Origin: Amoebophrya sp. A120 | Lineage: Eukaryota > Protista > Dinoflagellata | NCBI GenBank assembly: GCA_905178155.1 | Contig: CAJINV010000018.1 | Location: 1,276,190-1,340,189 of the forward strand | Reading direction: 5' to 3' | Length of the DNA: 64,000 nucleotides | Part shown: positions 1 through 64,000 of the stretch, one piece after another | Layout of the letters: every line of letters begins with the position of its first letter | How positions within the stretch are numbered: the stretch's first letter is position 1 | The notes under the pieces: model-generated | The model's input: the letters and a program-made list of their open reading frames with translations, nothing else | What the model was told of the DNA's origin: nothing | The model's database searches: none | Position numbers and translations under genes: made by a program

Positions 1-41
1 CAAGAAGAAGAAGTGGGATTCTAATTAAAAGAAATGGTGGT

Positions 42-76
42 GGCGAAAGCGCGGCCCGCGGGGCCGCGCTTTCGCC
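42..76. other. Perfect GC-rich hairpin (16-bp stem, 3-nt loop)
   Basis: ggcgaaagcgcggccc (42-57) / gggccgcgctttcgcc (61-76) are exact reverse complements. Confidence 0.8.
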
Positions 77-1683
77 GCGCGGCTGGTTTGGCTTTCGCGC
101 TGGTTAGATTTTCGCGCACGCATTTGGTTACCAATATCGCCCTCCGGGCGCGATCTTCATAACGGGGGAAGAACAAGAAATGCTGAATGAAATGGTGCAC
201 ATTCAAAAATCGCCAGATAATATGCGTCCTGCTAGATATTCCGGTGCACGACGGATCACTAACGGACTCGCTCCACGTCCTGTTCAGCCTCTATTCGGAA
301 TTCAAGAACAACCAGCACTTCGGCCAGCAGCTCGGGTAAGAGGTTGCTTGCAAAACAAAATTGCATTATGATGTAGGAGCTCGACGTACTTTAAAAAGCA
401 AGTCGTACTTGTCATGCTCATGCATCAATCGTGTGGTCGAAATATCAACAGTGCTCTGTCCCCGGAGACCGTCGGCGGGAGGCCCTTAAGCGCAGGCGGC
501 AGCGGCGGCTTACCCAGCGGGGGTCGTGCAGGGACTCCGGTGTGAGGACGATTGGAATTATACCGGTTGGAGTTTTTTCGAAAGATGCGGCTGAGGGTGG
601 AGCTGCGGAAGAAGTGTTTTGGGTTTTTTGAAGAAAATAAAACAGTTACCATTTTTTCGGATCATCTTATCTTACTAAAAAACAGCAGCAATAGCAACAG
701 ATACAGTATCAATTACACCAGCAACAATTTTTCTGGAATAAAGCTATACCGCAGAGAAGTGCTGGGGGAGGTTATCTTCGACGTGCACCACTTGGATGTG
801 TACAAAAGTATATGGCAGCGTGCATTGGAGGAACCAGTTGGCACTGGTGGCGCGCAAAACGATAACTATGCTTGATCCCTCGGAAAGGAGGTACTACTTT
901 GATCAGTCACATAAATTTTGAATTCAGTTGTACATGAGCCACTTTGAAGATGTGATCTGGGAGATAAACCGGGGACACACACGCGCCGGCGCCACAAGAT
1001 GTAGATACACCACGCACTAAACTTCTTCAACACGTCGAATATCATGAGTCTATAGAGTTATCAACAAGTAGAAAGTCGCAAAAGAAAAAGCCAGAAGTAG
1101 GACGAGCAAAATTTCAGGAACTTCATCCTGATCCGTTTTAGCATGACGGTTTTCTTCCGCTCAATAAGAACAACGGGGACAGGGCGCTTTTGTTTCACTT
1201 AAAAAGCACTTTCTCGTTGATGAATCGCTTCGTACCAAAATGAATCCTTCGTAAAAGAAGTTGATTACGCCAAATCCCTCGCTGAACATCACTAAGGCAA
1301 ACAGTTATACGTTTTCAGTCGTACGACATTCGTGCTTCTTCGTCGTCGTTCCGTTCTTTGGTCTGGTTTTTGCGTACTGTCCTTGAGTTATTGACATCTT
1401 CGTGCAAGTACCGTTCGTGAAGAAGACGAAAAAGTGTCTGCCTTCGCTTTTCTTCAAAAGCAGGTTTGGCCCTGACCATCATGAAATTTTAGGGTAAAGA
1501 AGTACGTATATGGGATTTTTTCTTTTATCAGATCGCTCCTCCCATTGTGTCAATCGCCCTTCCCGATAGTTTCCGATTGCCTTTCTGCCCATATCGTACC
1601 ACTACCATTCAGTCGTTCCTTGTGCATAATTTCTTTGCCTAACATTTTTACTTTGAGATCCGGTGGACCTGCTTGATTTATTT

Positions 1684-2109
1684 GGTTGACAAACCAGAAT
1701 CTCAACTGCGTCCATTTGTCTCAACGTTTAGACAAAACGCCCCAACGTTGACCACGACGCCTCAACTTCAGCACCGTTTAGGTTTACGGGTTAGGGTCTA
1801 GGATTCGGGGTTTGTCCTGGTCGTCGGCCAGGGCAGCCGCCGCCGGCCGGCCGGCGGCGGCTGCCCTGGCCGGCGACTCTCTCCTTTGCTTGTGTTGTGT
1901 TTCACACCCGCGCCCCTTCCCGTGTGTGTGTTGCCTCGTCCTTGCGCCTCCTGTGCCTTGCCGACCCCGCCCCGTGTCAATGATGCCGGGCTTACCTTCC
2001 CGCCACTGCCGACTACCGTTGTGTGAGGCCTCCGGGCGATCGTTGAGACGATTGCGCCCCGGCCTCGAGAACGTTGAGACAAGAACGTTGAGATTCTGGT
2101 CTGTTAACC
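1684..2109. mobile_element. Non-autonomous TIR element (MITE) with 9-bp TSD, Mutator/MULE-like
   Basis: 23-bp TIR ggttgacaaaccagaatctcaac / gttgagattctggtctgttaacc (2 mismatches); TSD GATTTATTT at 1675-1683 and 2110-2118; subterminal aacgttgaga repeats. Confidence 0.85.
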
Positions 2110-2323
2110 GATTTATTTACGGGCAATCAATCTTTCCCGAACAAGATGGTGCTCCTGCGTCAGAACTGGTGAGAGCGAAGTTTTGCACCAGCCGTATTCG
2201 TCTTCGCCGGGCAGGCGGTGCCAGAAGACCGGCAGGAGAAGGGCGTCGAAACAGATTGTTTACAGCTACAAGTTCCCAGTTGCCAAAGGTGTAGTCCTCT
2301 GTGTGACAAATTTATTGGGACCA

Positions 2324-5300
2324 ATGGTTTCGAAGCTCGTATTCGTGACCTTCGGTATCGCCCGCTGGTGCCACCATTTTGTGCTGATCGACCAAGCTTC
2401 AGCGGTTTCTTCTTCGAACCACGGGAGAGATGGTCAAAAGGCAGCTTCGTCGGCGTTTCTCCGTCCACGAAGGGGGAACAACTACTACCCGCAGACAAAT
2501 TCGTTGAAGCGAAGACTCAGGGACCACCACGACGGGGAAGTACTACCAAGCGGCGAAAACAAGGGAGCTAGAATTACTAGTAGCTCCCGCCCTGCTGGTG
2601 CTGTTTCTGATGTTGAGACCGCTAGCACTTCTCTTACGGGGAGAAGCAATTTGCTGCAAAAGAGCCGCCGGAAAAACTCTCGGGACGAGAATTTTTTGCC
2701 TGCCGAGGGATCATGGAAGCGTAAAAATCTTCTTGGAGAAGGAAAAGACGATGTCATTGCAGCTGTCGAAGGTGGTGAAAAAACGGAACAAAGGATAGTA
2801 CCGCAAATGCTCGGGGAAGATGAAGATCCAGGGTTTCACTACGACGAAGAAACAGGAAATTCCTTTCTGCAGCGACAACGACTCACAAAGGCACACTGCG
2901 CAGGAGGAGGCCTAGAAGATGAAACAACAACCGCCGAAGGGCTGAGCGAAATCCCGGAGGAACAGCGGACCACCTCCGAGCATCCTGTGCGGAATGGTGG
3001 AAGCAACAACGCAGCTGTTACAGGGGACGACGGGAAGATGAGCAACAGTAAAGATATGCTGAATACCGCGATGAACAAAAATTTTCGTACGACAGCTGTT
3101 TTAAGTTCCGCCGCGGATTCCATACCGAGTGATAAGAATCTTTTTCAGCTTCAAGAAAGGCAGCTAGCCTTTTTTTCGACGGATCATGCTGGGGGAATAG
3201 CAGGAAATGGCGATTTACCACAACCCGGTGGCGCGCCGTCAATTTACGAAAATTATGGCATGATAAGCCCCGCCAGTATTTCCGTCGGCGAAATAAGTAA
3301 AACTCCATCGACGATAATCCCTAGTGGAGTTCTTTCTTCCTCCCCCGGACATCAACAGCCAACCGCATTGGGTCTCGTATTGAGCAACGAGATTCTGCAA
3401 AAGTCCGCCAGCGGCGGATTTCTCGGCGCGTCCCTGGGAGCGCAGTTCAATCGACTGCGGGATACCTACCACCGGCAGCAGGGCCGGTGCCCGGGCGGCG
3501 CCGCGCCGGCAAGCGACTGGTGGGAGGCGGCGAGCGAGTTGACCTGCGCCCGGCAGTGCATACTGGACGACTTGTGCGCTGGGTACGAGGTCGAGCACAT
3601 GTACAAGTTCGAAATCAAGATGGAAGAGAGAATAACGGAAGATGATGATGAAAATCCTAGGGGTCTCGGCGACGACAAAGAAGTTGATCTTGCATCATCG
3701 ACAAGAAAATCCTCCCCCACCCTGGTCCGCGATTTGGATTTCGTTTTGTGCCGCTTCGTCCGGCTGGTGTGGCCGGGTATGGAATTTACTTTTCCTACGC
3801 ATTTAACGCGGACTGGGAAATCAAACATTGTCTGCGGGGTGAAGAAGTTATCCCTGCTACGGTGGGAACGCGAGGAGATGTTTTCGGTAAGGGAAGCTGA
3901 TGGGGGAAAACCGAGCAGCGGTCCTCAGCAACAATCGGAGGAGGTATCAACTGCAAATACGTCTTGGTTGCCTTTGAAACAACAGTGTGGACGTTTATCA
4001 TGCAGATTTTGTAGGACCACCCACGATTATGTGTGGGATTTTTGTGATGACTAATGCCCAGTTTCGTTTGATGCTCGAAGATGAAAAATACCCTCTCCGC
4101 GTAGCAAAAACTGGCTCGCTTTTGCTCTGTATGCAAGAGTACAGATTTTTGTATGATCCAAAACCAAAACAAACGCACATCACAACTTGGCACTCTGCTT
4201 CCAGAGGACCACCCCCCAGACGCATTTGCACTGCATAGGAGGAAAAGAAACAGCAAAGTAGCACTGCCTTTTCCGACATGGACTTTGCGAGATGGGAGCA
4301 GGACGAGGAAGAAGTACAAACTGAAAATGATACCGAGGCAACATCAGATACCAGCATCACAGAAGACCAACAGGGGGACAAGGATGGGACGACCAATGCG
4401 CCGTCCGACGTTGACGAAAATGTTGAGACAGGTGCGGAAATAAATCGAGAAATAGAAGGCAACGATTTCGCCAGGACGCAGGCGCCTACCATGGACGATG
4501 CTGACCAAGGGCCCGACCAAGATCTGCTTAGCACAGAACACACCCGGCCGGTTGTGCAGCCACCCCCCGCGCTATTCGACTCTCTGCCAAATATCGGTAT
4601 GGACCGTGCAAAAGTAAAATATCGCTGGAAAAGTCTGATTTGTGCACCAGCAGACGATCTTTGCAAGCAACTTAGCGGAGTAGCAGACAGACGCTGATTA
4701 AAGAACTACGTTTATGATCACTATCCTATTCAAATTCAGCAGGACGACGAGGAAAATATCTTCACTCCGGATGAAAGTTTGTAATTGTATGTCCGTATGC
4801 ATCTATGAAAAATGAAAATCACTTTCATGTGTGCGATAAAAGTACTTTTGCACTCCATACCCTTCAAGCGGCCGCAAGCGTGCCTTGCGGCCTTTGGGAA
4901 CTGGACGCCGCTGGAATACGTGCCGGTCTATCAAATGTAAAAATGTCTGGGTCTGGAAGAATGCAAGATTTGTCATGCATATTTCTCATGACCCATGATG
5001 CCTGTAATGCATGCCCTAGCATCACAGGTTTTTTGCGGGATTCTTAATGCCCATTCCGCATGACAAATGCCCTCTCCGCGTAGCAAAAATTAGACTCTGT
5101 TTGCTGCTCATGCAACACAAATTTTTTAGTCATCGAAACGCAGCATCACAAGTTTAACAACAACAAACTCATGTAACTTATAGGGGCAGATACTTCAACA
5201 GTTTAGCAGTGTGCGGGGGGGTGACTCATGAGGTCCCCCCCCACCCGCTGTGCCCATATCAAAAAACACACAGGGAAACTCGTTTTTTCTTTTCTTTCGT

Positions 5301-8300
5301 ACAGCAAGGGGATAGCATGGGTCGTAAGTCGTTTAAGGGGGAAAAAGATGCCTAAGGACTGCAGTAGAAAGAGGTAATTTTGAGATAGAGATTACAAAGT
5401 AGACGATATAGAAACATTAGTAAAACTGTAGTGAAGAGTAAAGTGGTGGTTTCGATTTTTTCTTTTTTCTCGCTTGTATACATATGTAGACACTAAGTAA
5501 TGAAGTAAGAAAGAAAAAAGAACAGATATGGGCGCAGAAGTGGATCAGGAGGACCAGGGAGGGCAGGTGAAGGTGGGACTACGAGCAAGAATTTGGAACG
5601 AGAGCTTGCAGAACGACGCCGAGCTAGAGGATGCGCTGTGCCGACACCTGGAAGAAAAACGAGACATCGGGGACCTGCTCTGTGTGTGCAAGTGGTGCTA
5701 CCGGGTAAACATGGCGAGGGAGGTCACGCACAAGCACGCAAAAACGAAGCACAACAGCCACCAGCTAACCTGCCCGGAAAGAGATCGAGATGGAGACGCA
5801 GGCACGACTTCGGATAAAAAGGTACTGGCAGAAAATGTTTTTAGAGTGGTAAGTGTAGCAAGCACAACAGAGCCACTAACTACAACGAAAAATACGAAGT
5901 CAAAAATTATGGAGACTGACATTTTTTGTGACGAAGTGAAGCCGCGCATGGTGGACATAGACTGGCTGAACAAGCCAAAAAGAGACCAAATGATTGCCCC
6001 ACACGGGAACAAGGGAGTGTTCGCGTGTGGGCTCTGCCAGGTCTGTAATGCTGACTCCTGCGATTTTATTGACAGGCATACGCACACCTGTGTGCGTGAG
6101 TCGGCAAATTCCCGTGCAGCCTTAGCAGAGGGAAGAGCCCGCACACAATGCAGGCGCTGCAGCGCCCATGTTGCCTGTATGCGATCCCATATTTTGGCGC
6201 ATGAGGCCCTAGATAGGTATAGCTATCTTAGCTCGAGTAAGCACTACGAGCTAGGAACGCTAGCATGGGACCAAAAAGTAGCGCTTACAAATTGCATTCT
6301 TGATGAGCCACTATGGGGGCAGGCGGTATCCTCGTCGATGAATGTTCAGTCACTAAGAACAAAAAACGTCGACAGCTACATCTTGAAATATGTGGAAGAC
6401 ATTGAGCCGCATTTTCTGGGGCTGGATGAAACCAACCTTGACTCGATAGATAAGTCATGGCTGATTCACCAGCTTATTGCCCTGGGGTATCACATTATCT
6501 TCTGCCCACGGAAGCACGAGGGGGGTGATGCAAAAAAGAAGAGAAAAAGCGGGTCATCCATTTTGGCAGTTAGATCTAGTGTAAGGCTAGTGAAAATACT
6601 AGAAGTGGACGACGTCGATGGGTGCGAGATTATTCATGTCTTGGTGGAAATGAACAGCGTTGTATTTGAAGTCAAAAAGCTTTACGCCAAGCATGCAAAA
6701 CTAGACGCAACACACCTAGGGATAGGAGCGGGGATTATTATTGGGGACCTGAATGCAAGGCACTTGAACTGGGACTACAAAAACAACCCAAACGGAACAA
6801 CGCTGACAAAATGGCTAGAAGGGGAAGAGGGTAGGGGCTTCTGTTGCGCTAATGTGAAAGGGCAGGCAACGAGGGTACATGGTGAATGCGCAACAGCGCC
6901 AGACGTGATGGTTTTCGGCAAGGAGACTTTTGAAAAACCAAGGTTCGTAACGTACTTGCCATACAACTTTGACGCAATGGAAACGGAGACTAGCGATGGA
7001 AAACAAGCAACCCAAATCCTTGAAGGGGGAAAAGGAATAGCAGAAGAGAATGATGCGTGCTCAGAAGAACACCTGCGGAAGAAGAGAAAGACAAACATTG
7101 GAGCCGTTGACGCAGATACTAGTCAAGAGCAGAATAGTATTAGCCCAGAAGAGGCTGAACTAGAATGGGAAGGGGTTTTTGAGGTAAACAAGGAAAGAGC
7201 AGATGAACGTGCGTGCTACGTGCGAATCTCCAGTGAAGATGTAGCGGGGGTTGTTAAGAGCGGCGGTCTAATAGTTGACGGCGTCGCAGAAGGGGAGAGC
7301 CTATGGAGCTGGGGCCTGGAGAATTGCAAGTTTTCAGAACAGCTTTCTGATCACTGCATGGTGGAGCTCCGCCTGAGCATCAAAGGAGCGGTGGTTGCCT
7401 TGCCAGAAGTGGCAAGCATTTTTGTGCCGGAAGTAGACGAAGAAAGACACGCAATGCCAGCGGAGCTGGAGCAAGAAGTAGGTGGGGAATATGGGGATGA
7501 TGATCGGGATGAGCCGGGGGGGGGAGGGAGCGACTGCAACTACACCAGCAAGCTTTTGAAGTTCAAGTTTGAAAACGGAATACCAGTGAAGGAACAAACA
7601 TGGGTAACGGCGTACAATCGGGATCTTCGTGATAGACTTGCAGACCACCCCCTGATGCGGAAGAACTGGCAGAAGCGGAAAGTAGGGCTGATTCAAAACG
7701 ATCTGAAGCTGGTAAAGGAAGTAATGCTAGAGGTAGCAAAAGAGCATCTTCCCTGCTCGCGGGGAAGGAAGGCTACAGATGCTACTAGTGATGTAAAGGG
7801 AACACAAAAGCGGGCACGAAAGAAACCAAAAAAGGACGAGATAGGGCGGGGAAGGGATTCAGATGCAGAATTGGACCACCTACCACCAAAGGAAAGGTGG
7901 GAACACATCAACCAGAAAATACGAAGAAAGAAAATTTGGACCACCGGGGGTTTTCCCTCGAAGCTGGTCAAGCATGACAAAGCGGCCATCTACTTCAAGA
8001 GGGCAACTGGAGAAGATATCACGGAAAAAGGAAACCAGAGCGCTTTGCTGTGTCCACCGCTTACCCTGAAGGAGATAGAAAGACGAACGAACGAGGCAGC
8101 TATGAAAGAGATAAAGAAGCGGAAAATAACAGTAGAGCCACTTCCGGGCGAAGCAGTTGACGACCACGACGAAATAGTGAACTACTTCGCGGCCCAATAC
8201 AAAGGGAGACCGCAACAGGTCTACAGCAAGAACGGCTTTGAAGTGCCAGATGAGAGCGAGTGGAAAAAGAAAACCTTCAAAGATACGCGATTGAAGTCGC

Positions 8301-11300
8301 GCCAGAAAGCGAAGGAGGGGCAATTTTGGGAGTTGACCAGGACAGAGTTTGCGGCGGCTATCAGGAAGCTGGAATGTAACAAGAGTCCGGGGTGTGATGG
8401 GGTTACGCATGAGCTGGTCAAGGCTTTGGATGGGGTAGGATGGGAGTGCTTATTTAGGTGCTACTACGTGTTAGTCAAGCACAACGCATTTCCGGAAATA
8501 GGGCGGGAGATTATCCTAGCACCTGTAGGCAAGACAGAAGAGCAGGCTTTCTCAGAAAGTTTGTTTCGACCTGTAAGCTTGTTATCAGTATATGCTAAGG
8601 TGTGGGAAGCTATACAAGATAGAAGATTGTGCTTATGGTTAGAGGGCTACCAATGGAATGGAAAGAGCAGAATTGAAAATAGCAGCCCCAAGCTCCCGCT
8701 GTACTCCCTTGCATACAGAAAAAACTTTTGCAAAGAGTTTGGGGCTATTTCAATTCTCGAGTATCTGTTTTCAGAAGAAGGACTGAAAACAAAAGGCATG
8801 AGAAAATTTCTGCTGCTAAATGATAACGAAGCAGGTTTTGATGTGGTTTCACATGAGAAATTGCTGGAGACAATGCATGAGTTAGAAGTGCCGGAGGACA
8901 TAGCGGCAGCCACAGTGCAGTGGCTGAGTTACCGAACAGTTAGAATAAAAACAGGGAGCAGGTACTGGCATCTATCTCCGGGGATGCCGCAAGGCAGCCC
9001 CTACTCAGGGGGCTGCTTTAATGTACACAACACGCCACTAATTCAAACTATGGCGCAGCTGAATGAAGACGGCACACAGACGCAGTTTTCGGATGACAAC
9101 AGCCAATGCGGAACCGGTGACATGGAAGCAGTGACAAAACTCAAAAAGGATCTGGTGCGAACGGGCAGAAAGAAGTTCATATTTTTTGAAGAGACAAAGT
9201 CTGAAGCTGTTTTCTATGATGTTGGGGTGGATAAGAAGGTAGAAGTGAGCGAAGCAAGTAGGTCCTTGGGGTTTTTCTATGATGGCGCATGGGATTTCTC
9301 CTCCCACTATGAAATCATGCGAAAGAAGATGATCCAGGAGAACACAAGCGTAGCACGATTGAAAAACTTAAGACTCACCGCAAAAATCGACACCTATGTC
9401 TCGATAGTATACAGCGCGATACTATCGAATAGCATCCCGTTTTTTCACTATTTCAAAAAGCAGAACAGGCTGCAGATCAAGAAAGACACTGCGAAATTCC
9501 TGAAGGGGCATGCTATGCTACCCAAACAAACGCCAAACACGATTTTGCATCATTGTGCAGGAATTCCGGACATTCACACGCTCTTTGTAGTAGAAAACTT
9601 GATGCTCTTCTACAAAGGCGCGCAGTTGAAGCTATGGCCACGACAAAAAGAGCCATGCGAAGAGGTCAAGGCTATGTTCAGGCAGACAGATAGCAGCGAC
9701 CCAGCAAAATTCTTACTAGGCATGGACAAAAAGCATGCAACGTGGACAGATACCATTCGGCACATGGCAAAAACGGGCTTTCCTGATGTGCATAGTCATT
9801 TTGGTCATGAGAGACTGTAAATCGGCAAGATTTTTTGGCGGGGCGTAAATCTAGATGCGAAGTCCATGGACAGGGTTGGGACGGATATGGGCCTGGGGAG
9901 GCTGTCAGGTAAGCAGGGAAAAGAGCTGGACGAGGCACGGGGAAAGGTAGCACGGGCGCACAACGCACTAGTGCGGGGGCTAATACGGAAGTCCCAGGGG
10001 AATCTTGTCACGGCAACGGATGGACTGGTGGACAAAGAAAGAAATTTAGGAGTGGGGGCGGGGGCAAGTTGGTGGTGGGAGCCGGTTGGTGATGATGGGA
10101 CGGGGAAGCTTCGGGCAGAAGTGGGGGAGGACGAGTTACCAGATCCGATTTGGATCTCAGGAGCATATATACACTCACCGCTGAGTGATATTCCAACGGA
10201 TTCTTTTGATGCAGAGTGCATAGGGCTAATGCAGCAGCTTGAAAAGATAGAACGCCAAATCCTAACACACCCGCACTTGAGTAAAATGCTGAGGAACTTC
10301 TATTTTTTCTTAGATAGCAACTCCATAGTGCAGGCACTGGAGTGCTACAACGACGGTAGTAATGAGATGATCCACAAAATTATGAAGCAGATGGAAAAAC
10401 TAAAAGACGCATGCATTGGGGAGGGGCCGAACGAGGAGGAAGAGGTATGGTTTCACTTCCGTTGGACACCCGGACACGCGGGGCAGCTGGCGAACGATTG
10501 TGCGGACCTCCTAACGAATATCTACAAAGAAATGTGGAAAGACGGGCACCAGGACTTTTCGGACACAGCGGCGCGGCCGATCTACAAAAAAATGATCACT
10601 GCGCCGATCCTGCGGCGGCTTTTCCTGAAAAGGATCCTCGCGCAGAACATGGAAAATTGCCAATCCCCCTCGGAGTACTTGCGCGAGCGCGCGAAGTCTT
10701 TGGGGGGGTTCCGGCCGCCCGTGGGTGTCTTCCCGATACGCGAGGCGGAGTTGGTCTACTTCTGGGTGTGGTTGGGAATCGCCCCCCAGCCACACTTGGG
10801 GTGTGAGGAAATCGTTTATGAGGGAGGGAAAATGAAACAAAGGTGCAAAATGTGCAACAGGCTGTGCGACTGCGCAGTTGATCACGCCCTGTTTGAGTGC
10901 AGGAATGTAGAGGCGCCGCGCGCGCGCCATTTTGGCTTTAAGTTTTGCGCGCCCACCTTGGGGAGGGAACTGCTTCAAAATCCCAGAAAGATCTTGAAGT
11001 TCATAATAGACGAAGCGACAAATTTGACACATGAATATTTCCGAGACAGAATAGGTAGCTGCATCGAGCAAGTCGGGACGAAAATGGAAAAGGAAGTAAA
11101 AAAGCATGAAAAGCTACCAAATTCATATGTGAAGGCATGCAGCATGAGCAAGGCAAGAGTTTTTACAGATGAGATACCACTGAAATACTTACACTGACAC
11201 TAGAGCAATCTCATGAATCACAAAAACAAAAACTCACAGGTTTAAATATACGAAAAACATCTTTTTTTTCTTCTCCTTCATTAAGCAGTACATGTAAAAA

Positions 11301-14299
11301 GCAACGGAATATAACGAAAATCAAGCTGGCGCACGGAGCCGAGGAGAAAACAGCACGCGGGAAAATAGAAGTTGCCAGGTACTAATTATGAGCTTTTTGA
11401 TAAATAGAAATATGAAAAGTACATAAATACTTAGGAAGAGTAGATGTTGAAGAACGTGCAGGAAGGAATTCACGCGCTCGACCACACTAAGCGGCTATCT
11501 TCTCTTAGAAAGTAGGGCGGCAGGCTCCATTTTTCTGACACTTTGTTCGCGCGCCCAGCACGCCTTGTCCCCCTGCTACGAGGCGTTTTGGGCTTCGACG
11601 TTAGACCGAAGCGTACAGATATTGAATCAAAATTCTGTTTCTTGTACGGGCAGCCTGGTTCGCACCTGACTCCAGTCCCAAGAGAGAAAGGTAGTCGGGA
11701 CGGCGGGTGGCAGGCTTCGTTTACCTGGTACTTTGTTCGAGCGCCCTGCACGCCTGGTCCCGCTGCTACGAGGCTTTTTCAGCTACGACTTTAGACTGAA
11801 AAGTACAGACTTTGGCGAAAAAGTCTGTCTCTTGTGTGGGCCGCCTGGTTCGCGCCTGTATCTAGTTCCAAGTGTGAAAGGTAGTCGGAACGGAAGATCC
11901 GACGCCGACCTGCTTTCTCCCCAGGGTGGGGTGAAGGGAGGCCCGCGACAACCTCAACGGCGAGAAGTACGTGCACGCAGCCCACGCAGCGCCGACGCTG
12001 GCGCCCCCAGCCTATCTCGAGCACGATGAGCACGGAAGACGCGACCGGGGCCTACCCGCCGCGCGCGAATCTCCCGCTACCACACGGGAGGGTCGCCGGC
12101 ATGGACGACCGCCCAATTCGCCTGGTGCCCACAGAGCCCTGCAGGGCTGGGCGCGCCCTGGTACGCTCCTCTCGCGGCACAAGCTCCGGCGCCACCATGC
12201 CGCGCCGCGCGACGTAGCTGTCGGGGGCTTCTAACAGCTATCACGCGATCGAGTTACTGCTTCGGAAATCGGGGCCACAACAAAAGACAACGACACTGAC
12301 AGTGCGAGACTCCCGCACTAATGTGATTTACTACTTATTTAAATATCATGCGTGAACACCTCTACTTCAGCATCAAAATGAAAATTGAAAATGAATGCAA
12401 AAATCTCCTCCAGGTCCCTAACAGACGAGCGCAGCCCGCATGAGAAAACAGTAACTGGCTTCCCCTTCGACAGTCAGATCTTGGCGACTTCGAGGCTTAC
12501 GGCTGACACCCTAGAATAATTTGTACCAAACAGCCACGTAGCTTAAACTTGTACTTAGTGGGCATCGTCGTTGCTGAGTCCCCTGACGCAAAGAAGCAAG
12601 AAGATACTGTTTAAGACCTGGCATCTCTGTTGACCCTTTCTCCTCGGCTTCGTTTACGCAAAACAGCAATCGCATCGCGCAGTCGTAAAAACTCGTAAGC
12701 CATCGTACTGCTTTCGTTCTTCGTGAGTTGTTCTTGTTTTCACTTGGAAGAAAAATCAAAAAACACAAGCAGGGACAGGCTGAGAAAAGGAATAGAGTGG
12801 TAGGAGTAGAAGTTCTACATACTTGCGCATAGACAGATAGAGGAGATGGAAAATGATGAGTAATGATGTCTACCTTGGTTGTTATTTGTCTCTCGACATG
12901 CTGTTAAAGTTAAATGATCTGAGTAGTACTAGTTGTATAATTTTCTCCCAGCTGTAAGTCGTGTTAAGAAAATTCATTTTAGTAATCACTGGAAATTGAA
13001 TAAAACAAAATGAATAGCATCTTGGCGTCTTGTGCTTTTCTTCCGTTATATTGCTTGCTGCTAGCAGAAGAGGATGAGGATGCAGAGGGGATGGAGAACT
13101 GGCAGAAACAATTGGTGAGAGCACGAAATGGAAATGCCAGCTCCAGCATCGACATTGGATATAACCAGCGTGAAGGAAACGGAAACTGCAGCTGCGACGT
13201 ATCAAATAAAGGTAGGGCCAAAGGCCACGGGAACGCCAAACATAGCCGCGCTCTTCTTCGTGAAACGCCCACCGCTACTGGCGCGGTGGATATAAAAGAA
13301 AAATCAAAAGAAAAATCACGAGAAAAAGAAAAATCAAAAGAAAAATCAAAAGAAAAATCAAAAGAAAATCAAAAGAAAACCAAAAAAAAAATCAAAAGAA
13401 AATCCAAAGAAAATCCACGCGCTAGAAGCCTAGAAAAAAAAAAAAAACGCAGCATCACAAGTTGCATTCTTCCAGACCCAGACATTTTTGCATTTGATAC
13501 GGTCTGGAACGGAACCAAAGTGTGCCACGAGGACGGATTGCAGCGCGACCGCGGGCACCTGTCTTCCATACAGGCAAGCAGCGCGGAACACTGTCGCATG
13601 GCGTGCACCTACCAGGTGCGCAGCTGCGACGCCTGGGTGTGGCACGGCGGTGCGCAGGTTGGGGATCTGAAAAACTGCTGGCTGAAATCCGTGAAAAGAA
13701 CCAAACCGCCTGTACGACCCGCCTCGACGCTGGTCACCGGCGGTGTTTGCACGTACGAAGAGGCAGCTAGAGGTACTACCTCAGCCGGAAATACACCGGC
13801 AGCTGCCAAGTGGACGCTGACCCCCACCTGCTGCAACGGGTATCGGCTCGAGAAGCTGCAGGGCGTGTTTTCGCTGGACTACGTTTTACCGACGACAAGT
13901 TCAGCTTCTGGGCAACACGACAATACAAATGCAACATCTTCTTCTTCTTCTTCTCAAAAGCAAAAGTTCCGACAGTATTACGAAGATTGCCAACGGAAAG
14001 TTTTCGGCCCCCTGCTCGCGCGACCCAGCATGAATTTCACGACCGTTGTGCGTGGGAACGAGTGCGACAGCATTTTTTACAAGGACGGCCTGCCAATCTG
14101 CCCGGTGGAGACCAACTGGTTCAAGTTTTTCAACGATTTCCCCATCAAATTTGACAAAGCGCTGGAGATGAAACTGCGTCCTACCATTCCCTGGCTGAAC
14201 GAAACATCGAACAGCACAAGGGAACGGAAGCTGGGCGGGCATTACGACATTCCTAAGACCTGGCTCGCGGACAATTTTACCGAGGTGATTGTCGAATAG
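2324..14299 (+). CDS. Large Cys-rich, probably secreted protein with two PAN/Apple-like domains (paralog 1). Multi-exon; one intron is the introner carrying the LINE
   Basis: Exons ~2324-3943, 4239-~4612, (4743-4776), ~4879-4928, 13505-14299. Junctions give QQSEEEKKQ and ACLAAFGNWTPLEYVPVWNGTKVC, collinear with paralog 2 (CIQKYGNWSDLDFDWVWQNGTKQC). PAN-like motifs CARQCILDDLCAGYE and CRMAC...CDAWVW...CWLK. Confidence 0.75.
3945..4237. mobile_element. Introner, family A (degenerate)
   Basis: tatcaactgcaaat...atttgcactgcata; direct repeat GGAGG. Confidence 0.8.
5528..9820 (+). CDS. LINE polyprotein part 1: N-terminal Cys/His fingers, APE endonuclease, reverse transcriptase
   Basis: APE motifs GLDET, IIGDLNARH, APDVM, LSDH; RT motifs KSPGCDG, FRPVSLLSVYAK, AGFDVVSH, PQGSP, QFSDD. 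Confidence 0.93.
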   Translation: MGAEVDQEDQGGQVKVGLRARIWNESLQNDAELEDALCRHLEEKRDIGDLLCVCKWCYRVNMAREVTHKHAKTKHNSHQLTCPERDRDGDAGTTSDKKVLAENVFRVVSVASTTEPLTTTKNTKSKIMETDIFCDEVKPRMVDIDWLNKPKRDQMIAPHGNKGVFACGLCQVCNADSCDFIDRHTHTCVRESANSRAALAEGRARTQCRRCSAHVACMRSHILAHEALDRYSYLSSSKHYELGTLAWDQKVALTNCILDEPLWGQAVSSSMNVQSLRTKNVDSYILKYVEDIEPHFLGLDETNLDSIDKSWLIHQLIALGYHIIFCPRKHEGGDAKKKRKSGSSILAVRSSVRLVKILEVDDVDGCEIIHVLVEMNSVVFEVKKLYAKHAKLDATHLGIGAGIIIGDLNARHLNWDYKNNPNGTTLTKWLEGEEGRGFCCANVKGQATRVHGECATAPDVMVFGKETFEKPRFVTYLPYNFDAMETETSDGKQATQILEGGKGIAEENDACSEEHLRKKRKTNIGAVDADTSQEQNSISPEEAELEWEGVFEVNKERADERACYVRISSEDVAGVVKSGGLIVDGVAEGESLWSWGLENCKFSEQLSDHCMVELRLSIKGAVVALPEVASIFVPEVDEERHAMPAELEQEVGGEYGDDDRDEPGGGGSDCNYTSKLLKFKFENGIPVKEQTWVTAYNRDLRDRLADHPLMRKNWQKRKVGLIQNDLKLVKEVMLEVAKEHLPCSRGRKATDATSDVKGTQKRARKKPKKDEIGRGRDSDAELDHLPPKERWEHINQKIRRKKIWTTGGFPSKLVKHDKAAIYFKRATGEDITEKGNQSALLCPPLTLKEIERRTNEAAMKEIKKRKITVEPLPGEAVDDHDEIVNYFAAQYKGRPQQVYSKNGFEVPDESEWKKKTFKDTRLKSRQKAKEGQFWELTRTEFAAAIRKLECNKSPGCDGVTHELVKALDGVGWECLFRCYYVLVKHNAFPEIGREIILAPVGKTEEQAFSESLFRPVSLLSVYAKVWEAIQDRRLCLWLEGYQWNGKSRIENSSPKLPLYSLAYRKNFCKEFGAISILEYLFSEEGLKTKGMRKFLLLNDNEAGFDVVSHEKLLETMHELEVPEDIAAATVQWLSYRTVRIKTGSRYWHLSPGMPQGSPYSGGCFNVHNTPLIQTMAQLNEDGTQTQFSDDNSQCGTGDMEAVTKLKKDLVRTGRKKFIFFEETKSEAVFYDVGVDKKVEVSEASRSLGFFYDGAWDFSSHYEIMRKKMIQENTSVARLKNLRLTAKIDTYVSIVYSAILSNSIPFFHYFKKQNRLQIKKDTAKFLKGHAMLPKQTPNTILHHCAGIPDIHTLFVVENLMLFYKGAQLKLWPRQKEPCEEVKAMFRQTDSSDPAKFLLGMDKKHATWTDTIRHMAKTGFPDVHSHFGHERL
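9821..11197 (+). CDS. LINE polyprotein part 2 (same frame after a single TAA): RNase H and C-terminal CCHC finger
   Basis: TATDG, DAECIG, FLDSNS, WTPGHAGQLANDCAD; CKMC...HALFEC. Confidence 0.88.
   Translation: MGKIFWRGVNLDAKSMDRVGTDMGLGRLSGKQGKELDEARGKVARAHNALVRGLIRKSQGNLVTATDGLVDKERNLGVGAGASWWWEPVGDDGTGKLRAEVGEDELPDPIWISGAYIHSPLSDIPTDSFDAECIGLMQQLEKIERQILTHPHLSKMLRNFYFFLDSNSIVQALECYNDGSNEMIHKIMKQMEKLKDACIGEGPNEEEEVWFHFRWTPGHAGQLANDCADLLTNIYKEMWKDGHQDFSDTAARPIYKKMITAPILRRLFLKRILAQNMENCQSPSEYLRERAKSLGGFRPPVGVFPIREAELVYFWVWLGIAPQPHLGCEEIVYEGGKMKQRCKMCNRLCDCAVDHALFECRNVEAPRARHFGFKFCAPTLGRELLQNPRKILKFIIDEATNLTHEYFRDRIGSCIEQVGTKMEKEVKKHEKLPNSYVKACSMSKARVFTDEIPLKYLH
11541..11893. repeat. Diverged tandem duplication (~163-bp unit, 190-bp period) in the LINE 3' region
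   Basis: 11541-11703 vs 11731-11893 align without gaps from ctttgttcg to gtagtcgg(g/a)acgg. Confidence 0.85.
13293..13447 (+). repeat. (AAAAGAAAAATC)n array plus poly(A): LINE 3' terminus
   Basis: Repeated aaaagaaaaatc units followed by A14 abutting the TSD. Confidence 0.85.
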
Positions 14300-15199
14300 G
14301 TTCAGGTTGGGGAAAAATCAAGAAACGCTTCAAGAGTCTTCACAGTCTGGGCCATAATTCCATGCGTCTTTGAACGCTATGCTGTACTTTCCTTGCTGTA
14401 CTACCCCCTGATGGAATGTTAAGTACATGATTCAACAACTTCTACACATGTAAGTTTGAGACCTCGAAGAGGTTGACGCACTCAACTTCAGACGTCATCT
14501 CTATCTCAGTACTTTTCACTACGCACATTCATTCAACCGGGACGAGGCTAAGATTCCGCTTGTGTGAGGAACGTTTTCGGCCCGGTTCTCTTCGTCCTAA
14601 GTTCGTTGTTGAAATAATTGTTTCTGCGCATGAAGTAGTAGGCTGCGGAATCTTCTTTGCACTGGGGTGCATTGTACGGCCTTTGCTTTTTGCACATGTC
14701 GAGCACCACTTGTTTGGATCAAATTCGTAGAAATGAAGATCGTCGTCATCATCATCGTTGTCGTCGTATGCAGCAGTACGATGAAACGATAATCCGTTCA
14801 GCATCGCAAGAATTTTTGAACAGAAAAATCACCTTACTGCCCCACGTTTCGTCCAATTCGTGTCGTGTCGTGCTTAATTTGAAATTACATCAAGCGATGT
14901 TATTTCAATTGTCAAAATATTACGTTGCTGGTTGTATTGCTTTCAGCATCTATTTTTCCTGAATCACCGCAAGTTGAACGTAGTGCGCTCCAACAGTTCC
15001 AGACTCGAGTAGTAGGATTTTGAAAATTTTTCTGAAGACAAGCAGGTGGTTCTTGAAGTATCTTCTACCATTGTTTCTTGGACAGCTTTCTTACCCGCTC
15101 AGTAGACCACAACGAATCTCCTCCTCTACCCGCTAGACACGATATTCCATCTTCTTGAACCAGCCTTGTGTATTTCACTCGAAAAGAACGGCTGACCTG

Positions 15200-17776
15200 A
15201 TGTTGCACAAGTCCTTCAGCACGCGAGCAGCTCGGCTTTGCCTGCCCTTCCTGGAGTCAGCGCTGGCTAGTCGCAGAGATCAGGCTGATGTCGTTGCATC
15301 GGCTGGCTCCGCCTTCACGGAAGGAAGGGCTACCGGCGATGAACTGGAAGATGATGTGAGCGGTCTTCCAGGACGAGAACAAGAAGCAACTACAACGGAA
15401 CAAGATCTTCGAGAAGATCTTCCCAGTACCACCTTCCTCCTCCGCGGCCGCCGGGACAGCAGCACGCGGGCGTCACGCGTGCACCGCAGCAGTCTCGCTC
15501 TTTCTGAAGATGATCTAGTACTTCCTCGGGGTGGTCAGGTAGGGGAGGATATGATGGTCCCCCTCGAGGGCCGCGGGACAACCTTAGTCGTACAAGCAGA
15601 CGAAGATTCATCAACATCCGTGTCGGCTCTACCAGGGCAGCTGGGTGGAAGTTCCTTTCTACAACAGAAACAACGGAAAGAAGGCAGTTTTTCTTGCGGA
15701 TCGGACGACGAGACGGATGCAAAAACTTCTGCGTCCTCCGGCACACAAGCAGGGCAGGAGGAATTGTCCTTTGGGCCCGACGACGAGGGGCAAGAACTCC
15801 TCGGTGCGCCCGAAGGACCTCCCTCGTCCGACGACTATCGCATCTTCTCCCAGTACCTCGTGGAGAAGGGCCGCTGCGTGGGAAACTACGCCATCGCCTC
15901 GGACTGGTTCGCCGAGGCGTCCGAGCTGCACTGTGCGAAACGTTGCTCCGAACACGAATTGTGCTACGGCTACGAGGCGGAAAATGTACCGCAGGGGATC
16001 GAAGTTCTCGAAGAAGGAATGGCAAAACGGTATGCCGTTTTGTGCCGGTTCATTCAGTACACACCGACGGTGGTGAAGTGGGACTTTTCAGTTTCACCAA
16101 CATCATCCGATAGTAAAGCAAATTCTACGACCTCAACACCTACTTCGCACAACGAGAAGTCGAATCTCTCCTGCGGCGTGAAGAAAAAAGCCTTTGCGGT
16201 GGAGGAAAAATAGGCGAAGGTCAGGGCGGAAGAAGACCGGCAAAAAGAAGTGGAACGGATCGAGCTGCGAAAACAGGTCGCGGAGCTGACAAGCGAAATC
16301 GTGGACCCAGGGGAGATCACCGGGGACGATTTGTCGGCGGACTTTGATGCAGATTTTAAAGTTTCCGCGGAACCGGTACCGGAAGAGGAAGAGAAGGAAG
16401 AGGAGGATGACATCTTCAACCCGGAGGTGTGCATCCAAAAGTACGGAAACTGGAGCGACTTGGACTTTGACTGGGTACTATAATTGTTAGAAGGAGATTT
16501 TTTGAGTCTTTTTCTTCGATGATCTTTCTGTCACTTGTCTGATGCGAATTTCGTCCTGAATGGTGTAGTTCTAGTACTGCTCGGGGGTCTACGATGCAGC
16601 TGACATGACCGATTTGTAGAAGTCCACATCTGGCGGGAGGACGATGATGTTGGGGTTTTAGGATTTTGTGTCTGTTGTTCTGAATATACGCTGTTGCGTA
16701 TGATGTTGCCGCTGGTGGTCCACAACGCTAGCGAGCTGCTACCTCTCATCCACTCGGGAACTACACGTGTATGCTTTTTGAACAAGGTTTGATTCTTCTG
16801 CCGGATAGAAATTTTTGAGATTATTTTCCACAACCAAATGACTATTCAGGTTTGGCAGAACGGCACGAAGCAGTGCGATAACGACATGCTGGACCGGCCG
16901 TTCGGGGACGTTGGGATCGTGTGGCATTCGACCGCCAAAAGCTGCCGCCAGCGGTGTGAGCAGGACGCCCTGGAGTGCACTGCGTGGACCTGGATCGACC
17001 CGTCTTGGGCGCAATGGGAAACCGGGCGGCCCAACTGCTTTTTGAAGGACCGCGAGTTCACCAGCGCCCCCCAACTGCCCGACACCTGGGCCCTGACCGG
17101 CGGGAAGTGCGAGCCCGTGGGGGCAGGGGGGGTCTGGGACCTCCAGCGCACCTGCTGTGGCGGCTGGGCGTTCCAAAAGCTGGTGGACTTGCACACGGAC
17201 ATCGGCGGAGAAGAGCAGGAGCGGTGGGTTTTTGGGGACATGTACTACGACGACTACAAGGGGAAGTCGCTGCACATCACGCCACCGCCGCCAGACCCGG
17301 TTCTGACGCACAAGCGCCGACTGGAGGATGGTTATAAAAACGACCCAGCGGAAAATGAAAAATTCAAATTCTCAAAAAAGAAGAAAGAAAAGCAGTTTTT
17401 CGACCAGTGTGTAGAACAGGTGTTTCGCCCCTTGTTCCAGCAATACAAGAATCTCGGCAAAACCATTGTGCGGTTTGCGAAATGCAGCGAGCCGCACCGG
17501 TGCCCGCTGTCCCGCACGAACTCGCGGGACATTGTGACTCGGTTCCCGTACCAGGGGGGCACCAATCCGGACACCCGCATCAGGCAGGAAGATTTTCTTG
17601 GCCACCATTACAAATTTTCCGCCAATTCCAAGTGGACCCGGGCGTTCGCCATCCCCACGGCCCACCTAGAGGGCAACAACCCGCTGCGCAGTCGGAACTT
17701 TCCCCGGTACTCAAGGTGGTGGCAAGGGCGCTGGATGCGCGGAATGGCCGGGGGACCCGATGACGACGAGGTGTAG
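15200..17776 (+). CDS. PAN/Apple-like domain protein, paralog 2; in-frame TAG at 16211-16213 (possible pseudogene)
   Basis: SDWFAEASELHCAKRC matches paralog 1 SDWWEAASELTCARQC; frame continues past the TAG; GT-AG intron 16475-16849; second PAN-like CRQRC...CTAWTW...CFLK. Confidence 0.75.
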
Positions 17777-18503
17777 ATGAAGCGGGGTGGTAAACCTTGC
17801 TTGTGTAAGTGACTAAGCAAGAAGATTTTTGCGGTCGCAGCTTTCATTGCCATGTTCTTTCAGTGTTTCTACAATTTGAAGGTGTAGTTGCACTCGTTTT
17901 TGGAGTTTTTTTGCACTACTTTTGTACAAAACCCCAACTACTTCTACCCCATTCTGAGAACCTTTTGTTTTCCGCTTGGTAGTGGCCATGGCGCTACATC
18001 AGCGAACGCATGATCAAACAGCCTGTGGTTGAAATTTGCTTTGTTTCCCATTCCTCGTCATCTGCTACCCTGGTACTTTGACAAACGCGCATAAGATGGA
18101 AGAGCACCGCCACAGTGGGGAGCTTGCGTGCTTCTTGTAACCAACAGGAGGTGGCTTTTTGAGTGTTTATTTCCTTGTTCTCGCTGGAAGGACGGTGGCG
18201 TGATTGAGTCTTTTCCTGTTTCGGACAGTGGTAGAAGGACGAAGTGGGAAAGTAAAACAACCTGATAGTTCCGAAGATCTCTCATTGAGGTTTCGCCAAG
18301 GTTTGATGTTTCTGGATTGGGCAGCAGAAATGTCAAAAATTCAAATTCTTTGCGCCGGCTTGAAGCTGCACTTTTGGATCACCCTCTTTTTGTATCATCT
18401 CAGCGAATTTTTCATACCGGATAAGACGTCTTGCGATCTGTGTGTACTTCTAGTAGAGTTTTGCACGAAACAAAATCATTCAGAATTTTAGGTACAATCA
18501 AAA

Positions 18504-19436
18504 ATGGCAAGATCATCTTCGCGAACTACTCGCCTTCTCGGGCTCTCATCCCTCTGCGCACGGCTCCGCTACTGGTGGCGCTGCTCACTGGTTTTACCAT
18601 TCTGTGGTGCATTGTTATTCAGGAATCGGACCAGCATGACTCTCTTCGCTTTCGCCACGAGCAACGGGACGACCGGCACAGTAGTACCTGCGCCCACTCC
18701 CTCAGTAGCCAACCCGAACGCCCCCAATTGCGCGTTTGGCCGCACCGCCCATCTTCAACTGGGGAAGCGTGCCGTGCTGTGCGTGTTCCTCGGGCCGACC
18801 AGTGACACGAACCCCGCGCAGTCGGCGAAAAAATTGGTGTTTTCAGTGAAGGTCGACGAGTACTCGTCTCTCACGCTCTCCGGGGCCCAGGAATTGACAA
18901 ATGCCGTAGCGGAAAAAAACATCCCTGTTTACTCTTGGGTCGCCGCGGCGAACACGGGGACAAGCTTCGCAAAAAACTGCGGAGCTGGCACTCCAGACAC
19001 GACGAACGCAACGAGCGCAGCAGCAGAGCCGGCGAACAGCTACATTACATGTCCGCAGCTCTACCGGAACGGCCAGGGATTGTTAGTGCCTTTCGTGTCC
19101 CTGGTAATAAACATCGAGGACGGGAACATCAAATCTTTGGTCTTCGACAACATCTGTCCAAATTGTTCGGATAATCAATGCCTACCGTCCCAACAGCACC
19201 TCGATGCGGACTACGCGCCCGTCGGGTCTCCGAGATCCAGTTCGAAAACGTGCTCGCTGGAAACTGCAGTGTTGCAGCAGGCGCAAGATTTCAAGATTTT
19301 CGTCACCTGGGCGGGCACGGACAAAAACGGCCGACATTGCAAGTCAAGCGCCTTCCGGTTCTCCCGTTTTGCCGGCGCGACGCTGTCGGACATGTGGAGC
19401 TTCACGCAGGATAATTATCACTCGTCTTTTGGATAA
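18504..19436 (+). CDS. Hypothetical Cys-containing protein, possibly secreted, 310 aa
   Basis: Uninterrupted ORF with hydrophobic N-terminal segment and globular-looking C-terminus (FDNICPNC...KIFVTWAGTDKNG). Confidence 0.7.
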   Translation: MARSSSRTTRLLGLSSLCARLRYWWRCSLVLPFCGALLFRNRTSMTLFAFATSNGTTGTVVPAPTPSVANPNAPNCAFGRTAHLQLGKRAVLCVFLGPTSDTNPAQSAKKLVFSVKVDEYSSLTLSGAQELTNAVAEKNIPVYSWVAAANTGTSFAKNCGAGTPDTTNATSAAAEPANSYITCPQLYRNGQGLLVPFVSLVINIEDGNIKSLVFDNICPNCSDNQCLPSQQHLDADYAPVGSPRSSSKTCSLETAVLQQAQDFKIFVTWAGTDKNGRHCKSSAFRFSRFAGATLSDMWSFTQDNYHSSFG

Positions 19437-20514
19437 CAACTACACGGATGATTTTTGAAGTCGTGGTCGACGCGCGAGATTGATTGCGCTACGTCGTATC
19501 AAGAAAGTCTTCGGAGAACCACGCAGGCACAAATATCAACAGTCATCTACTTTTGCAACCATGTAACTTGTTCCCACGACAAATGATGAATGAACCCCGC
19601 CAACTCGTCGGGACATAGAGTTTTCGGCAGTTGCCGGCTCATCTTCAATGAGGTTTTCGGCTCTTTTGCCCGGTGCTATTCTTGCCCGACTTGGAGGACG
19701 TCGAGGACGAAAATCCTGAAGTACTGACGAGCCTGAGAGCATCGCGAGAGTCACCAAAATTCTACTTCAAAAAGGCGGCGCGTGCGTGTTTGTTGTGTAG
19801 TCGCGACGAGAGCTGCTCTGAGTGCTGTTGTTTCATTGTTAGTCCTTCGAGCGGTTCTAGTTGTTTTCCCTTCCGGACTGGTCGTGTCTTGTTTCGCTTC
19901 TGCGCAAGTTTTTGCTAGCAGTACTTCCAAAACTAAGCAGGACAAAAAGGGACTCATGGTACTTGATGATATATCGTCTGTAGTTAGTACACGAACAACC
20001 GTGGTAAAGTCTACTAAAGTTTTTACGAAGAACTCAGCAGTACTTTAAAAAGCCCATGTTCAAAGTCGTTTCGGCGCCGAGCGAAGACATTCTTCGCGGT
20101 CTCCGCGCGGTGGTGCCTGATGACGAGGAAGAATCTGTTGGAAACGGCACGGGAGCGCAAACGCAAAATGGTTCCTTCAAAGCCGTCGAAGCCACCAGCA
20201 GCGCTCCCTCCGCCTACACGGCGGGAGACCAGGGTGGGGGTGCGGCAGGCAGTAGAGGCCGTGCTAGCGATCATGCGGAGGATGGAAGGTAATAAAGTAC
20301 TAGCGCCGTAGTTGCTGTTCTGCCCGAGGAGATGCGTTCTGCCTGTCGTGCCAAAATGTTTTTGCAACTGTAACTGTTTCATCATTTGTTCTTGCATGTT
20401 GCATTCAATTAGCAGATCTTTGTTCAACGACTACACCTGTACAGGTCTTTATCAACCTCCTCTTCCTCCTCCTCTTCCTACTTTGTCCCGATCCAGCGCC
20501 CAGATTTAGCCGCG

Positions 20515-22807
20515 ATGGAGGAATTTCTGCAGAACACCTGTGGTATACCGAATCCACAGGCCGCGACAAGAGCTTCTTGCAGTACAACCGACCCGACGAT
20601 GAACCTAAATCATGGTGACGAAGTACTAGACTCGTCGCACCATGATCTCGTCAACATGGAGCTCGAGCGCACGCTGGCCCGGGACCGGTCCAATGCAGCG
20701 GTGACTAGCAAGTTGAAAGATCATAGCGCCGCAGCCAAAATGAAAAGCCAGGCTGGTGGTGGGCCGACGTCGTCAACGCTTGTTCCTGCAACTACAGGAG
20801 GTGTGTCTACTAGTAGTGGAAATATGTGCACCTCTAGCAGTAGCAGAAGTTCTGGCAAAAATAAACCTCCTCCGTCCCGACCGGATTCCGCAGCTTCGAG
20901 CTCTCGTGGGCGAAATAATCGGGAGAAGGACAATGCTGGTCCTGCTGATCAGCAACAGAAGTCGTGTTTTAACGTGACAAGAGATTTTAAATCGGTGGAG
21001 CACATGAAGAGGCAAGCGGAAGAGCTGAGACGCTTAGCGGATGAAGCAGTGGCGAGAGTGCAGGGGATGGACGGGTATGATAATTGCTTTTTTTGTGATG
21101 CTGTATTTACTTTGGAAGGATAGTCCACGACCGGTTCATTGCATGACAAATTTGTGTACATCTGAATCTGTAAAAACAACAAGGCGGCCTCCACCTGACC
21201 AAGACGTGCGGATTATATGGATTGTAAACATGTCTGGGTCTGGAAGGATGTGAACTTGTGATGCGCATTTCACAACACAGACAAATCTCTCACGCATAGG
21301 CAGCAAAAGACGTCCATTTCCTGTCACCAGAGTGGGGGATTTGTCATGCGGAGTAAGCAATGCGGAAGCTTCTCGAAATCTGTGATGCTAGGGCTTCCAG
21401 GACAGACATCCTGTGTCATGCAAAAACAGCAGGACTCTTCCAGACTCAGACATTTGTGCATTTGATAGATTAAGCGGCTGAGCAACATTTACGGAAACGC
21501 GATGAGCGGAAACAGTGGCTCAACGTCCTATCAAATGTAAAAATGTCTGGGTCTGGAAGATTCTGAGATTTGTGATGCATATTTTGTATGATCCATGATT
21601 CATGTAATGCATGCCCTAGCATCACAGATTTTTTGAGAGCTTCGCGATGCCTATTCCGCATGACAAATGCCCTCTCCGCGTAGCAAAAATTGCATTCCCT
21701 TTGCTGCTCATGCAATACAGATTTTTTTGGAATCCAAATTCAGCATCACAAGTTGCATTCTTCCAGACCCAGACATTTTTACATTTGATACGTCCGGAAA
21801 TAAAGCCAATAACCCAAAGCGCCCCGCGACCCCGTCCGGACTGGCCGCGAGGTCAACGTTTAACACAACCACCTTCACGACGACAGCACATAGTACGACT
21901 AACCAAGGCGGGTGTAGTAGCGGCGCTGGCGCTCCTTCGTCGTCCGGTGTAAAAATGGAGGTGTGTGGTGGCGGTAGTAGCAGCAGCTCTTCAACATCTT
22001 CTCCGGGAAAAATCAACAGCCAGGAACTTCTACACAATACAAATCATTCTCATGCGCAGTCTGGAGGGAGTAGTTCGAGTTCTACCTCCAACCCTCAGAA
22101 CAATTACGGATCTCGTGCGGTGAAGGACAATGAGCAGATGGCGCATTTTTTCACGAACATGCAGAAGGAGCTGGAGGAAAAGATTTCGAAATTGGAAGGC
22201 GAAAACCGCAAACTGAAGTCCCGAGTCGGCGCCATGCAGGCGGAGCGACAGGCGCTGCAGACTTCCGGCCAGCAGTCGGTGCGGACCATGCAAGTGCTGC
22301 AGGAGAGAGTCCAGGAAGGGGAGAAGAAATTGGCAGCGGAAAAAAAGAAGTGCGATGGTAAGAACAAAATAGGTCGTTGATTAGTAAAAAACCACTTTCT
22401 TTTATTATTTGGCATGGATAGTGCGTTCGTGCAGCTGTGTGTCTGAGAATTGTTTTTCATTGGTATACTAGTACTCATTTTTCGCACCGTGACAAATTCA
22501 TGGAATTATCCAAGGTCTGGAGCGGCGGTGTCGGTTGCTGGAGAATCGCGAAGCCGGTTTGCTTACCGAGCTACAAACCGCGTGCGAGGAGGTGGACAGC
22601 TTGTCTGCACGGGTCAGCGAAAGCAAAGACAGGGAGTCCACTAATTCCGTTGAAGTAGATCAGTACAAGCTGCAAAGCCACGCCCTGCAAAGCGACAACG
22701 CGCGGCTCCAGAAGACAGTAGCGATTTTGCGGGAAGAATTGGCGAGGAAGGAGCAGAGGATACAGAAATTTTTGCAGGGTGCTGGCGCAGGGGAAGCAGG
22801 GTCGTGA
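20515..22807 (+). CDS. Coiled-coil protein, multi-exon (start uncertain, may extend upstream)
   Basis: GT-AG intron 21075-21183 and introners 21216 and 21529 removed give DGRPPPDQDVRIKRLSNIYGNAMSGNSGSTSGNKANNPK; heptad-rich C-terminus. Confidence 0.65.
21216..21467. mobile_element. Introner family A, reverse orientation
   Basis: tatggattgtaaacatgtctggg...cagacatttgtgcatttgata; direct repeat GATTA. Confidence 0.88.
21529..21790. mobile_element. Introner family A (262 bp)
   Basis: Near-perfect ~30-bp TIR; direct repeat CGTCC. Confidence 0.93.
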
Positions 22808-23794
22808 GAACAAGCGCTACATCATGGGTGCTGCGCTGCGGACAGCATGCAACGAGAACTGATCGGAGGTTCAAACACAACGAGACGGGTCATTTACAGC
22901 AACAACTAGCTGGAACTTGTGTGGAGGTTACATGTGTAAGAAAAGGCAGTGCATCATCAAAACAGCGCGAGCTGCTTGCAGTTGCGGTAAAACATTAAAG
23001 CTGCCACGACCTGGGATGAATGTGGCTCCACCAGGGTGGCGCGTCCTTGTCAATTTGTGTTTTTAACGGCGCTATGTATGTTGCATAGCTGCAATTCAGT
23101 CACGTGCGTGTCGGTATTTTTACAGAGAGAATTTGCACCAGTACGATTTTCACAGAGAGGTTTTCTGTGCAAGAAGAGGCAGAGAGCTTTAGATAGAAGA
23201 GTATCTTCATTACATTGTCTGTGTTAAGAGAATACTAACTAATACGTCGATGAGCGTATGACTGACTTTCTTCAGAAAAAGCACTGAATGTACGTTCATG
23301 CTTCACCCAATTAGTACCACAAGATGGCTCTTGGCGTCAATGCGGCAGAGGAAGAACGGCTGCTTTTAGCTGGTCTTTGTCGTTAGTGCCTTTAGAGGAC
23401 ACCAGCATTGTCGCATTGACACCTTAATATTTCCAAGAAGGACAACAGTACGACTTTACTTCGACGACCGGCGGAAAAAGGGGAAATCTACCGCGGGTCC
23501 ACAGCAACAGGAGGTGGCAAACGACGCTATGAAAGGGTGAGTTCACCACCGCAAGAAGAAAAGCAACTTCTACAGGACCTCCAAGCTCTAGTCCCTGCAC
23601 GAAAAATGAAAATTTGCCCGAGGAATAGATACGTCGCAGCAGCATAGTCGTGCGACCCAAAGTATCAGTGCAGTACTAGTAGGTTTTTTCCAGAGCTTTC
23701 TTTTCCGACCCCTCCGCGCAACAAGCATCTTCTATTTTCGCAACTGAGGAAATTATAAAACCGGCTCCTGCGAAAGAACCCTGCCAGCACGACC

Positions 23795-26700
23795 ATGTCG
23801 AAGCCCAACCCCCACCTTCCGGTGAACAACCTGGGCGAGCCGGTGCCGGTAGGCGGCGCGAAGGCCGCGTCCTCCGGAAGCCGCAGCCGCCCGGTACCGG
23901 AATGGTACAGCTACAAAAACGCCAGTTCGCAGCGGTTTCCGCTCCCGCCCAAGCACCCGAACACCGACCAACTACCGGCGCCGCCGATACCAAAAATCAT
24001 CCCGGATCCGAAGCGGCTCCCGACGAAGTTCGACAGTCGGGGGGACATGCTGAAGCCGAACATATCCTGAGAAAAAACGTGAACGTCCTCACCCCAAAGT
24101 CAAGATGGGGAATCTGCTAGACAGATCAACCACATTTGGGCGTTGCGCATGACAAGTTTGGGCCCATGGTGTAATCCTGTTGAGTTTGGTCAGTAGCATC
24201 ACAGATTTAGCCTATTATGCTGGTTGGAGAATATAAAAACTCCAAAAAACCTCTAGAAAATGGCGCTTCTCATGGGGCTCCGCATGAGAAGCGTTTTCAG
24301 CTTGCAGATTTGCATGACAGCTATAGGTTGGGGACGTTTTTACATAGGATAGAACACGGATCTGGCACAGCAGAAGGCGTCACTGTCGGATCGGTCCAAG
24401 TTCATGACGCGGAACCAGATAACAAGAGACCAGTACACGGACATGGAGAGGCAGATACAGGTCATGCGACACAGCAACCTCGGGAAGCACGCCAGGGAAA
24501 ACAATTTCCTGATACCCGGGATTCAGAGCCGGGCGTACACGAGGGAGGAGCTGCAGGTAGAACTGATGTGCTTTTTTGTCATGCAATGTGCGCATGATAA
24601 CTACTTTGTGCCATGCGTAAAGGGCGCAATGTAATCGAGTGATACGACCTTCTTGCACCACAATCTTTTCTTCCACAGATCGCCTTCGAAGCTATCGACG
24701 TGTTTGTATCACACAGAAAAAAGCTGGCAGGGCATATTTTTAATGCAAAAATAAATACACAAAAAAACCTGTATTGCATATCTGAAACAGCATGCTATGG
24801 GGCCACCCATGACAAAATTTTGTGTGTATTTATTTTTGCATTACAAATATGCCCTGCCAGCTTTTTTCTCTTGGATAGTTTGGCACGGGCGAGATAAACG
24901 CAGACTCCCTCCTATCCAGGAAAAAAACTGTGTTCGTGCAACTCTCTTGGAGTGACAGCATGACAAATTTGTTCTGCATGACAGAAAGAGCGTGTCACGC
25001 ATGGCTAGCACGTGAAAATAACGCATGTGCAATAAGGCGGATTGCATGGCTGTCTGGCATGAAACAAGTGTAGTATAGTATACTGTGTTGCTTGTATTTC
25101 CGCACTACAAAGCTGACACTCACACTTGTTACACATTTTTTTCCTTGCAGACCACCGCGATGCTCTGCAGCTCGCCGCGGAACCTGTAACCGAGCAAGAG
25201 ATCGCCAACATGATCCGCCTGTGTGACGCGGACGCCGGCGGGAACCTATCAAATGCAAAAATGTCTGGGTCTGGAAGAATGCAAGATTTGTCATGCATAT
25301 TTCTCATGACCCATGATGCCTGTAATGCAGGACTAGCATCGCAGACTCTTAGAGGGCTTCCTGATGCACCTTCCGCATGAGAAATGCCCTGTCCGTGTAG
25401 CACAAACTGTGCCCCTCTTGCTGGTCATGCAATACAAATTTTTGTGGAGTCCAGAAACAGCATGACAAGTTTTAATCTTCCAGACCCAGACATTTTTGCA
25501 GTTGATAGAACCTGTCCTTCGACGAGTTTCGAAACCTGTACGAGAGTCTATGAGAGTGCACAACTCTCCCCTCCCGCCCTCATTTGTATAGCATGAGCAC
25601 AGCAATAGAAACAACAGCGCACATCGAGCCTGCGCATGACAAGGTTATCCGCGTAGTGTAGTACTGTTTTTGAGGCATCCAGAGTCTGTCATGCAAACGG
25701 TGCCACAGGCAACACTTCTTAGATTTGAGATTTTGCATGACAAAGGAGGGGTACTTGTGCACTCTCATAGAACCCGAGTCCGCTGTTCAAGAACTTTGAT
25801 ATGGGGAACGTGATCGCCCAGCGCATGGCCTTGTTGGCGAACAAGCAGCTGTATCAAATGTAAAAATGTCTGGGTCTGGAAGAATGCAAGTTTGTCATGC
25901 TTGTCTGGCATGACTCGAGAATCTGTGTTGCATAGTCACGAATAAAAAGCCCTCTTACCTGTCATGCAAAAACGCAGTTTGCCATGCGGAATACGTAAGA
26001 CATGGCAGCCAAAAAATTTGCCATGCATAGCTGCGTACTGTAGTGCGTCTATCATTCATTTTTAGCATTACAAGTTTCCAGACCCAGACATTTTTGCACT
26101 TGATAAGCTGGTTTCGCAGAAAGTGCAGTTGGACTCCGGGGAGGAGATCGACCCCATGCTGCGGGCGAACCAACTCTACGACGTATCGTTAGGATGTAGG
26201 TCTTTTCGCGGATAGTTAGAATTCTTGGTTTATTTCGGTGAAGATGATAGCGCCAACAACTTTTTATTGTTCTCTTTGTATTAGTTTGGAGTAGAAGTAT
26301 GAAAATGTTCTAACTTGTACAGTACTACAATTTCGTTATTCTCATGACAAAACATCAAATTCCCAGCTCATCGAAGAGATCGCGGCTCCCCGCGGTGGGT
26401 TGAAACCAGCACTGATAATATGCATTCGCAAATATCATGTCTGGGCCGGGGATAAACATGTGAACTTGATTTGCTGCGCATTTGAGACCAACTAAAAACT
26501 TGATATGCGCACCGGGCAGCACAAGTAGACCAAGGGTCTTGTCATCCAGGGACTGTTTCTCATGCGGGATGGGCATTGAGGAATCTTCTCGATGAAATAG
26601 ACCACGTGTGATCTTCATGCTAGTGCAGCTTGCATGCCAGAGGAGCTACTCCTGCTGGGTTACTTATGCAAAAACCATCCAGACATACTTGCAGTGGATA

Positions 26701-28026
26701 GATGAAGCGGCTGTACGAAAACTTCCTCGAAGTCGACACGGACGGGTGCGTATGAATTGCAAAAGTATCGTACTCGTATAAATGCATTACAAATTTTTTC
26801 AGCACGAGAAAGAAAATTTGTAATGCGGATATACCTCAAGGAAAAGATTGCATGACTGCAATTACTACGAGTGCGATACTTTTGCACAGGATAGTGCGGG
26901 TTGCTGAATTTCAGCGAATTCTGCCTCGCCTTCGAAACTGGGCTGGACAACAAACAGTTGAAGCGCATGTTCATCCACTTTGACCGGACCGGAAACCAGG
27001 ACATCGAGCTCAAAGACGTTATTGTTTCTTTCTCCATTTTCACCGAAGCCTCGCTGCTGGACAAGTCGAAGTTTGCTTTTCTCATCTTTGACGACGACAA
27101 TTCCGGCTTCCTCGAACGGAAGGAGGTGCTGCAGTTGCTCAACGCGACCTTCGTCGACAAGTCCGAGGGGGTGCTGGAGGGGTTCTGCGAAGACATCTAC
27201 GCGTTCCTCTATCAAATGCAAAAATGTCTGGGTCTGGGAGATTGCGAGATTTGCCATGCTAATCTGGCATGCCTCTGAACTCTGTGTTGCATGGCCGCGA
27301 AGAGCTCCTCCTCCCTGTCATGCAAAAACGCAGTTTCTCTTTCTCATGCGGAATACGCAACTCAGAACCATGAAAAAAATTTGTCATGCTTGGCAGCGCA
27401 TGATAGTGAGTTCACTATTCCTTTTCTTGCATCACAAGTTTCCAGACGCAGACATATTTACAATTCATATCCTCGGCATGCAGTCGATTCACCGGCTATC
27501 CTTCGACAACTTTCTGCGAGTCGTGAAAGAGCGACCGCATTTGGTGATGTGCAAGGAAGCCGCGGCGAAATCCCTGCGTCGGGTGGAGGACATCGAGGGT
27601 ATTGAGACGAAGACGCCCGCGTATCAAATGCAAATATGTCGGGGTCTGGAAGATCAAGACTTGTGTTGATGCAGATTTTCGATGACCCATGAGGTTTAGC
27701 ATGCAGGACCTAGCATGACAGATTCTGTGAGACCTCTAGCATGCCTATCCTGCGTGAGAATCTGCCTCTGCACTTGTCCCAGAGTGCACATCTTTTGGTA
27801 ATCATGCAACACAAATTTTTGGTACGATCCAGATTTAGGCAACCTTCCGGACCCAGACATATTTGCAATGCATACCGCGGAAATCAAGGCAATCATCCAT
27901 GCCGGCGGAAGGGACGTCGGTGGCACCACCTCGGCATCGCGAACCCAGACCGTCGGGGCGGGCTCCGGGGCTGCCGCAGCAATCGCGGCGGCGGGGGCCA
28001 GTGCCACCGCAGCGGGCGTGAAGTGA
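23795..28026 (+). CDS. Multi-EF-hand calcium-binding protein (calmodulin/calcineurin-B-like domains); 10 introners + 2 GT-AG introns
   Basis: Spliced EF loops DVFGTGEINADS, DADAGGNLSFDE, DTDGCGLLNFSE, DRTGNQDIELKD, DDDNSGFLERKE; stop TGA 28024-28026. Confidence 0.85.
24063..24351. mobile_element. Introner (singleton TIR type)
   Basis: tatcctgagaaaaaacgt...acgtttttacataggata; direct repeat GAACA. Confidence 0.85.
24707..24877. mobile_element. Introner family C
   Basis: tatcacacagaaaaaagctggcagggcat...atgccctgccagcttttttctcttggata; direct repeat GTTTG. Confidence 0.9.
24913..25151. mobile_element. Introner (degenerate)
   Basis: tatccaggaaaaaaa...tttttttccttgcaga; direct repeat CCTCC/CCACC; frame restored. 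Confidence 0.7.
25247..25507. mobile_element. Introner family A
   Basis: TIRs; direct repeat GAACC; interrupts an EF loop. Confidence 0.93.
25549..25769. mobile_element. Introner (singleton TIR type)
   Basis: tatgagagtgcacaa...ttgtgcactctcata; direct repeat GAGTC/GAACC. Confidence 0.85.
25852..26105. mobile_element. Introner family A (A2 interior)
   Basis: TIRs; direct repeat AGCTG. Confidence 0.92.
26419..26700. mobile_element. Introner family A, degenerate, reverse orientation
   Basis: tatgcattcgcaaata...tacttgcagtggata; direct repeat GATAA/GATGA. Confidence 0.8.
26751..26893. mobile_element. Introner family E
   Basis: tatgaattgcaaaagtatcgtactcg...cgagtgcgatacttttgcacaggata; direct repeat GTGCG. 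Confidence 0.92.
27210..27469. mobile_element. Introner family A (A2-like)
   Basis: TIRs; direct repeat TCCTC. Confidence 0.9.
27622..27874. mobile_element. Introner family A
   Basis: TIRs; direct repeat CCGCG. Confidence 0.9.
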
Positions 28027-28717
28027 GACGAGAAGGTTGGCGTGGCGCTGTGTCACGGTTTTCGACGCTTTGGACGAAGCTCGCGCATGTTGACATAGTA
28101 CTTATCAAAGACACTACGAGTGCCGAACTTCGCTCCTGGTGCCGAAAAAATAACGACAAATTTTTCCCGCGAAGATAGCGCTTCACGAAATAAAGGCAGG
28201 CAAATCGGATGAAGACCTAAAGCATCACCCGGACGGCGGGTGCAGTTGCCGCCTCTGTCGTACTATGGGTTCGCACGTCGGAAAAGATGAAAACTTATGA
28301 GAAGCCCACCATGCCTGAACGAAGAGAAGTGAAATCAAGAGACTACAAGATGGAAGTAGCACCGCCACCAGGCTCTTATCGCAACGAGAGATTTTGGTCG
28401 TGTTTTGATCCTAATGTGTCTGTGTCTCCACCACCGTCGAGACAAGACGTGTAAGTAGTTTTTTTTTCCGACGGAAGTAAGGTAAGTATCACCAACATCA
28501 GGTTGTACTCTCACCAGGCGACAAATCGAAGTAGATAAAGAGAAACCTTTTCTGCTCTAGTTGCTCCGCTTAGCGCTTTAATTTGAACAAAGTTGTAAAA
28601 GTAAATCTCTCGCTTATTCTCGGACTCATCGCTGTTTACACGACCAGTTTATCTCGATTCTTTACTAGCCAGCAGAGCGACCACTAAATAGGTACTTTAT
28701 TCTCTTGCCTCACGACA

Positions 28718-30518
28718 ATGTCCTCCGCCTCTTCCTCTTCCTCCGCCCATTGGCAGGACCAGCAGCATGACCGGGACGCGGGGCGCGAACCCTGCCCTGA
28801 CCGCATAGTGGAGGACCTCGGCGGCGCCTTCGGCATGGGGTGCATCGGTGGGTTTCTGTGGCACTTTGTCCGGGGCGCGCGGAATTCGCCCAAGGGGGAG
28901 CGTTATGAACTGCAAAAGTATCGTACTCGTATAAATGCATTACAAATTTTCTCAGCGGGAGAAATGAAATTTGTAATGCTGATTTACCTTAAAAGAGAGA
29001 TTTGTAATGCAAGACTTGCATTTATACGAATGCGATACTTTTGCACAGAATAAGCGCTTCGCGGGGGCGATGTTTGCGGCCACCAGCCGCGCGCCCATAC
29101 TCGGAGGGAACTTCGTATGGAAGCCTCAGGATCGAAAGGGACAAAATCGAAAAATTTGTGATGCATAAGATGGAGGGCACGCATGGCCTGTGTTGGGGAG
29201 CAGGCAAAAGAGGCCGAGTGCAAGCCTGTTCTGGGGAAGACGATATGCTGCTGCCAGAGTAGCATGACAGGAGCAGTCTTCTTTGCCCAAACAGCATGAC
29301 AGACTGGATGTTGGCGCTCCCGAAATTTGTTATGCGCCACTTGGCAACTGCGGCTCCAACTGGTATCGATTTTATGCATTACAGATTATTCCGACTTTGT
29401 CGATTTCGATCGTGACACTTCCATACTTCGCCGTCTGGGGCGGGACCTTCAGCTCCTTCGACTGCACGCTGCAGTACCTGAGAAAGACAGACGACCACTG
29501 GAACAATATCAAAGTGAAAAAAGCCCCCGCCCCATTTCGGAAACGGAAGATGCGCGAATTTGTGATGCTGTATTTGAGTACACAAATCAACTTGTATTGC
29601 TAGAAGGCCAAGAGACGAAGCTGCGGCCTAAATTGCAGGTAATCTGTCATGCTGTTTCCCACTTCCAGTTGCCTACTGTCATCCTGGAGCTGCAAGGCTT
29701 TCCCACGCTAGACAGCACTACAGTCCGCATCTTTTGCCCTCTAGCATCACAAAGCTGATTTGTGACCACAAATCTGCATCACAGATTTCCGTTTTGATAT
29801 GGGGAGGGGGCGTTTTTCATTGTAATAAACAACATCGCCGGCGGGTTTTTGACGGGTACTGAACTGAAAATTTACTTTTTGGACGGTCGTGCCGTGTTCT
29901 GTTACTGTTTTCGCGATTCTGCTCGTAATCGTCCAGTAGTTTGAGATTGTTGGATCTCCTGCAGAAGTTTGTCATGCAAAAGGCACTTCAACATCAACCA
30001 ACGTTATATGAGCACTTAAGTACTTTATCACAGGTGGCGTCCTCGCTGCGCGTGCCGGATGGAAGCAAGCCGGGAAGTCCGCGGTGATGGGTGGCGTCAT
30101 CCTCACCGTGATAGAGGGCGTCGCCGCGCTGCTGATGCGGTCCACGACAAAAACGCCACGGGAAGAGGCGCTGAACATGATAGAAATGGAGAGACAGCAA
30201 AAGGAGCAGGCGGACAGAGCAGCGAGCGGGGTTAGTGGTGGTGGGTCGATGACAAATAGTAGTTTGTCGGACTACTTGTCGTGGGGAAGGAGCGGCTCAA
30301 CAACTACAACTCCTTCCGAAGAGGGAACAACTTCGTCCTGGTTCAGCTCTTTTTCACAGATACCAGGAGCTACAACGACTGGCGCAAATGGTGGGGGTGT
30401 CGAAAATAAGGATAATTCGAGCAGTTACTTCTACTTTAAAGACGAAGAACCATTGACGACCGGCCCGGGAACTACTGCCCCACCAGTGGGCGGAGGGGGT
30501 GCCCCGACCTTTCAGTAA
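28718..30518 (+). CDS. TIM17: Mitochondrial inner-membrane translocase subunit Tim17; 3 introners + GT-AG intron 29856-30033
   Basis: [23 protein letters not shown]...[23 protein letters not shown]...[22 protein letters not shown]...[10 protein letters not shown]. Confidence 0.93.
28904..29052. mobile_element. Introner family E
   Basis: TIRs; direct repeat AGCGT/AGCGC. Confidence 0.9.
29116..29425. mobile_element. Introner (singleton TIR type)
   Basis: tatggaag...gatcgaaa / tttcgatc...cttccata; direct repeat CTTCG. Confidence 0.9.
29507..29827. mobile_element. Introner family F
   Basis: tatcaaagtgaaaaaagcccccgcccc...ggggagggggcgtttttcattgtaata; direct repeat AACAA. Confidence 0.9.
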
Positions 30519-31486
30519 CAGGGAGACGGTTGTTTCTTCGGCGACGTTGTTGGGGCGGCTCCTTCTGGCCTTGTTCCAACTTTTGCGAGAGGACCGCTGT
30601 TCGTTCTTGCTACGAATTTTTTATGATGCGGCGAAGATGAAACAAATGAGATTACTTCATCTTTATCGATTTCGCGGAGATTCGTTCTAACCCGACGAGT
30701 ATTAGCTTCTTTGATTAAGGTCAAATTGCGCGACATAATTCAAACACCTGACGACTGCTTGTTGATGATATCAGTCTCATCTGCAGCGAGTACTATTGTT
30801 TCGATGAAAGTTTCCTTTTCAACATAATTGATTCGCATAGAACAAGAAGATACGCAGCGAGCAAGGAAAATGTAGCAGCGCTTGGCGCTCCCGCTCCATG
30901 GTGGAACAACAGCGGTACCATCGGGGGGACCTATATATGTGTTCTGTTTCAACTGATTGTTTTATTTGAGGTGATGATCATTTTGTTTCGCGAGGAGCTC
31001 TAGTAAATATCCGGTGCAAATAAAATGAATTTCATGTTGCAATTGAAGAACTCAGTCTCGACGCCATGTCACGACAGGACAAAGAACAGACGCTGATCTC
31101 TGTCGCTCTCTGTAGAAGTGGATCCCGCCGACGCAGTAGTTGGCTGCATGATCATGATCGCACCTTTTTTTTTCTGAATTTTTTAACAGTCCCTAAATAC
31201 TCGAAGCAGACCCGCCCTCAGTGAAGAGTCCTGATCTTGCCACGTGGACAAGCTGCGTGGCTGTATAGGGAAGAGAAAAGCGGAATACTATAATTTTGCT
31301 TCGTACAACAGCTTCAGCTAGTACACGCCCCAACGCGATTTTTTTTCGCCACTTGTTTTCAGTGGGGCTGTCGAATCTACTGACTACGTGTATTTGATTG
31401 AATGTATCACCTTCCTAGTGTAGTTTTATAGTCGCTTACGCTTTCGAGATTTTTGACAACGAGCCGGAGAATTATCGCTCAAGAAG

Positions 31487-34081
31487 ATGATGCAATTTAT
31501 CGTGGTCCTGGCCGTTGCCGGCCTGCTGTACAACAACTACGAGAGGATAAAGCCGTACATTCCCGAGCGGATCCGCGCCCCGCTGGAGAGGTTTGGTAAA
31601 GATGTGAATCAGACGGTGATACACATACACACACTGGTGCTCGTACTCACGATGGTGTACATGATTCCGGGACTGGACTGGATCGGGTTTACCTTCCAAT
31701 ACTGGTTCTACTACGCAGCACTTTGGACGGCTTTCGCAGGAAGCTGCGTCACAATGTACTTACATTTATCTTCACATCATTGCAGCTAAACTTGACAAAA
31801 AGAACTGATGTTGATCTTCTTCTCAGATAGTTCAATATTTCCAGCATGCAGCATCAGCAGAGAGTCACTTTCACTTTGTCTTTGTATCGTAGCTTTAAGT
31901 GGCGCAACGTAGCGTCATCATCATCGACACCGTCCAAGAACTTGGGCCGGTGCTGGATTAGTAGAGCAACTCTCCAAAATTATCACCCTCCATCGCCCTT
32001 ATATTTACGTCCTGGTCTCTCACAGATCCGCAAACAACGGTCCGCCGCCCATTCGGGAAGGCTGGGGAAAGTGCAAAGAATACCTCGGGAAACTCTCCAC
32101 GGGGGTGGAGTTCCAGTGGCTCTTTTACGTTTTGATTTTTTTCAGCGCGGACCCGTTTTTCCTGGTGCTGCTAGTGCCGGCGAGAAGAAGTTTCACAGCA
32201 CTGACAAAGTATAGATGATTCGATAATGGCTTTTCGATATTATTATGACCAGCAAATCTTCGTCCGTTTATCAGTCTTAGATGTGTCTTCCTACGGTTCT
32301 TTCTACTCGTACCTTCTCGTCGTCTGTATTGTGCTACAACTTGGATGAATATAAACTACTTTGACTTGATGCACAACACGGAAATACAATATGGAAATTC
32401 GGAAGAAATGAAATAAATCAACTCAGGCACATCGTAAAATTTGTCCCGCACGTGCCGCAGCTCCATTATCCCCAGTGAAAAGCGTACTCGCACCATGGTC
32501 AAATGAGTGGCAGTTTTGCTACAGAAGGTGCCATGAAGTCACTTTCGCTTTTGCGCATTCAAAGTCCGGGTCTATAGTCGTACAGCTACTGTTTGTTTTT
32601 GTGGATAGCTACTACTAGCGCAGGCGCGTCATAAATCCTTGCCTTCCGCTTGTCCTAGTGTATGTGGCGGGTATGACAAATATCTAGATACAACTAGCAT
32701 TGGACCATGCTCCTGGCAGATTGATTGGGCCGCGCATGATGACACGCATTATTCGGGGCCTGCACATTTGTATGAGAAATAGAAGGGGGTGGGTACTACG
32801 CTTTATTCACACAGGATATCCAGGCCTACAAGACTACGATCGACGAACTTGTGGCGAAGGAGCCGGAAGTGCTTCTTGCGGCGACTATTGCGTATCCCGC
32901 AGAAAAAGACAGGCAGGTCAGATTTGTAATGCATAGAATGAATAACTCACAAAAAGTAAAAGATCCCTCAAGGGGCTCGCCCATAGCATGCTGTTTAGGA
33001 CACGCAATACAGATTTTATTTGTGGTCTGTTTATTTTTGCATTACGAATATGACCTGCCTGCTTTTTTCTGCGGGATATTGCGGAAGTATTGCTGGGGTG
33101 GTACCTGATACTCGGGATTTTTTTGTTCGAAAACAAGCAGTATTCAACATTGCAAAGATGTCTGGGTCTGGAAAGTTGCTGCGGTATTTGTCATGCTTGT
33201 CTGAAATGAGAATGACTCGGAGCTCTGTGATGCACAAAAACCAAAGAAAGGGGGCCCTCTTACCTGTCAGGTGAAAACGCAGCTTGTCATGCGGAGTCAG
33301 TTACTTATTATATTCCGCAGCACATAGCGGGGGCTCAAAAACAAAAACTTGGCATGCTGGATGCGTATTTCAGTGCTGCCGTCACTCACAGACATGCATA
33401 TATACAGCTTTGCAGGAGACCGAGACGCGTTTGCATTCGATAAGCAGTTCCTCGTCGTCCTGCTGTACTGGCAGTTTCTCCTATCCAGTGCAAAAGCATC
33501 GCACTCGTAGTAATCGCGATTATGCATTGCAAATCTTCATCCCAAGGTAAAATAGCATGACAAATTCCATTTGTAGCTGTAGGAATTTGTCATGCTGAGG
33601 TAATTTGTAATGCAATTACTACTAGTGCGATGCATTTTCAATTCATACCTCCGCATGCGCTACCATGTATCCTAGAAAAACGCACACCACCCATAGGAGA
33701 AAAAAAGGGAACTTGTATTGCTGCTTTTCCGAGGCCACAGAAAACTTTCTGATATGCAACAGCGGCAACTTGCTGTCATGCGGAATCGAGAACGTAATGT
33801 AGAAGGCGGCGTAATAAATTAGGCCTGAAAACTTGTCATGCTGATGAACAGCCAACAGGGGATTTGTTTGTGACGCAATAGGGCAGCCTGGCACACTATA
33901 TTTGATTGTTATGGTATGTGTGTACAATTTTTCTACGGCATACCACGCACCGAGATCGAAGGCCGTGCACGAGAAGGCGTGGGGCGTCATTGGGGAAAAA
34001 GTGGACCCGGTGGTGTCAAAAGTCCCACCAGTGGAGAAAGCCGTGGACATGGTGAAAACGTACTTTAAGAAGCCCATGTGA
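31487..34081 (+). CDS. TMEM33/Pom33-like multi-pass membrane protein; middle exons (32.2-32.8 kb) not fully resolved
   Basis: Spliced segments EYLGKLSTGVEFQWLFYVLIFFSADPFFLVLLVP and TIAEVLLGWYLILGIF...FLVVLLYWQFLRMRYH...AW resemble the TMEM33 family pattern. Confidence 0.7.
32893..33078. mobile_element. Introner family C
   Basis: tatcccgcagaaaaa...ttttttctgcgggata; direct repeat TTGCG. Confidence 0.92.
33141..33442. mobile_element. Introner family A (degenerate)
   Basis: tattcaacattgcaaagatgtctggg...tttgcattcgata; direct repeat AGCAG. Confidence 0.82.
33482..33647. mobile_element. Introner family E
   Basis: tatccagtgcaaaagcatcgcact...agtgcgatgcattttcaattcata; direct repeat TCTCC/CCTCC. Confidence 0.87.
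33668..33942. mobile_element. Introner (singleton TIR type)
   Basis: tatcctagaaaaa...tttttctacggcata; direct repeat CCATG/CCACG. Confidence 0.82.
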
Positions 34082-34942
34082 TCATGATGACAAAATAACT
34101 CCACCTGTGCGTTCGTTCCGACAACAAGTCCCGCTTAGCCACGACTCGCTCTTCCTAATTGTTTTCTCCCTTGCAGCTGTGGCAGAAGTGAAAGTGTAGC
34201 GAAAGCGAAAGCCACGCTCTGCGATTTTCTTTTGCCGCATACTTTGTTGATGGAGAACCTGAAACTGCGAGCAGCACCCCTGCCCCCGGCTGTTGACGCA
34301 AGAAGTGCGAATTTAGTACGACTTCCCAAATCTGACGACACGAACGAAATTCCAAGTCAAACCAATGTTGAGCGGATGCGATTTCTATGCCGCGAGCAAT
34401 TTTTTCGACGTGAAATAGTAAACAACTGTAGGGCGCCGTTGTTCTGCAGATTTGCTTGGTGCGAGTAAAACTCGAGCGTAGAAACTGTATGCTCATAGTT
34501 TTCTTGCGCGACTACGCTGCCGTTCACTTTGTAGACTCTGCTCGTCTTGCAAATAAAATTGCAATCTATCTTTCTCGTACAAATCCTTTGTGTGCTGATT
34601 CGTGCTGAAAAATGTTCTTGACTGTTGTGGTCTTTGTCGTCTTTATTCCGTCGTGCACACCGTCCAGCAGCTTCGTGCGTTGAAGGAATTTCGTTGCGTC
34701 GCCTTGTTCGTTTCAAGGATATTATCGTTGTTCGGTATGGTAGTTACAGCTGCATCGCTTTTTCGATCCGGTCCATCATGTGCGCAGGAAGTATTCGCGT
34801 TTTTGTTTCCGGAAAATCCCAGTTACACATAACTAGTACAGCTACTCAAAAAGCTCTCACACAAGGAGAGTTTTTACTTTTAGTCTTACTATTCGGTCTG
34901 CCTCCGTTCAGTAAAGTAGTAGCAACCTCCAAGCACCAGACC

Positions 34943-36201
34943 ATGGGCAAGCGTAGTTCCACGCAGGAAAAGGGCGGCTCGCCGGCGCCCCTTCGCCGTG
35001 GAAATGGGGGGGGGGGGCAGAAGACCACTGCCACGACTCTCCAGGTGGGGGCGGCGACTGCGGTTTTGCCGCACTTGGTCGGAGCGGTGGCGCAAGAACC
35101 GCGTTTCCTGGACAACGAAGGACCGCTATGCATCGCAAAGATGTTGCAACAACCGGGTCGTCTACTGGGAGATGATAGATTGCAAACCTGTGATGCTGAA
35201 AACGCTGGAGCTACTACCTAGCACACAAGAAAAATCTGCGTTGTATCATGTATGAGCCGCAATATTAGACAGAAGTTGTTGCCCACTCATTCTTGTCACG
35301 GAAGGACGAGTGCCAAATTTCTGATGCGGGGTACTTAGGTGTGAAGAAGCCTTCGGAAAAGGTATAAAAAGGAGTGCTTATATGTGCGTCCCGAATGATC
35401 CTCTGCCTCTGCCTGTCCGTGACAAACAAACGCATAATTCATCTCCCAGAGGGCCCAGGTATTTTTTTCATTTGATAACGGTCGCACATGATGCTGCTCC
35501 CGGAGGAGAACGAGCTCGGGAAAAATCCAGCCCCCGCCGGAAACGCAGGATCCACCACGGCTGAGCAGGACAGTGGTCAGTACCGCTTCGCGGCGGTGCG
35601 AAGTCCGCGCACCGCGGCGGCCGTCTCCCGCCAGGCGGCGAAGGTTGGCCGGGACGGAGCTTCTTCCACTGCGGCAAGGAGTGATTTGTTGGAGCCGGCG
35701 GAATTCATGGGCGAAGATCAGTCCGGGGCTGAAGTTCTTGATGCCGAGTCGTTTCCGTTTTTCGCGGAGTTCGCAGCCGACACGCACACGTTTTTGGAAG
35801 GTGCGAACATGCTCGGGTTCTTCCGCGACAAGGCGAACACTCAAAGCTCTCAGACGAAGAAGCAGGGGAAAGCGGCGCGCGCGGCGAAGGAGAAGGTCGC
35901 GGCTTCGAGGTCCGCTTCCGCGGCGGTGGATGAAGATTACAAATACCCTACAGAGGCGCTGAGTGGAAGATGGACAAACTCCAACGAAGAATGGGCAAAT
36001 AATAACAAAAAAAATCTCCAATCGGCGGGGCAGTACTTGCAAGGTACTAATGGGGGGCACTTGGCCCGCAAGGCCGGATCAGCCATGAATTCTGCTGGGT
36101 CAGCGGTTGGAGAGAAATTCAGCGCGGTTGGAGAGAAATTCAGCGAAGCAGGGAGCAATTTGATTAAAGCGAATAACTGGTTAAACGAGCACGCGTTTTA
36201 G
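34943..36201 (+). CDS. Hypothetical protein, two exons
   Basis: MGKRSS... joins ORF 35488 in frame after removal of the degenerate introner 35127-35477 (EGPPHMMLLPEE). Confidence 0.6.
35127..35477. mobile_element. Old, degenerate introner
   Basis: tatgcatcgcaaag...tttttcatttgata; direct repeat ACCGC/ACGGT; frame restored. Confidence 0.6.
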
Positions 36202-36421
36202 TCCGTAGCCCGCGCATCCCCATGCACAGCTGATTGACTGATGCTCATTGGCTCAGAACGAAGCCTTATGCTTCATTGCTGCACCGTACACGGTTGAGAA
36301 CGAGAAAGTACTCTGTTACTAGGCCTTGCGCAGTTGTGAAGTCAGTCGCAATCTTTGCGATAGACCTCATTTCTGCAGTTGGTTTTTGATTTATCATTTC
36401 TACTTTTTGTTTTTCATTCTT

Positions 36422-36500
36422 TCCCGGAAGCGAAAGATCATCACGGGAAAGACGTGCTGCTGTCCCGGAAGCGAAAGATCATCACGGGAAAGACGTGCTG
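36422..36500. repeat. Tandem duplication, 41-bp period
   Basis: tcccggaagcgaaagatcatcacgggaaagacgtgctgc occurs twice. Confidence 0.85.
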
Positions 36501-38445
36501 CAGCTCATCCGCAAAGAGCCACGAAAGCAGCTAAATAGACTGCTACTAGCGGCAAACAAGCCCCAGGACCTGCTCCAAGACGCACAATCGTGGCCCCGCA
36601 GGGCGAAAACAGACAAACCCAGCCGGGAAGAAGAGGAGGACAACATCCCAGACGAGTGGATGGCTCAGGCCGCGGAGGCGGTGAAAAAGAGAAAGATAGA
36701 GCAAGATCAATAAGACTAGTGCTTGCATCGGGGCACAGATCTGCTCAAAAAGCCAAGGTCCTTCTACGCAGTTCTCTTTACACTCAGGCTATCAGAACCG
36801 TAGGTAAACAGTGCGACGACCTTGACACACAGTTGCGTCACCTTATCAGAGCTTTTATTTTGTTTCTGGATCGCATTCTCTCCACTGTATCGCGCTAAAA
36901 GGAAAAGTAACACAACGAACACAGATCCGGAAAACCCAAGCAGTTTTGGGAAAGCCTAAATATTCACTTCAAGCAAGGATCGTTCAAAGCTTTGTCGCCA
37001 GGCAAGGGCGGAGGTTCAAATAATGAAATCTCGTTTTTGCTGCTCGTCCAAAACAAAAAGAACTACTGCAGCGCGCCGAGGCTTTAGACAAGCTAGCCTC
37101 AAGATCATCTTTCCTTTTTCTACATAGATCGTTTTCGTTTGTTTTTGAGCCACCGCGACTGGCGATAAGTGGCGCGAGCTATTCCTCCATATTTCTGGAT
37201 CTTTTCTCTTCCCAAAGTGAACAACTCGCATTGAGACCAAACTTACGGATAGTATCATTTTCCTGGTACTTTGCTAAGTGCAAGAGGCAGACTAGTAGCA
37301 TTATCTGTCGACTTGCTCGGAGTCATCACACTAGCCATAGTACCAAGAGCCGCAGACGCAAAAGGCAGAGGTGAGAGAGAGCACGCGCTCGACCATTTTC
37401 AAAAAAAAAAAAAAAAGAAAAGATCGCAAAAGAAAGTAAAGAAAACCCCATAAGCGACACAGATTGGCAGCCGAGTCTCCGGGGTAGAAAAAGAAAACGA
37501 CAAAGAGAGGAGACGAGGCCGCAGGTGGTTGGACGACCTGGACATAACTTCGGTTCCCCAGGAAGTTCAGCGGCGTCTAGGTTACCGGGCTACGACATTT
37601 TGTTGTAGCTTGTCTGGTTCTCCGGAACCTAAGGTCTTGCGTTTCTGCCTGACTTCGAAAGATCTCACGCTGAGATACTTCACGAAGGTTAGTCGGGGGC
37701 TGAACAGGCAGCAAGCCGCTGACCTGTTCTGTACGCCATTGCTGATGAGGTGGTTGCTTTGGCTGACTCCAATTGCGAGGCCGGTCACCGCTAAAACGGG
37801 TGGTGCCTCGCCTTGCAAGATGTTTTAGAGTTTCGCTCTGAAGCAGACAATTGCTCGCAGAAAACTCGACAGTGCCCAGACAGTTTCTCGCCCACCTAGA
37901 GGCGAACACACATGTTGTTTTTCATTCTTTGGGAGCTTTTATACCCTAACTTTTCCGACTGTAAAAAGCGATAAGCGCCGCAACCTTTTGAAGTACCCTA
38001 ACGCGCAGAAATTTTTTCACGTTTTCACGAACTGTAGAAAAAGTCTTCGTGAAAGTGAATTTTTATGGCATCTTCGACGCCGACGAAGCCAAGAAAGCCG
38101 TATTTCGCACAGCGTCAAAGTCCTTGACTCTTTACAACGACCTAGTAACTGGGTTAGTAGAGGATGAAGGCCAAAGATAAGTACATAGAGGACTGCTCGC
38201 GACGTACGTCTTCCACTCTTTGACGCAAAGAGGTACGAATACGATCTCATCCCGCACCAAGCACAGACGCGACCCGAACCCACACACATAAAAAAAGAAA
38301 AACTTACTGGGCAGACACCCACCCGCCATCCCAACTTCCACAAATTTCGAAGAAATTTTTTTCACACGATCCATCAAACACAGCCTACCCGTCTCGAAGC
38401 ACGCCAAAGCAGCTGTTCTTCCCCCATGTACTTATATTTATAATA

Positions 38446-39829
38446 GGGATCGGATTTTTTCGGAACTATCTAAACTGAGAACGGAACCAACAGCCACCAC
38501 ACCGTGGCGCTTCGCACTTGTCGCCATTCCGTTTCCTTTCGTGTGTGTTGTTTTTTTTCGTTCTCTTCAGCTTCAGCGTCAAGCTCGTTTTCTTCTTCAA
38601 GTTTCGTTTTCTGTTTTTCTCTCTTTCCTTCTTCTCTTAGGGGGGACAAAATTTGCGGGATTTGCGTCCGCCCCGCGCCATTCGTTTGCCACGGCCCCCG
38701 CCCCGTCTATGTGTGTTCTTCTTGCTAATGGTTGGCGTCCCGCGGATATGCGCGGGTGCCAGCGGCGGCGGCAAACTTCCAGGCGTTGCTCCTATTAGAG
38801 GCGTAGGCCAGGAAAGTTAGCCCCCTATGTGGGGCTAAAAGGTCAGACGCCACCTAGCTCCCGATGCTGGGGAGACGCGCGGCGCGCTGTTCTCATGATC
38901 GATGGAAGAAGGCCGATGTGGCCCCCCAGTGGCGGAAGTTGGGGCGCCCTTTTTTGGGCCGATTAGCTTTACAGCAGTGGGGCATAGATACGGCCCTCCG
39001 CCCAGCCTTAGCTCCAACGCCGGCAGTTCTTTCGCAGTCTTCCGTGCCCCAGGGCCCCTTGGATGTGGTTGTCACATCCAAGAGACGAGCCCCTCCTTGG
39101 GTGCGGAAGACTGCGGGATAACCGATGGAAAGGCAAACAGCCCAATTGCCGTGGCAGGCTCTCCATGCAGCGGTTGCTAGACGAGCGCGGGCCAGCAGTG
39201 GCAGCTAGAGCGCAGGCTTGGGTGGTTGTGTCTATTATACGGCGGCCGGGCTCATTGTGTTCCTTGCTTCCCGCTGTTGGACGGCCACCGCTAGCCTCAT
39301 TAGGTTGGTAGGGGGCTCGGCCCTCCTCGCGGGTTGCTGCCGGTTATTAATTTCATGGCCAGGCCTCTCTGGCAGCAAGCTCCGCCGCGCCTAACTTCGC
39401 GGGCGGGCGACCTTCTCTGGCATCCCCGCCCAAGCATCCGGCTGAGCGCGCAAGCTCGGCCCGTTTGCTGAAGCTGACTCTGCTTGGCTATAGAAACAAC
39501 ATCAAGAAAAACGCCGCGCAGCGACAGGAGGGCGCGCAAGAGAGGGGCACCACGGGGCTTAGGCCTCCCCCGCTCAGGGATTTGCTTTGCTTCGAAGGTC
39601 GCCACGCTTCTAGCAGACAGCCGAGATGGCTCGGCCGCCTGTGCGCTGGCCGGCCGGGGCTTCTCGGATTTTTCTCCGTTTCCGTTTCCGCACTTGTTTC
39701 ACGGCTTCGAGTTCCGTTCTCAGTCTCGCCTCTTTTTTTTGAAAAAACACGAGAACAGGCGGGGAAGGATCCAAGAGTCGCGAAAAAGTTCCGTTCTCAG
39801 TTTAGACAGTTCCAAACAAAGCCATATCC
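38446..39829. mobile_element. Non-autonomous TIR element with 9-bp TSD, Mutator/MULE-like, 1384 bp
   Basis: 42-bp TIR ending ggaact(a/g)tctaaactgagaacggaac; TSD TTTATAATA at 38437-38445 and 39830-39838; no transposase ORF. Confidence 0.85.
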
Positions 39830-40430
39830 TTTATAATATAAAAGAAAGCGTAACTCGACACACAGAAAAAGGCGCGCCGAAGTAGACAACATCACTGGTA
39901 TAATAAGTAGTCACAATACAGTGACACGCGATCGGCGGCAAATTTTGCTTGTGCGTTGAGGTTGACTTCGCTTACATGAAAGCTTCTCCTTTCCCTTCAT
40001 AAAAACTTCCAGCCAAACACATTCTGAACTTCGAAGGAAGTTGAAGCAAACACTTCGTGCTGTTCCATTTGAGGACGACTTGATCGACGCGAGAACGCGA
40101 CGCATGACGATGAACGTGAGAGAAAAGTAGATCCTGTGCTCGAAACAATTTGAAAATGATCCACAAAATCTGCATAATGCAGGACCTGCCTTAAGAAAAA
40201 GTTGATCACGTGATTGATCATCCAAATAGCGATCTTTGTCTAGTAGCGCTTTCTCTGATGTCGTCTGGGAGATGTGGTCTGGAAGAAAGAAAAGGATTAA
40301 TTCAAATGTAAGTTCAACAGATGAAACTACAGAATAACCAGGCACGATGAAAGCACAACTGTGTCTGTGAATAGTGCGATCACCCTCCATTGGTTCCGAG
40401 AAAGAAAATCAAACCCGAAGTGGATCGTGT

Positions 40431-41692
40431 CCGTTCCCAAAACACAAAAAAATGCGTCGGTCGTGGTCAGTCGGGAGGACCGGATGGAAATACTCAGTGC
40501 TACAGTCCCTTCATCTTCAAGTCGCTCGAAATCTGCTAGCATATTTGAGTACCGAAATAGTGCGCTTTTTGTTGTTCAAATACCTCCCAAAATTCACCGA
40601 ATTCAGGTGAATATGTGCCCGGTTTTTGCTGATAGGATTATCGCCCTTGATGTGATTGGCGAACCAACTGCAAACTCAAACAGCAAGCCAGCAGAGCGAG
40701 GTAGAGAACGGCGCAGCTTTGTATTCTGAGCAACCCACCAGCTAGCTGCGTGGCGCCTCGGGCCGTCATTGCAACTTCCTGCCGCCCCCCCTCTTATTCG
40801 ATATGGCGCTGCTGTCTGTGTTAATGAAGAAAGAAGGGGCAGCGAGCTCCTGCTGCGTCTACTCGACGTCGGGCGCCCAGCCAACCGCCTACCTTCCCCG
40901 GCCGGCCTGAGGCAGCACCGTTCGGCCCGGCCGCGCCACTGCGACTCGGCCGGCGCCCCATCAACATAAAAAAAGACAAAAAGCGCCCGACTGCCCTCGC
41001 GATCAATACTACCCCACGCAAGCATCGAGACACAAAACCAACGGCCCGGAGTCTTTATCTGCGGCGCGGCCGCGGCTGGGCCGGGTGGGTCAGAGGTAGG
41101 CTTTGGGCGCCGGGGCACGTTGGGCGCTGGGCTTGGGTTTATTGGCAACCGGGGCTGCTTGATGAGAGAAGCAGGGGCGGGCGATCCCGGGCCGGAGGGG
41201 CCGGAAGTTGGCAAAGGGCCAACCGCCCCTAGCCTCGGCCCCTGTCCCGACCTCGGGCGCCACTCAGCGACCCCGACCTCGGCCCCTTCCCCCGCCCCTG
41301 CCGTGGCCTGCCCCGGCCAACCTCGACCCCCGCTGCCCCCAATCTCGGCCGCCCCAACCCCGGCTTCCCCAGCCCCTGTTGTCCCAAGCCCTATTGTTTG
41401 CCCCAGGCCCCGGTGGTTGCCTCACTCCGTGCTGCTTGCCCCGCCCCCTGCTGCCCCAGTCCGGGCCGCCTGCTTGCTGCCCCAACCCCAGCTGCCCCCG
41501 GCTCTGCGGCCCCAACCCCTGCTAACTCCGCCCCTGCTGCCCCAACCCCTTTTGCCCCAACCCCTTTTGCCCCAGCCCCTCTGGCCCCGCCCCGGCGGCC
41601 CAGCCATTGCCTGCGCGCGCGCGGCATCGGCTCCGTTCTCAAAACACACAAAATGCGTCGGTCGTGGTCAGTCTGGAGGACCGGATGGAAAT
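40431..41692. repeat. ~60-bp direct repeats (40431-40490, 41633-41692) bracketing a C-rich low-complexity tract
   Basis: ccgttc(c/t)caaaacaca..aaatgcgtcggtcgtggtcagtc.ggaggaccggatggaaat occurs twice; gccccaacccc-type units at 41220-41590. Confidence 0.75.
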
Positions 41693-41959
41693 GTGTCTGA
41701 ATCTGTTTTCTCGTGCTGTCACTGCTTAAACCCATATCCATAAATTGCATCTCCTTCTCAATTCTAATCCAACAGCGGTCGGATTTTTGCGCAACATAAG
41801 TAGAAAGCACCACTGTTTCGCATACGTTGTGTTTTCATCCGCTCGTGCAATAGAAATATTTCATGTAGTCAATTTCTGGTTGTTGATTTTCCCCTAATTC
41901 AGATTTGTGTTTTCCCACTTCTCGACTATTCGACCATACAGACCAGAGCGACATCAAAA

Positions 41960-44900
41960 ATGACGAAGAGCGCAGCTTTGAACAAGGCTGCCAAAGCGGG
42001 TCCCGTGGCCAAGCCCGCGGCAGACACGAAGAAACCGGCGGAGCCAAAAAAAAAGCCTGCAGATGAGCACTCCAGGGAAGGTAAGACGAATGCTCCAGCA
42101 GGTCCTCATCGCGCGAAGGGAAAAGGGGAGGGAAAAAAGGGGACAAAGAAGTCCACTACTGTCGCTGCAGTTTCAGCTGTTTCCAAAACGACCCCAGCGA
42201 CCGTGGCCACCACGAGCGCCAACACGATCCGCCCTGCTTCCGCAGGAACGTCCTGTAGGGGGGGTGTTACACGCCTGTCCCACGAGACCGAAATCCTTGT
42301 TCCGCAGTCATTTTCAAGCCGAAAAACAACTTCGGAAACCCCAGGCAGAACCACTGGAGTCTGGGTGAGCACTAATCGTCAAGCAAAGGATTTAATATTT
42401 TCCGCAACAGCACTTCGCAGCAAGAACGCAGAAGAAATGATGAACGAGGATTTTTACTTCTGTCTGGTGAAGGCGCCCACCTCGGTTCTGAAGGGCGTGA
42501 ACCGACTAACTGCACTTCCGAAAAGACGGCTGCGCACCATCCAGGACGCCTTACTCGACGTGATCAACAGTCATGCGAATTACAATCCAAGCGGGTCAGC
42601 TGCAGGAGGAGGAGGAGGTTCGTTGAAAAATAAAACCCGGCGGTTCATTTCCCCCTGGCGCACCGACACGAACCAGAAAAAACTTGCGGACGCTATCAAA
42701 GCGGAATCGAAGCATAGCATCGCGCAGTTCATTGGGTCCGTGGTCAACGAGTTTGACGCCATTTCCGTATTGCGAGGAAAAATCCTCCCTCCCCATATTG
42801 AAAACGCATACTTCTGAAAATTTGTGATGCAGATTTGTGACCACAAATCCTGTCTGTCTTGCGAGAGGGCAAGCCCAGAGATTCCGCCACATTATGCAGG
42901 CGGTTTGTAATGCTGCTCGGCGTACAGCATAGACATTTGTGATGCTAGTAGGCACCTGAGTCAAAACCCCTCAGCTCAGACATGGCGTATGCCTGCAGTC
43001 CTCTACTGCAAGACAAATCTGATTGGTGTATGGAAATCCAGCATCAGAAACTTCGTTTTAATATGGGGCGGGGGGATCATTTGTCCTTTTGATATTCCGT
43101 GTCCACGGCCCTGAGCCGAGTGATCCACTTGGATTTGCAGAGCACGGAAGCCGGCATCCCCCACTGCTTGCTGCAGCGGATCTTGCAGGACGGCTTCCGG
43201 GAGTACACTCCGCAGGCGGTCGCCAACATTTGCAACTCGTTGGTCCGAGTGCTGCCGAAGGTGCTGGCGAGAGCCAAGGTATTGCAGATGAAAGAACAAA
43301 GGAACAACTCGTGTAGTACTAGTAGTACAACCACAAGTACAACCGCTTCTAGCGAACACAATAAAGCGAACAAATCGACGTCGAAGCCCGTTTCACCACA
43401 AAATATCAAATGTAAAAGTGTCTGGGTCTGGAAGAATGCATGTTTGTCATGCTTGTCTGGCATGACCCGTAAATCTGTCATGCGCGTCACCCAAGAGTCC
43501 CATTTTTCTGTCATGCAGAAACGCAGTTTGTCATGCAGAATAGGCAACACCTAGAACCTCAGAAACTTGTCATGCTGGGCCAGCACTTGTGGCCTCATCA
43601 TGAGACGCCACGCAGCATCACAAGTTTCCAGACATCCAGGGATTTTTACATTTGATACAAAAGGCCGACGAGCAATTGCCGATGATCCGGAAGATATCCC
43701 ACGAAAAAACTGTTTCACTGTGATGATTTTGCAAGAACCGCATCACAAGTTTGCTACACATGACCCAGAAAATTTGCCATGCGCGTGTCCCAAGGGAAAG
43801 CACGCTTAAAAATCCAATGTCTTGCAGGTGTAGCAAGACAAACAGTTTGGTGTTTTGTTCTCTGCATCACAGGTTCACAGTGAAACAGTTTTTTCATGCG
43901 ATAGAAAATTTTCGAGAACGCGGTTTGCTTCCTCGCGGAAAAATTGCTGGAATCCTACGAGAATTGCGACAATTTTTCCACGGACAGTGAACACGAAGAG
44001 GAACAGGTGGACAGGAACAACGAACAGCAGGAAGTATTGACTGGTGCAGCAGGAGATGTTGAGATCAACGACTGCAGCAGCAAGAACTCTACCGCTAGTA
44101 GCAAGACATCATCAAACTCATTCGACAAGCAGCTGTCCGCTTTCCAGGCCATGATCGAAAACGGAGAGAGGGAGTTGACCCTGGAAACCGCCAACACGGC
44201 CTTGAGGCTTTACAGCACCGCGTTATCAAATGTAAAAATGTCTGGGTCTGGAAGATTGCCGGGTTTGTCATGCACATTTTGCATGACTCCTCAAGTCTGT
44301 GACGCATGCCCTAGCATCACGGATTTTTAGAGGGCTTCCTGATGCCTATTCCGCATGACAAATGCTCTATCCGTGCTGCAAAATTTGGACTCTCTTTGCT
44401 GCTCATGCAATACAGATTTTTTTAGAATCCAAGATCAGCATGACAAGTTGGATTCTTCCAGACCCAGACACTTTTACAGTTGATACGCGTGGTTCAAAAA
44501 CGACGACCTACAGCTGTCCCTGTACGACCTGCTGAAGATGCACAGCTTCGCGTACTGTTTCAACGGCTTCAAGCCGCAGGAGCTGGTAAACCTCGTGTCG
44601 GCGTTCGCGAAAGTTGCAGGGACTTTGGACTTATTTTTCCCGACCACAATTTATTCCGGGTCGTTGGCGACGAACTCGGAAGTAGAAAACGGGACGGGGA
44701 AGAAGAGACCGCAGAACAAGCACCAGCAGCACCGGGTTTTGTTTCACAGACTCTTCCGTTTGGTGTTGTTGGAAATCGTGGAGCGGGCGGCGGCCATTAA
44801 ATTCACCGGCGTCGTGCAGCGGGAATTGTCGAATTTCTGCTGGGCGTTGCAGAAGCTGAACGTGCTTCCCTCGCAAGTGCTGACGCCACTTTTGAAGCGG

Positions 44901-47732
44901 GTCAACAAAGACCATTCGACCGGGGAAAAATCGCTGACGGACAGTTTCAAACCCCAAGAAATCGTGACTTTGCTCCACTGCGCGACGAAGTTGTGGCAAA
45001 GCTGCTCCTCTAGTACTTCCGGGGCCGGGTCATTTTCCTGCGAAGATGAGGAAATCATCGGTGCTGGCTCCGGGGGCAAGGTAACCCAGGCAGCCACTGG
45101 AGACGAGGAGAAAGGAACTACAAGCGCGAAGAGCAAAAGGCAGAAACGGCCCTACGACCTGTCGCCTAGCGAGGAGGACTTGGGGAAAACGGACGAAAAA
45201 TCGCAACTGCGGGTGGAAATTTGCAAGTTGCTACAAAAGCTGATCGTGCATCAACATCAGGGAACTACTACTGGTACTACCCCGCAAATGAAGGCTGGTG
45301 CGGCTCCTTCATCTGCGGTTACTGATATCAAAGCCTCGTCCAAAGAAGGAGAACAGCCTGCAGGTCGTGTTGGGAAACAAGATATAATGATTAACGGGAA
45401 CAACAACAAGGCGAGCGGAATGAATAACGTGCTGGTAAAAGATAACGCGACGCCTTTTGCCCAGTACAACTTGCAAGATTTGTCGAACCTGCTGTATTGC
45501 GTGGCCCAGGTGGTTCCACAATCCGAGTTGCACAACTTGAACGGCGACATCCACAAGTTCATCAAAAGAACCGCTCTAGAGTGCCGAAAGAAGGCGGGAG
45601 AAGTGGCCACAAGCACAGCAGCATCCTCAACTAGTACCGGCGGACAGGTGACTTCTAGACAAAACAGCAGTATGATAACCTCCACTTCTCACAAGCAAGA
45701 CAACGCTAGTACAACCTCTGAGATCAGCAGTGTCCTGTTCTCTTTGCAGAGACTGAACTTCTGCGACCCAGGCTTGTTGTTATCGTCCGCCGACTTGATA
45801 ATCTATCAGGCGAAACGGGCGGAGGTGAAGCTGCAGTTGCAGCCTGGAGGTGGAGATCATCGGAAAGGAAATCAAGAGCTGGAAATGCACCTCCGCGCAG
45901 AGGAGGAGGACCATGGGAAAATAAAATCATTTGAGATGTTAAAAACCCCCGGAACTACGGGATCAACAACAAAAGCAGCAGCAGCAGCAAAAGACTTCAA
46001 ACCTTGCCTCCGGCCCACCGTCGGGAGACCGGACCTTTTGGACAGGTCCTCCGACGCCCTGGCGCGCTTGGTGAGCACGGTGGGCTCCTGGGCGAAGTGC
46101 GGGGCTTTTCAAGCGGAGTTTTTCGACAACTTTCTCCCCCTGAGCGCGGCGCTTTGGCCGGAGTTCTCGATTGCGCAAAAGGCCGACGTTCTCTGGGCGG
46201 TCGGTGCGGTAAAAGGGATTTACTTCTACGGTTCTGGCTCTTCGAAGAAAGCGACGGTGGCCGGGAAAAGAGTGCTGTTGTTGAACGGGGGCATGGACGT
46301 TTTATGTGCATCCTCCTCGAGCAGGAAAACCAACGACACACCTGTTGCTGTTGAAACGACGTATCAGGCCGACGAAGGGACTTTGCGGGCCATGGATGCG
46401 TTTTTCCGGGAGAAAATTCGTCTGTTACCGGGAGAGGACACGGGTAAGCTGCTCCACAACAGCTTCCGCGGGGAAGCCCTCACCAGGGTCGCGTTTGCAA
46501 TCTACAGCGAAGAGATCAACATGAATACGGCGGCGCAGAAGCAGCAGGATCACGCTCTACTTCATAGTGCTTCTTCTTCTTCATCTTCTGGAAGAAGCTT
46601 GGCTCCTGCTCTTTTTGATGTGCCGGCGGGATGGCGGGTAGGGGGTCTAGCGGGTGTCAAGCCAGCACAAGTAGAGAACAAAGAGAATGAGCACGATTCT
46701 ACTTGTTCTGCCAACAACGACCAGAGCAGGGCCAAGCAGGGCGCGCTGGAGCACTTGGTTTCCAAGGAAATTTTCGAAAGCGTGAAATCCCTCGGGGGAC
46801 TGCGAATTTTCACGGAGCACGACATTCTCGCGAACGGCTGGGGGGATAAAAATTTGGGGAACCTCAAGGGAACTACAGGTAGTAGAACCGTGGATAGTAA
46901 AAATGACGAGAAGGTGGACCATCAGATTTATGCAAGAGCTACGACCTCCGTACAGCAGTTACAGAACCTTTTCAAAGTCGACTTCTGCTTGCGGCTGGAT
47001 AAGGAGCAGAAAACAAACGAAAAAACCGCGTTCATCGTAGAGGTGGACGGCGATTTGCACACGATGCGAGTCCTGGATACTACTACCGTGCTGGAGGAGC
47101 CTTCTTCTGCTCCTAGTGCTCGTGGTAGAGTAGATCAACATGCGGTCAGCACGACTGCCGGGAAGACAAATATTAAAGTCGACCGCGTGAGCACGGGTAG
47201 CACGCTGCTGCGGAACCAGGTGTTTCGGAATCTGCGATACTCGTTCTACGTGATCTCTTGGGCGAGTTGGAGCAACGCGCCGAAGGACAACAAAACCGAG
47301 TGGGTCCGGAAGATTCTGGAAAAGAAGCGCGACACACTGGTGAAAAGAACGAACAAGGCAGCTGGTTCTACTTCGAGACCGGACGGTGGCAGCTCTGTAC
47401 CAGGGGTGGTTGGCAAGAAGAAGCCTTGTGCAGGACGAGCAACCCCAGGAGCACCGGGCCTTCCCCCTGCTGGAGCTGAGAAGAAGACGGGAAGTCGTGG
47501 AGGTGCAGGTAGCGATAGCACGACGCGAGGTCCTGTTCTGACAGCAGGGGATGAAGTGGGAGAAGCGGACGATGTGGACACTGCTGCTGTTGCGGCAGAT
47601 CTTGTCCAGGAGGTCGAGGAAGCTACTGCTGCTAATGCCTCTCTAGTCGGGAATGCAGACTGCAAAGCGAAGGTGGAACGGGACGAGGAAGATGTGGAAA
47701 AACCTTTGAAGCGGCAGAAGCAGGCCGAGTAG
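41960..47732 (+). CDS. RAP-domain RNA-binding protein with helical repeats; 4 introners
   Basis: Repeats YTPQAVANI, FKPQELVNLVSAFAK, QRELSNFCWALQKL, YNLQDLSNLLYCVAQV; RAP domain FKVDF...IVEVDGDLH...STLLRNQV...ISWASW. Confidence 0.85.
42768..43094. mobile_element. Introner family F, reverse orientation relative to 59229
   Basis: tattgcgaggaaaaatcctccctcccc...ttttgata; direct repeat TTCCG. Confidence 0.88.
43404..43657. mobile_element. Introner family A2
   Basis: TIRs; direct repeat CAAAA. Confidence 0.92.
43695..43903. mobile_element. Introner (singleton TIR type)
   Basis: tatcccacgaaaaaactgtttcactgtga...tcacagtgaaacagttttttcatgcgata; direct repeat GAAGA/GAAAA. Confidence 0.9.
44224..44485. 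mobile_element. Introner family A (262 bp)
   Basis: TIRs; direct repeat CGCGT. Confidence 0.93.
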
Positions 47733-48827
47733 AAACGAGAGCGCTGGAACCATGCAGAGTACTTAGAACTTCAACTCTTTGCGCCTTCACTTGCATTAGT
47801 GCTTACAACGAGCAAGAAGTTCGGCCAGGGACCACTAGTGCATTGACTGCAGGTAGAAAGGGGGTGCACACTGCCTGATGAATGCTTGCTATAGAAACTA
47901 CGAGTGCAGCTGAACAAAGATGAAACCGTAGCAATAAACGCTGTTTCAATGCTCGTGCGACTTTACTTTTATTTCGAAATAATAAAGCGACTTCAACTAG
48001 TACATGCAAACACGACCACACATTAATTCCGCGATAAAATGCTACGCAGAAAATCTGCTCACGATGTATTTCTTCTCTGAGAGAGAGAAGCTCCTTTTGC
48101 GCAAGAAAAGCGGCTCGTTGTTGTTCAGGTACTAGCGTTCTCAATGCGAAAATGTTCGCTTGTCCTGTTTATTTAGGTACTAGTGTCCTCAATGCGAAAG
48201 TGCCCGGTCGTGCTCCTGGGCAGTAGAACCGCGCGTCCCTTGTGAATGTGTTGAGATGTTGGTGAGCACGAGTCTTAAAAATTAGTACCCTTTTGCTTTT
48301 GCATAAAAATGTAAACCGAATAACTACAACTAGCGGCGCGGCGCAGGATCTTCAGATAAAGCAGAGGACGAGAGAAAATGCAAAGGCAACAAGGCTCCTT
48401 TTCCAATAAAGACGAGGAGAAATAAGCACGTGCTATCTCAGTCCCGCCGGAAAGATGAATTCGCGTCTTGCTCATTTATCAACCTCCGCTGGAAGAAGCT
48501 CCTTCACACCGGATTTTTAATATGCACTTGTTGCAAACTTTTCGTCGATTCACGCTCTGACTTGATACTAAAATTGCTAGGTTGTGTTGGTTTTGCGGTC
48601 CTTGCGACTCAGTCTGTTGAGGCAAGGAGGCCCTCCCCGCGGCGTGGAGGTCGTGTAAGTCGGACGTAGTAACCTGAAAGGAGATAAAGAGTTATCACAT
48701 GATTTGAAAAATACATGTTGTGGACGACCACAATTGAACATTGATCCGAACTTGTTCTACCTTCACGCCTGGGCGTCTATCTCCACCTAATCAACAAAAA
48801 CCGTCCAGCGCGAAACAGGACCACGAC

Positions 48828-50172
48828 ATGGCCTCCTTGCAGCGGGGGATGTCGACCACAGGTCTCACCGTTCCCACTCCGGTGCGAGAGACGATGGAGA
48901 AGCTCGCCAAAAAGCACCACCAGCTGGAACGGCAGGAGACGGACGTTTTCTACACCGCAAACCACGAGTATGCCTTGGTCTAGTTGTAGAGTTCTTCTTC
49001 AGAGTCAAGTCAATGCAGATGGTGTGCCATCGACGCAGCAGAGTCTGTCATGGGGAGATGGAGCAGAAAGAAAGTAGTCCGCTGTTGCCGGAGATGTATC
49101 TATTGATTCTCTGGGATGATTTTTCCGCATATAGTACTAGCATTTTTGATCTCCATAGGCAACATATCAGTACGATGAAAATATTGATGCTGCTGTACGT
49201 ACTTTCACTTTCACTTTGACGTGCCTCTGGCTACATCCAGTTTTGCGACGGCATTCGCCTCCAGAGTTCAACTCGCACCTGTCCGCGAACGACTGCACTA
49301 CGCAGGAGATTTGGCCGCGGGTGCTGATGATACAGCGGCAGCTGGGGGACCTGGGGAACAAGCTGGACCTGTTGCACGACAGCGTGGACTATCACCTGTA
49401 AAAATGTCTGGGTCTGGAAGATTGCAGACTTGTCATGCATATTTTGTATGATGATTGATGCCTCTGATGCATGATCTAGCAACACAGATTTTTAGAGGGC
49501 TTCCTAATGCCTATTCCGCATGAGAAAGGCCCTCTCCGCGTAACACAAACTGGAGTCCTGTTGCTGGTCATGCAATACAGATTCTTTTGGACTCCAAAGA
49601 CAGCATTACAAGTTGCAATCTTCCAGACCCAGACATTTTTGCAATCCACATGGACCCAAGTATGGTCTGCGTAAAACTGGAGGATGCGAAAACTGAGGTA
49701 GAGGAGTATCAAATGCAAAAATGTTTGGGTCTAGAAAAAAGCAGCGCTTGTCATGCATATTTAGCATGACTCCTGATGTCTCTGATGCATGCCCTAGCAT
49801 CACAGATTTGTTGAGGGCTTTGTGATGCCTGTACTGCATGAGAAATGCCCTCTCGGTGTAACAAAAAATGGACCTCTTTTGCTGTTCACGCAATGCAGAT
49901 TCTGTGTAGAATCCAAAGGCAGCAGCACAAGTTGCAACCTTCCAGACCCAGACATTTTTGCATTCCATAAGGAGACCGTGACGCGGATTCAGGAGTTAGA
50001 GGAGCACGTCCAGGTGTCGAAAGTGTGCAGCACCGCGGATTATGCGACGGAAATTTTGCTGCGGTTGGACAGCATCCAAACGGAGTTGACGCAGGTGAAA
50101 AAGGATTTACGGAAAACCGAGGCCGAGGTGCGGTTTGTGGAGAAAAACATGTGCCAATGCGTGGTGATGTAG
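48828..50172 (+). CDS. Small coiled-coil hypothetical protein; 1 conventional intron + 2 introners
   Basis: MASLQRG...; spliced LLHDSVDPSMVCVKLEDAKTEVEETVTRIQELEE. Confidence 0.7.
49390..49650. mobile_element. Introner family A (right end ...ACA)
   Basis: TIRs; direct repeat TGGAC. Confidence 0.9.
49707..49969. mobile_element. Introner family A
   Basis: TIRs; direct repeat AGGAG. Confidence 0.92.
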
Positions 50173-50949
50173 CAGTAGCAGTAGTGGACTGGTTGATGAA
50201 TTTAATCTATCATGTAATGGGACAAATAGAACTGAACATCGAAGAGCAACTGCGTTTTAGTTTTACACTTTTACTAATAAAACTAGAAGTTGAATGAAAG
50301 GAGAAACATCGGGAATATCGACCCATTTCTAATTTATGAAAGTTGATTTCCAAGAAGAGTTTTTGTGAATACTACGCATTTTACAACGGAAAATTATTTC
50401 TGGTTTTGATGCTGAGCATGTAGCCGGTTGCGTTATGGAAAAAGAATCACACTCACACAGACTGCTGAGCACAAGAATTCATCTAATGTGGACAGTGATT
50501 TTCATTCTTTGTAAGGTAGTTTCAGGAGGTTCATGAAAGTTCATGGCAGAAGAAGTTCCACAGCCAAGCTTTCTCGGATGAAATTTTTGAAGGATCATGA
50601 AGCGAGTTGTTTAGAAGTCGAACACATTCTGTATATCTTTTTGGCGGCGTTTCCTACATTGTGCAGCACTTGTGTGTCCTCGTGCGCCGCAGGCATTGGA
50701 GGTAATGCGAGCTTTGTATTCGCAATCATTTTTAACCGTGCCGAAGCGAAATAATTATTGCGAAGCAGGCAAGTCGCGCAGTTGTATTTCATGCGAACAA
50801 AGCAGAGATTTTCAAAGTGTTCTTCGCGGTTTTCGTTGCTGCTCAAGGCAACACGGGCCAACAGGTCCTAATCGAGAAGTGTTGGAGTGGGCGGAGCGCT
50901 GTTCGGGAAGAAAAGAAAACGGCGACCTTTCTCATTTCAAGCAGAGAAG

Positions 50950-52145
50950 GCAAGTGGCACACGTCTGAGACCGCGAAGCGCCGCCGCGCCGCGGGGGGGT
51001 TTTTGAAGAGCGCGCAGGCGGTTAGAGTTGACGTCCGCGCCGGCGGGGGTGGAGCAGGCGCCACGTGTGTGCTTGGTGTTTTCGCCAAAGTTTTGGGAGT
51101 TGCCACCGGTGCCGAGACCGCCCCCGGTGCGACCGAGTTCCAGCGCGCCGGCACTCCGGAGTGCCCGCCACAGCACCCACTGGCCGCGCCGCTCGCCAGC
51201 AAATGGCGCGCGCCTCGCTTCAAGGGCCAGGCAGCCTTTTTAAGGGTTGTCGGCGGGCCCGGTGATTGTATGAGAAACGCCACGCCCGAAGCGGCGGGCC
51301 CCTTCCCGGAGCCACCAGGCGCCCGCGGGCGGTGTCACCAAGTCAATTGGGCGGGGCGCGCAGCCGCGCGGGCGGCGCTCGATAGCGCATTGGGCGCGGG
51401 CCGGCGCCGGCGGGGCCGCGGGCCAGGCGCTGCGCACTTGCCGCGCGTTTGGGCGCGGCCGCCTCCCATGGCGGGACAGCGGGCCGCCACGGGGGGGCCC
51501 TCCGAACGCCACCCCCTTCGGCTGGCCCGCGAAACAGCGCAGGCGGTCAGGGAGCAGGCGGCCCCGCTTTTCGAAGAGTTTTTTCGGGGTAGGAGGTTCG
51601 GGAAGCTGCTGGAGTAGCATGGCGATGGGGAAAAAAGCCCGCCGGCGTTCCTGCAATCGGCCCCGACTTTGGTGGGGCGGGCCATTTGGCGCGCCCCCCG
51701 CGCGCTCGCCCCCCAAGCCCGTGCGCCCCGCCCGCCCTGGCCGCGTAGGGCCTTGGCTGTTGCGTGTGCCTTTTCCCCCTGGGGGCGCGACCGCAGAGCG
51801 CGCCACCGGCCCCGAGCCCGCCGGCCCCGCCGCGTCATGACTTCATTCGCACCCGGGCGGCGCGGCCTCTTCGCGCGCCCACCGACCCGCGGGACACCGC
51901 GCGCGCGATCTTCTTCCCGCAGCAGGCTGCGCACAGGTTGCCCGCACTCGGGGAACACAGCGCTGCCGCAGGCATATTGCTTGGCTTTGCTGCTGTTGGC
52001 GCCATTGCGCGACGGCCCTCTCGGGTGGCGTTGCCTTCTTCGGGCGATCCTTCCGCACCGGGGAAGACACTCTTCCTGGCCGCTCCTTGGCGTAGGCGTT
52101 GGCAAAAGCTGCACCGCACGCACTTCAATATGTGAAGCCACTTGC
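50950..52145. mobile_element. Possible GC-rich non-autonomous TIR insertion
   Basis: gcaagtggc...gccacttgc termini flanked by GAAG on both sides; very GC-rich interior compared with flanks. Confidence 0.35.
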
Positions 52146-52573
52146 GAAGGTTTTGAATTTCTATCCACGCCGGGTGGCCGGTGCACTTTGTTGCGTCTGT
52201 GTTCCGGCGTCTACTTATTCCTGCGTCTCACGCCGGCAATCAGGCGGGGCGCGAAAACTGCGAGGGCTGTTGATAACGTTGATCTGCTAGTGCATTCTCA
52301 GTGATGGGCACAAAAGTAGTTTCCACTACTTTCTTTCTGTACTGCAGCCACCTACGACGTGGATGCAGAGAGTTGAGCTTCACGTCATCTATCTTTCGGT
52401 GGAGCTGCATCTTCTTGCCCGAAGCAAGACTGCAGCCATCATCCCCTCTGTTGTCTTCATAGAGCGACGCACCTTGAATTGAGTCCGAAGAAACAACGCA
52501 AGTCAAGTAGAGACGGGCTACGTACAAAGCCGAGCCTTTACTACAAGTAGCCACATCTATTTTTCAGGAAAAG

Positions 52574-55123
52574 ATGGGAAGCTCGGTGAGTACCGACACA
52601 ATTCCGGTCCTGGTGACCATGGTCGACGTGCACAATGCGAAGGCCCAGGACCAGTTCTACTTCGCCAACGTACTTAAGTAAAGTGTAGGAGTTTATTTCC
52701 ATGACGGTGGCGCTGCATAAGAAATTTGAATCATAATCAGCAGGAACTGCATATGCATTTTCAGATGGACGAATAGCATGACTGTGTCGACATCGTTTTT
52801 CCGAAACATCAAAAACAGGTCTCCACCGGTGGTGCAGCGACAAAGGTGATCGGCCGATCACAGACTTTTATGGAGATGATGGAGATCGACTTAAATTTCT
52901 CCTTTTCTGGTGGTTGAAATTTAAATTTGTTCTGGTAATTTTGATAACAAAAACTGGTCATTGATCTTTTACTCACGATGCAGCTGCGTATGTGTGTCAT
53001 TTGTACTACCGAGGAAACTGACATATGCGAACTTTTGAAAGAGTGTCAGTCTCCAATCTTCATACGTCTGTCGGTGGAAGTAGGGATCAGCACGATTTTG
53101 GTATCCTGTGTTGTATTTACACGTCGTCGCCCCCGTGGTCCTTTCTTCTGTTTCTGTCATGCGTCGGTCGATAAGTAGCAGGCTCTGTTCTCCGAAAATA
53201 GTGTTGTTTCATTCATTCTTGTTTTCGACGCTTTGCTATGGCTATGCATGTGAAAAAAAACCCGAGCAGAAAGGAATAGACGCGGGATTAGGTCGTGTGG
53301 TACTTGTCACTGAGTGATAACTCTCCCTGGTGATCTACGAGTGCCCCGAGCCCCAGTTTTCGCCGGAATACGCACGCTGCCCTAGGAAAGTGGAACGTTT
53401 TGGCTGAGGAGGTGAATTTGTCTTGCGCTTTGCATCTACATAGACAAACTCCACACTCACAGTCTGGTTGTGCAAGAGAACAAATTTTTCGCATGAGAAA
53501 TTCATCATAGCCAAACCGGTTTTTCCTTGCCATAAACCTCGGGACCATCCGATTTCCCATCGAGCGATTAGCGGAGCGCTACAGCAGCGGAATCTTTCAG
53601 CAGTGGTAAGATCAACATACAGATTTTTGCTTTACCAACAGCATGACAAATCTTTTTCGCAATTTGCTGTTGTGCTGCTTGAGAAAAATCTCTTTCTCGA
53701 TGAGTATCCAACAAGAATTATCCTGACACGGTACTTAGACTTACTCTTACATCATTGCAACGACCTCCCAGGTTCAATCTGGACACCAAAGCCGATCCCC
53801 GGGCACCACCGGGTGACTTCCAGCAGATCAATGGAAAGTTTGAAGCCGCTTACTCCGATATCGTCGAGGGAGAAAAAAATTGTCTCACCACATCCACCTG
53901 TTTGTGGTTTGTATAACATGAGAGCTGCGATCAACACCGATAAAGAAGTGCTTCAGTATTGCTTAGGTTCACGATCACGCGCTAGACAAAAATCCCGCCT
54001 CATTCGGTCAGCCTCCATCATGGCACGTGACCGAGGAAGATCAGCACCGCGTGCATTGAAGCTTGTTTTCTTTTCATGCTGCAAAAGCATCCGAGGTTGT
54101 ACTAGTGGTAGTGGTGCACCGACAGTTTTTGCCACCGGATATCCCGAGCAACGCAGGACGTCTACGCGCCGAAAATCTGCTTGAGTATGGTTTTGTTTTC
54201 TGCTCAAATAATGATGTCTGTTTTTGTCATGCGTGTAGTTTCTCTGTACACGACGTCCTGTCTTTGTCAAATGCACGATTCTCTAGTACAGGTTGCATTT
54301 TTTCGAAACAAAAAATAAGGTATCATCGGATCCAGTTTTGAAGTATCCCGGTCCGGTCGAAGTAGCTGCTCCATCTTCGTTTCTGAAGATACGAGAGACA
54401 AGATCGTTGTCCTGAGGTAGAACTAAGATGAACGGGAAGACAGATTCTTCAACAGCATGTTGACTTTTGAATGTTCTGCTTGTTTGGCACCAGCAAAATC
54501 GTAGCAGTAGTTTGTGTTTGTGATGACTACTATCACGCGCGTGGTCTCAGGATGATTTGCAACGCATACAGTATGTGAAGACCCAGGCCGGCCCGGACAT
54601 CAAGGCTTTGATCGCGTCCCACAAACAGCAGGCGGCCTATGTGGACTCGTATAATTCTGTCTGAGTTAGCGCGGATTTTAGCAACATGAGTTTCGTTCAC
54701 TTTGCAGCTGCATGATGAAACAAGTACTGCTATTGCCTGATATATTCTGTGTTGGTCGTGAAAAATGGTCAAGTTCTTCTGCATGAGAAATTAGAGGAAA
54801 TTGTTTTCGTACAGGTTGCATGAAGAGCTGCGGCGGTTGAACACACCGTCCTATCGGCCGGTCGGTGGTATCGAACAGAAGAAAGCGGGCAGGTCACACT
54901 TGTAATGCATAAATGCACATACACAGAAAAACCTGCCACGGGTCGTGAGCCCGTAGCATGCTGTTTAGGATGTGCAATGCAGACGTGCTTCATATCTTTG
55001 CAGTAGAAATTATATCAATGTGCCCTGTCAGCTTTTTTCTGTGTGACAGCTGGCGGCCAGCCCGGGGACCCGAGAGCAAACATGGCAGCGGCCAGCGGTG
55101 CCGGCGGTATGGGGATGCCGTAA
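52574..55123 (+). CDS. Multi-exon hypothetical protein with N-myristoylation-like start (MGSSVS); exon structure only partly resolved
   Basis: Candidate exons, mostly GT-AG bounded: MGSSVSTDTIPVLVTMVDVHNAKAQDQFYFAN, VSTGGAATKVIGRSQTF, ERLAERYSSGIFQQW/FNLDTKADP, YVKTQAGPDIKAL, LHEELRRLN...GMGMP*. Confidence 0.5.
54869..55048. mobile_element. Introner family C (right end ...ACA)
   Basis: tatcgaacagaagaaagcgggcagg...cagcttttttctgtgtgaca; direct repeat GGTGG/GCTGG. Confidence 0.8.
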
Positions 55124-56184
55124 AAGTAAAACGGGTCGGGAGCCGCAAAACTACAAGTCGCTTTTTTTTAATACCACGGAGAGTAAAATAATAGTCCTAT
55201 TTACAAAACGATCGAAACATCACGACGATGAAGCGCGACTAAGACTTGTCGGAAAGGGCAGTTTCAAACCTAGTTTCTGTTTCTAACTAGCAAGCAGATG
55301 ATGTTTCGAACAAAAGAATGGAACGATGCAGTTTGTGTTGGCAATCTTTCTTGTTGGCATGAAAACTCATTTTTTTTTCCTGAGTTTGTATTGCAAGAGC
55401 CCGATGAAAATTATAGTGCTGCTGAACCGGATGTGCCCGTGGAATCGATGACTTGATTCTGCCTAGCTGCGCTGGTTTCTTTAACTTGTGTGTCTTCAAC
55501 AAGAGGCAACCGGCGTGAGCGTCCTGTTCTTCCGTTCACGTGTGTTGCACTGTTTTGTATGAAGAATTTCACTTCCTCCAGATTGTTGAGCAAAAGCGTT
55601 TCAATTTGATTCATGAAGGAGAAATCAATGCTTTCTTCGTTTTTCTTCTGCACGCGTAGATGAAATCGTCATGCGTCAACATTGAAGATCGTTATCGCTC
55701 TTTTCTTGGTTCGTTCTTTCTTCGTTCATCCTCAGAAGTGGTCGTTCTCATGTCGTGCTCTCATCGTGCAAAAATGAATCGTGCGTCGCGCGCAAGCGCA
55801 TGAGCAAACGGTCCATAGTCGTTTTTTCTTCGCGGCTGTTTTTTTTTGGCAGCGGCTCGGCCTGCAATGGTGGCGCTTTTGCCACATCGTATGGTTGTTG
55901 GTCTGTATGTTTTTTTTTGGATGCTGTATTGTGGTTATAGGATTTTGGTTTTCTGAGACGTCGCTTTTTTCCTTAGTCGCCACATCTGCAGCTGGCACAC
56001 CCTTTCTCTAAGTACCCCAGACAAAATAACCACCCCTGCATGTGATTATTTTACGTTTGCTCCTAGACGACATAGAAAGTTCTACTACCCACATCATACC
56101 TCTTCTTTCCTCTCTGCCTCCAGCAGCAGAACAATCACACTGCTCGCATAAATAAAGCCGGACAAAAGTAGCTTGAGAAAAATC

Positions 56185-59100
56185 ATGGCCGCCCAACCAG
56201 AATCTTCCTCGTCTGCTGCAGGGGCAACATTAACCTCGCCGCCGGTTCTGGCGCCGACGCTTTTGCAGGACCACGGTGCAGCGGCACAGGAGAACAACAT
56301 CAACTCGAGCAAGCAAGTCTCGAAGATTCTGGATTCGATTCCTGAGAAGGAGTATCAAATGTAAATATGTCTGGGTCTGGAAGATTGCCAGTTTTGTCAT
56401 GCACATTTTGCATGACTCCTGATGTCTGTGATGCATGCCCCAGCATCACAGATTTTGTGAGGGCTTCCTGATGCCTATACCGCATGACAAATGCTCTTTC
56501 CGTGTAGCAAAACTTGGACTCTCTTTGCTGCTCATGCAATACAGATTTTTTTAGAATCCAAAATCAGCATGACAAGTTGGATCCTTCCAGACCCAGACAT
56601 TTTTACAGTTGATAAGGAGCCGGAGAAGCAGTACAACATTCCGGGGACGTATGGAGAGAAAAAAGTTTGTCACAGTCACTAACTTGCAGGTTTTGCATTA
56701 CAAATTTTCTTAGCGTCACAAATTTTCCTTGTATTGCAGAAACACTAGGGAAATCCCTAATAAAGTTCGGCTGTGATGCATTTTTACGCATGACAAACGC
56801 ATTTGTATTGCAAAAATGCGCATCAGTGATCGTGACGAACTTTTTTTCTTTGATAGGACGAAGCAGGAGAAAGATTTTTTCCCGAAAAATTTCCATCCCC
56901 GCCGATGTTTTTCCCAGGAAGACACCGCACGGTACCGCTGCAAGGACAGCAACTTTCCCTCCGCCTGGGCCGAGTACCAAGTGGGCGAGTTTTTCCGGCT
57001 GAAAAAGCCGCGGCAGGAGCAGGAGATTCTGTACTGGTACAAGAAGACGGACGTGCTCCGCGTGAAACTCCCCGCCCACGTGTTTCACCTCCCGGCGCGA
57101 GTGGCGGACGACGTGAAACCGACCACGACGGAGCGACTGAAGAATGAGAAAAAGATCCAGGACCTGAAGCGCGTCTTGTACTCGATGAACCGAGCACACC
57201 AGTCGCAGATTGGCTCCAGTGCAAAGCGGTCCATGTCCATGACGAGCACGGCTTCCATGGCGGCCAGTACGGCACCCAGTACGAGCCACGGGAAAGTTAT
57301 GGTATCTACTTACAGTACACATGTAGTACACAACGTAGAAAAATAGAAATCAATTTTTTTCATCCTCCTAGTTCGTGGTGTTATGCAGATGCAAATGCGA
57401 GTTCAACATATTTCCATGATGATGATCATGAAGGGAATCACTCCACCACTTCTACTACACAGACCGGTGCGGCAACGCCGATGATGACGACCGGAGAGTC
57501 GTTTTTATGAACTGCAAAAGTATCGTACTCGTATAAATGCATTACAGATTTGCTCAGCATGAGAAATAAAATTTGTAATGCTGATTTGCCTTGACAAAGA
57601 AATTTGTAATGCAAGACCTGCATTTATACGAGTAAGATACTTTTGCACAGCATAGTTTTACAACAAAAACAAGTCCGTACCCTCCACTAGTCCGAACTCC
57701 ACGCAGCTACAAAATGCGGGCAGCCCGCCCACGTTCCTGCCCAAGATCATGTTCGACCAGGCGGTGCAAAATTCCACACTGAATCCCGCCGATTTCCCGT
57801 TGTCGAGCCCGGGCCGGGAACAGGCGCCCTTTATGGAACTGGAGACGGTGGAGGTGCCGGAGCGGTTGCGGGAAGAGAAAATCCCGAACGTGGCCGAAGT
57901 GTCGGGGCCCCAGTACTACCAAATGTAAAAATGTCTGGGTCTGGAAACTTGTGATGCTGGGTCGCGTCTCATGATGAGGCCACAAGTGCTGGCTCAGCAT
58001 GACAAGTTTCTGAGCTTCTAGGTGTTGCCTATTCTGCATGACAAACTGCGTTTCTGCATCACAGAAAAATGGAGCTCTTGGGTAACGTGCATGACAGATT
58101 TAAAGAGTCATGCCAGACAAGCATGACAAACATGAATTCTTCCAGACCCAGACACTTTTACAGTTGATAAGTACGCGAGGAACTGCATCTCCATGGGAAT
58201 CCACCACGACAACATCAAGGACTACAGGAAAGCCATTCCATACTACGACAAGTTTCTGAAGGTAAGTAAGTACGTCGACGAGATAGGTCTTTGCTTTACC
58301 GCATTTCTGTTGTTATTTTTTGATAAGTGAGCGTGCCTATTGGTATTGTCAAAGTATCTAGTTCCATACCCTTAGCGCGACATCGTTACAACTTAATGCG
58401 CAAAACCAAAAACTACAATACAGCTGTGCATGCGGGCGCGGGACAAGCAGGGCATTGCCATGGCGTACCACTGCATGGCGATTGACTACCAACTCTGCGC
58501 GCTGGAGGAAAACATCACCGAGCAGCAGCGGCAATCGGACTTTGAGAACGCCATCCGAATGCACGTGAAGCACCGGAACCACGCGGACCTGGTGGGCCGG
58601 TTCGTGTCCCACGTAAACCTCGGGATTTGCTTTGGGCACCTGAACGATAGGGAAGCATCCACTTTGAACCACCAAGTGGCGTTTCAGCTCGCGCAGTATT
58701 TGCACAGCAAGGACGCGAAGCGACTGTCCGCAAGGAATATCGCCTTCGACGCACAGCTGTTGAATGGCCCCCTGACGAGCGGCACGGTCCGAGCGCGGTT
58801 CCAACTTCTCGTGCACGTATTGCAGGAACACTACAGCAACGTGGGACAAAGCGTCACGGATGTGGTACTGATTATTCTTGTTTCTTTTCGCTGCGTAATC
58901 TTTTGTAACACTTGGTTCTTTTCGCTTTGTGTGTAATACTAAACATAACTACGAACATAATCGCATCTTCACAGGCCCCGGGTCCTGAGAAGCAGAAGCC
59001 GAAGCATATGCGTAAGCATGGGGGTTTCTGTCCGCAGAACCACCGGCACCTCCGCGCGAGCCAGGCACTGAAGCAGATTGGCGACTTGCACAAAGACACG

Positions 59101-60135
59101 AATAATTACGAGAACGCGATCGTGTTTTACGACAAGGCGTTGACGCTGGCCTCCCGCAGCGGCGAACAGCAGGAGAAGAAAAATACACTCACGGTGCAGC
59201 TCGCGCTCACCAAAGCGAAGTCCTTCGGTATCAAAATGAAAAAAGCCCCCACCCCATATCAAATGGGAAATCTGTGATGCAGGATTTGTGTACACAAATG
59301 TGCACTGTCTTGCAATACGGCATCGCAGCCAGATCCGCAGCCTACGGAGGGACTTTTGGGTCTAGGTCCTTAGCATTACAAACGGCTGCCCTCTAGGCTC
59401 AACAGCATGCCAAAGCGCTTCCATAATGGCGCGGAAGCCTCTGCATTTGTCTTCTTGCAAGACAGACGTGAGTTGTGGTCTCAAATCAGCAAGACAAATT
59501 TTCGGAAACATGCCTTTTCGATATGGGGAGGGGGGATTTTTCCTCTCAATATTCGGGGAGGAAAAATTTGTGGAGAAGATGCTGGTGAATGCCGAGAAGA
59601 AGGCACTTATCCAGTGCAAAGATGTCTTGGTCTGGAAGAATGCAGATGTTTGTAATGCAGGTTTTGCATAGTGGTCCAGAAGGTCTGGCATGCAGGGAGT
59701 AGCATCACAGATTTTATTACGAGAGCTTTGTGAAGATCCCTACGCCTACTCTGCATGAGAAATCCCGTCTGATGGTGGCCAAAAATTTGCAGCTTTTGCA
59801 ACTCATGCATGACAAGTTTTTGTGTGAGCGGCAGACAGCATCACAAGTTTGCATCCTTCCAGACCCAGACATAGTTGCAGTGCATAGCACTGCTGCTGAA
59901 GCAGCTGGAGCAAGAGGCGGAATTGGACAGCAAGATGCGGGCTACCACCACGGGGAGCGTCGGACTCGGAGGCACTTCTAGAAATTATAGCAGTGCAGCA
60001 GCGCCCAGAACTTCTGCGATATCCGGCCGACACAAGTCGACTATTGAAACGGCCGCGGAAGCGTTTGATGACGTGGATCCAACCGATATGGGGGCCTTGA
60101 TTCTCAACCTAAACACCGGGGGGAAAAGGAAGTGA
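56185..60135 (+). CDS. TPR-repeat protein; 6 introners + GT-AG introns
   Basis: TPR-like segments ISMGIHHDNIKDYRKAIPYYDKFL, SHVNLGICFGHLND, ALKQIGDLHKDTNNYENAIVFYDKALTL. Confidence 0.8.
56353..56614. mobile_element. Introner family A (262 bp)
   Basis: TIRs; direct repeat AGGAG; closely similar to 44224. Confidence 0.93.
56650..56855. mobile_element. Introner (singleton TIR type)
   Basis: tatggagagaaaaaagtttgtcac...gtgacgaactttttttctttgata; direct repeat GGACG. Confidence 0.88.
57506..57654. mobile_element. Introner family E
   Basis: TIRs; direct repeat GTTTT; closely similar to 28904. Confidence 0.92.
57917..58169. mobile_element. Introner family A2, reverse orientation relative to 43404
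   Basis: taccaaatg...cagttgata; direct repeat AGTAC. Confidence 0.92.
59229..59551. mobile_element. Introner family F
   Basis: TIRs; direct repeat TTCGG. Confidence 0.9.
59608..59886. mobile_element. Introner family A (diverged)
   Basis: tatccagtgcaaagatgtc...gacatagttgcagtgcata; direct repeat GCACT. Confidence 0.88.
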
Positions 60136-61151
60136 AAAGAGAAATATATAATACGTCGGTAGTTAGTAGAGCTGCATATTGAAATTGATTTTATAGAAGT
60201 CGCAAGGCATGTTGATGCCTGTTTGCGTTACTACGACCTCTCTGTGTGTGGGGAGAACGCACTATTTTTTTCTTATCAATTGTCCCGCCCTTTTTTCGTT
60301 GCACTTGTACCCACTCTGCTTCCCGATTTAGATGTGACAGTAAAAGCCTGCTCGTTTTTGCAGGCAACTGTTCACTAGCTACCCCACACCTAAATTAAGA
60401 AACCTTCATGTTACAAACGAACCGTGTTAGTATTTTACTTTCTTGTTCGCTGCTGTAGCCGTGGCCCAAACGAACCAAATTAACACGTACATTCGATACG
60501 GGAGCCAGACTGAAATTGCCACTGCTTTTCGCTGTAAATCTAGTTGGCAAGAAAGTTGTTTCTGTTTCCGTTTCTATGTCCTTTTGTTGCAATTTATCAT
60601 CTCCTTCTAGGACTACGCAACTCACACGATGATCCAGGTACCCCGGGATAAAAGTGTAGAGAAGCGTTGCTGTGGAATTATGAGCGGAAATTTCAATGGG
60701 AGAAGAAAGATTTTTCACTGGACTGTATAGTAAATTTGGTTTCGGCGTGCCGTGGTCTGCTTGTCATATGAACTCACTAGTATAGTACACGAGAAGTGCC
60801 CGTTGTGTGCACCTTCTCGCGCTTCTTGGACGTCAACGGCGGCAGGCTGGAGCAATTATTCCCTGTCAGTTTTAAAACTGTTCAACACACTTGTCCGTCC
60901 GGTATCGGTCAACGTCTAGGTTGCGGAGTACTGTGGACTGAAAAGATGTTTTCGAGAGAGGACAGATGAGCGGCGATACAGAGGTCCTGTGATTCTCTTT
61001 CTTGCAGCCGCGGAGGAGCTGCTTCTTCTGCGCAGTTGTTTCATATACAAACTCAATTTTTTTTGCTGCTTGCTTCAGCACACAATCTGAATCAGCTACA
61101 GACTACGTGTTGGATGCATGCATTTGGAGGTACGGAAAAATCTACATAAGA

Positions 61152-62375
61152 ATGAGTCCTCGTGTAGATGGCCCGGAGCAGCCATTTTCGCACAGCAAGG
61201 AATGCTTTTCATCATCTTCGTCTCGACATAGTACAGAAGAAACAAAGACGAACATGCAGGCCGGTGCGGATTATCCGGACCAGCATCCAGTAGTGGCAGA
61301 GGCGGATGGTAATCACGTAGGAATAAATTATCTTCCACCTGCCGATGCTCTTTTACACGTGATCCAAGCAGAGCTGGCGCAGGCGGTTTCGCAAACCATG
61401 CTGCGCTCTCCTGCTGAAGTAGACCCTTGTTTCTACCACGGCTGTGCTCCCGGCAGGACAACAACTTCTCTGTCGTGTAGTAGTGCGAAAACTCCTGCTG
61501 CTGAACAGACTGATGAAGATGACAACTACAGCAACTACGGCCACAGTAAAAATTATCCAGGACCACGTAGTGGTGGTTCTCGCGTTGATCATTCTGCAGC
61601 GCCGTCTCCTCCTTCATCTGCAGTCACGACCGCAGCTTATCCCACAGAAAAAAGCTGCAGGGCATACTTGTAATGCAAAAATACATACACAGAACCAGAG
61701 TTCTTGGCCCCACAGCATGCTGTTTAAGTAGGATATGCAATACAGATTTTTTTCGTGTATTTACTTTCGCATTACAAATTAATATGGCGATGGCCTGCCT
61801 GCTTTTTTCTTTGTGATACAGTTTCAGCGCGCCAGCAGGTCCTGGACGAGCTGGCTGAGCAGCTTTGGTATCAAATGCAAAAATGTCTGGGTCTGGAAGG
61901 TTGCCAGGTTTGTCATGCATATTTTGCATGACCCACGATGTCTGTAATGCATGATCTAGCATCACAGATTTTTAGAGGGCTTCCTGATGCCTATTTCGCA
62001 TGAAAAATGCCCTCCCCGCGTAGCACAAGCTGGGCTCCTCTTGCTGGTCATGCAATACAGATTTGTTTACAGTCCAACGGTAGCATCACAAGTTCCAACC
62101 TTCCAGACCTAGACATGTTTGCAATGCATATTTGGAAGGCACCGGGGATGCGGGACAAGCTTGCGCCGCTCGTCGAGCGACATCGAAAGTGGCGCGAAAG
62201 AAGAACGACCCGGAATGAAGATACGAATTTGTTGTGCGGGAGAGGGAAGGATGAAATTCGCCGTGCGAGGACTGCAAGCCGTGGAGGGGGAGCAGATGCG
62301 GAGGAGATCGAAATTAGTGTCGAAGTTGCATCACTTGCGGTTTCGTCTTCTTCAAATGGGGCGCTTATTTCCTGA
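61152..62375 (+). CDS. Hypothetical low-complexity protein; 2 introners
   Basis: Spliced TTAASARQQVLDELAEQLWKAPGMRDKLAPL. Confidence 0.65.
61638..61818. mobile_element. Introner family C
   Basis: TIRs; direct repeat CAGCT/CAGTT. Confidence 0.88.
61869..62130. mobile_element. Introner family A (262 bp)
   Basis: TIRs; direct repeat TTTGG. Confidence 0.92.
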
Positions 62376-63283
62376 ATGTGAACAACAGTACTGCTACCGG
62401 TCGAAAAAAGAAGCGCCTTTCGTGAGGAGATGAGACACCAGCTGGAGTTCCATCCATCGCTTGGACAGATTTTGTTCCTAGGAGGAGTTGGAGGAGGTGT
62501 CACTCATTTTTGGCAATAAGAAAGTAGTAGTTTGGAAAGTTCGGTATCGGTATAAAATTTTGCTTACGTTGCTGTGAATATTTGTTCCGAGTAGTACTTT
62601 TTTAGCTATTATAACAGATAAAAATAGATGAAATTTTCGTGTTTCGATCTTGCGTGCAGCTTCATTGTTGTTTGGGTTAGAAGAAGCATCTCTACGATTG
62701 GATCCACGGCTCAACAAGATTATCTTGTCTGCAGATTTTTTTGCAAGATTTGGTTTGGATATAGAAGCGGACAAGTAGAAGAGCCTCAAATGAACTGAAG
62801 TTTCCTCAAGTACTTGCTAAAGATGGTTAAGCAGCATCACCATGCAGCGCGGTACGCTGCTGAAAATAAATCATCCGTTGCGCAAGGAGAAAACCCTCTT
62901 ACATAAGCATAAGGATAAATCAGAGCAAGCAATAAAACATGGAGTCCACCTCTCGGAGGGAAATCCTCCTTCTTGTTTTGTTCGACTTTCTCCCCTCTTG
63001 CTGAATCCGAAGGCAGTACTCTTCCTTGCAGTTGCAACTACAAAGAGAGAGAGAGGAGTAGCAGTAAGAGAAAACATTCCTGAGCAGGTTCTTCCGGAGA
63101 GTTTTTCTTTGCTTTTTATTTGGAGCGCCAATTTCGGAAATGCAACAAACTCACACCAGGATCATGCGTCGAGTTGCGTCCTGAAGTTTTCGAGGAATGC
63201 AGTTGTCAGTGCAAGCGTGAAAATATTTCGACTCGCGATTCCATGTCTACAGCTGCGATCAAAGCACCTACGACGAGGTGAAG

Positions 63284-64000
63284 ATGACGACGAATCCGGT
63301 TACTTCGCAGCACCTGGTTGCGGTGATTCCGCAGCCATGCACGAACCACGGCCCCATGATGGACAGTTTCCAGTTCGGGAAGCTGATCAAGCGGGCGAGG
63401 TTGCACATGCCGCAAAAGGAAAACGAGTACTTCGACAAAATTTACCGCCTGGGCGACTACACGGCGATCTCGGGGTGCGGGCTTGGGGGGTACTTGATGT
63501 TTAAATTCACGCAGAAATACCGAATTCGCCAGTACCGGACAAGTTTGATCGCGGCCTCCATGTTATCAAATGCAAAAATGTCTGGGTCTGGGAGATTCCG
63601 CGATTTGTCATGTAGTTTTTCCAAGCTCCCCCACGTCTGGAATGCAGGGCCTAGCGTCACAGGTTCTGCAGCTCCTTGCTGATGCGTATTCTGCATGAGA
63701 AATGCCCTCTCAGCATGCCCAGAAGTGGGCACCTTTTGCACGTTATGCATCACAGATCTTTGTAGGATCCGAAACACGCATCACAAGTTCGGATCCTTCC
63801 AGACATCCAGGGATTTTTGCATTTGATGCATGTACGTGGGGTACAAAACGACGCTGAAAGCTTATATCAAATGCAAATATGTCTGGGTCTGGAAGGATGA
63901 TGCAACTTGTGATGCTACCTTTGGACTCTATATAAAATCTGTATTGCATGAACAGCAAAAGAGGTGTATTTTGTGCTACGCGGAGAGGGCATTTCTCACG
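63284..64000 (+). CDS. Hypothetical small membrane protein, 3' partial
   Basis: MTTNPV...GCGLGGYLMF...LIAASM/YVGYKTTLKA after introner removal. Confidence 0.6.
63564..63828. mobile_element. Introner family A (right end ...ATG)
   Basis: TIRs; direct repeat CATGT. Confidence 0.9.
63865..64000. mobile_element. Introner family A, reverse orientation, truncated by window end
   Basis: tatcaaatgcaaatatgtctgggtctggaagg followed by the reverse-complement interior. Confidence 0.85.

Follow-up and report, generated by a model that had tools for sequence, protein, structure and literature searches.

A LINE nested within an introner

The window considered here, that is, the whole 64-kb stretch of Amoebophrya A120 DNA that was analysed, contains a LINE of 8,290 bp nested inside an introner, which is in turn an intron of a host gene. 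The nest is confirmed at the coordinates given below, all of which refer to the + strand. We consider it probable that this LINE belongs to a lineage that integrates into introners by motif-specific target-primed reverse transcription (TPRT), and that the composite can still be removed as one intron.

The introner belongs to a family with terminal inverted repeats (TIRs), family A. Its left part occupies 4929-5154 (226 bp, corresponding to positions 1-226 of a 262-bp element, with the left TIR at about 4929-4966), and its right part, which contains the right TIR, occupies 13464-13499 (36 bp); together they make up 262 bp. When the two parts are rejoined, the resulting element aligns end to end with intact copies, and without gaps at the join, at an identity of 87% to the copy at 21529-21790, 85% to 56353-56614, 84% to 25247-25507 and 83% to 44224-44485. 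Among the intact 262-bp copies named in the initial annotation, those at 21529, 44224 and 56353 are indeed full-length, but the alignment of the copy at 61869 covers positions 1-255 only. The TIRs pair at 37 of the first 38 nucleotides, forming inverted repeats at both ends of the intron, and the sequence CGGTC, found at 4924-4928 and again at 13500-13504, brackets the whole unit of introner and LINE as the 5-bp target-site duplication (TSD) of the introner. The other introner copies in the window each bear a different 5-bp TSD of their own. The family has more than 12 copies with such TSDs in the window, where many TIR families are present; a sister family yields 2,220 first-look candidates genome-wide.

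The LINE occupies 5155-13444. It is flanked by identical stretches of introner sequence at 5136-5154 and 13445-13463, in which the 12-nt target motif, GCATCACAAGTT, occupies 5143-5154 and 13452-13463, respectively, and its 3' end is marked by a run of 14 A's at 13434-13447. This duplication had been reported as 19 bp long; the repeat is present, but its length is ambiguous (16-19 bp), because the adjoining A's blur its edge. Taken together, the introner halves of 226 and 36 bp, the CGGTC flanks, the LINE TSD and the poly(A) bear out the proposed nest.

Structure and coding capacity of the LINE

The initial annotation had described the insert as an 8.3-kb LINE. An element of that size is present, but the copy is 5'-truncated, its 5' end falling short of that of a second copy on contig C6 by 115 bp or more, and its long open reading frame (ORF) carries an in-frame stop. 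This ORF, of 1,430 aa (5528-9820), contains a Cys/His-rich N-terminus, then a putative APE-type endonuclease (about aa 270-463), and farther on a reverse transcriptase, of which aa 1084-1229 match Pfam; its last codon is an in-frame TAA (9818-9820), a position at which relatives encode Tyr or His. A further ORF of 443 aa follows in the same frame (9866-11197) and is conserved in relatives. By eye only, motifs like those of RNase H can be made out in it, as can a Cys/His knuckle at the C-terminus; the ORF has no match in Pfam or PDB, and its AlphaFold model is of low confidence (mean pLDDT 46). A 190-bp tandem duplication lies in the 3' UTR (11515-11893), and the LINE ends in a conserved 3' module (13196-13444), common to short non-autonomous relatives, that includes a simple repeat (13294-13413) and the poly(A) from 13434.

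The reverse transcriptase domain exceeds its Pfam cut-off (PF00078, RVT_1; 32.7 bits against 29.6). The candidate endonuclease N-terminal to it matches PF03372 (E 0.003) and PF14529 (E 0.001), both below the curated cut-offs, and Pfam gave no support for reading the Cys/His-rich N-terminus as a zinc finger. The nearest Atlas clusters of the LINE protein are all Exo_endo_phos+RVT_1 (score 0.96), a generic APE-RT arrangement, the similarity found in PDB, to human L1 ORF2p, is weak (E~1e-3), and a word search recovered one relative, the reverse transcriptase protein P0001, at 72% identity. Hallmarks of a LINE are found here: a 3' poly(A), a flanking TSD, and 5'-truncated copies (L007/L009, L021, L030 and the window copy itself). 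Judged from its sequence, 5155-13444 appears to be a very young, 5'-truncated copy from a low-copy lineage of APE-type non-LTR retrotransposons, the endonuclease being assigned from sub-threshold Pfam matches. In both the window copy and the C6 copy the in-frame TAA precedes the RNase H-like region, and the window copy has no 5' repeat region; on account of this stop and this missing region, the window copy may not be autonomous.

A second insertion in a different introner family

The second copy of the LINE, at C6:2844784-2859549, is 100% identical to the window copy. Its host is an introner of a different family (approximately 251 bp, with the 5-bp TSD GGGTT), in which it occupies a site homologous to that of the window insertion, with the TSD (AAA)TACGCATTACAAGTTGCAT. 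The two nests differ in the internal sequence of the introner, in the LINE TSD, in the 5' end of the LINE, and in the 5-bp TSD. Because the introner family and the 5-bp TSD change from one nest to the other while the LINE itself is identical, the two copies stem from separate retrotransposition events.

It had been suggested that the introner transposase could in principle move the composite. If introner and LINE travelled as a unit, such movement might have yielded both copies, and the intactness of both TIRs and of the 5-bp TSD around the 8.6-kb unit would fit this account. The differences between the two nests argue strongly against it, however, and the sole duplicated composite in hand (L018/L019) has identical flanks, and is therefore a segmental duplication. 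Because the two LINE copies sit in distinct introner families, the suggestion is unsupported, and we find this origin scarcely credible. For the C6 copy in particular, 3' transduction and composite transposition were both ruled out, given that the host introner and the TSDs differ.

Insertion-site specificity

Copies of the LINE lineage and of its short non-autonomous relatives were collected by homology alone, and not by the presence of any motif. In all 13 of the readable 3' junctions, the sequence GCAT-N-ACAA-N-TT starts 2-5 nt after the poly(A), and in a fourteenth copy (L030) the motif is visible at the 5' junction. Across the readable junctions, the motif does not vary at positions 1-3, 6-8 and 11. 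The TSD consists of about 5 nt plus the 12-nt motif, and perfect TSDs of 17-19 bp are found in L010, L011, L012 and L020. The motif usually lies directly inside a TIR, and for this reason both TIRs outlast the insertion. Motif copies distant from any TIR are used too (L009, L011, L020), and motif sites are found in unrelated TIR families. Independent insertions have occurred in several introner families.

These nests might be supposed to reflect nothing but the abundance of introners, into which a LINE with the loose A/T preference of ordinary APE LINEs would often land by chance. Introners are certainly very numerous, as the candidate count for a single family attests, and the 64-kb window holds 80 matches to a loose form of the motif. 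This frequency, of 6.25e-4 per strand position in an introner-rich window, nevertheless corresponds to an expectation of only about 0.0025 per site, whereas the motif stands at a fixed offset in 13 of 13 junctions found by homology. Moreover, the sites span motif copies far from TIRs as well as unrelated TIR families, and the length of the TSD is constant. A genome-wide pattern search points in the same direction: 32 distinct sites combine a run of ten or more A's with the motif, compared to 9 when the motif is reverse-complemented and none when the pattern is read backwards. We regard chance landing as highly improbable. The genome-wide sites include several other retroelement 3' ends, together with poly(A)-only insertions whose motif is duplicated. 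As a negative control, the C6 copy itself contains the insertion of an unrelated LINE, whose 12-bp TSD lacks the motif.

Every copy with a readable junction, then, lies at one target with a fixed geometry, as a site-specific LINE would. A preference for the subterminal ...gcatcacaagtt sequence of introners, raised in the initial annotation, is strongly supported by these junction sequences, that is, by the motif at 13 of 13 3' junctions and one 5' junction, and by the identical C6 copy at a homologous site.

The mechanism that we favour would run as follows. The LINE lineage and its non-autonomous partners would integrate by TPRT beside GCAT-N-ACAA-N-TT, with a bottom-strand nick some 5 nt upstream of the motif and a top-strand nick at or just beyond its 3' end; nicks staggered in this way would produce TSDs of 17-19 bp. 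The motif is a recurrent internal and subterminal repeat of the TIR introner elements of A120, where it may serve transposase binding, splicing or some other function; these introners are MITE-like elements with 5-bp TSDs that are excised from mRNA as mostly non-GT-AG introns. Insertion at the motif would spare both TIRs and the 5-bp direct repeats, leaving a composite that could be removed as one 8,576-nt intron. We infer that the motif is read by the LINE's own endonuclease, possibly together with the Cys/His-rich N-terminus, and that the LINE-bearing allele is itself spliced efficiently.

The specificity could instead originate in the biology of the introners, if a transposase breaks or nicks the DNA at the motif, or at structure-prone TIR DNA, and such breaks are captured by endonuclease-independent retrotransposition. 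In many families the motif adjoins the TIR, the expected binding place of a transposase, and there are insertions that consist of poly(A) only. But the TSDs keep to a regular 17-19 bp, and both cuts fall at a fixed distance from the motif, which is typical of endonuclease-dependent TPRT; motif copies remote from any TIR serve as targets too; the unrelated LINE ignores the motif; and no transposase is reported for A120 in PMC7789003. We therefore judge this account quite unlikely, and prefer a LINE endonuclease that recognises the motif.

The host gene and its splicing

Searching for homologs of the large ORF on the upstream side retrieved an A120 protein, P0002 (1012 aa, 100% identity), which maps to exons at 2123-3943, 4242-4596, 4864-4928 and 13505-14296. 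The first three of these (spanning 2123-4928) are the upstream exons of a PAN-domain gene, separated by two further TIR-type introns; the last, which encodes the PAN domain, extends to the stop codon (13505-14299). It had been predicted that removal of the unit would rejoin ...EYVP-VWNGTK..., and this is what P0002 contains: it reads ...LEYVPVWNGTK... across the unit, joining 4928 to 13505 (EYVPV|WNGTK), so that the published model treats 4929-13504 as a single non-canonical intron of 8,576 nt. A tandem paralog 1 kb downstream, reading ...DLDFDWV / QVWQNGTKQC..., is collinear with the host gene. Conventional GT-AG splicing was considered as well; no register of CGGTC yields GT..AG, and the internal GT/AG pairs tried by eye break the frame. 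Excision of the element together with one repeat, as in P0002, is therefore preferred.

The gene models of A120 derive from BLAT alignments of assembled transcripts, since non-canonical introns defeat ab initio predictors (PMC7789003). The LINE may be removed with the host intron by splicing, as the structure of the model would suggest, although the P0002 transcript could come from cells without the LINE. Among reads placed on 12900-18800, which covers the right junction only, none showed a spliced joint; X11-X13, which are raw RNA runs, contributed 0-4 reads. The reads of X4, which are only guessed to be RNA, form a contig at 13471-14580 that enters the right TIR by 29 nt, with no spliced loose end listed. 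Elsewhere, smaller composites (1,236 and 1,128 nt) interrupt the ...VMIT|G|DAVW... region of a P-type-ATPase-like gene and a gene for an MTR4-like helicase, with the frames preserved.

It is important to consider whether the composite is simply retained, in which case the PAN-domain gene would be dead or truncated and the published model would represent an empty allele or a minor transcript. The sparse reads, with no spliced joint seen and the X4 contig continuing into the right TIR, would agree with retention, and so would the sense orientation of a LINE that has its own poly(A) region. An insertion as recent as the 100%-identical copies imply may have left selection no time to act, and the paralog lies only 1 kb downstream. 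Against this, a transcript-based model from the assembly's own strain joins exons 8.6 kb apart exactly, at a non-canonical junction; the smaller composites are tolerated in conserved genes; and introns of up to 35 kb are known in A120 (Table 1 of PMC7789003). On balance a knock-out strikes us as rather unlikely, and removal of the composite remains the reading that we prefer. The earlier proposal of introners as a safe harbour thus gains indirect backing, from the exact joining of exons in the published model and from the in-frame composites elsewhere, but not from the few reads placed at the right junction, which contain no spliced joint.

Comparison with known systems

The closest known analogue is Tx1L, cited in PMC1950540 as a site-specific APE LINE in the DNA transposon Tx1D of Xenopus laevis, forming 'composite transposable elements'. 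The likeness lies in APE-type non-LTR copies that all sit at one specific sequence within a multicopy TIR transposon, a target interpreted as one at which little damage is done. The sequence similarity of the A120 LINE to L1 ORF2p is only at the level of E~1e-3. The A120 target differs in that it is a 12-nt motif common to several TIR families, with TSDs of 17-19 bp, and in that the target transposon is itself an intron in coding sequence, so that the LINE may leave the mRNA by splicing.

Other LINEs, namely R1, R2, TRAS/SART, NeSL/CRE/SLACS and Utopia, are specific for rDNA, telomeric repeats, or spliced-leader or snRNA genes (PMC4640811, PMC5035012, PMC1919474). They share with the A120 LINE a stringent specificity for a redundant multicopy target, a fixed cleavage geometry, and the logic of a 'safe haven' (PMC6719617). 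Their targets, however, are multicopy RNA genes or repeats of the host, rather than a mobile intron, and many of them use a restriction-like endonuclease, whereas the A120 LINE has a putative APE-like domain.

The introners of Amoebophrya A25 and A120 have been described as repeated families of introns that end in inverted repeats, with 3-5-nt direct repeats spanning the exon/intron borders, and with borders other than GT-AG (Farhat et al. 2021, PMC7789003), and the window introner, with its inverted repeats, 5-bp direct repeats and membership in a repeated family, fits that description. Retroelements that target introners are described neither there nor in Gozashti et al. 2025 (PMC12130899). 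The latter reports 'introners attributed to non-LTR and LTR retrotransposons' in A120, as well as TIR-flanked elements with homology to retrotransposons; nests like the one in the window may account for some of these retrotransposon-type introners. The nonconventional introns of euglenids and the MITE-derived non-canonical introns of Fritillaria (PMC11282704) resemble the A120 introners in lacking GT-AG borders, in having ends that can pair, and in their suspected transposon origin. They belong to different lineages, and a resident site-specific LINE is unreported for them in the literature compared.

Implications

The known targets of site-specific LINEs are rDNA, telomeres, small-RNA genes and a single DNA transposon, Tx1D. 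Mobile introns, if a LINE lineage does read a motif in them, would represent a new kind of safe haven. If the element is spliced out, then a retroelement would be tolerable in the middle of a gene, even an essential one, and its cost would stay low, since the host would excise it along with the intron. There is also a caution to be drawn, in that 'introner families' classed as retrotransposon-derived in A120 may in fact consist of nests, and not of retroelements that give rise to introns.

A broader reading, which we offer tentatively and think possible at best, is that A120 harbours a guild of retroelements specialised on the 12-nt introner motif, comprising one autonomous LINE lineage or more, a number of SINE-like partners that differ at their 3' ends, and aborted insertions of poly(A) only. 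For such a guild, introners would serve both as splice-protected landing pads within genes and as a transcription unit for promoter-less copies, and the nests would explain the 'retrotransposon-type introners' as well as the TIR-flanked elements resembling retrotransposons that have been reported for A120. The LINE RNA of the promoter-less window copy would then be supplied within the host pre-mRNA or the excised intron. A defined 12-nt element common to unrelated introner families is now in hand, and the composites make the non-canonical splicing of Amoebophrya testable anew, through the size of the loop tolerated between paired TIRs.

A LINE inside an introner

A TIR element spans positions 4929-13499, with the direct repeat CGGTC on both sides (4924-4928 and 13500-13504), and its left and right TIRs agree at 37 of the 38 outermost nucleotides. 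Its introner sequence lies in two parts, of 226 bp (4929-5154) and 36 bp (13464-13499), which sum to 262 bp; when rejoined, they align end to end, gapless at the join and at 83-87% identity, with intact copies at 21529, 56353, 25247 and 44224. Weaker relatives occur at about ten more places within the window, and the 5-bp direct repeat differs from one introner copy to the next. Between the two parts lies a poly(A) LINE, probably of APE type, of 8,290 bp (5155-13444) that ends in a 14-nt A-run. Its target-site duplication (TSD) consists of introner sequence (5136-5154, identical to 13445-13463) and measures 16-19 bp, depending on the count of adjoining A's. The nest that the initial annotation described, including a TSD of introner sequence and a poly(A) tail, is real.

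The nest as an intron in the deposited model of the host gene

With the large upstream ORF as query, a protein search identified P0002 ('unnamed protein product [Amoebophrya sp. A120]', 1,012 aa) at 100% identity. Its exons map exactly to 2123-3943, 4242-4596, 4864-4928 and 13505-14296, the last of which encodes a PAN domain. Therefore, 4929-13504 is one intron in the deposited model, 8,576 nt long and bordered by TA..TC. Across the composite P0002 reads ...LEYVPVWNGTK..., and a tandem paralog, ...DLDFDWV / QVWQNGTKQC..., is collinear with the host gene; both agree with the earlier proposal that removal of the unit rejoins EYVP to VWNGTK.

The remaining two introns of the gene are TIR elements too. 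The one at 3944-4241 carries the 5-bp repeat GGAGG and has a GT..AG register by chance, and the one at 4597-4863 is GT..CT in the published model. The CGGTC repeat of the nest offers no GT..AG register, and thus the nest requires the non-canonical removal that, according to PMC7789003, applies to roughly two thirds of the introns of A120.

Is the composite spliced out?

Reads were aligned to the right junction region, 12900-18800. The species' three raw RNA runs had almost no reads there. A further run, X4, which is RNA only by guess, gave a contig at 13471-14580 that reaches into the right TIR by 29 nt, and none of the loose ends listed for 12900-18800 was spliced. In the same run, a contig of the LINE 3' UTR (12900-13273) differs from the window at two bases and has a word depth of 86; the depth is 15 over the host exon (13471-14580), and much of 14673-16840 has no coverage. 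The pattern resembles coverage by transcripts in which the LINE tail outnumbers the host exon, in a run whose nature is only guessed.

The gene models of A120 were derived from assembled transcripts aligned by BLAT, as its non-canonical introns defeat tools that rely on canonical sites (PMC7789003), and the exact TA..TC junction of P0002 across 8.6 kb is hard to obtain except from transcripts. According to the same paper, the longest introns of A120 reach 35 kb. The transcript in question could have derived from an empty allele. Two smaller composites elsewhere preserve the reading frame of their genes: one of 1,236 nt splits the ...VMIT|G|DAVW... region of a P-type-ATPase-like gene, and one of 1,128 nt separates the Helicase_C domain of an MTR4-like helicase gene from the MTR4 stalk and beta-barrel domains that follow. 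We consider it probable that the filled, LINE-bearing allele is itself spliced, and splice protection of the LINE by the introner is plausible. The suggestion that the LINE is spliced out, and that introners offer it a safe harbour, thus draws indirect support from the P0002 join and the in-frame smaller composites, but not from the reads at the right junction, among which there was no spliced joint.

Other copies in the genome

A search of all 115,520,608 bases of the genome found one further, 100% identical LINE copy on contig C6, together with a few relatives that are 70-73% identical and short elements in which only ~140 bp of the 5' end and ~250 bp of the 3' end of the LINE remain. These short elements, which span 882-1,122 bp from TSD to TSD in the four that were measured, are non-autonomous derivatives. 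At its 5' end the C6 copy is 115 bp longer, the extra sequence consisting of AAGCACTTCGT-type repeats that occur in the non-autonomous elements as well; therefore, the window copy is 5'-truncated. Full-length elements (5' ends of the non-autonomous elements L011, L012 and L020, and L003:1386-1500) open with a variable head, after which come AAGCACTTCGT tandem repeats and a G8/C8 hairpin module. The head contains further target-like motif copies, and could be a 5' transduction from a source introner or a promoter region.

The C6 copy is split by an unrelated 6.5-kb LINE with a 12-bp TSD (AAGGTGTGGGAA), a 407-aa ORF1, a 1,366-aa APE-RT ORF2 and an (AGTC)n tail. The locus C6:2844433-2859620 (L003/L056/L002) is thus nested at three levels: a family-B introner, the identical LINE, and the unrelated LINE.

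Target-site specificity

The introner that hosts the C6 copy belongs to a different family (family B, ~251 bp, here with the 5-bp repeat GGGTT), which has thousands of candidates genome-wide. Its insertion position is homologous to that in the window, and the TSD is (AAA)TACGCATTACAAGTTGCAT. We assembled a junction set from every locus with the LINE 3' module (13 loci) and two found via the 5' module. In all 13 readable 3' junctions, GCA(T/G)-N-ACA(A/G)-N-T begins 2-5 nt after the poly(A), with positions 1-3, 6-8 and 11 invariant; a 14th, 5'-truncated copy (L030) has the motif at its 5' junction. Copies readable at both ends show perfect TSDs of 17-19 bp, comprising ~5 nt and the 12-nt motif; the TSD of one 5'-truncated copy measures 13 bp. 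In the 64-kb window there are 80 matches to the loose motif, ~70 times the number expected from base composition. Because this amounts to only 6.25e-4 per strand position, 13 of 13 junctions is far beyond chance.

The pattern of A10+, a 2-7-nt spacer and the motif was found at 32 distinct sites genome-wide, versus 9 with the motif reverse-complemented and 0 in a control with the pattern read backwards. At the additional sites lie the 3' ends of several other retroelements, and some of these sites hold a poly(A)-only insertion at which the motif is duplicated. The unrelated C6 LINE did not use the motif at its insertion.

The targets belong to several TIR families: A and B, which start TATCAAATG..., one with a ...CCCCTCCCCATATC... 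TIR, one with a GTAAAAACGT... TIR, and two more. The motif lies directly inside the TIR in most cases, and in some the target is an internal copy of it. From the junctions, TSDs and genome-wide pattern we therefore find support for the postulated endonuclease preference for subterminal ...gcatcacaagtt, with a refinement: mapping the copies, as had been suggested, places them in several TIR families, not family A alone, and the LINE lineage is site-specific for a motif common to several introner families.

Motifs of the GCAT-N-ACAA type also stand at or just inside the TIRs of unrelated-looking families (window 24707-24877, 32893-33078, 57506-57654, 59229-59551, and others), where they might serve the introners in transposase binding, splicing or another role. 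At least four other groups of poly(A) elements, differing in their 3' ends, lie at the motif (L058/L075/L094/L059; L060/L076/L097/L070; L087/L091/L095; L061/L064/L029), and the A-run of L091 is ~90 nt. Five poly(A)-only or near-empty insertions (L088, C6:4498835; L089, C6:4567703; L093, C7:884520; L098, C14:59492; L099, C15:891155) have an A-run of 10-15 between two motif-bearing copies of sequence, as if target-primed reverse transcription had aborted at this same target.

Movement as a unit

The initial annotation allowed that the introner transposase might move the composite. This has no support: the introners that hold the two identical LINEs differ, and so do the TSDs. One composite alone is duplicated (L018/L019, C2:2386523 and C2:2376372), in two copies ~10 kb apart with identical flanks, which therefore indicate local segmental duplication, not transposition.

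Comparison with known systems

Stringent LINEs with a redundant target as a safe haven are well known (R1/R2, TRAS, Utopia), and Xenopus Tx1L has a single insertion site within the DNA transposon Tx1D (PMC1950540, PMC6719617). Tx1L in Tx1D is the closest analogue of the A120 lineage. Here, however, the target transposon is an intron inside coding sequence, and several TIR families have one motif in common. Farhat et al. 2021 (PMC7789003) described introner elements but not introner-targeting retroelements. Gozashti et al. 2025 (PMC12130899) described A120 'introners' that they ascribed to non-LTR and LTR retrotransposons, as well as TIR-flanked elements showing retrotransposon homology; nests like that at 4929-13499 may account for some of these.

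Coding capacity of the LINE

An ORF of 1,430 aa (5528-9820) contains a reverse transcriptase that exceeds its Pfam cut-off, and its matches to an APE-type endonuclease stay below threshold. This ORF is weakly similar to L1 ORF2p, and the Atlas clusters closest to it are APE+RT. The same frame holds a second ORF, 443 aa long (9866-11197). By eye, its region has RNase H-like and Cys/His motifs, an assignment that Pfam, PDB and a low-confidence AlphaFold model did not confirm. Three diverged relatives read straight through the TAA at 9818-9820, with Tyr or His in its place; therefore, there was originally one long ORF, now interrupted. The same in-frame TAA occurs in both identical copies (window and C6): the source may already have had it, the copies may have been produced in trans, or translation may read through the stop. 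The 3' UTR contains a 190-bp tandem duplication and a (AAAAGAAAAATC)n array.
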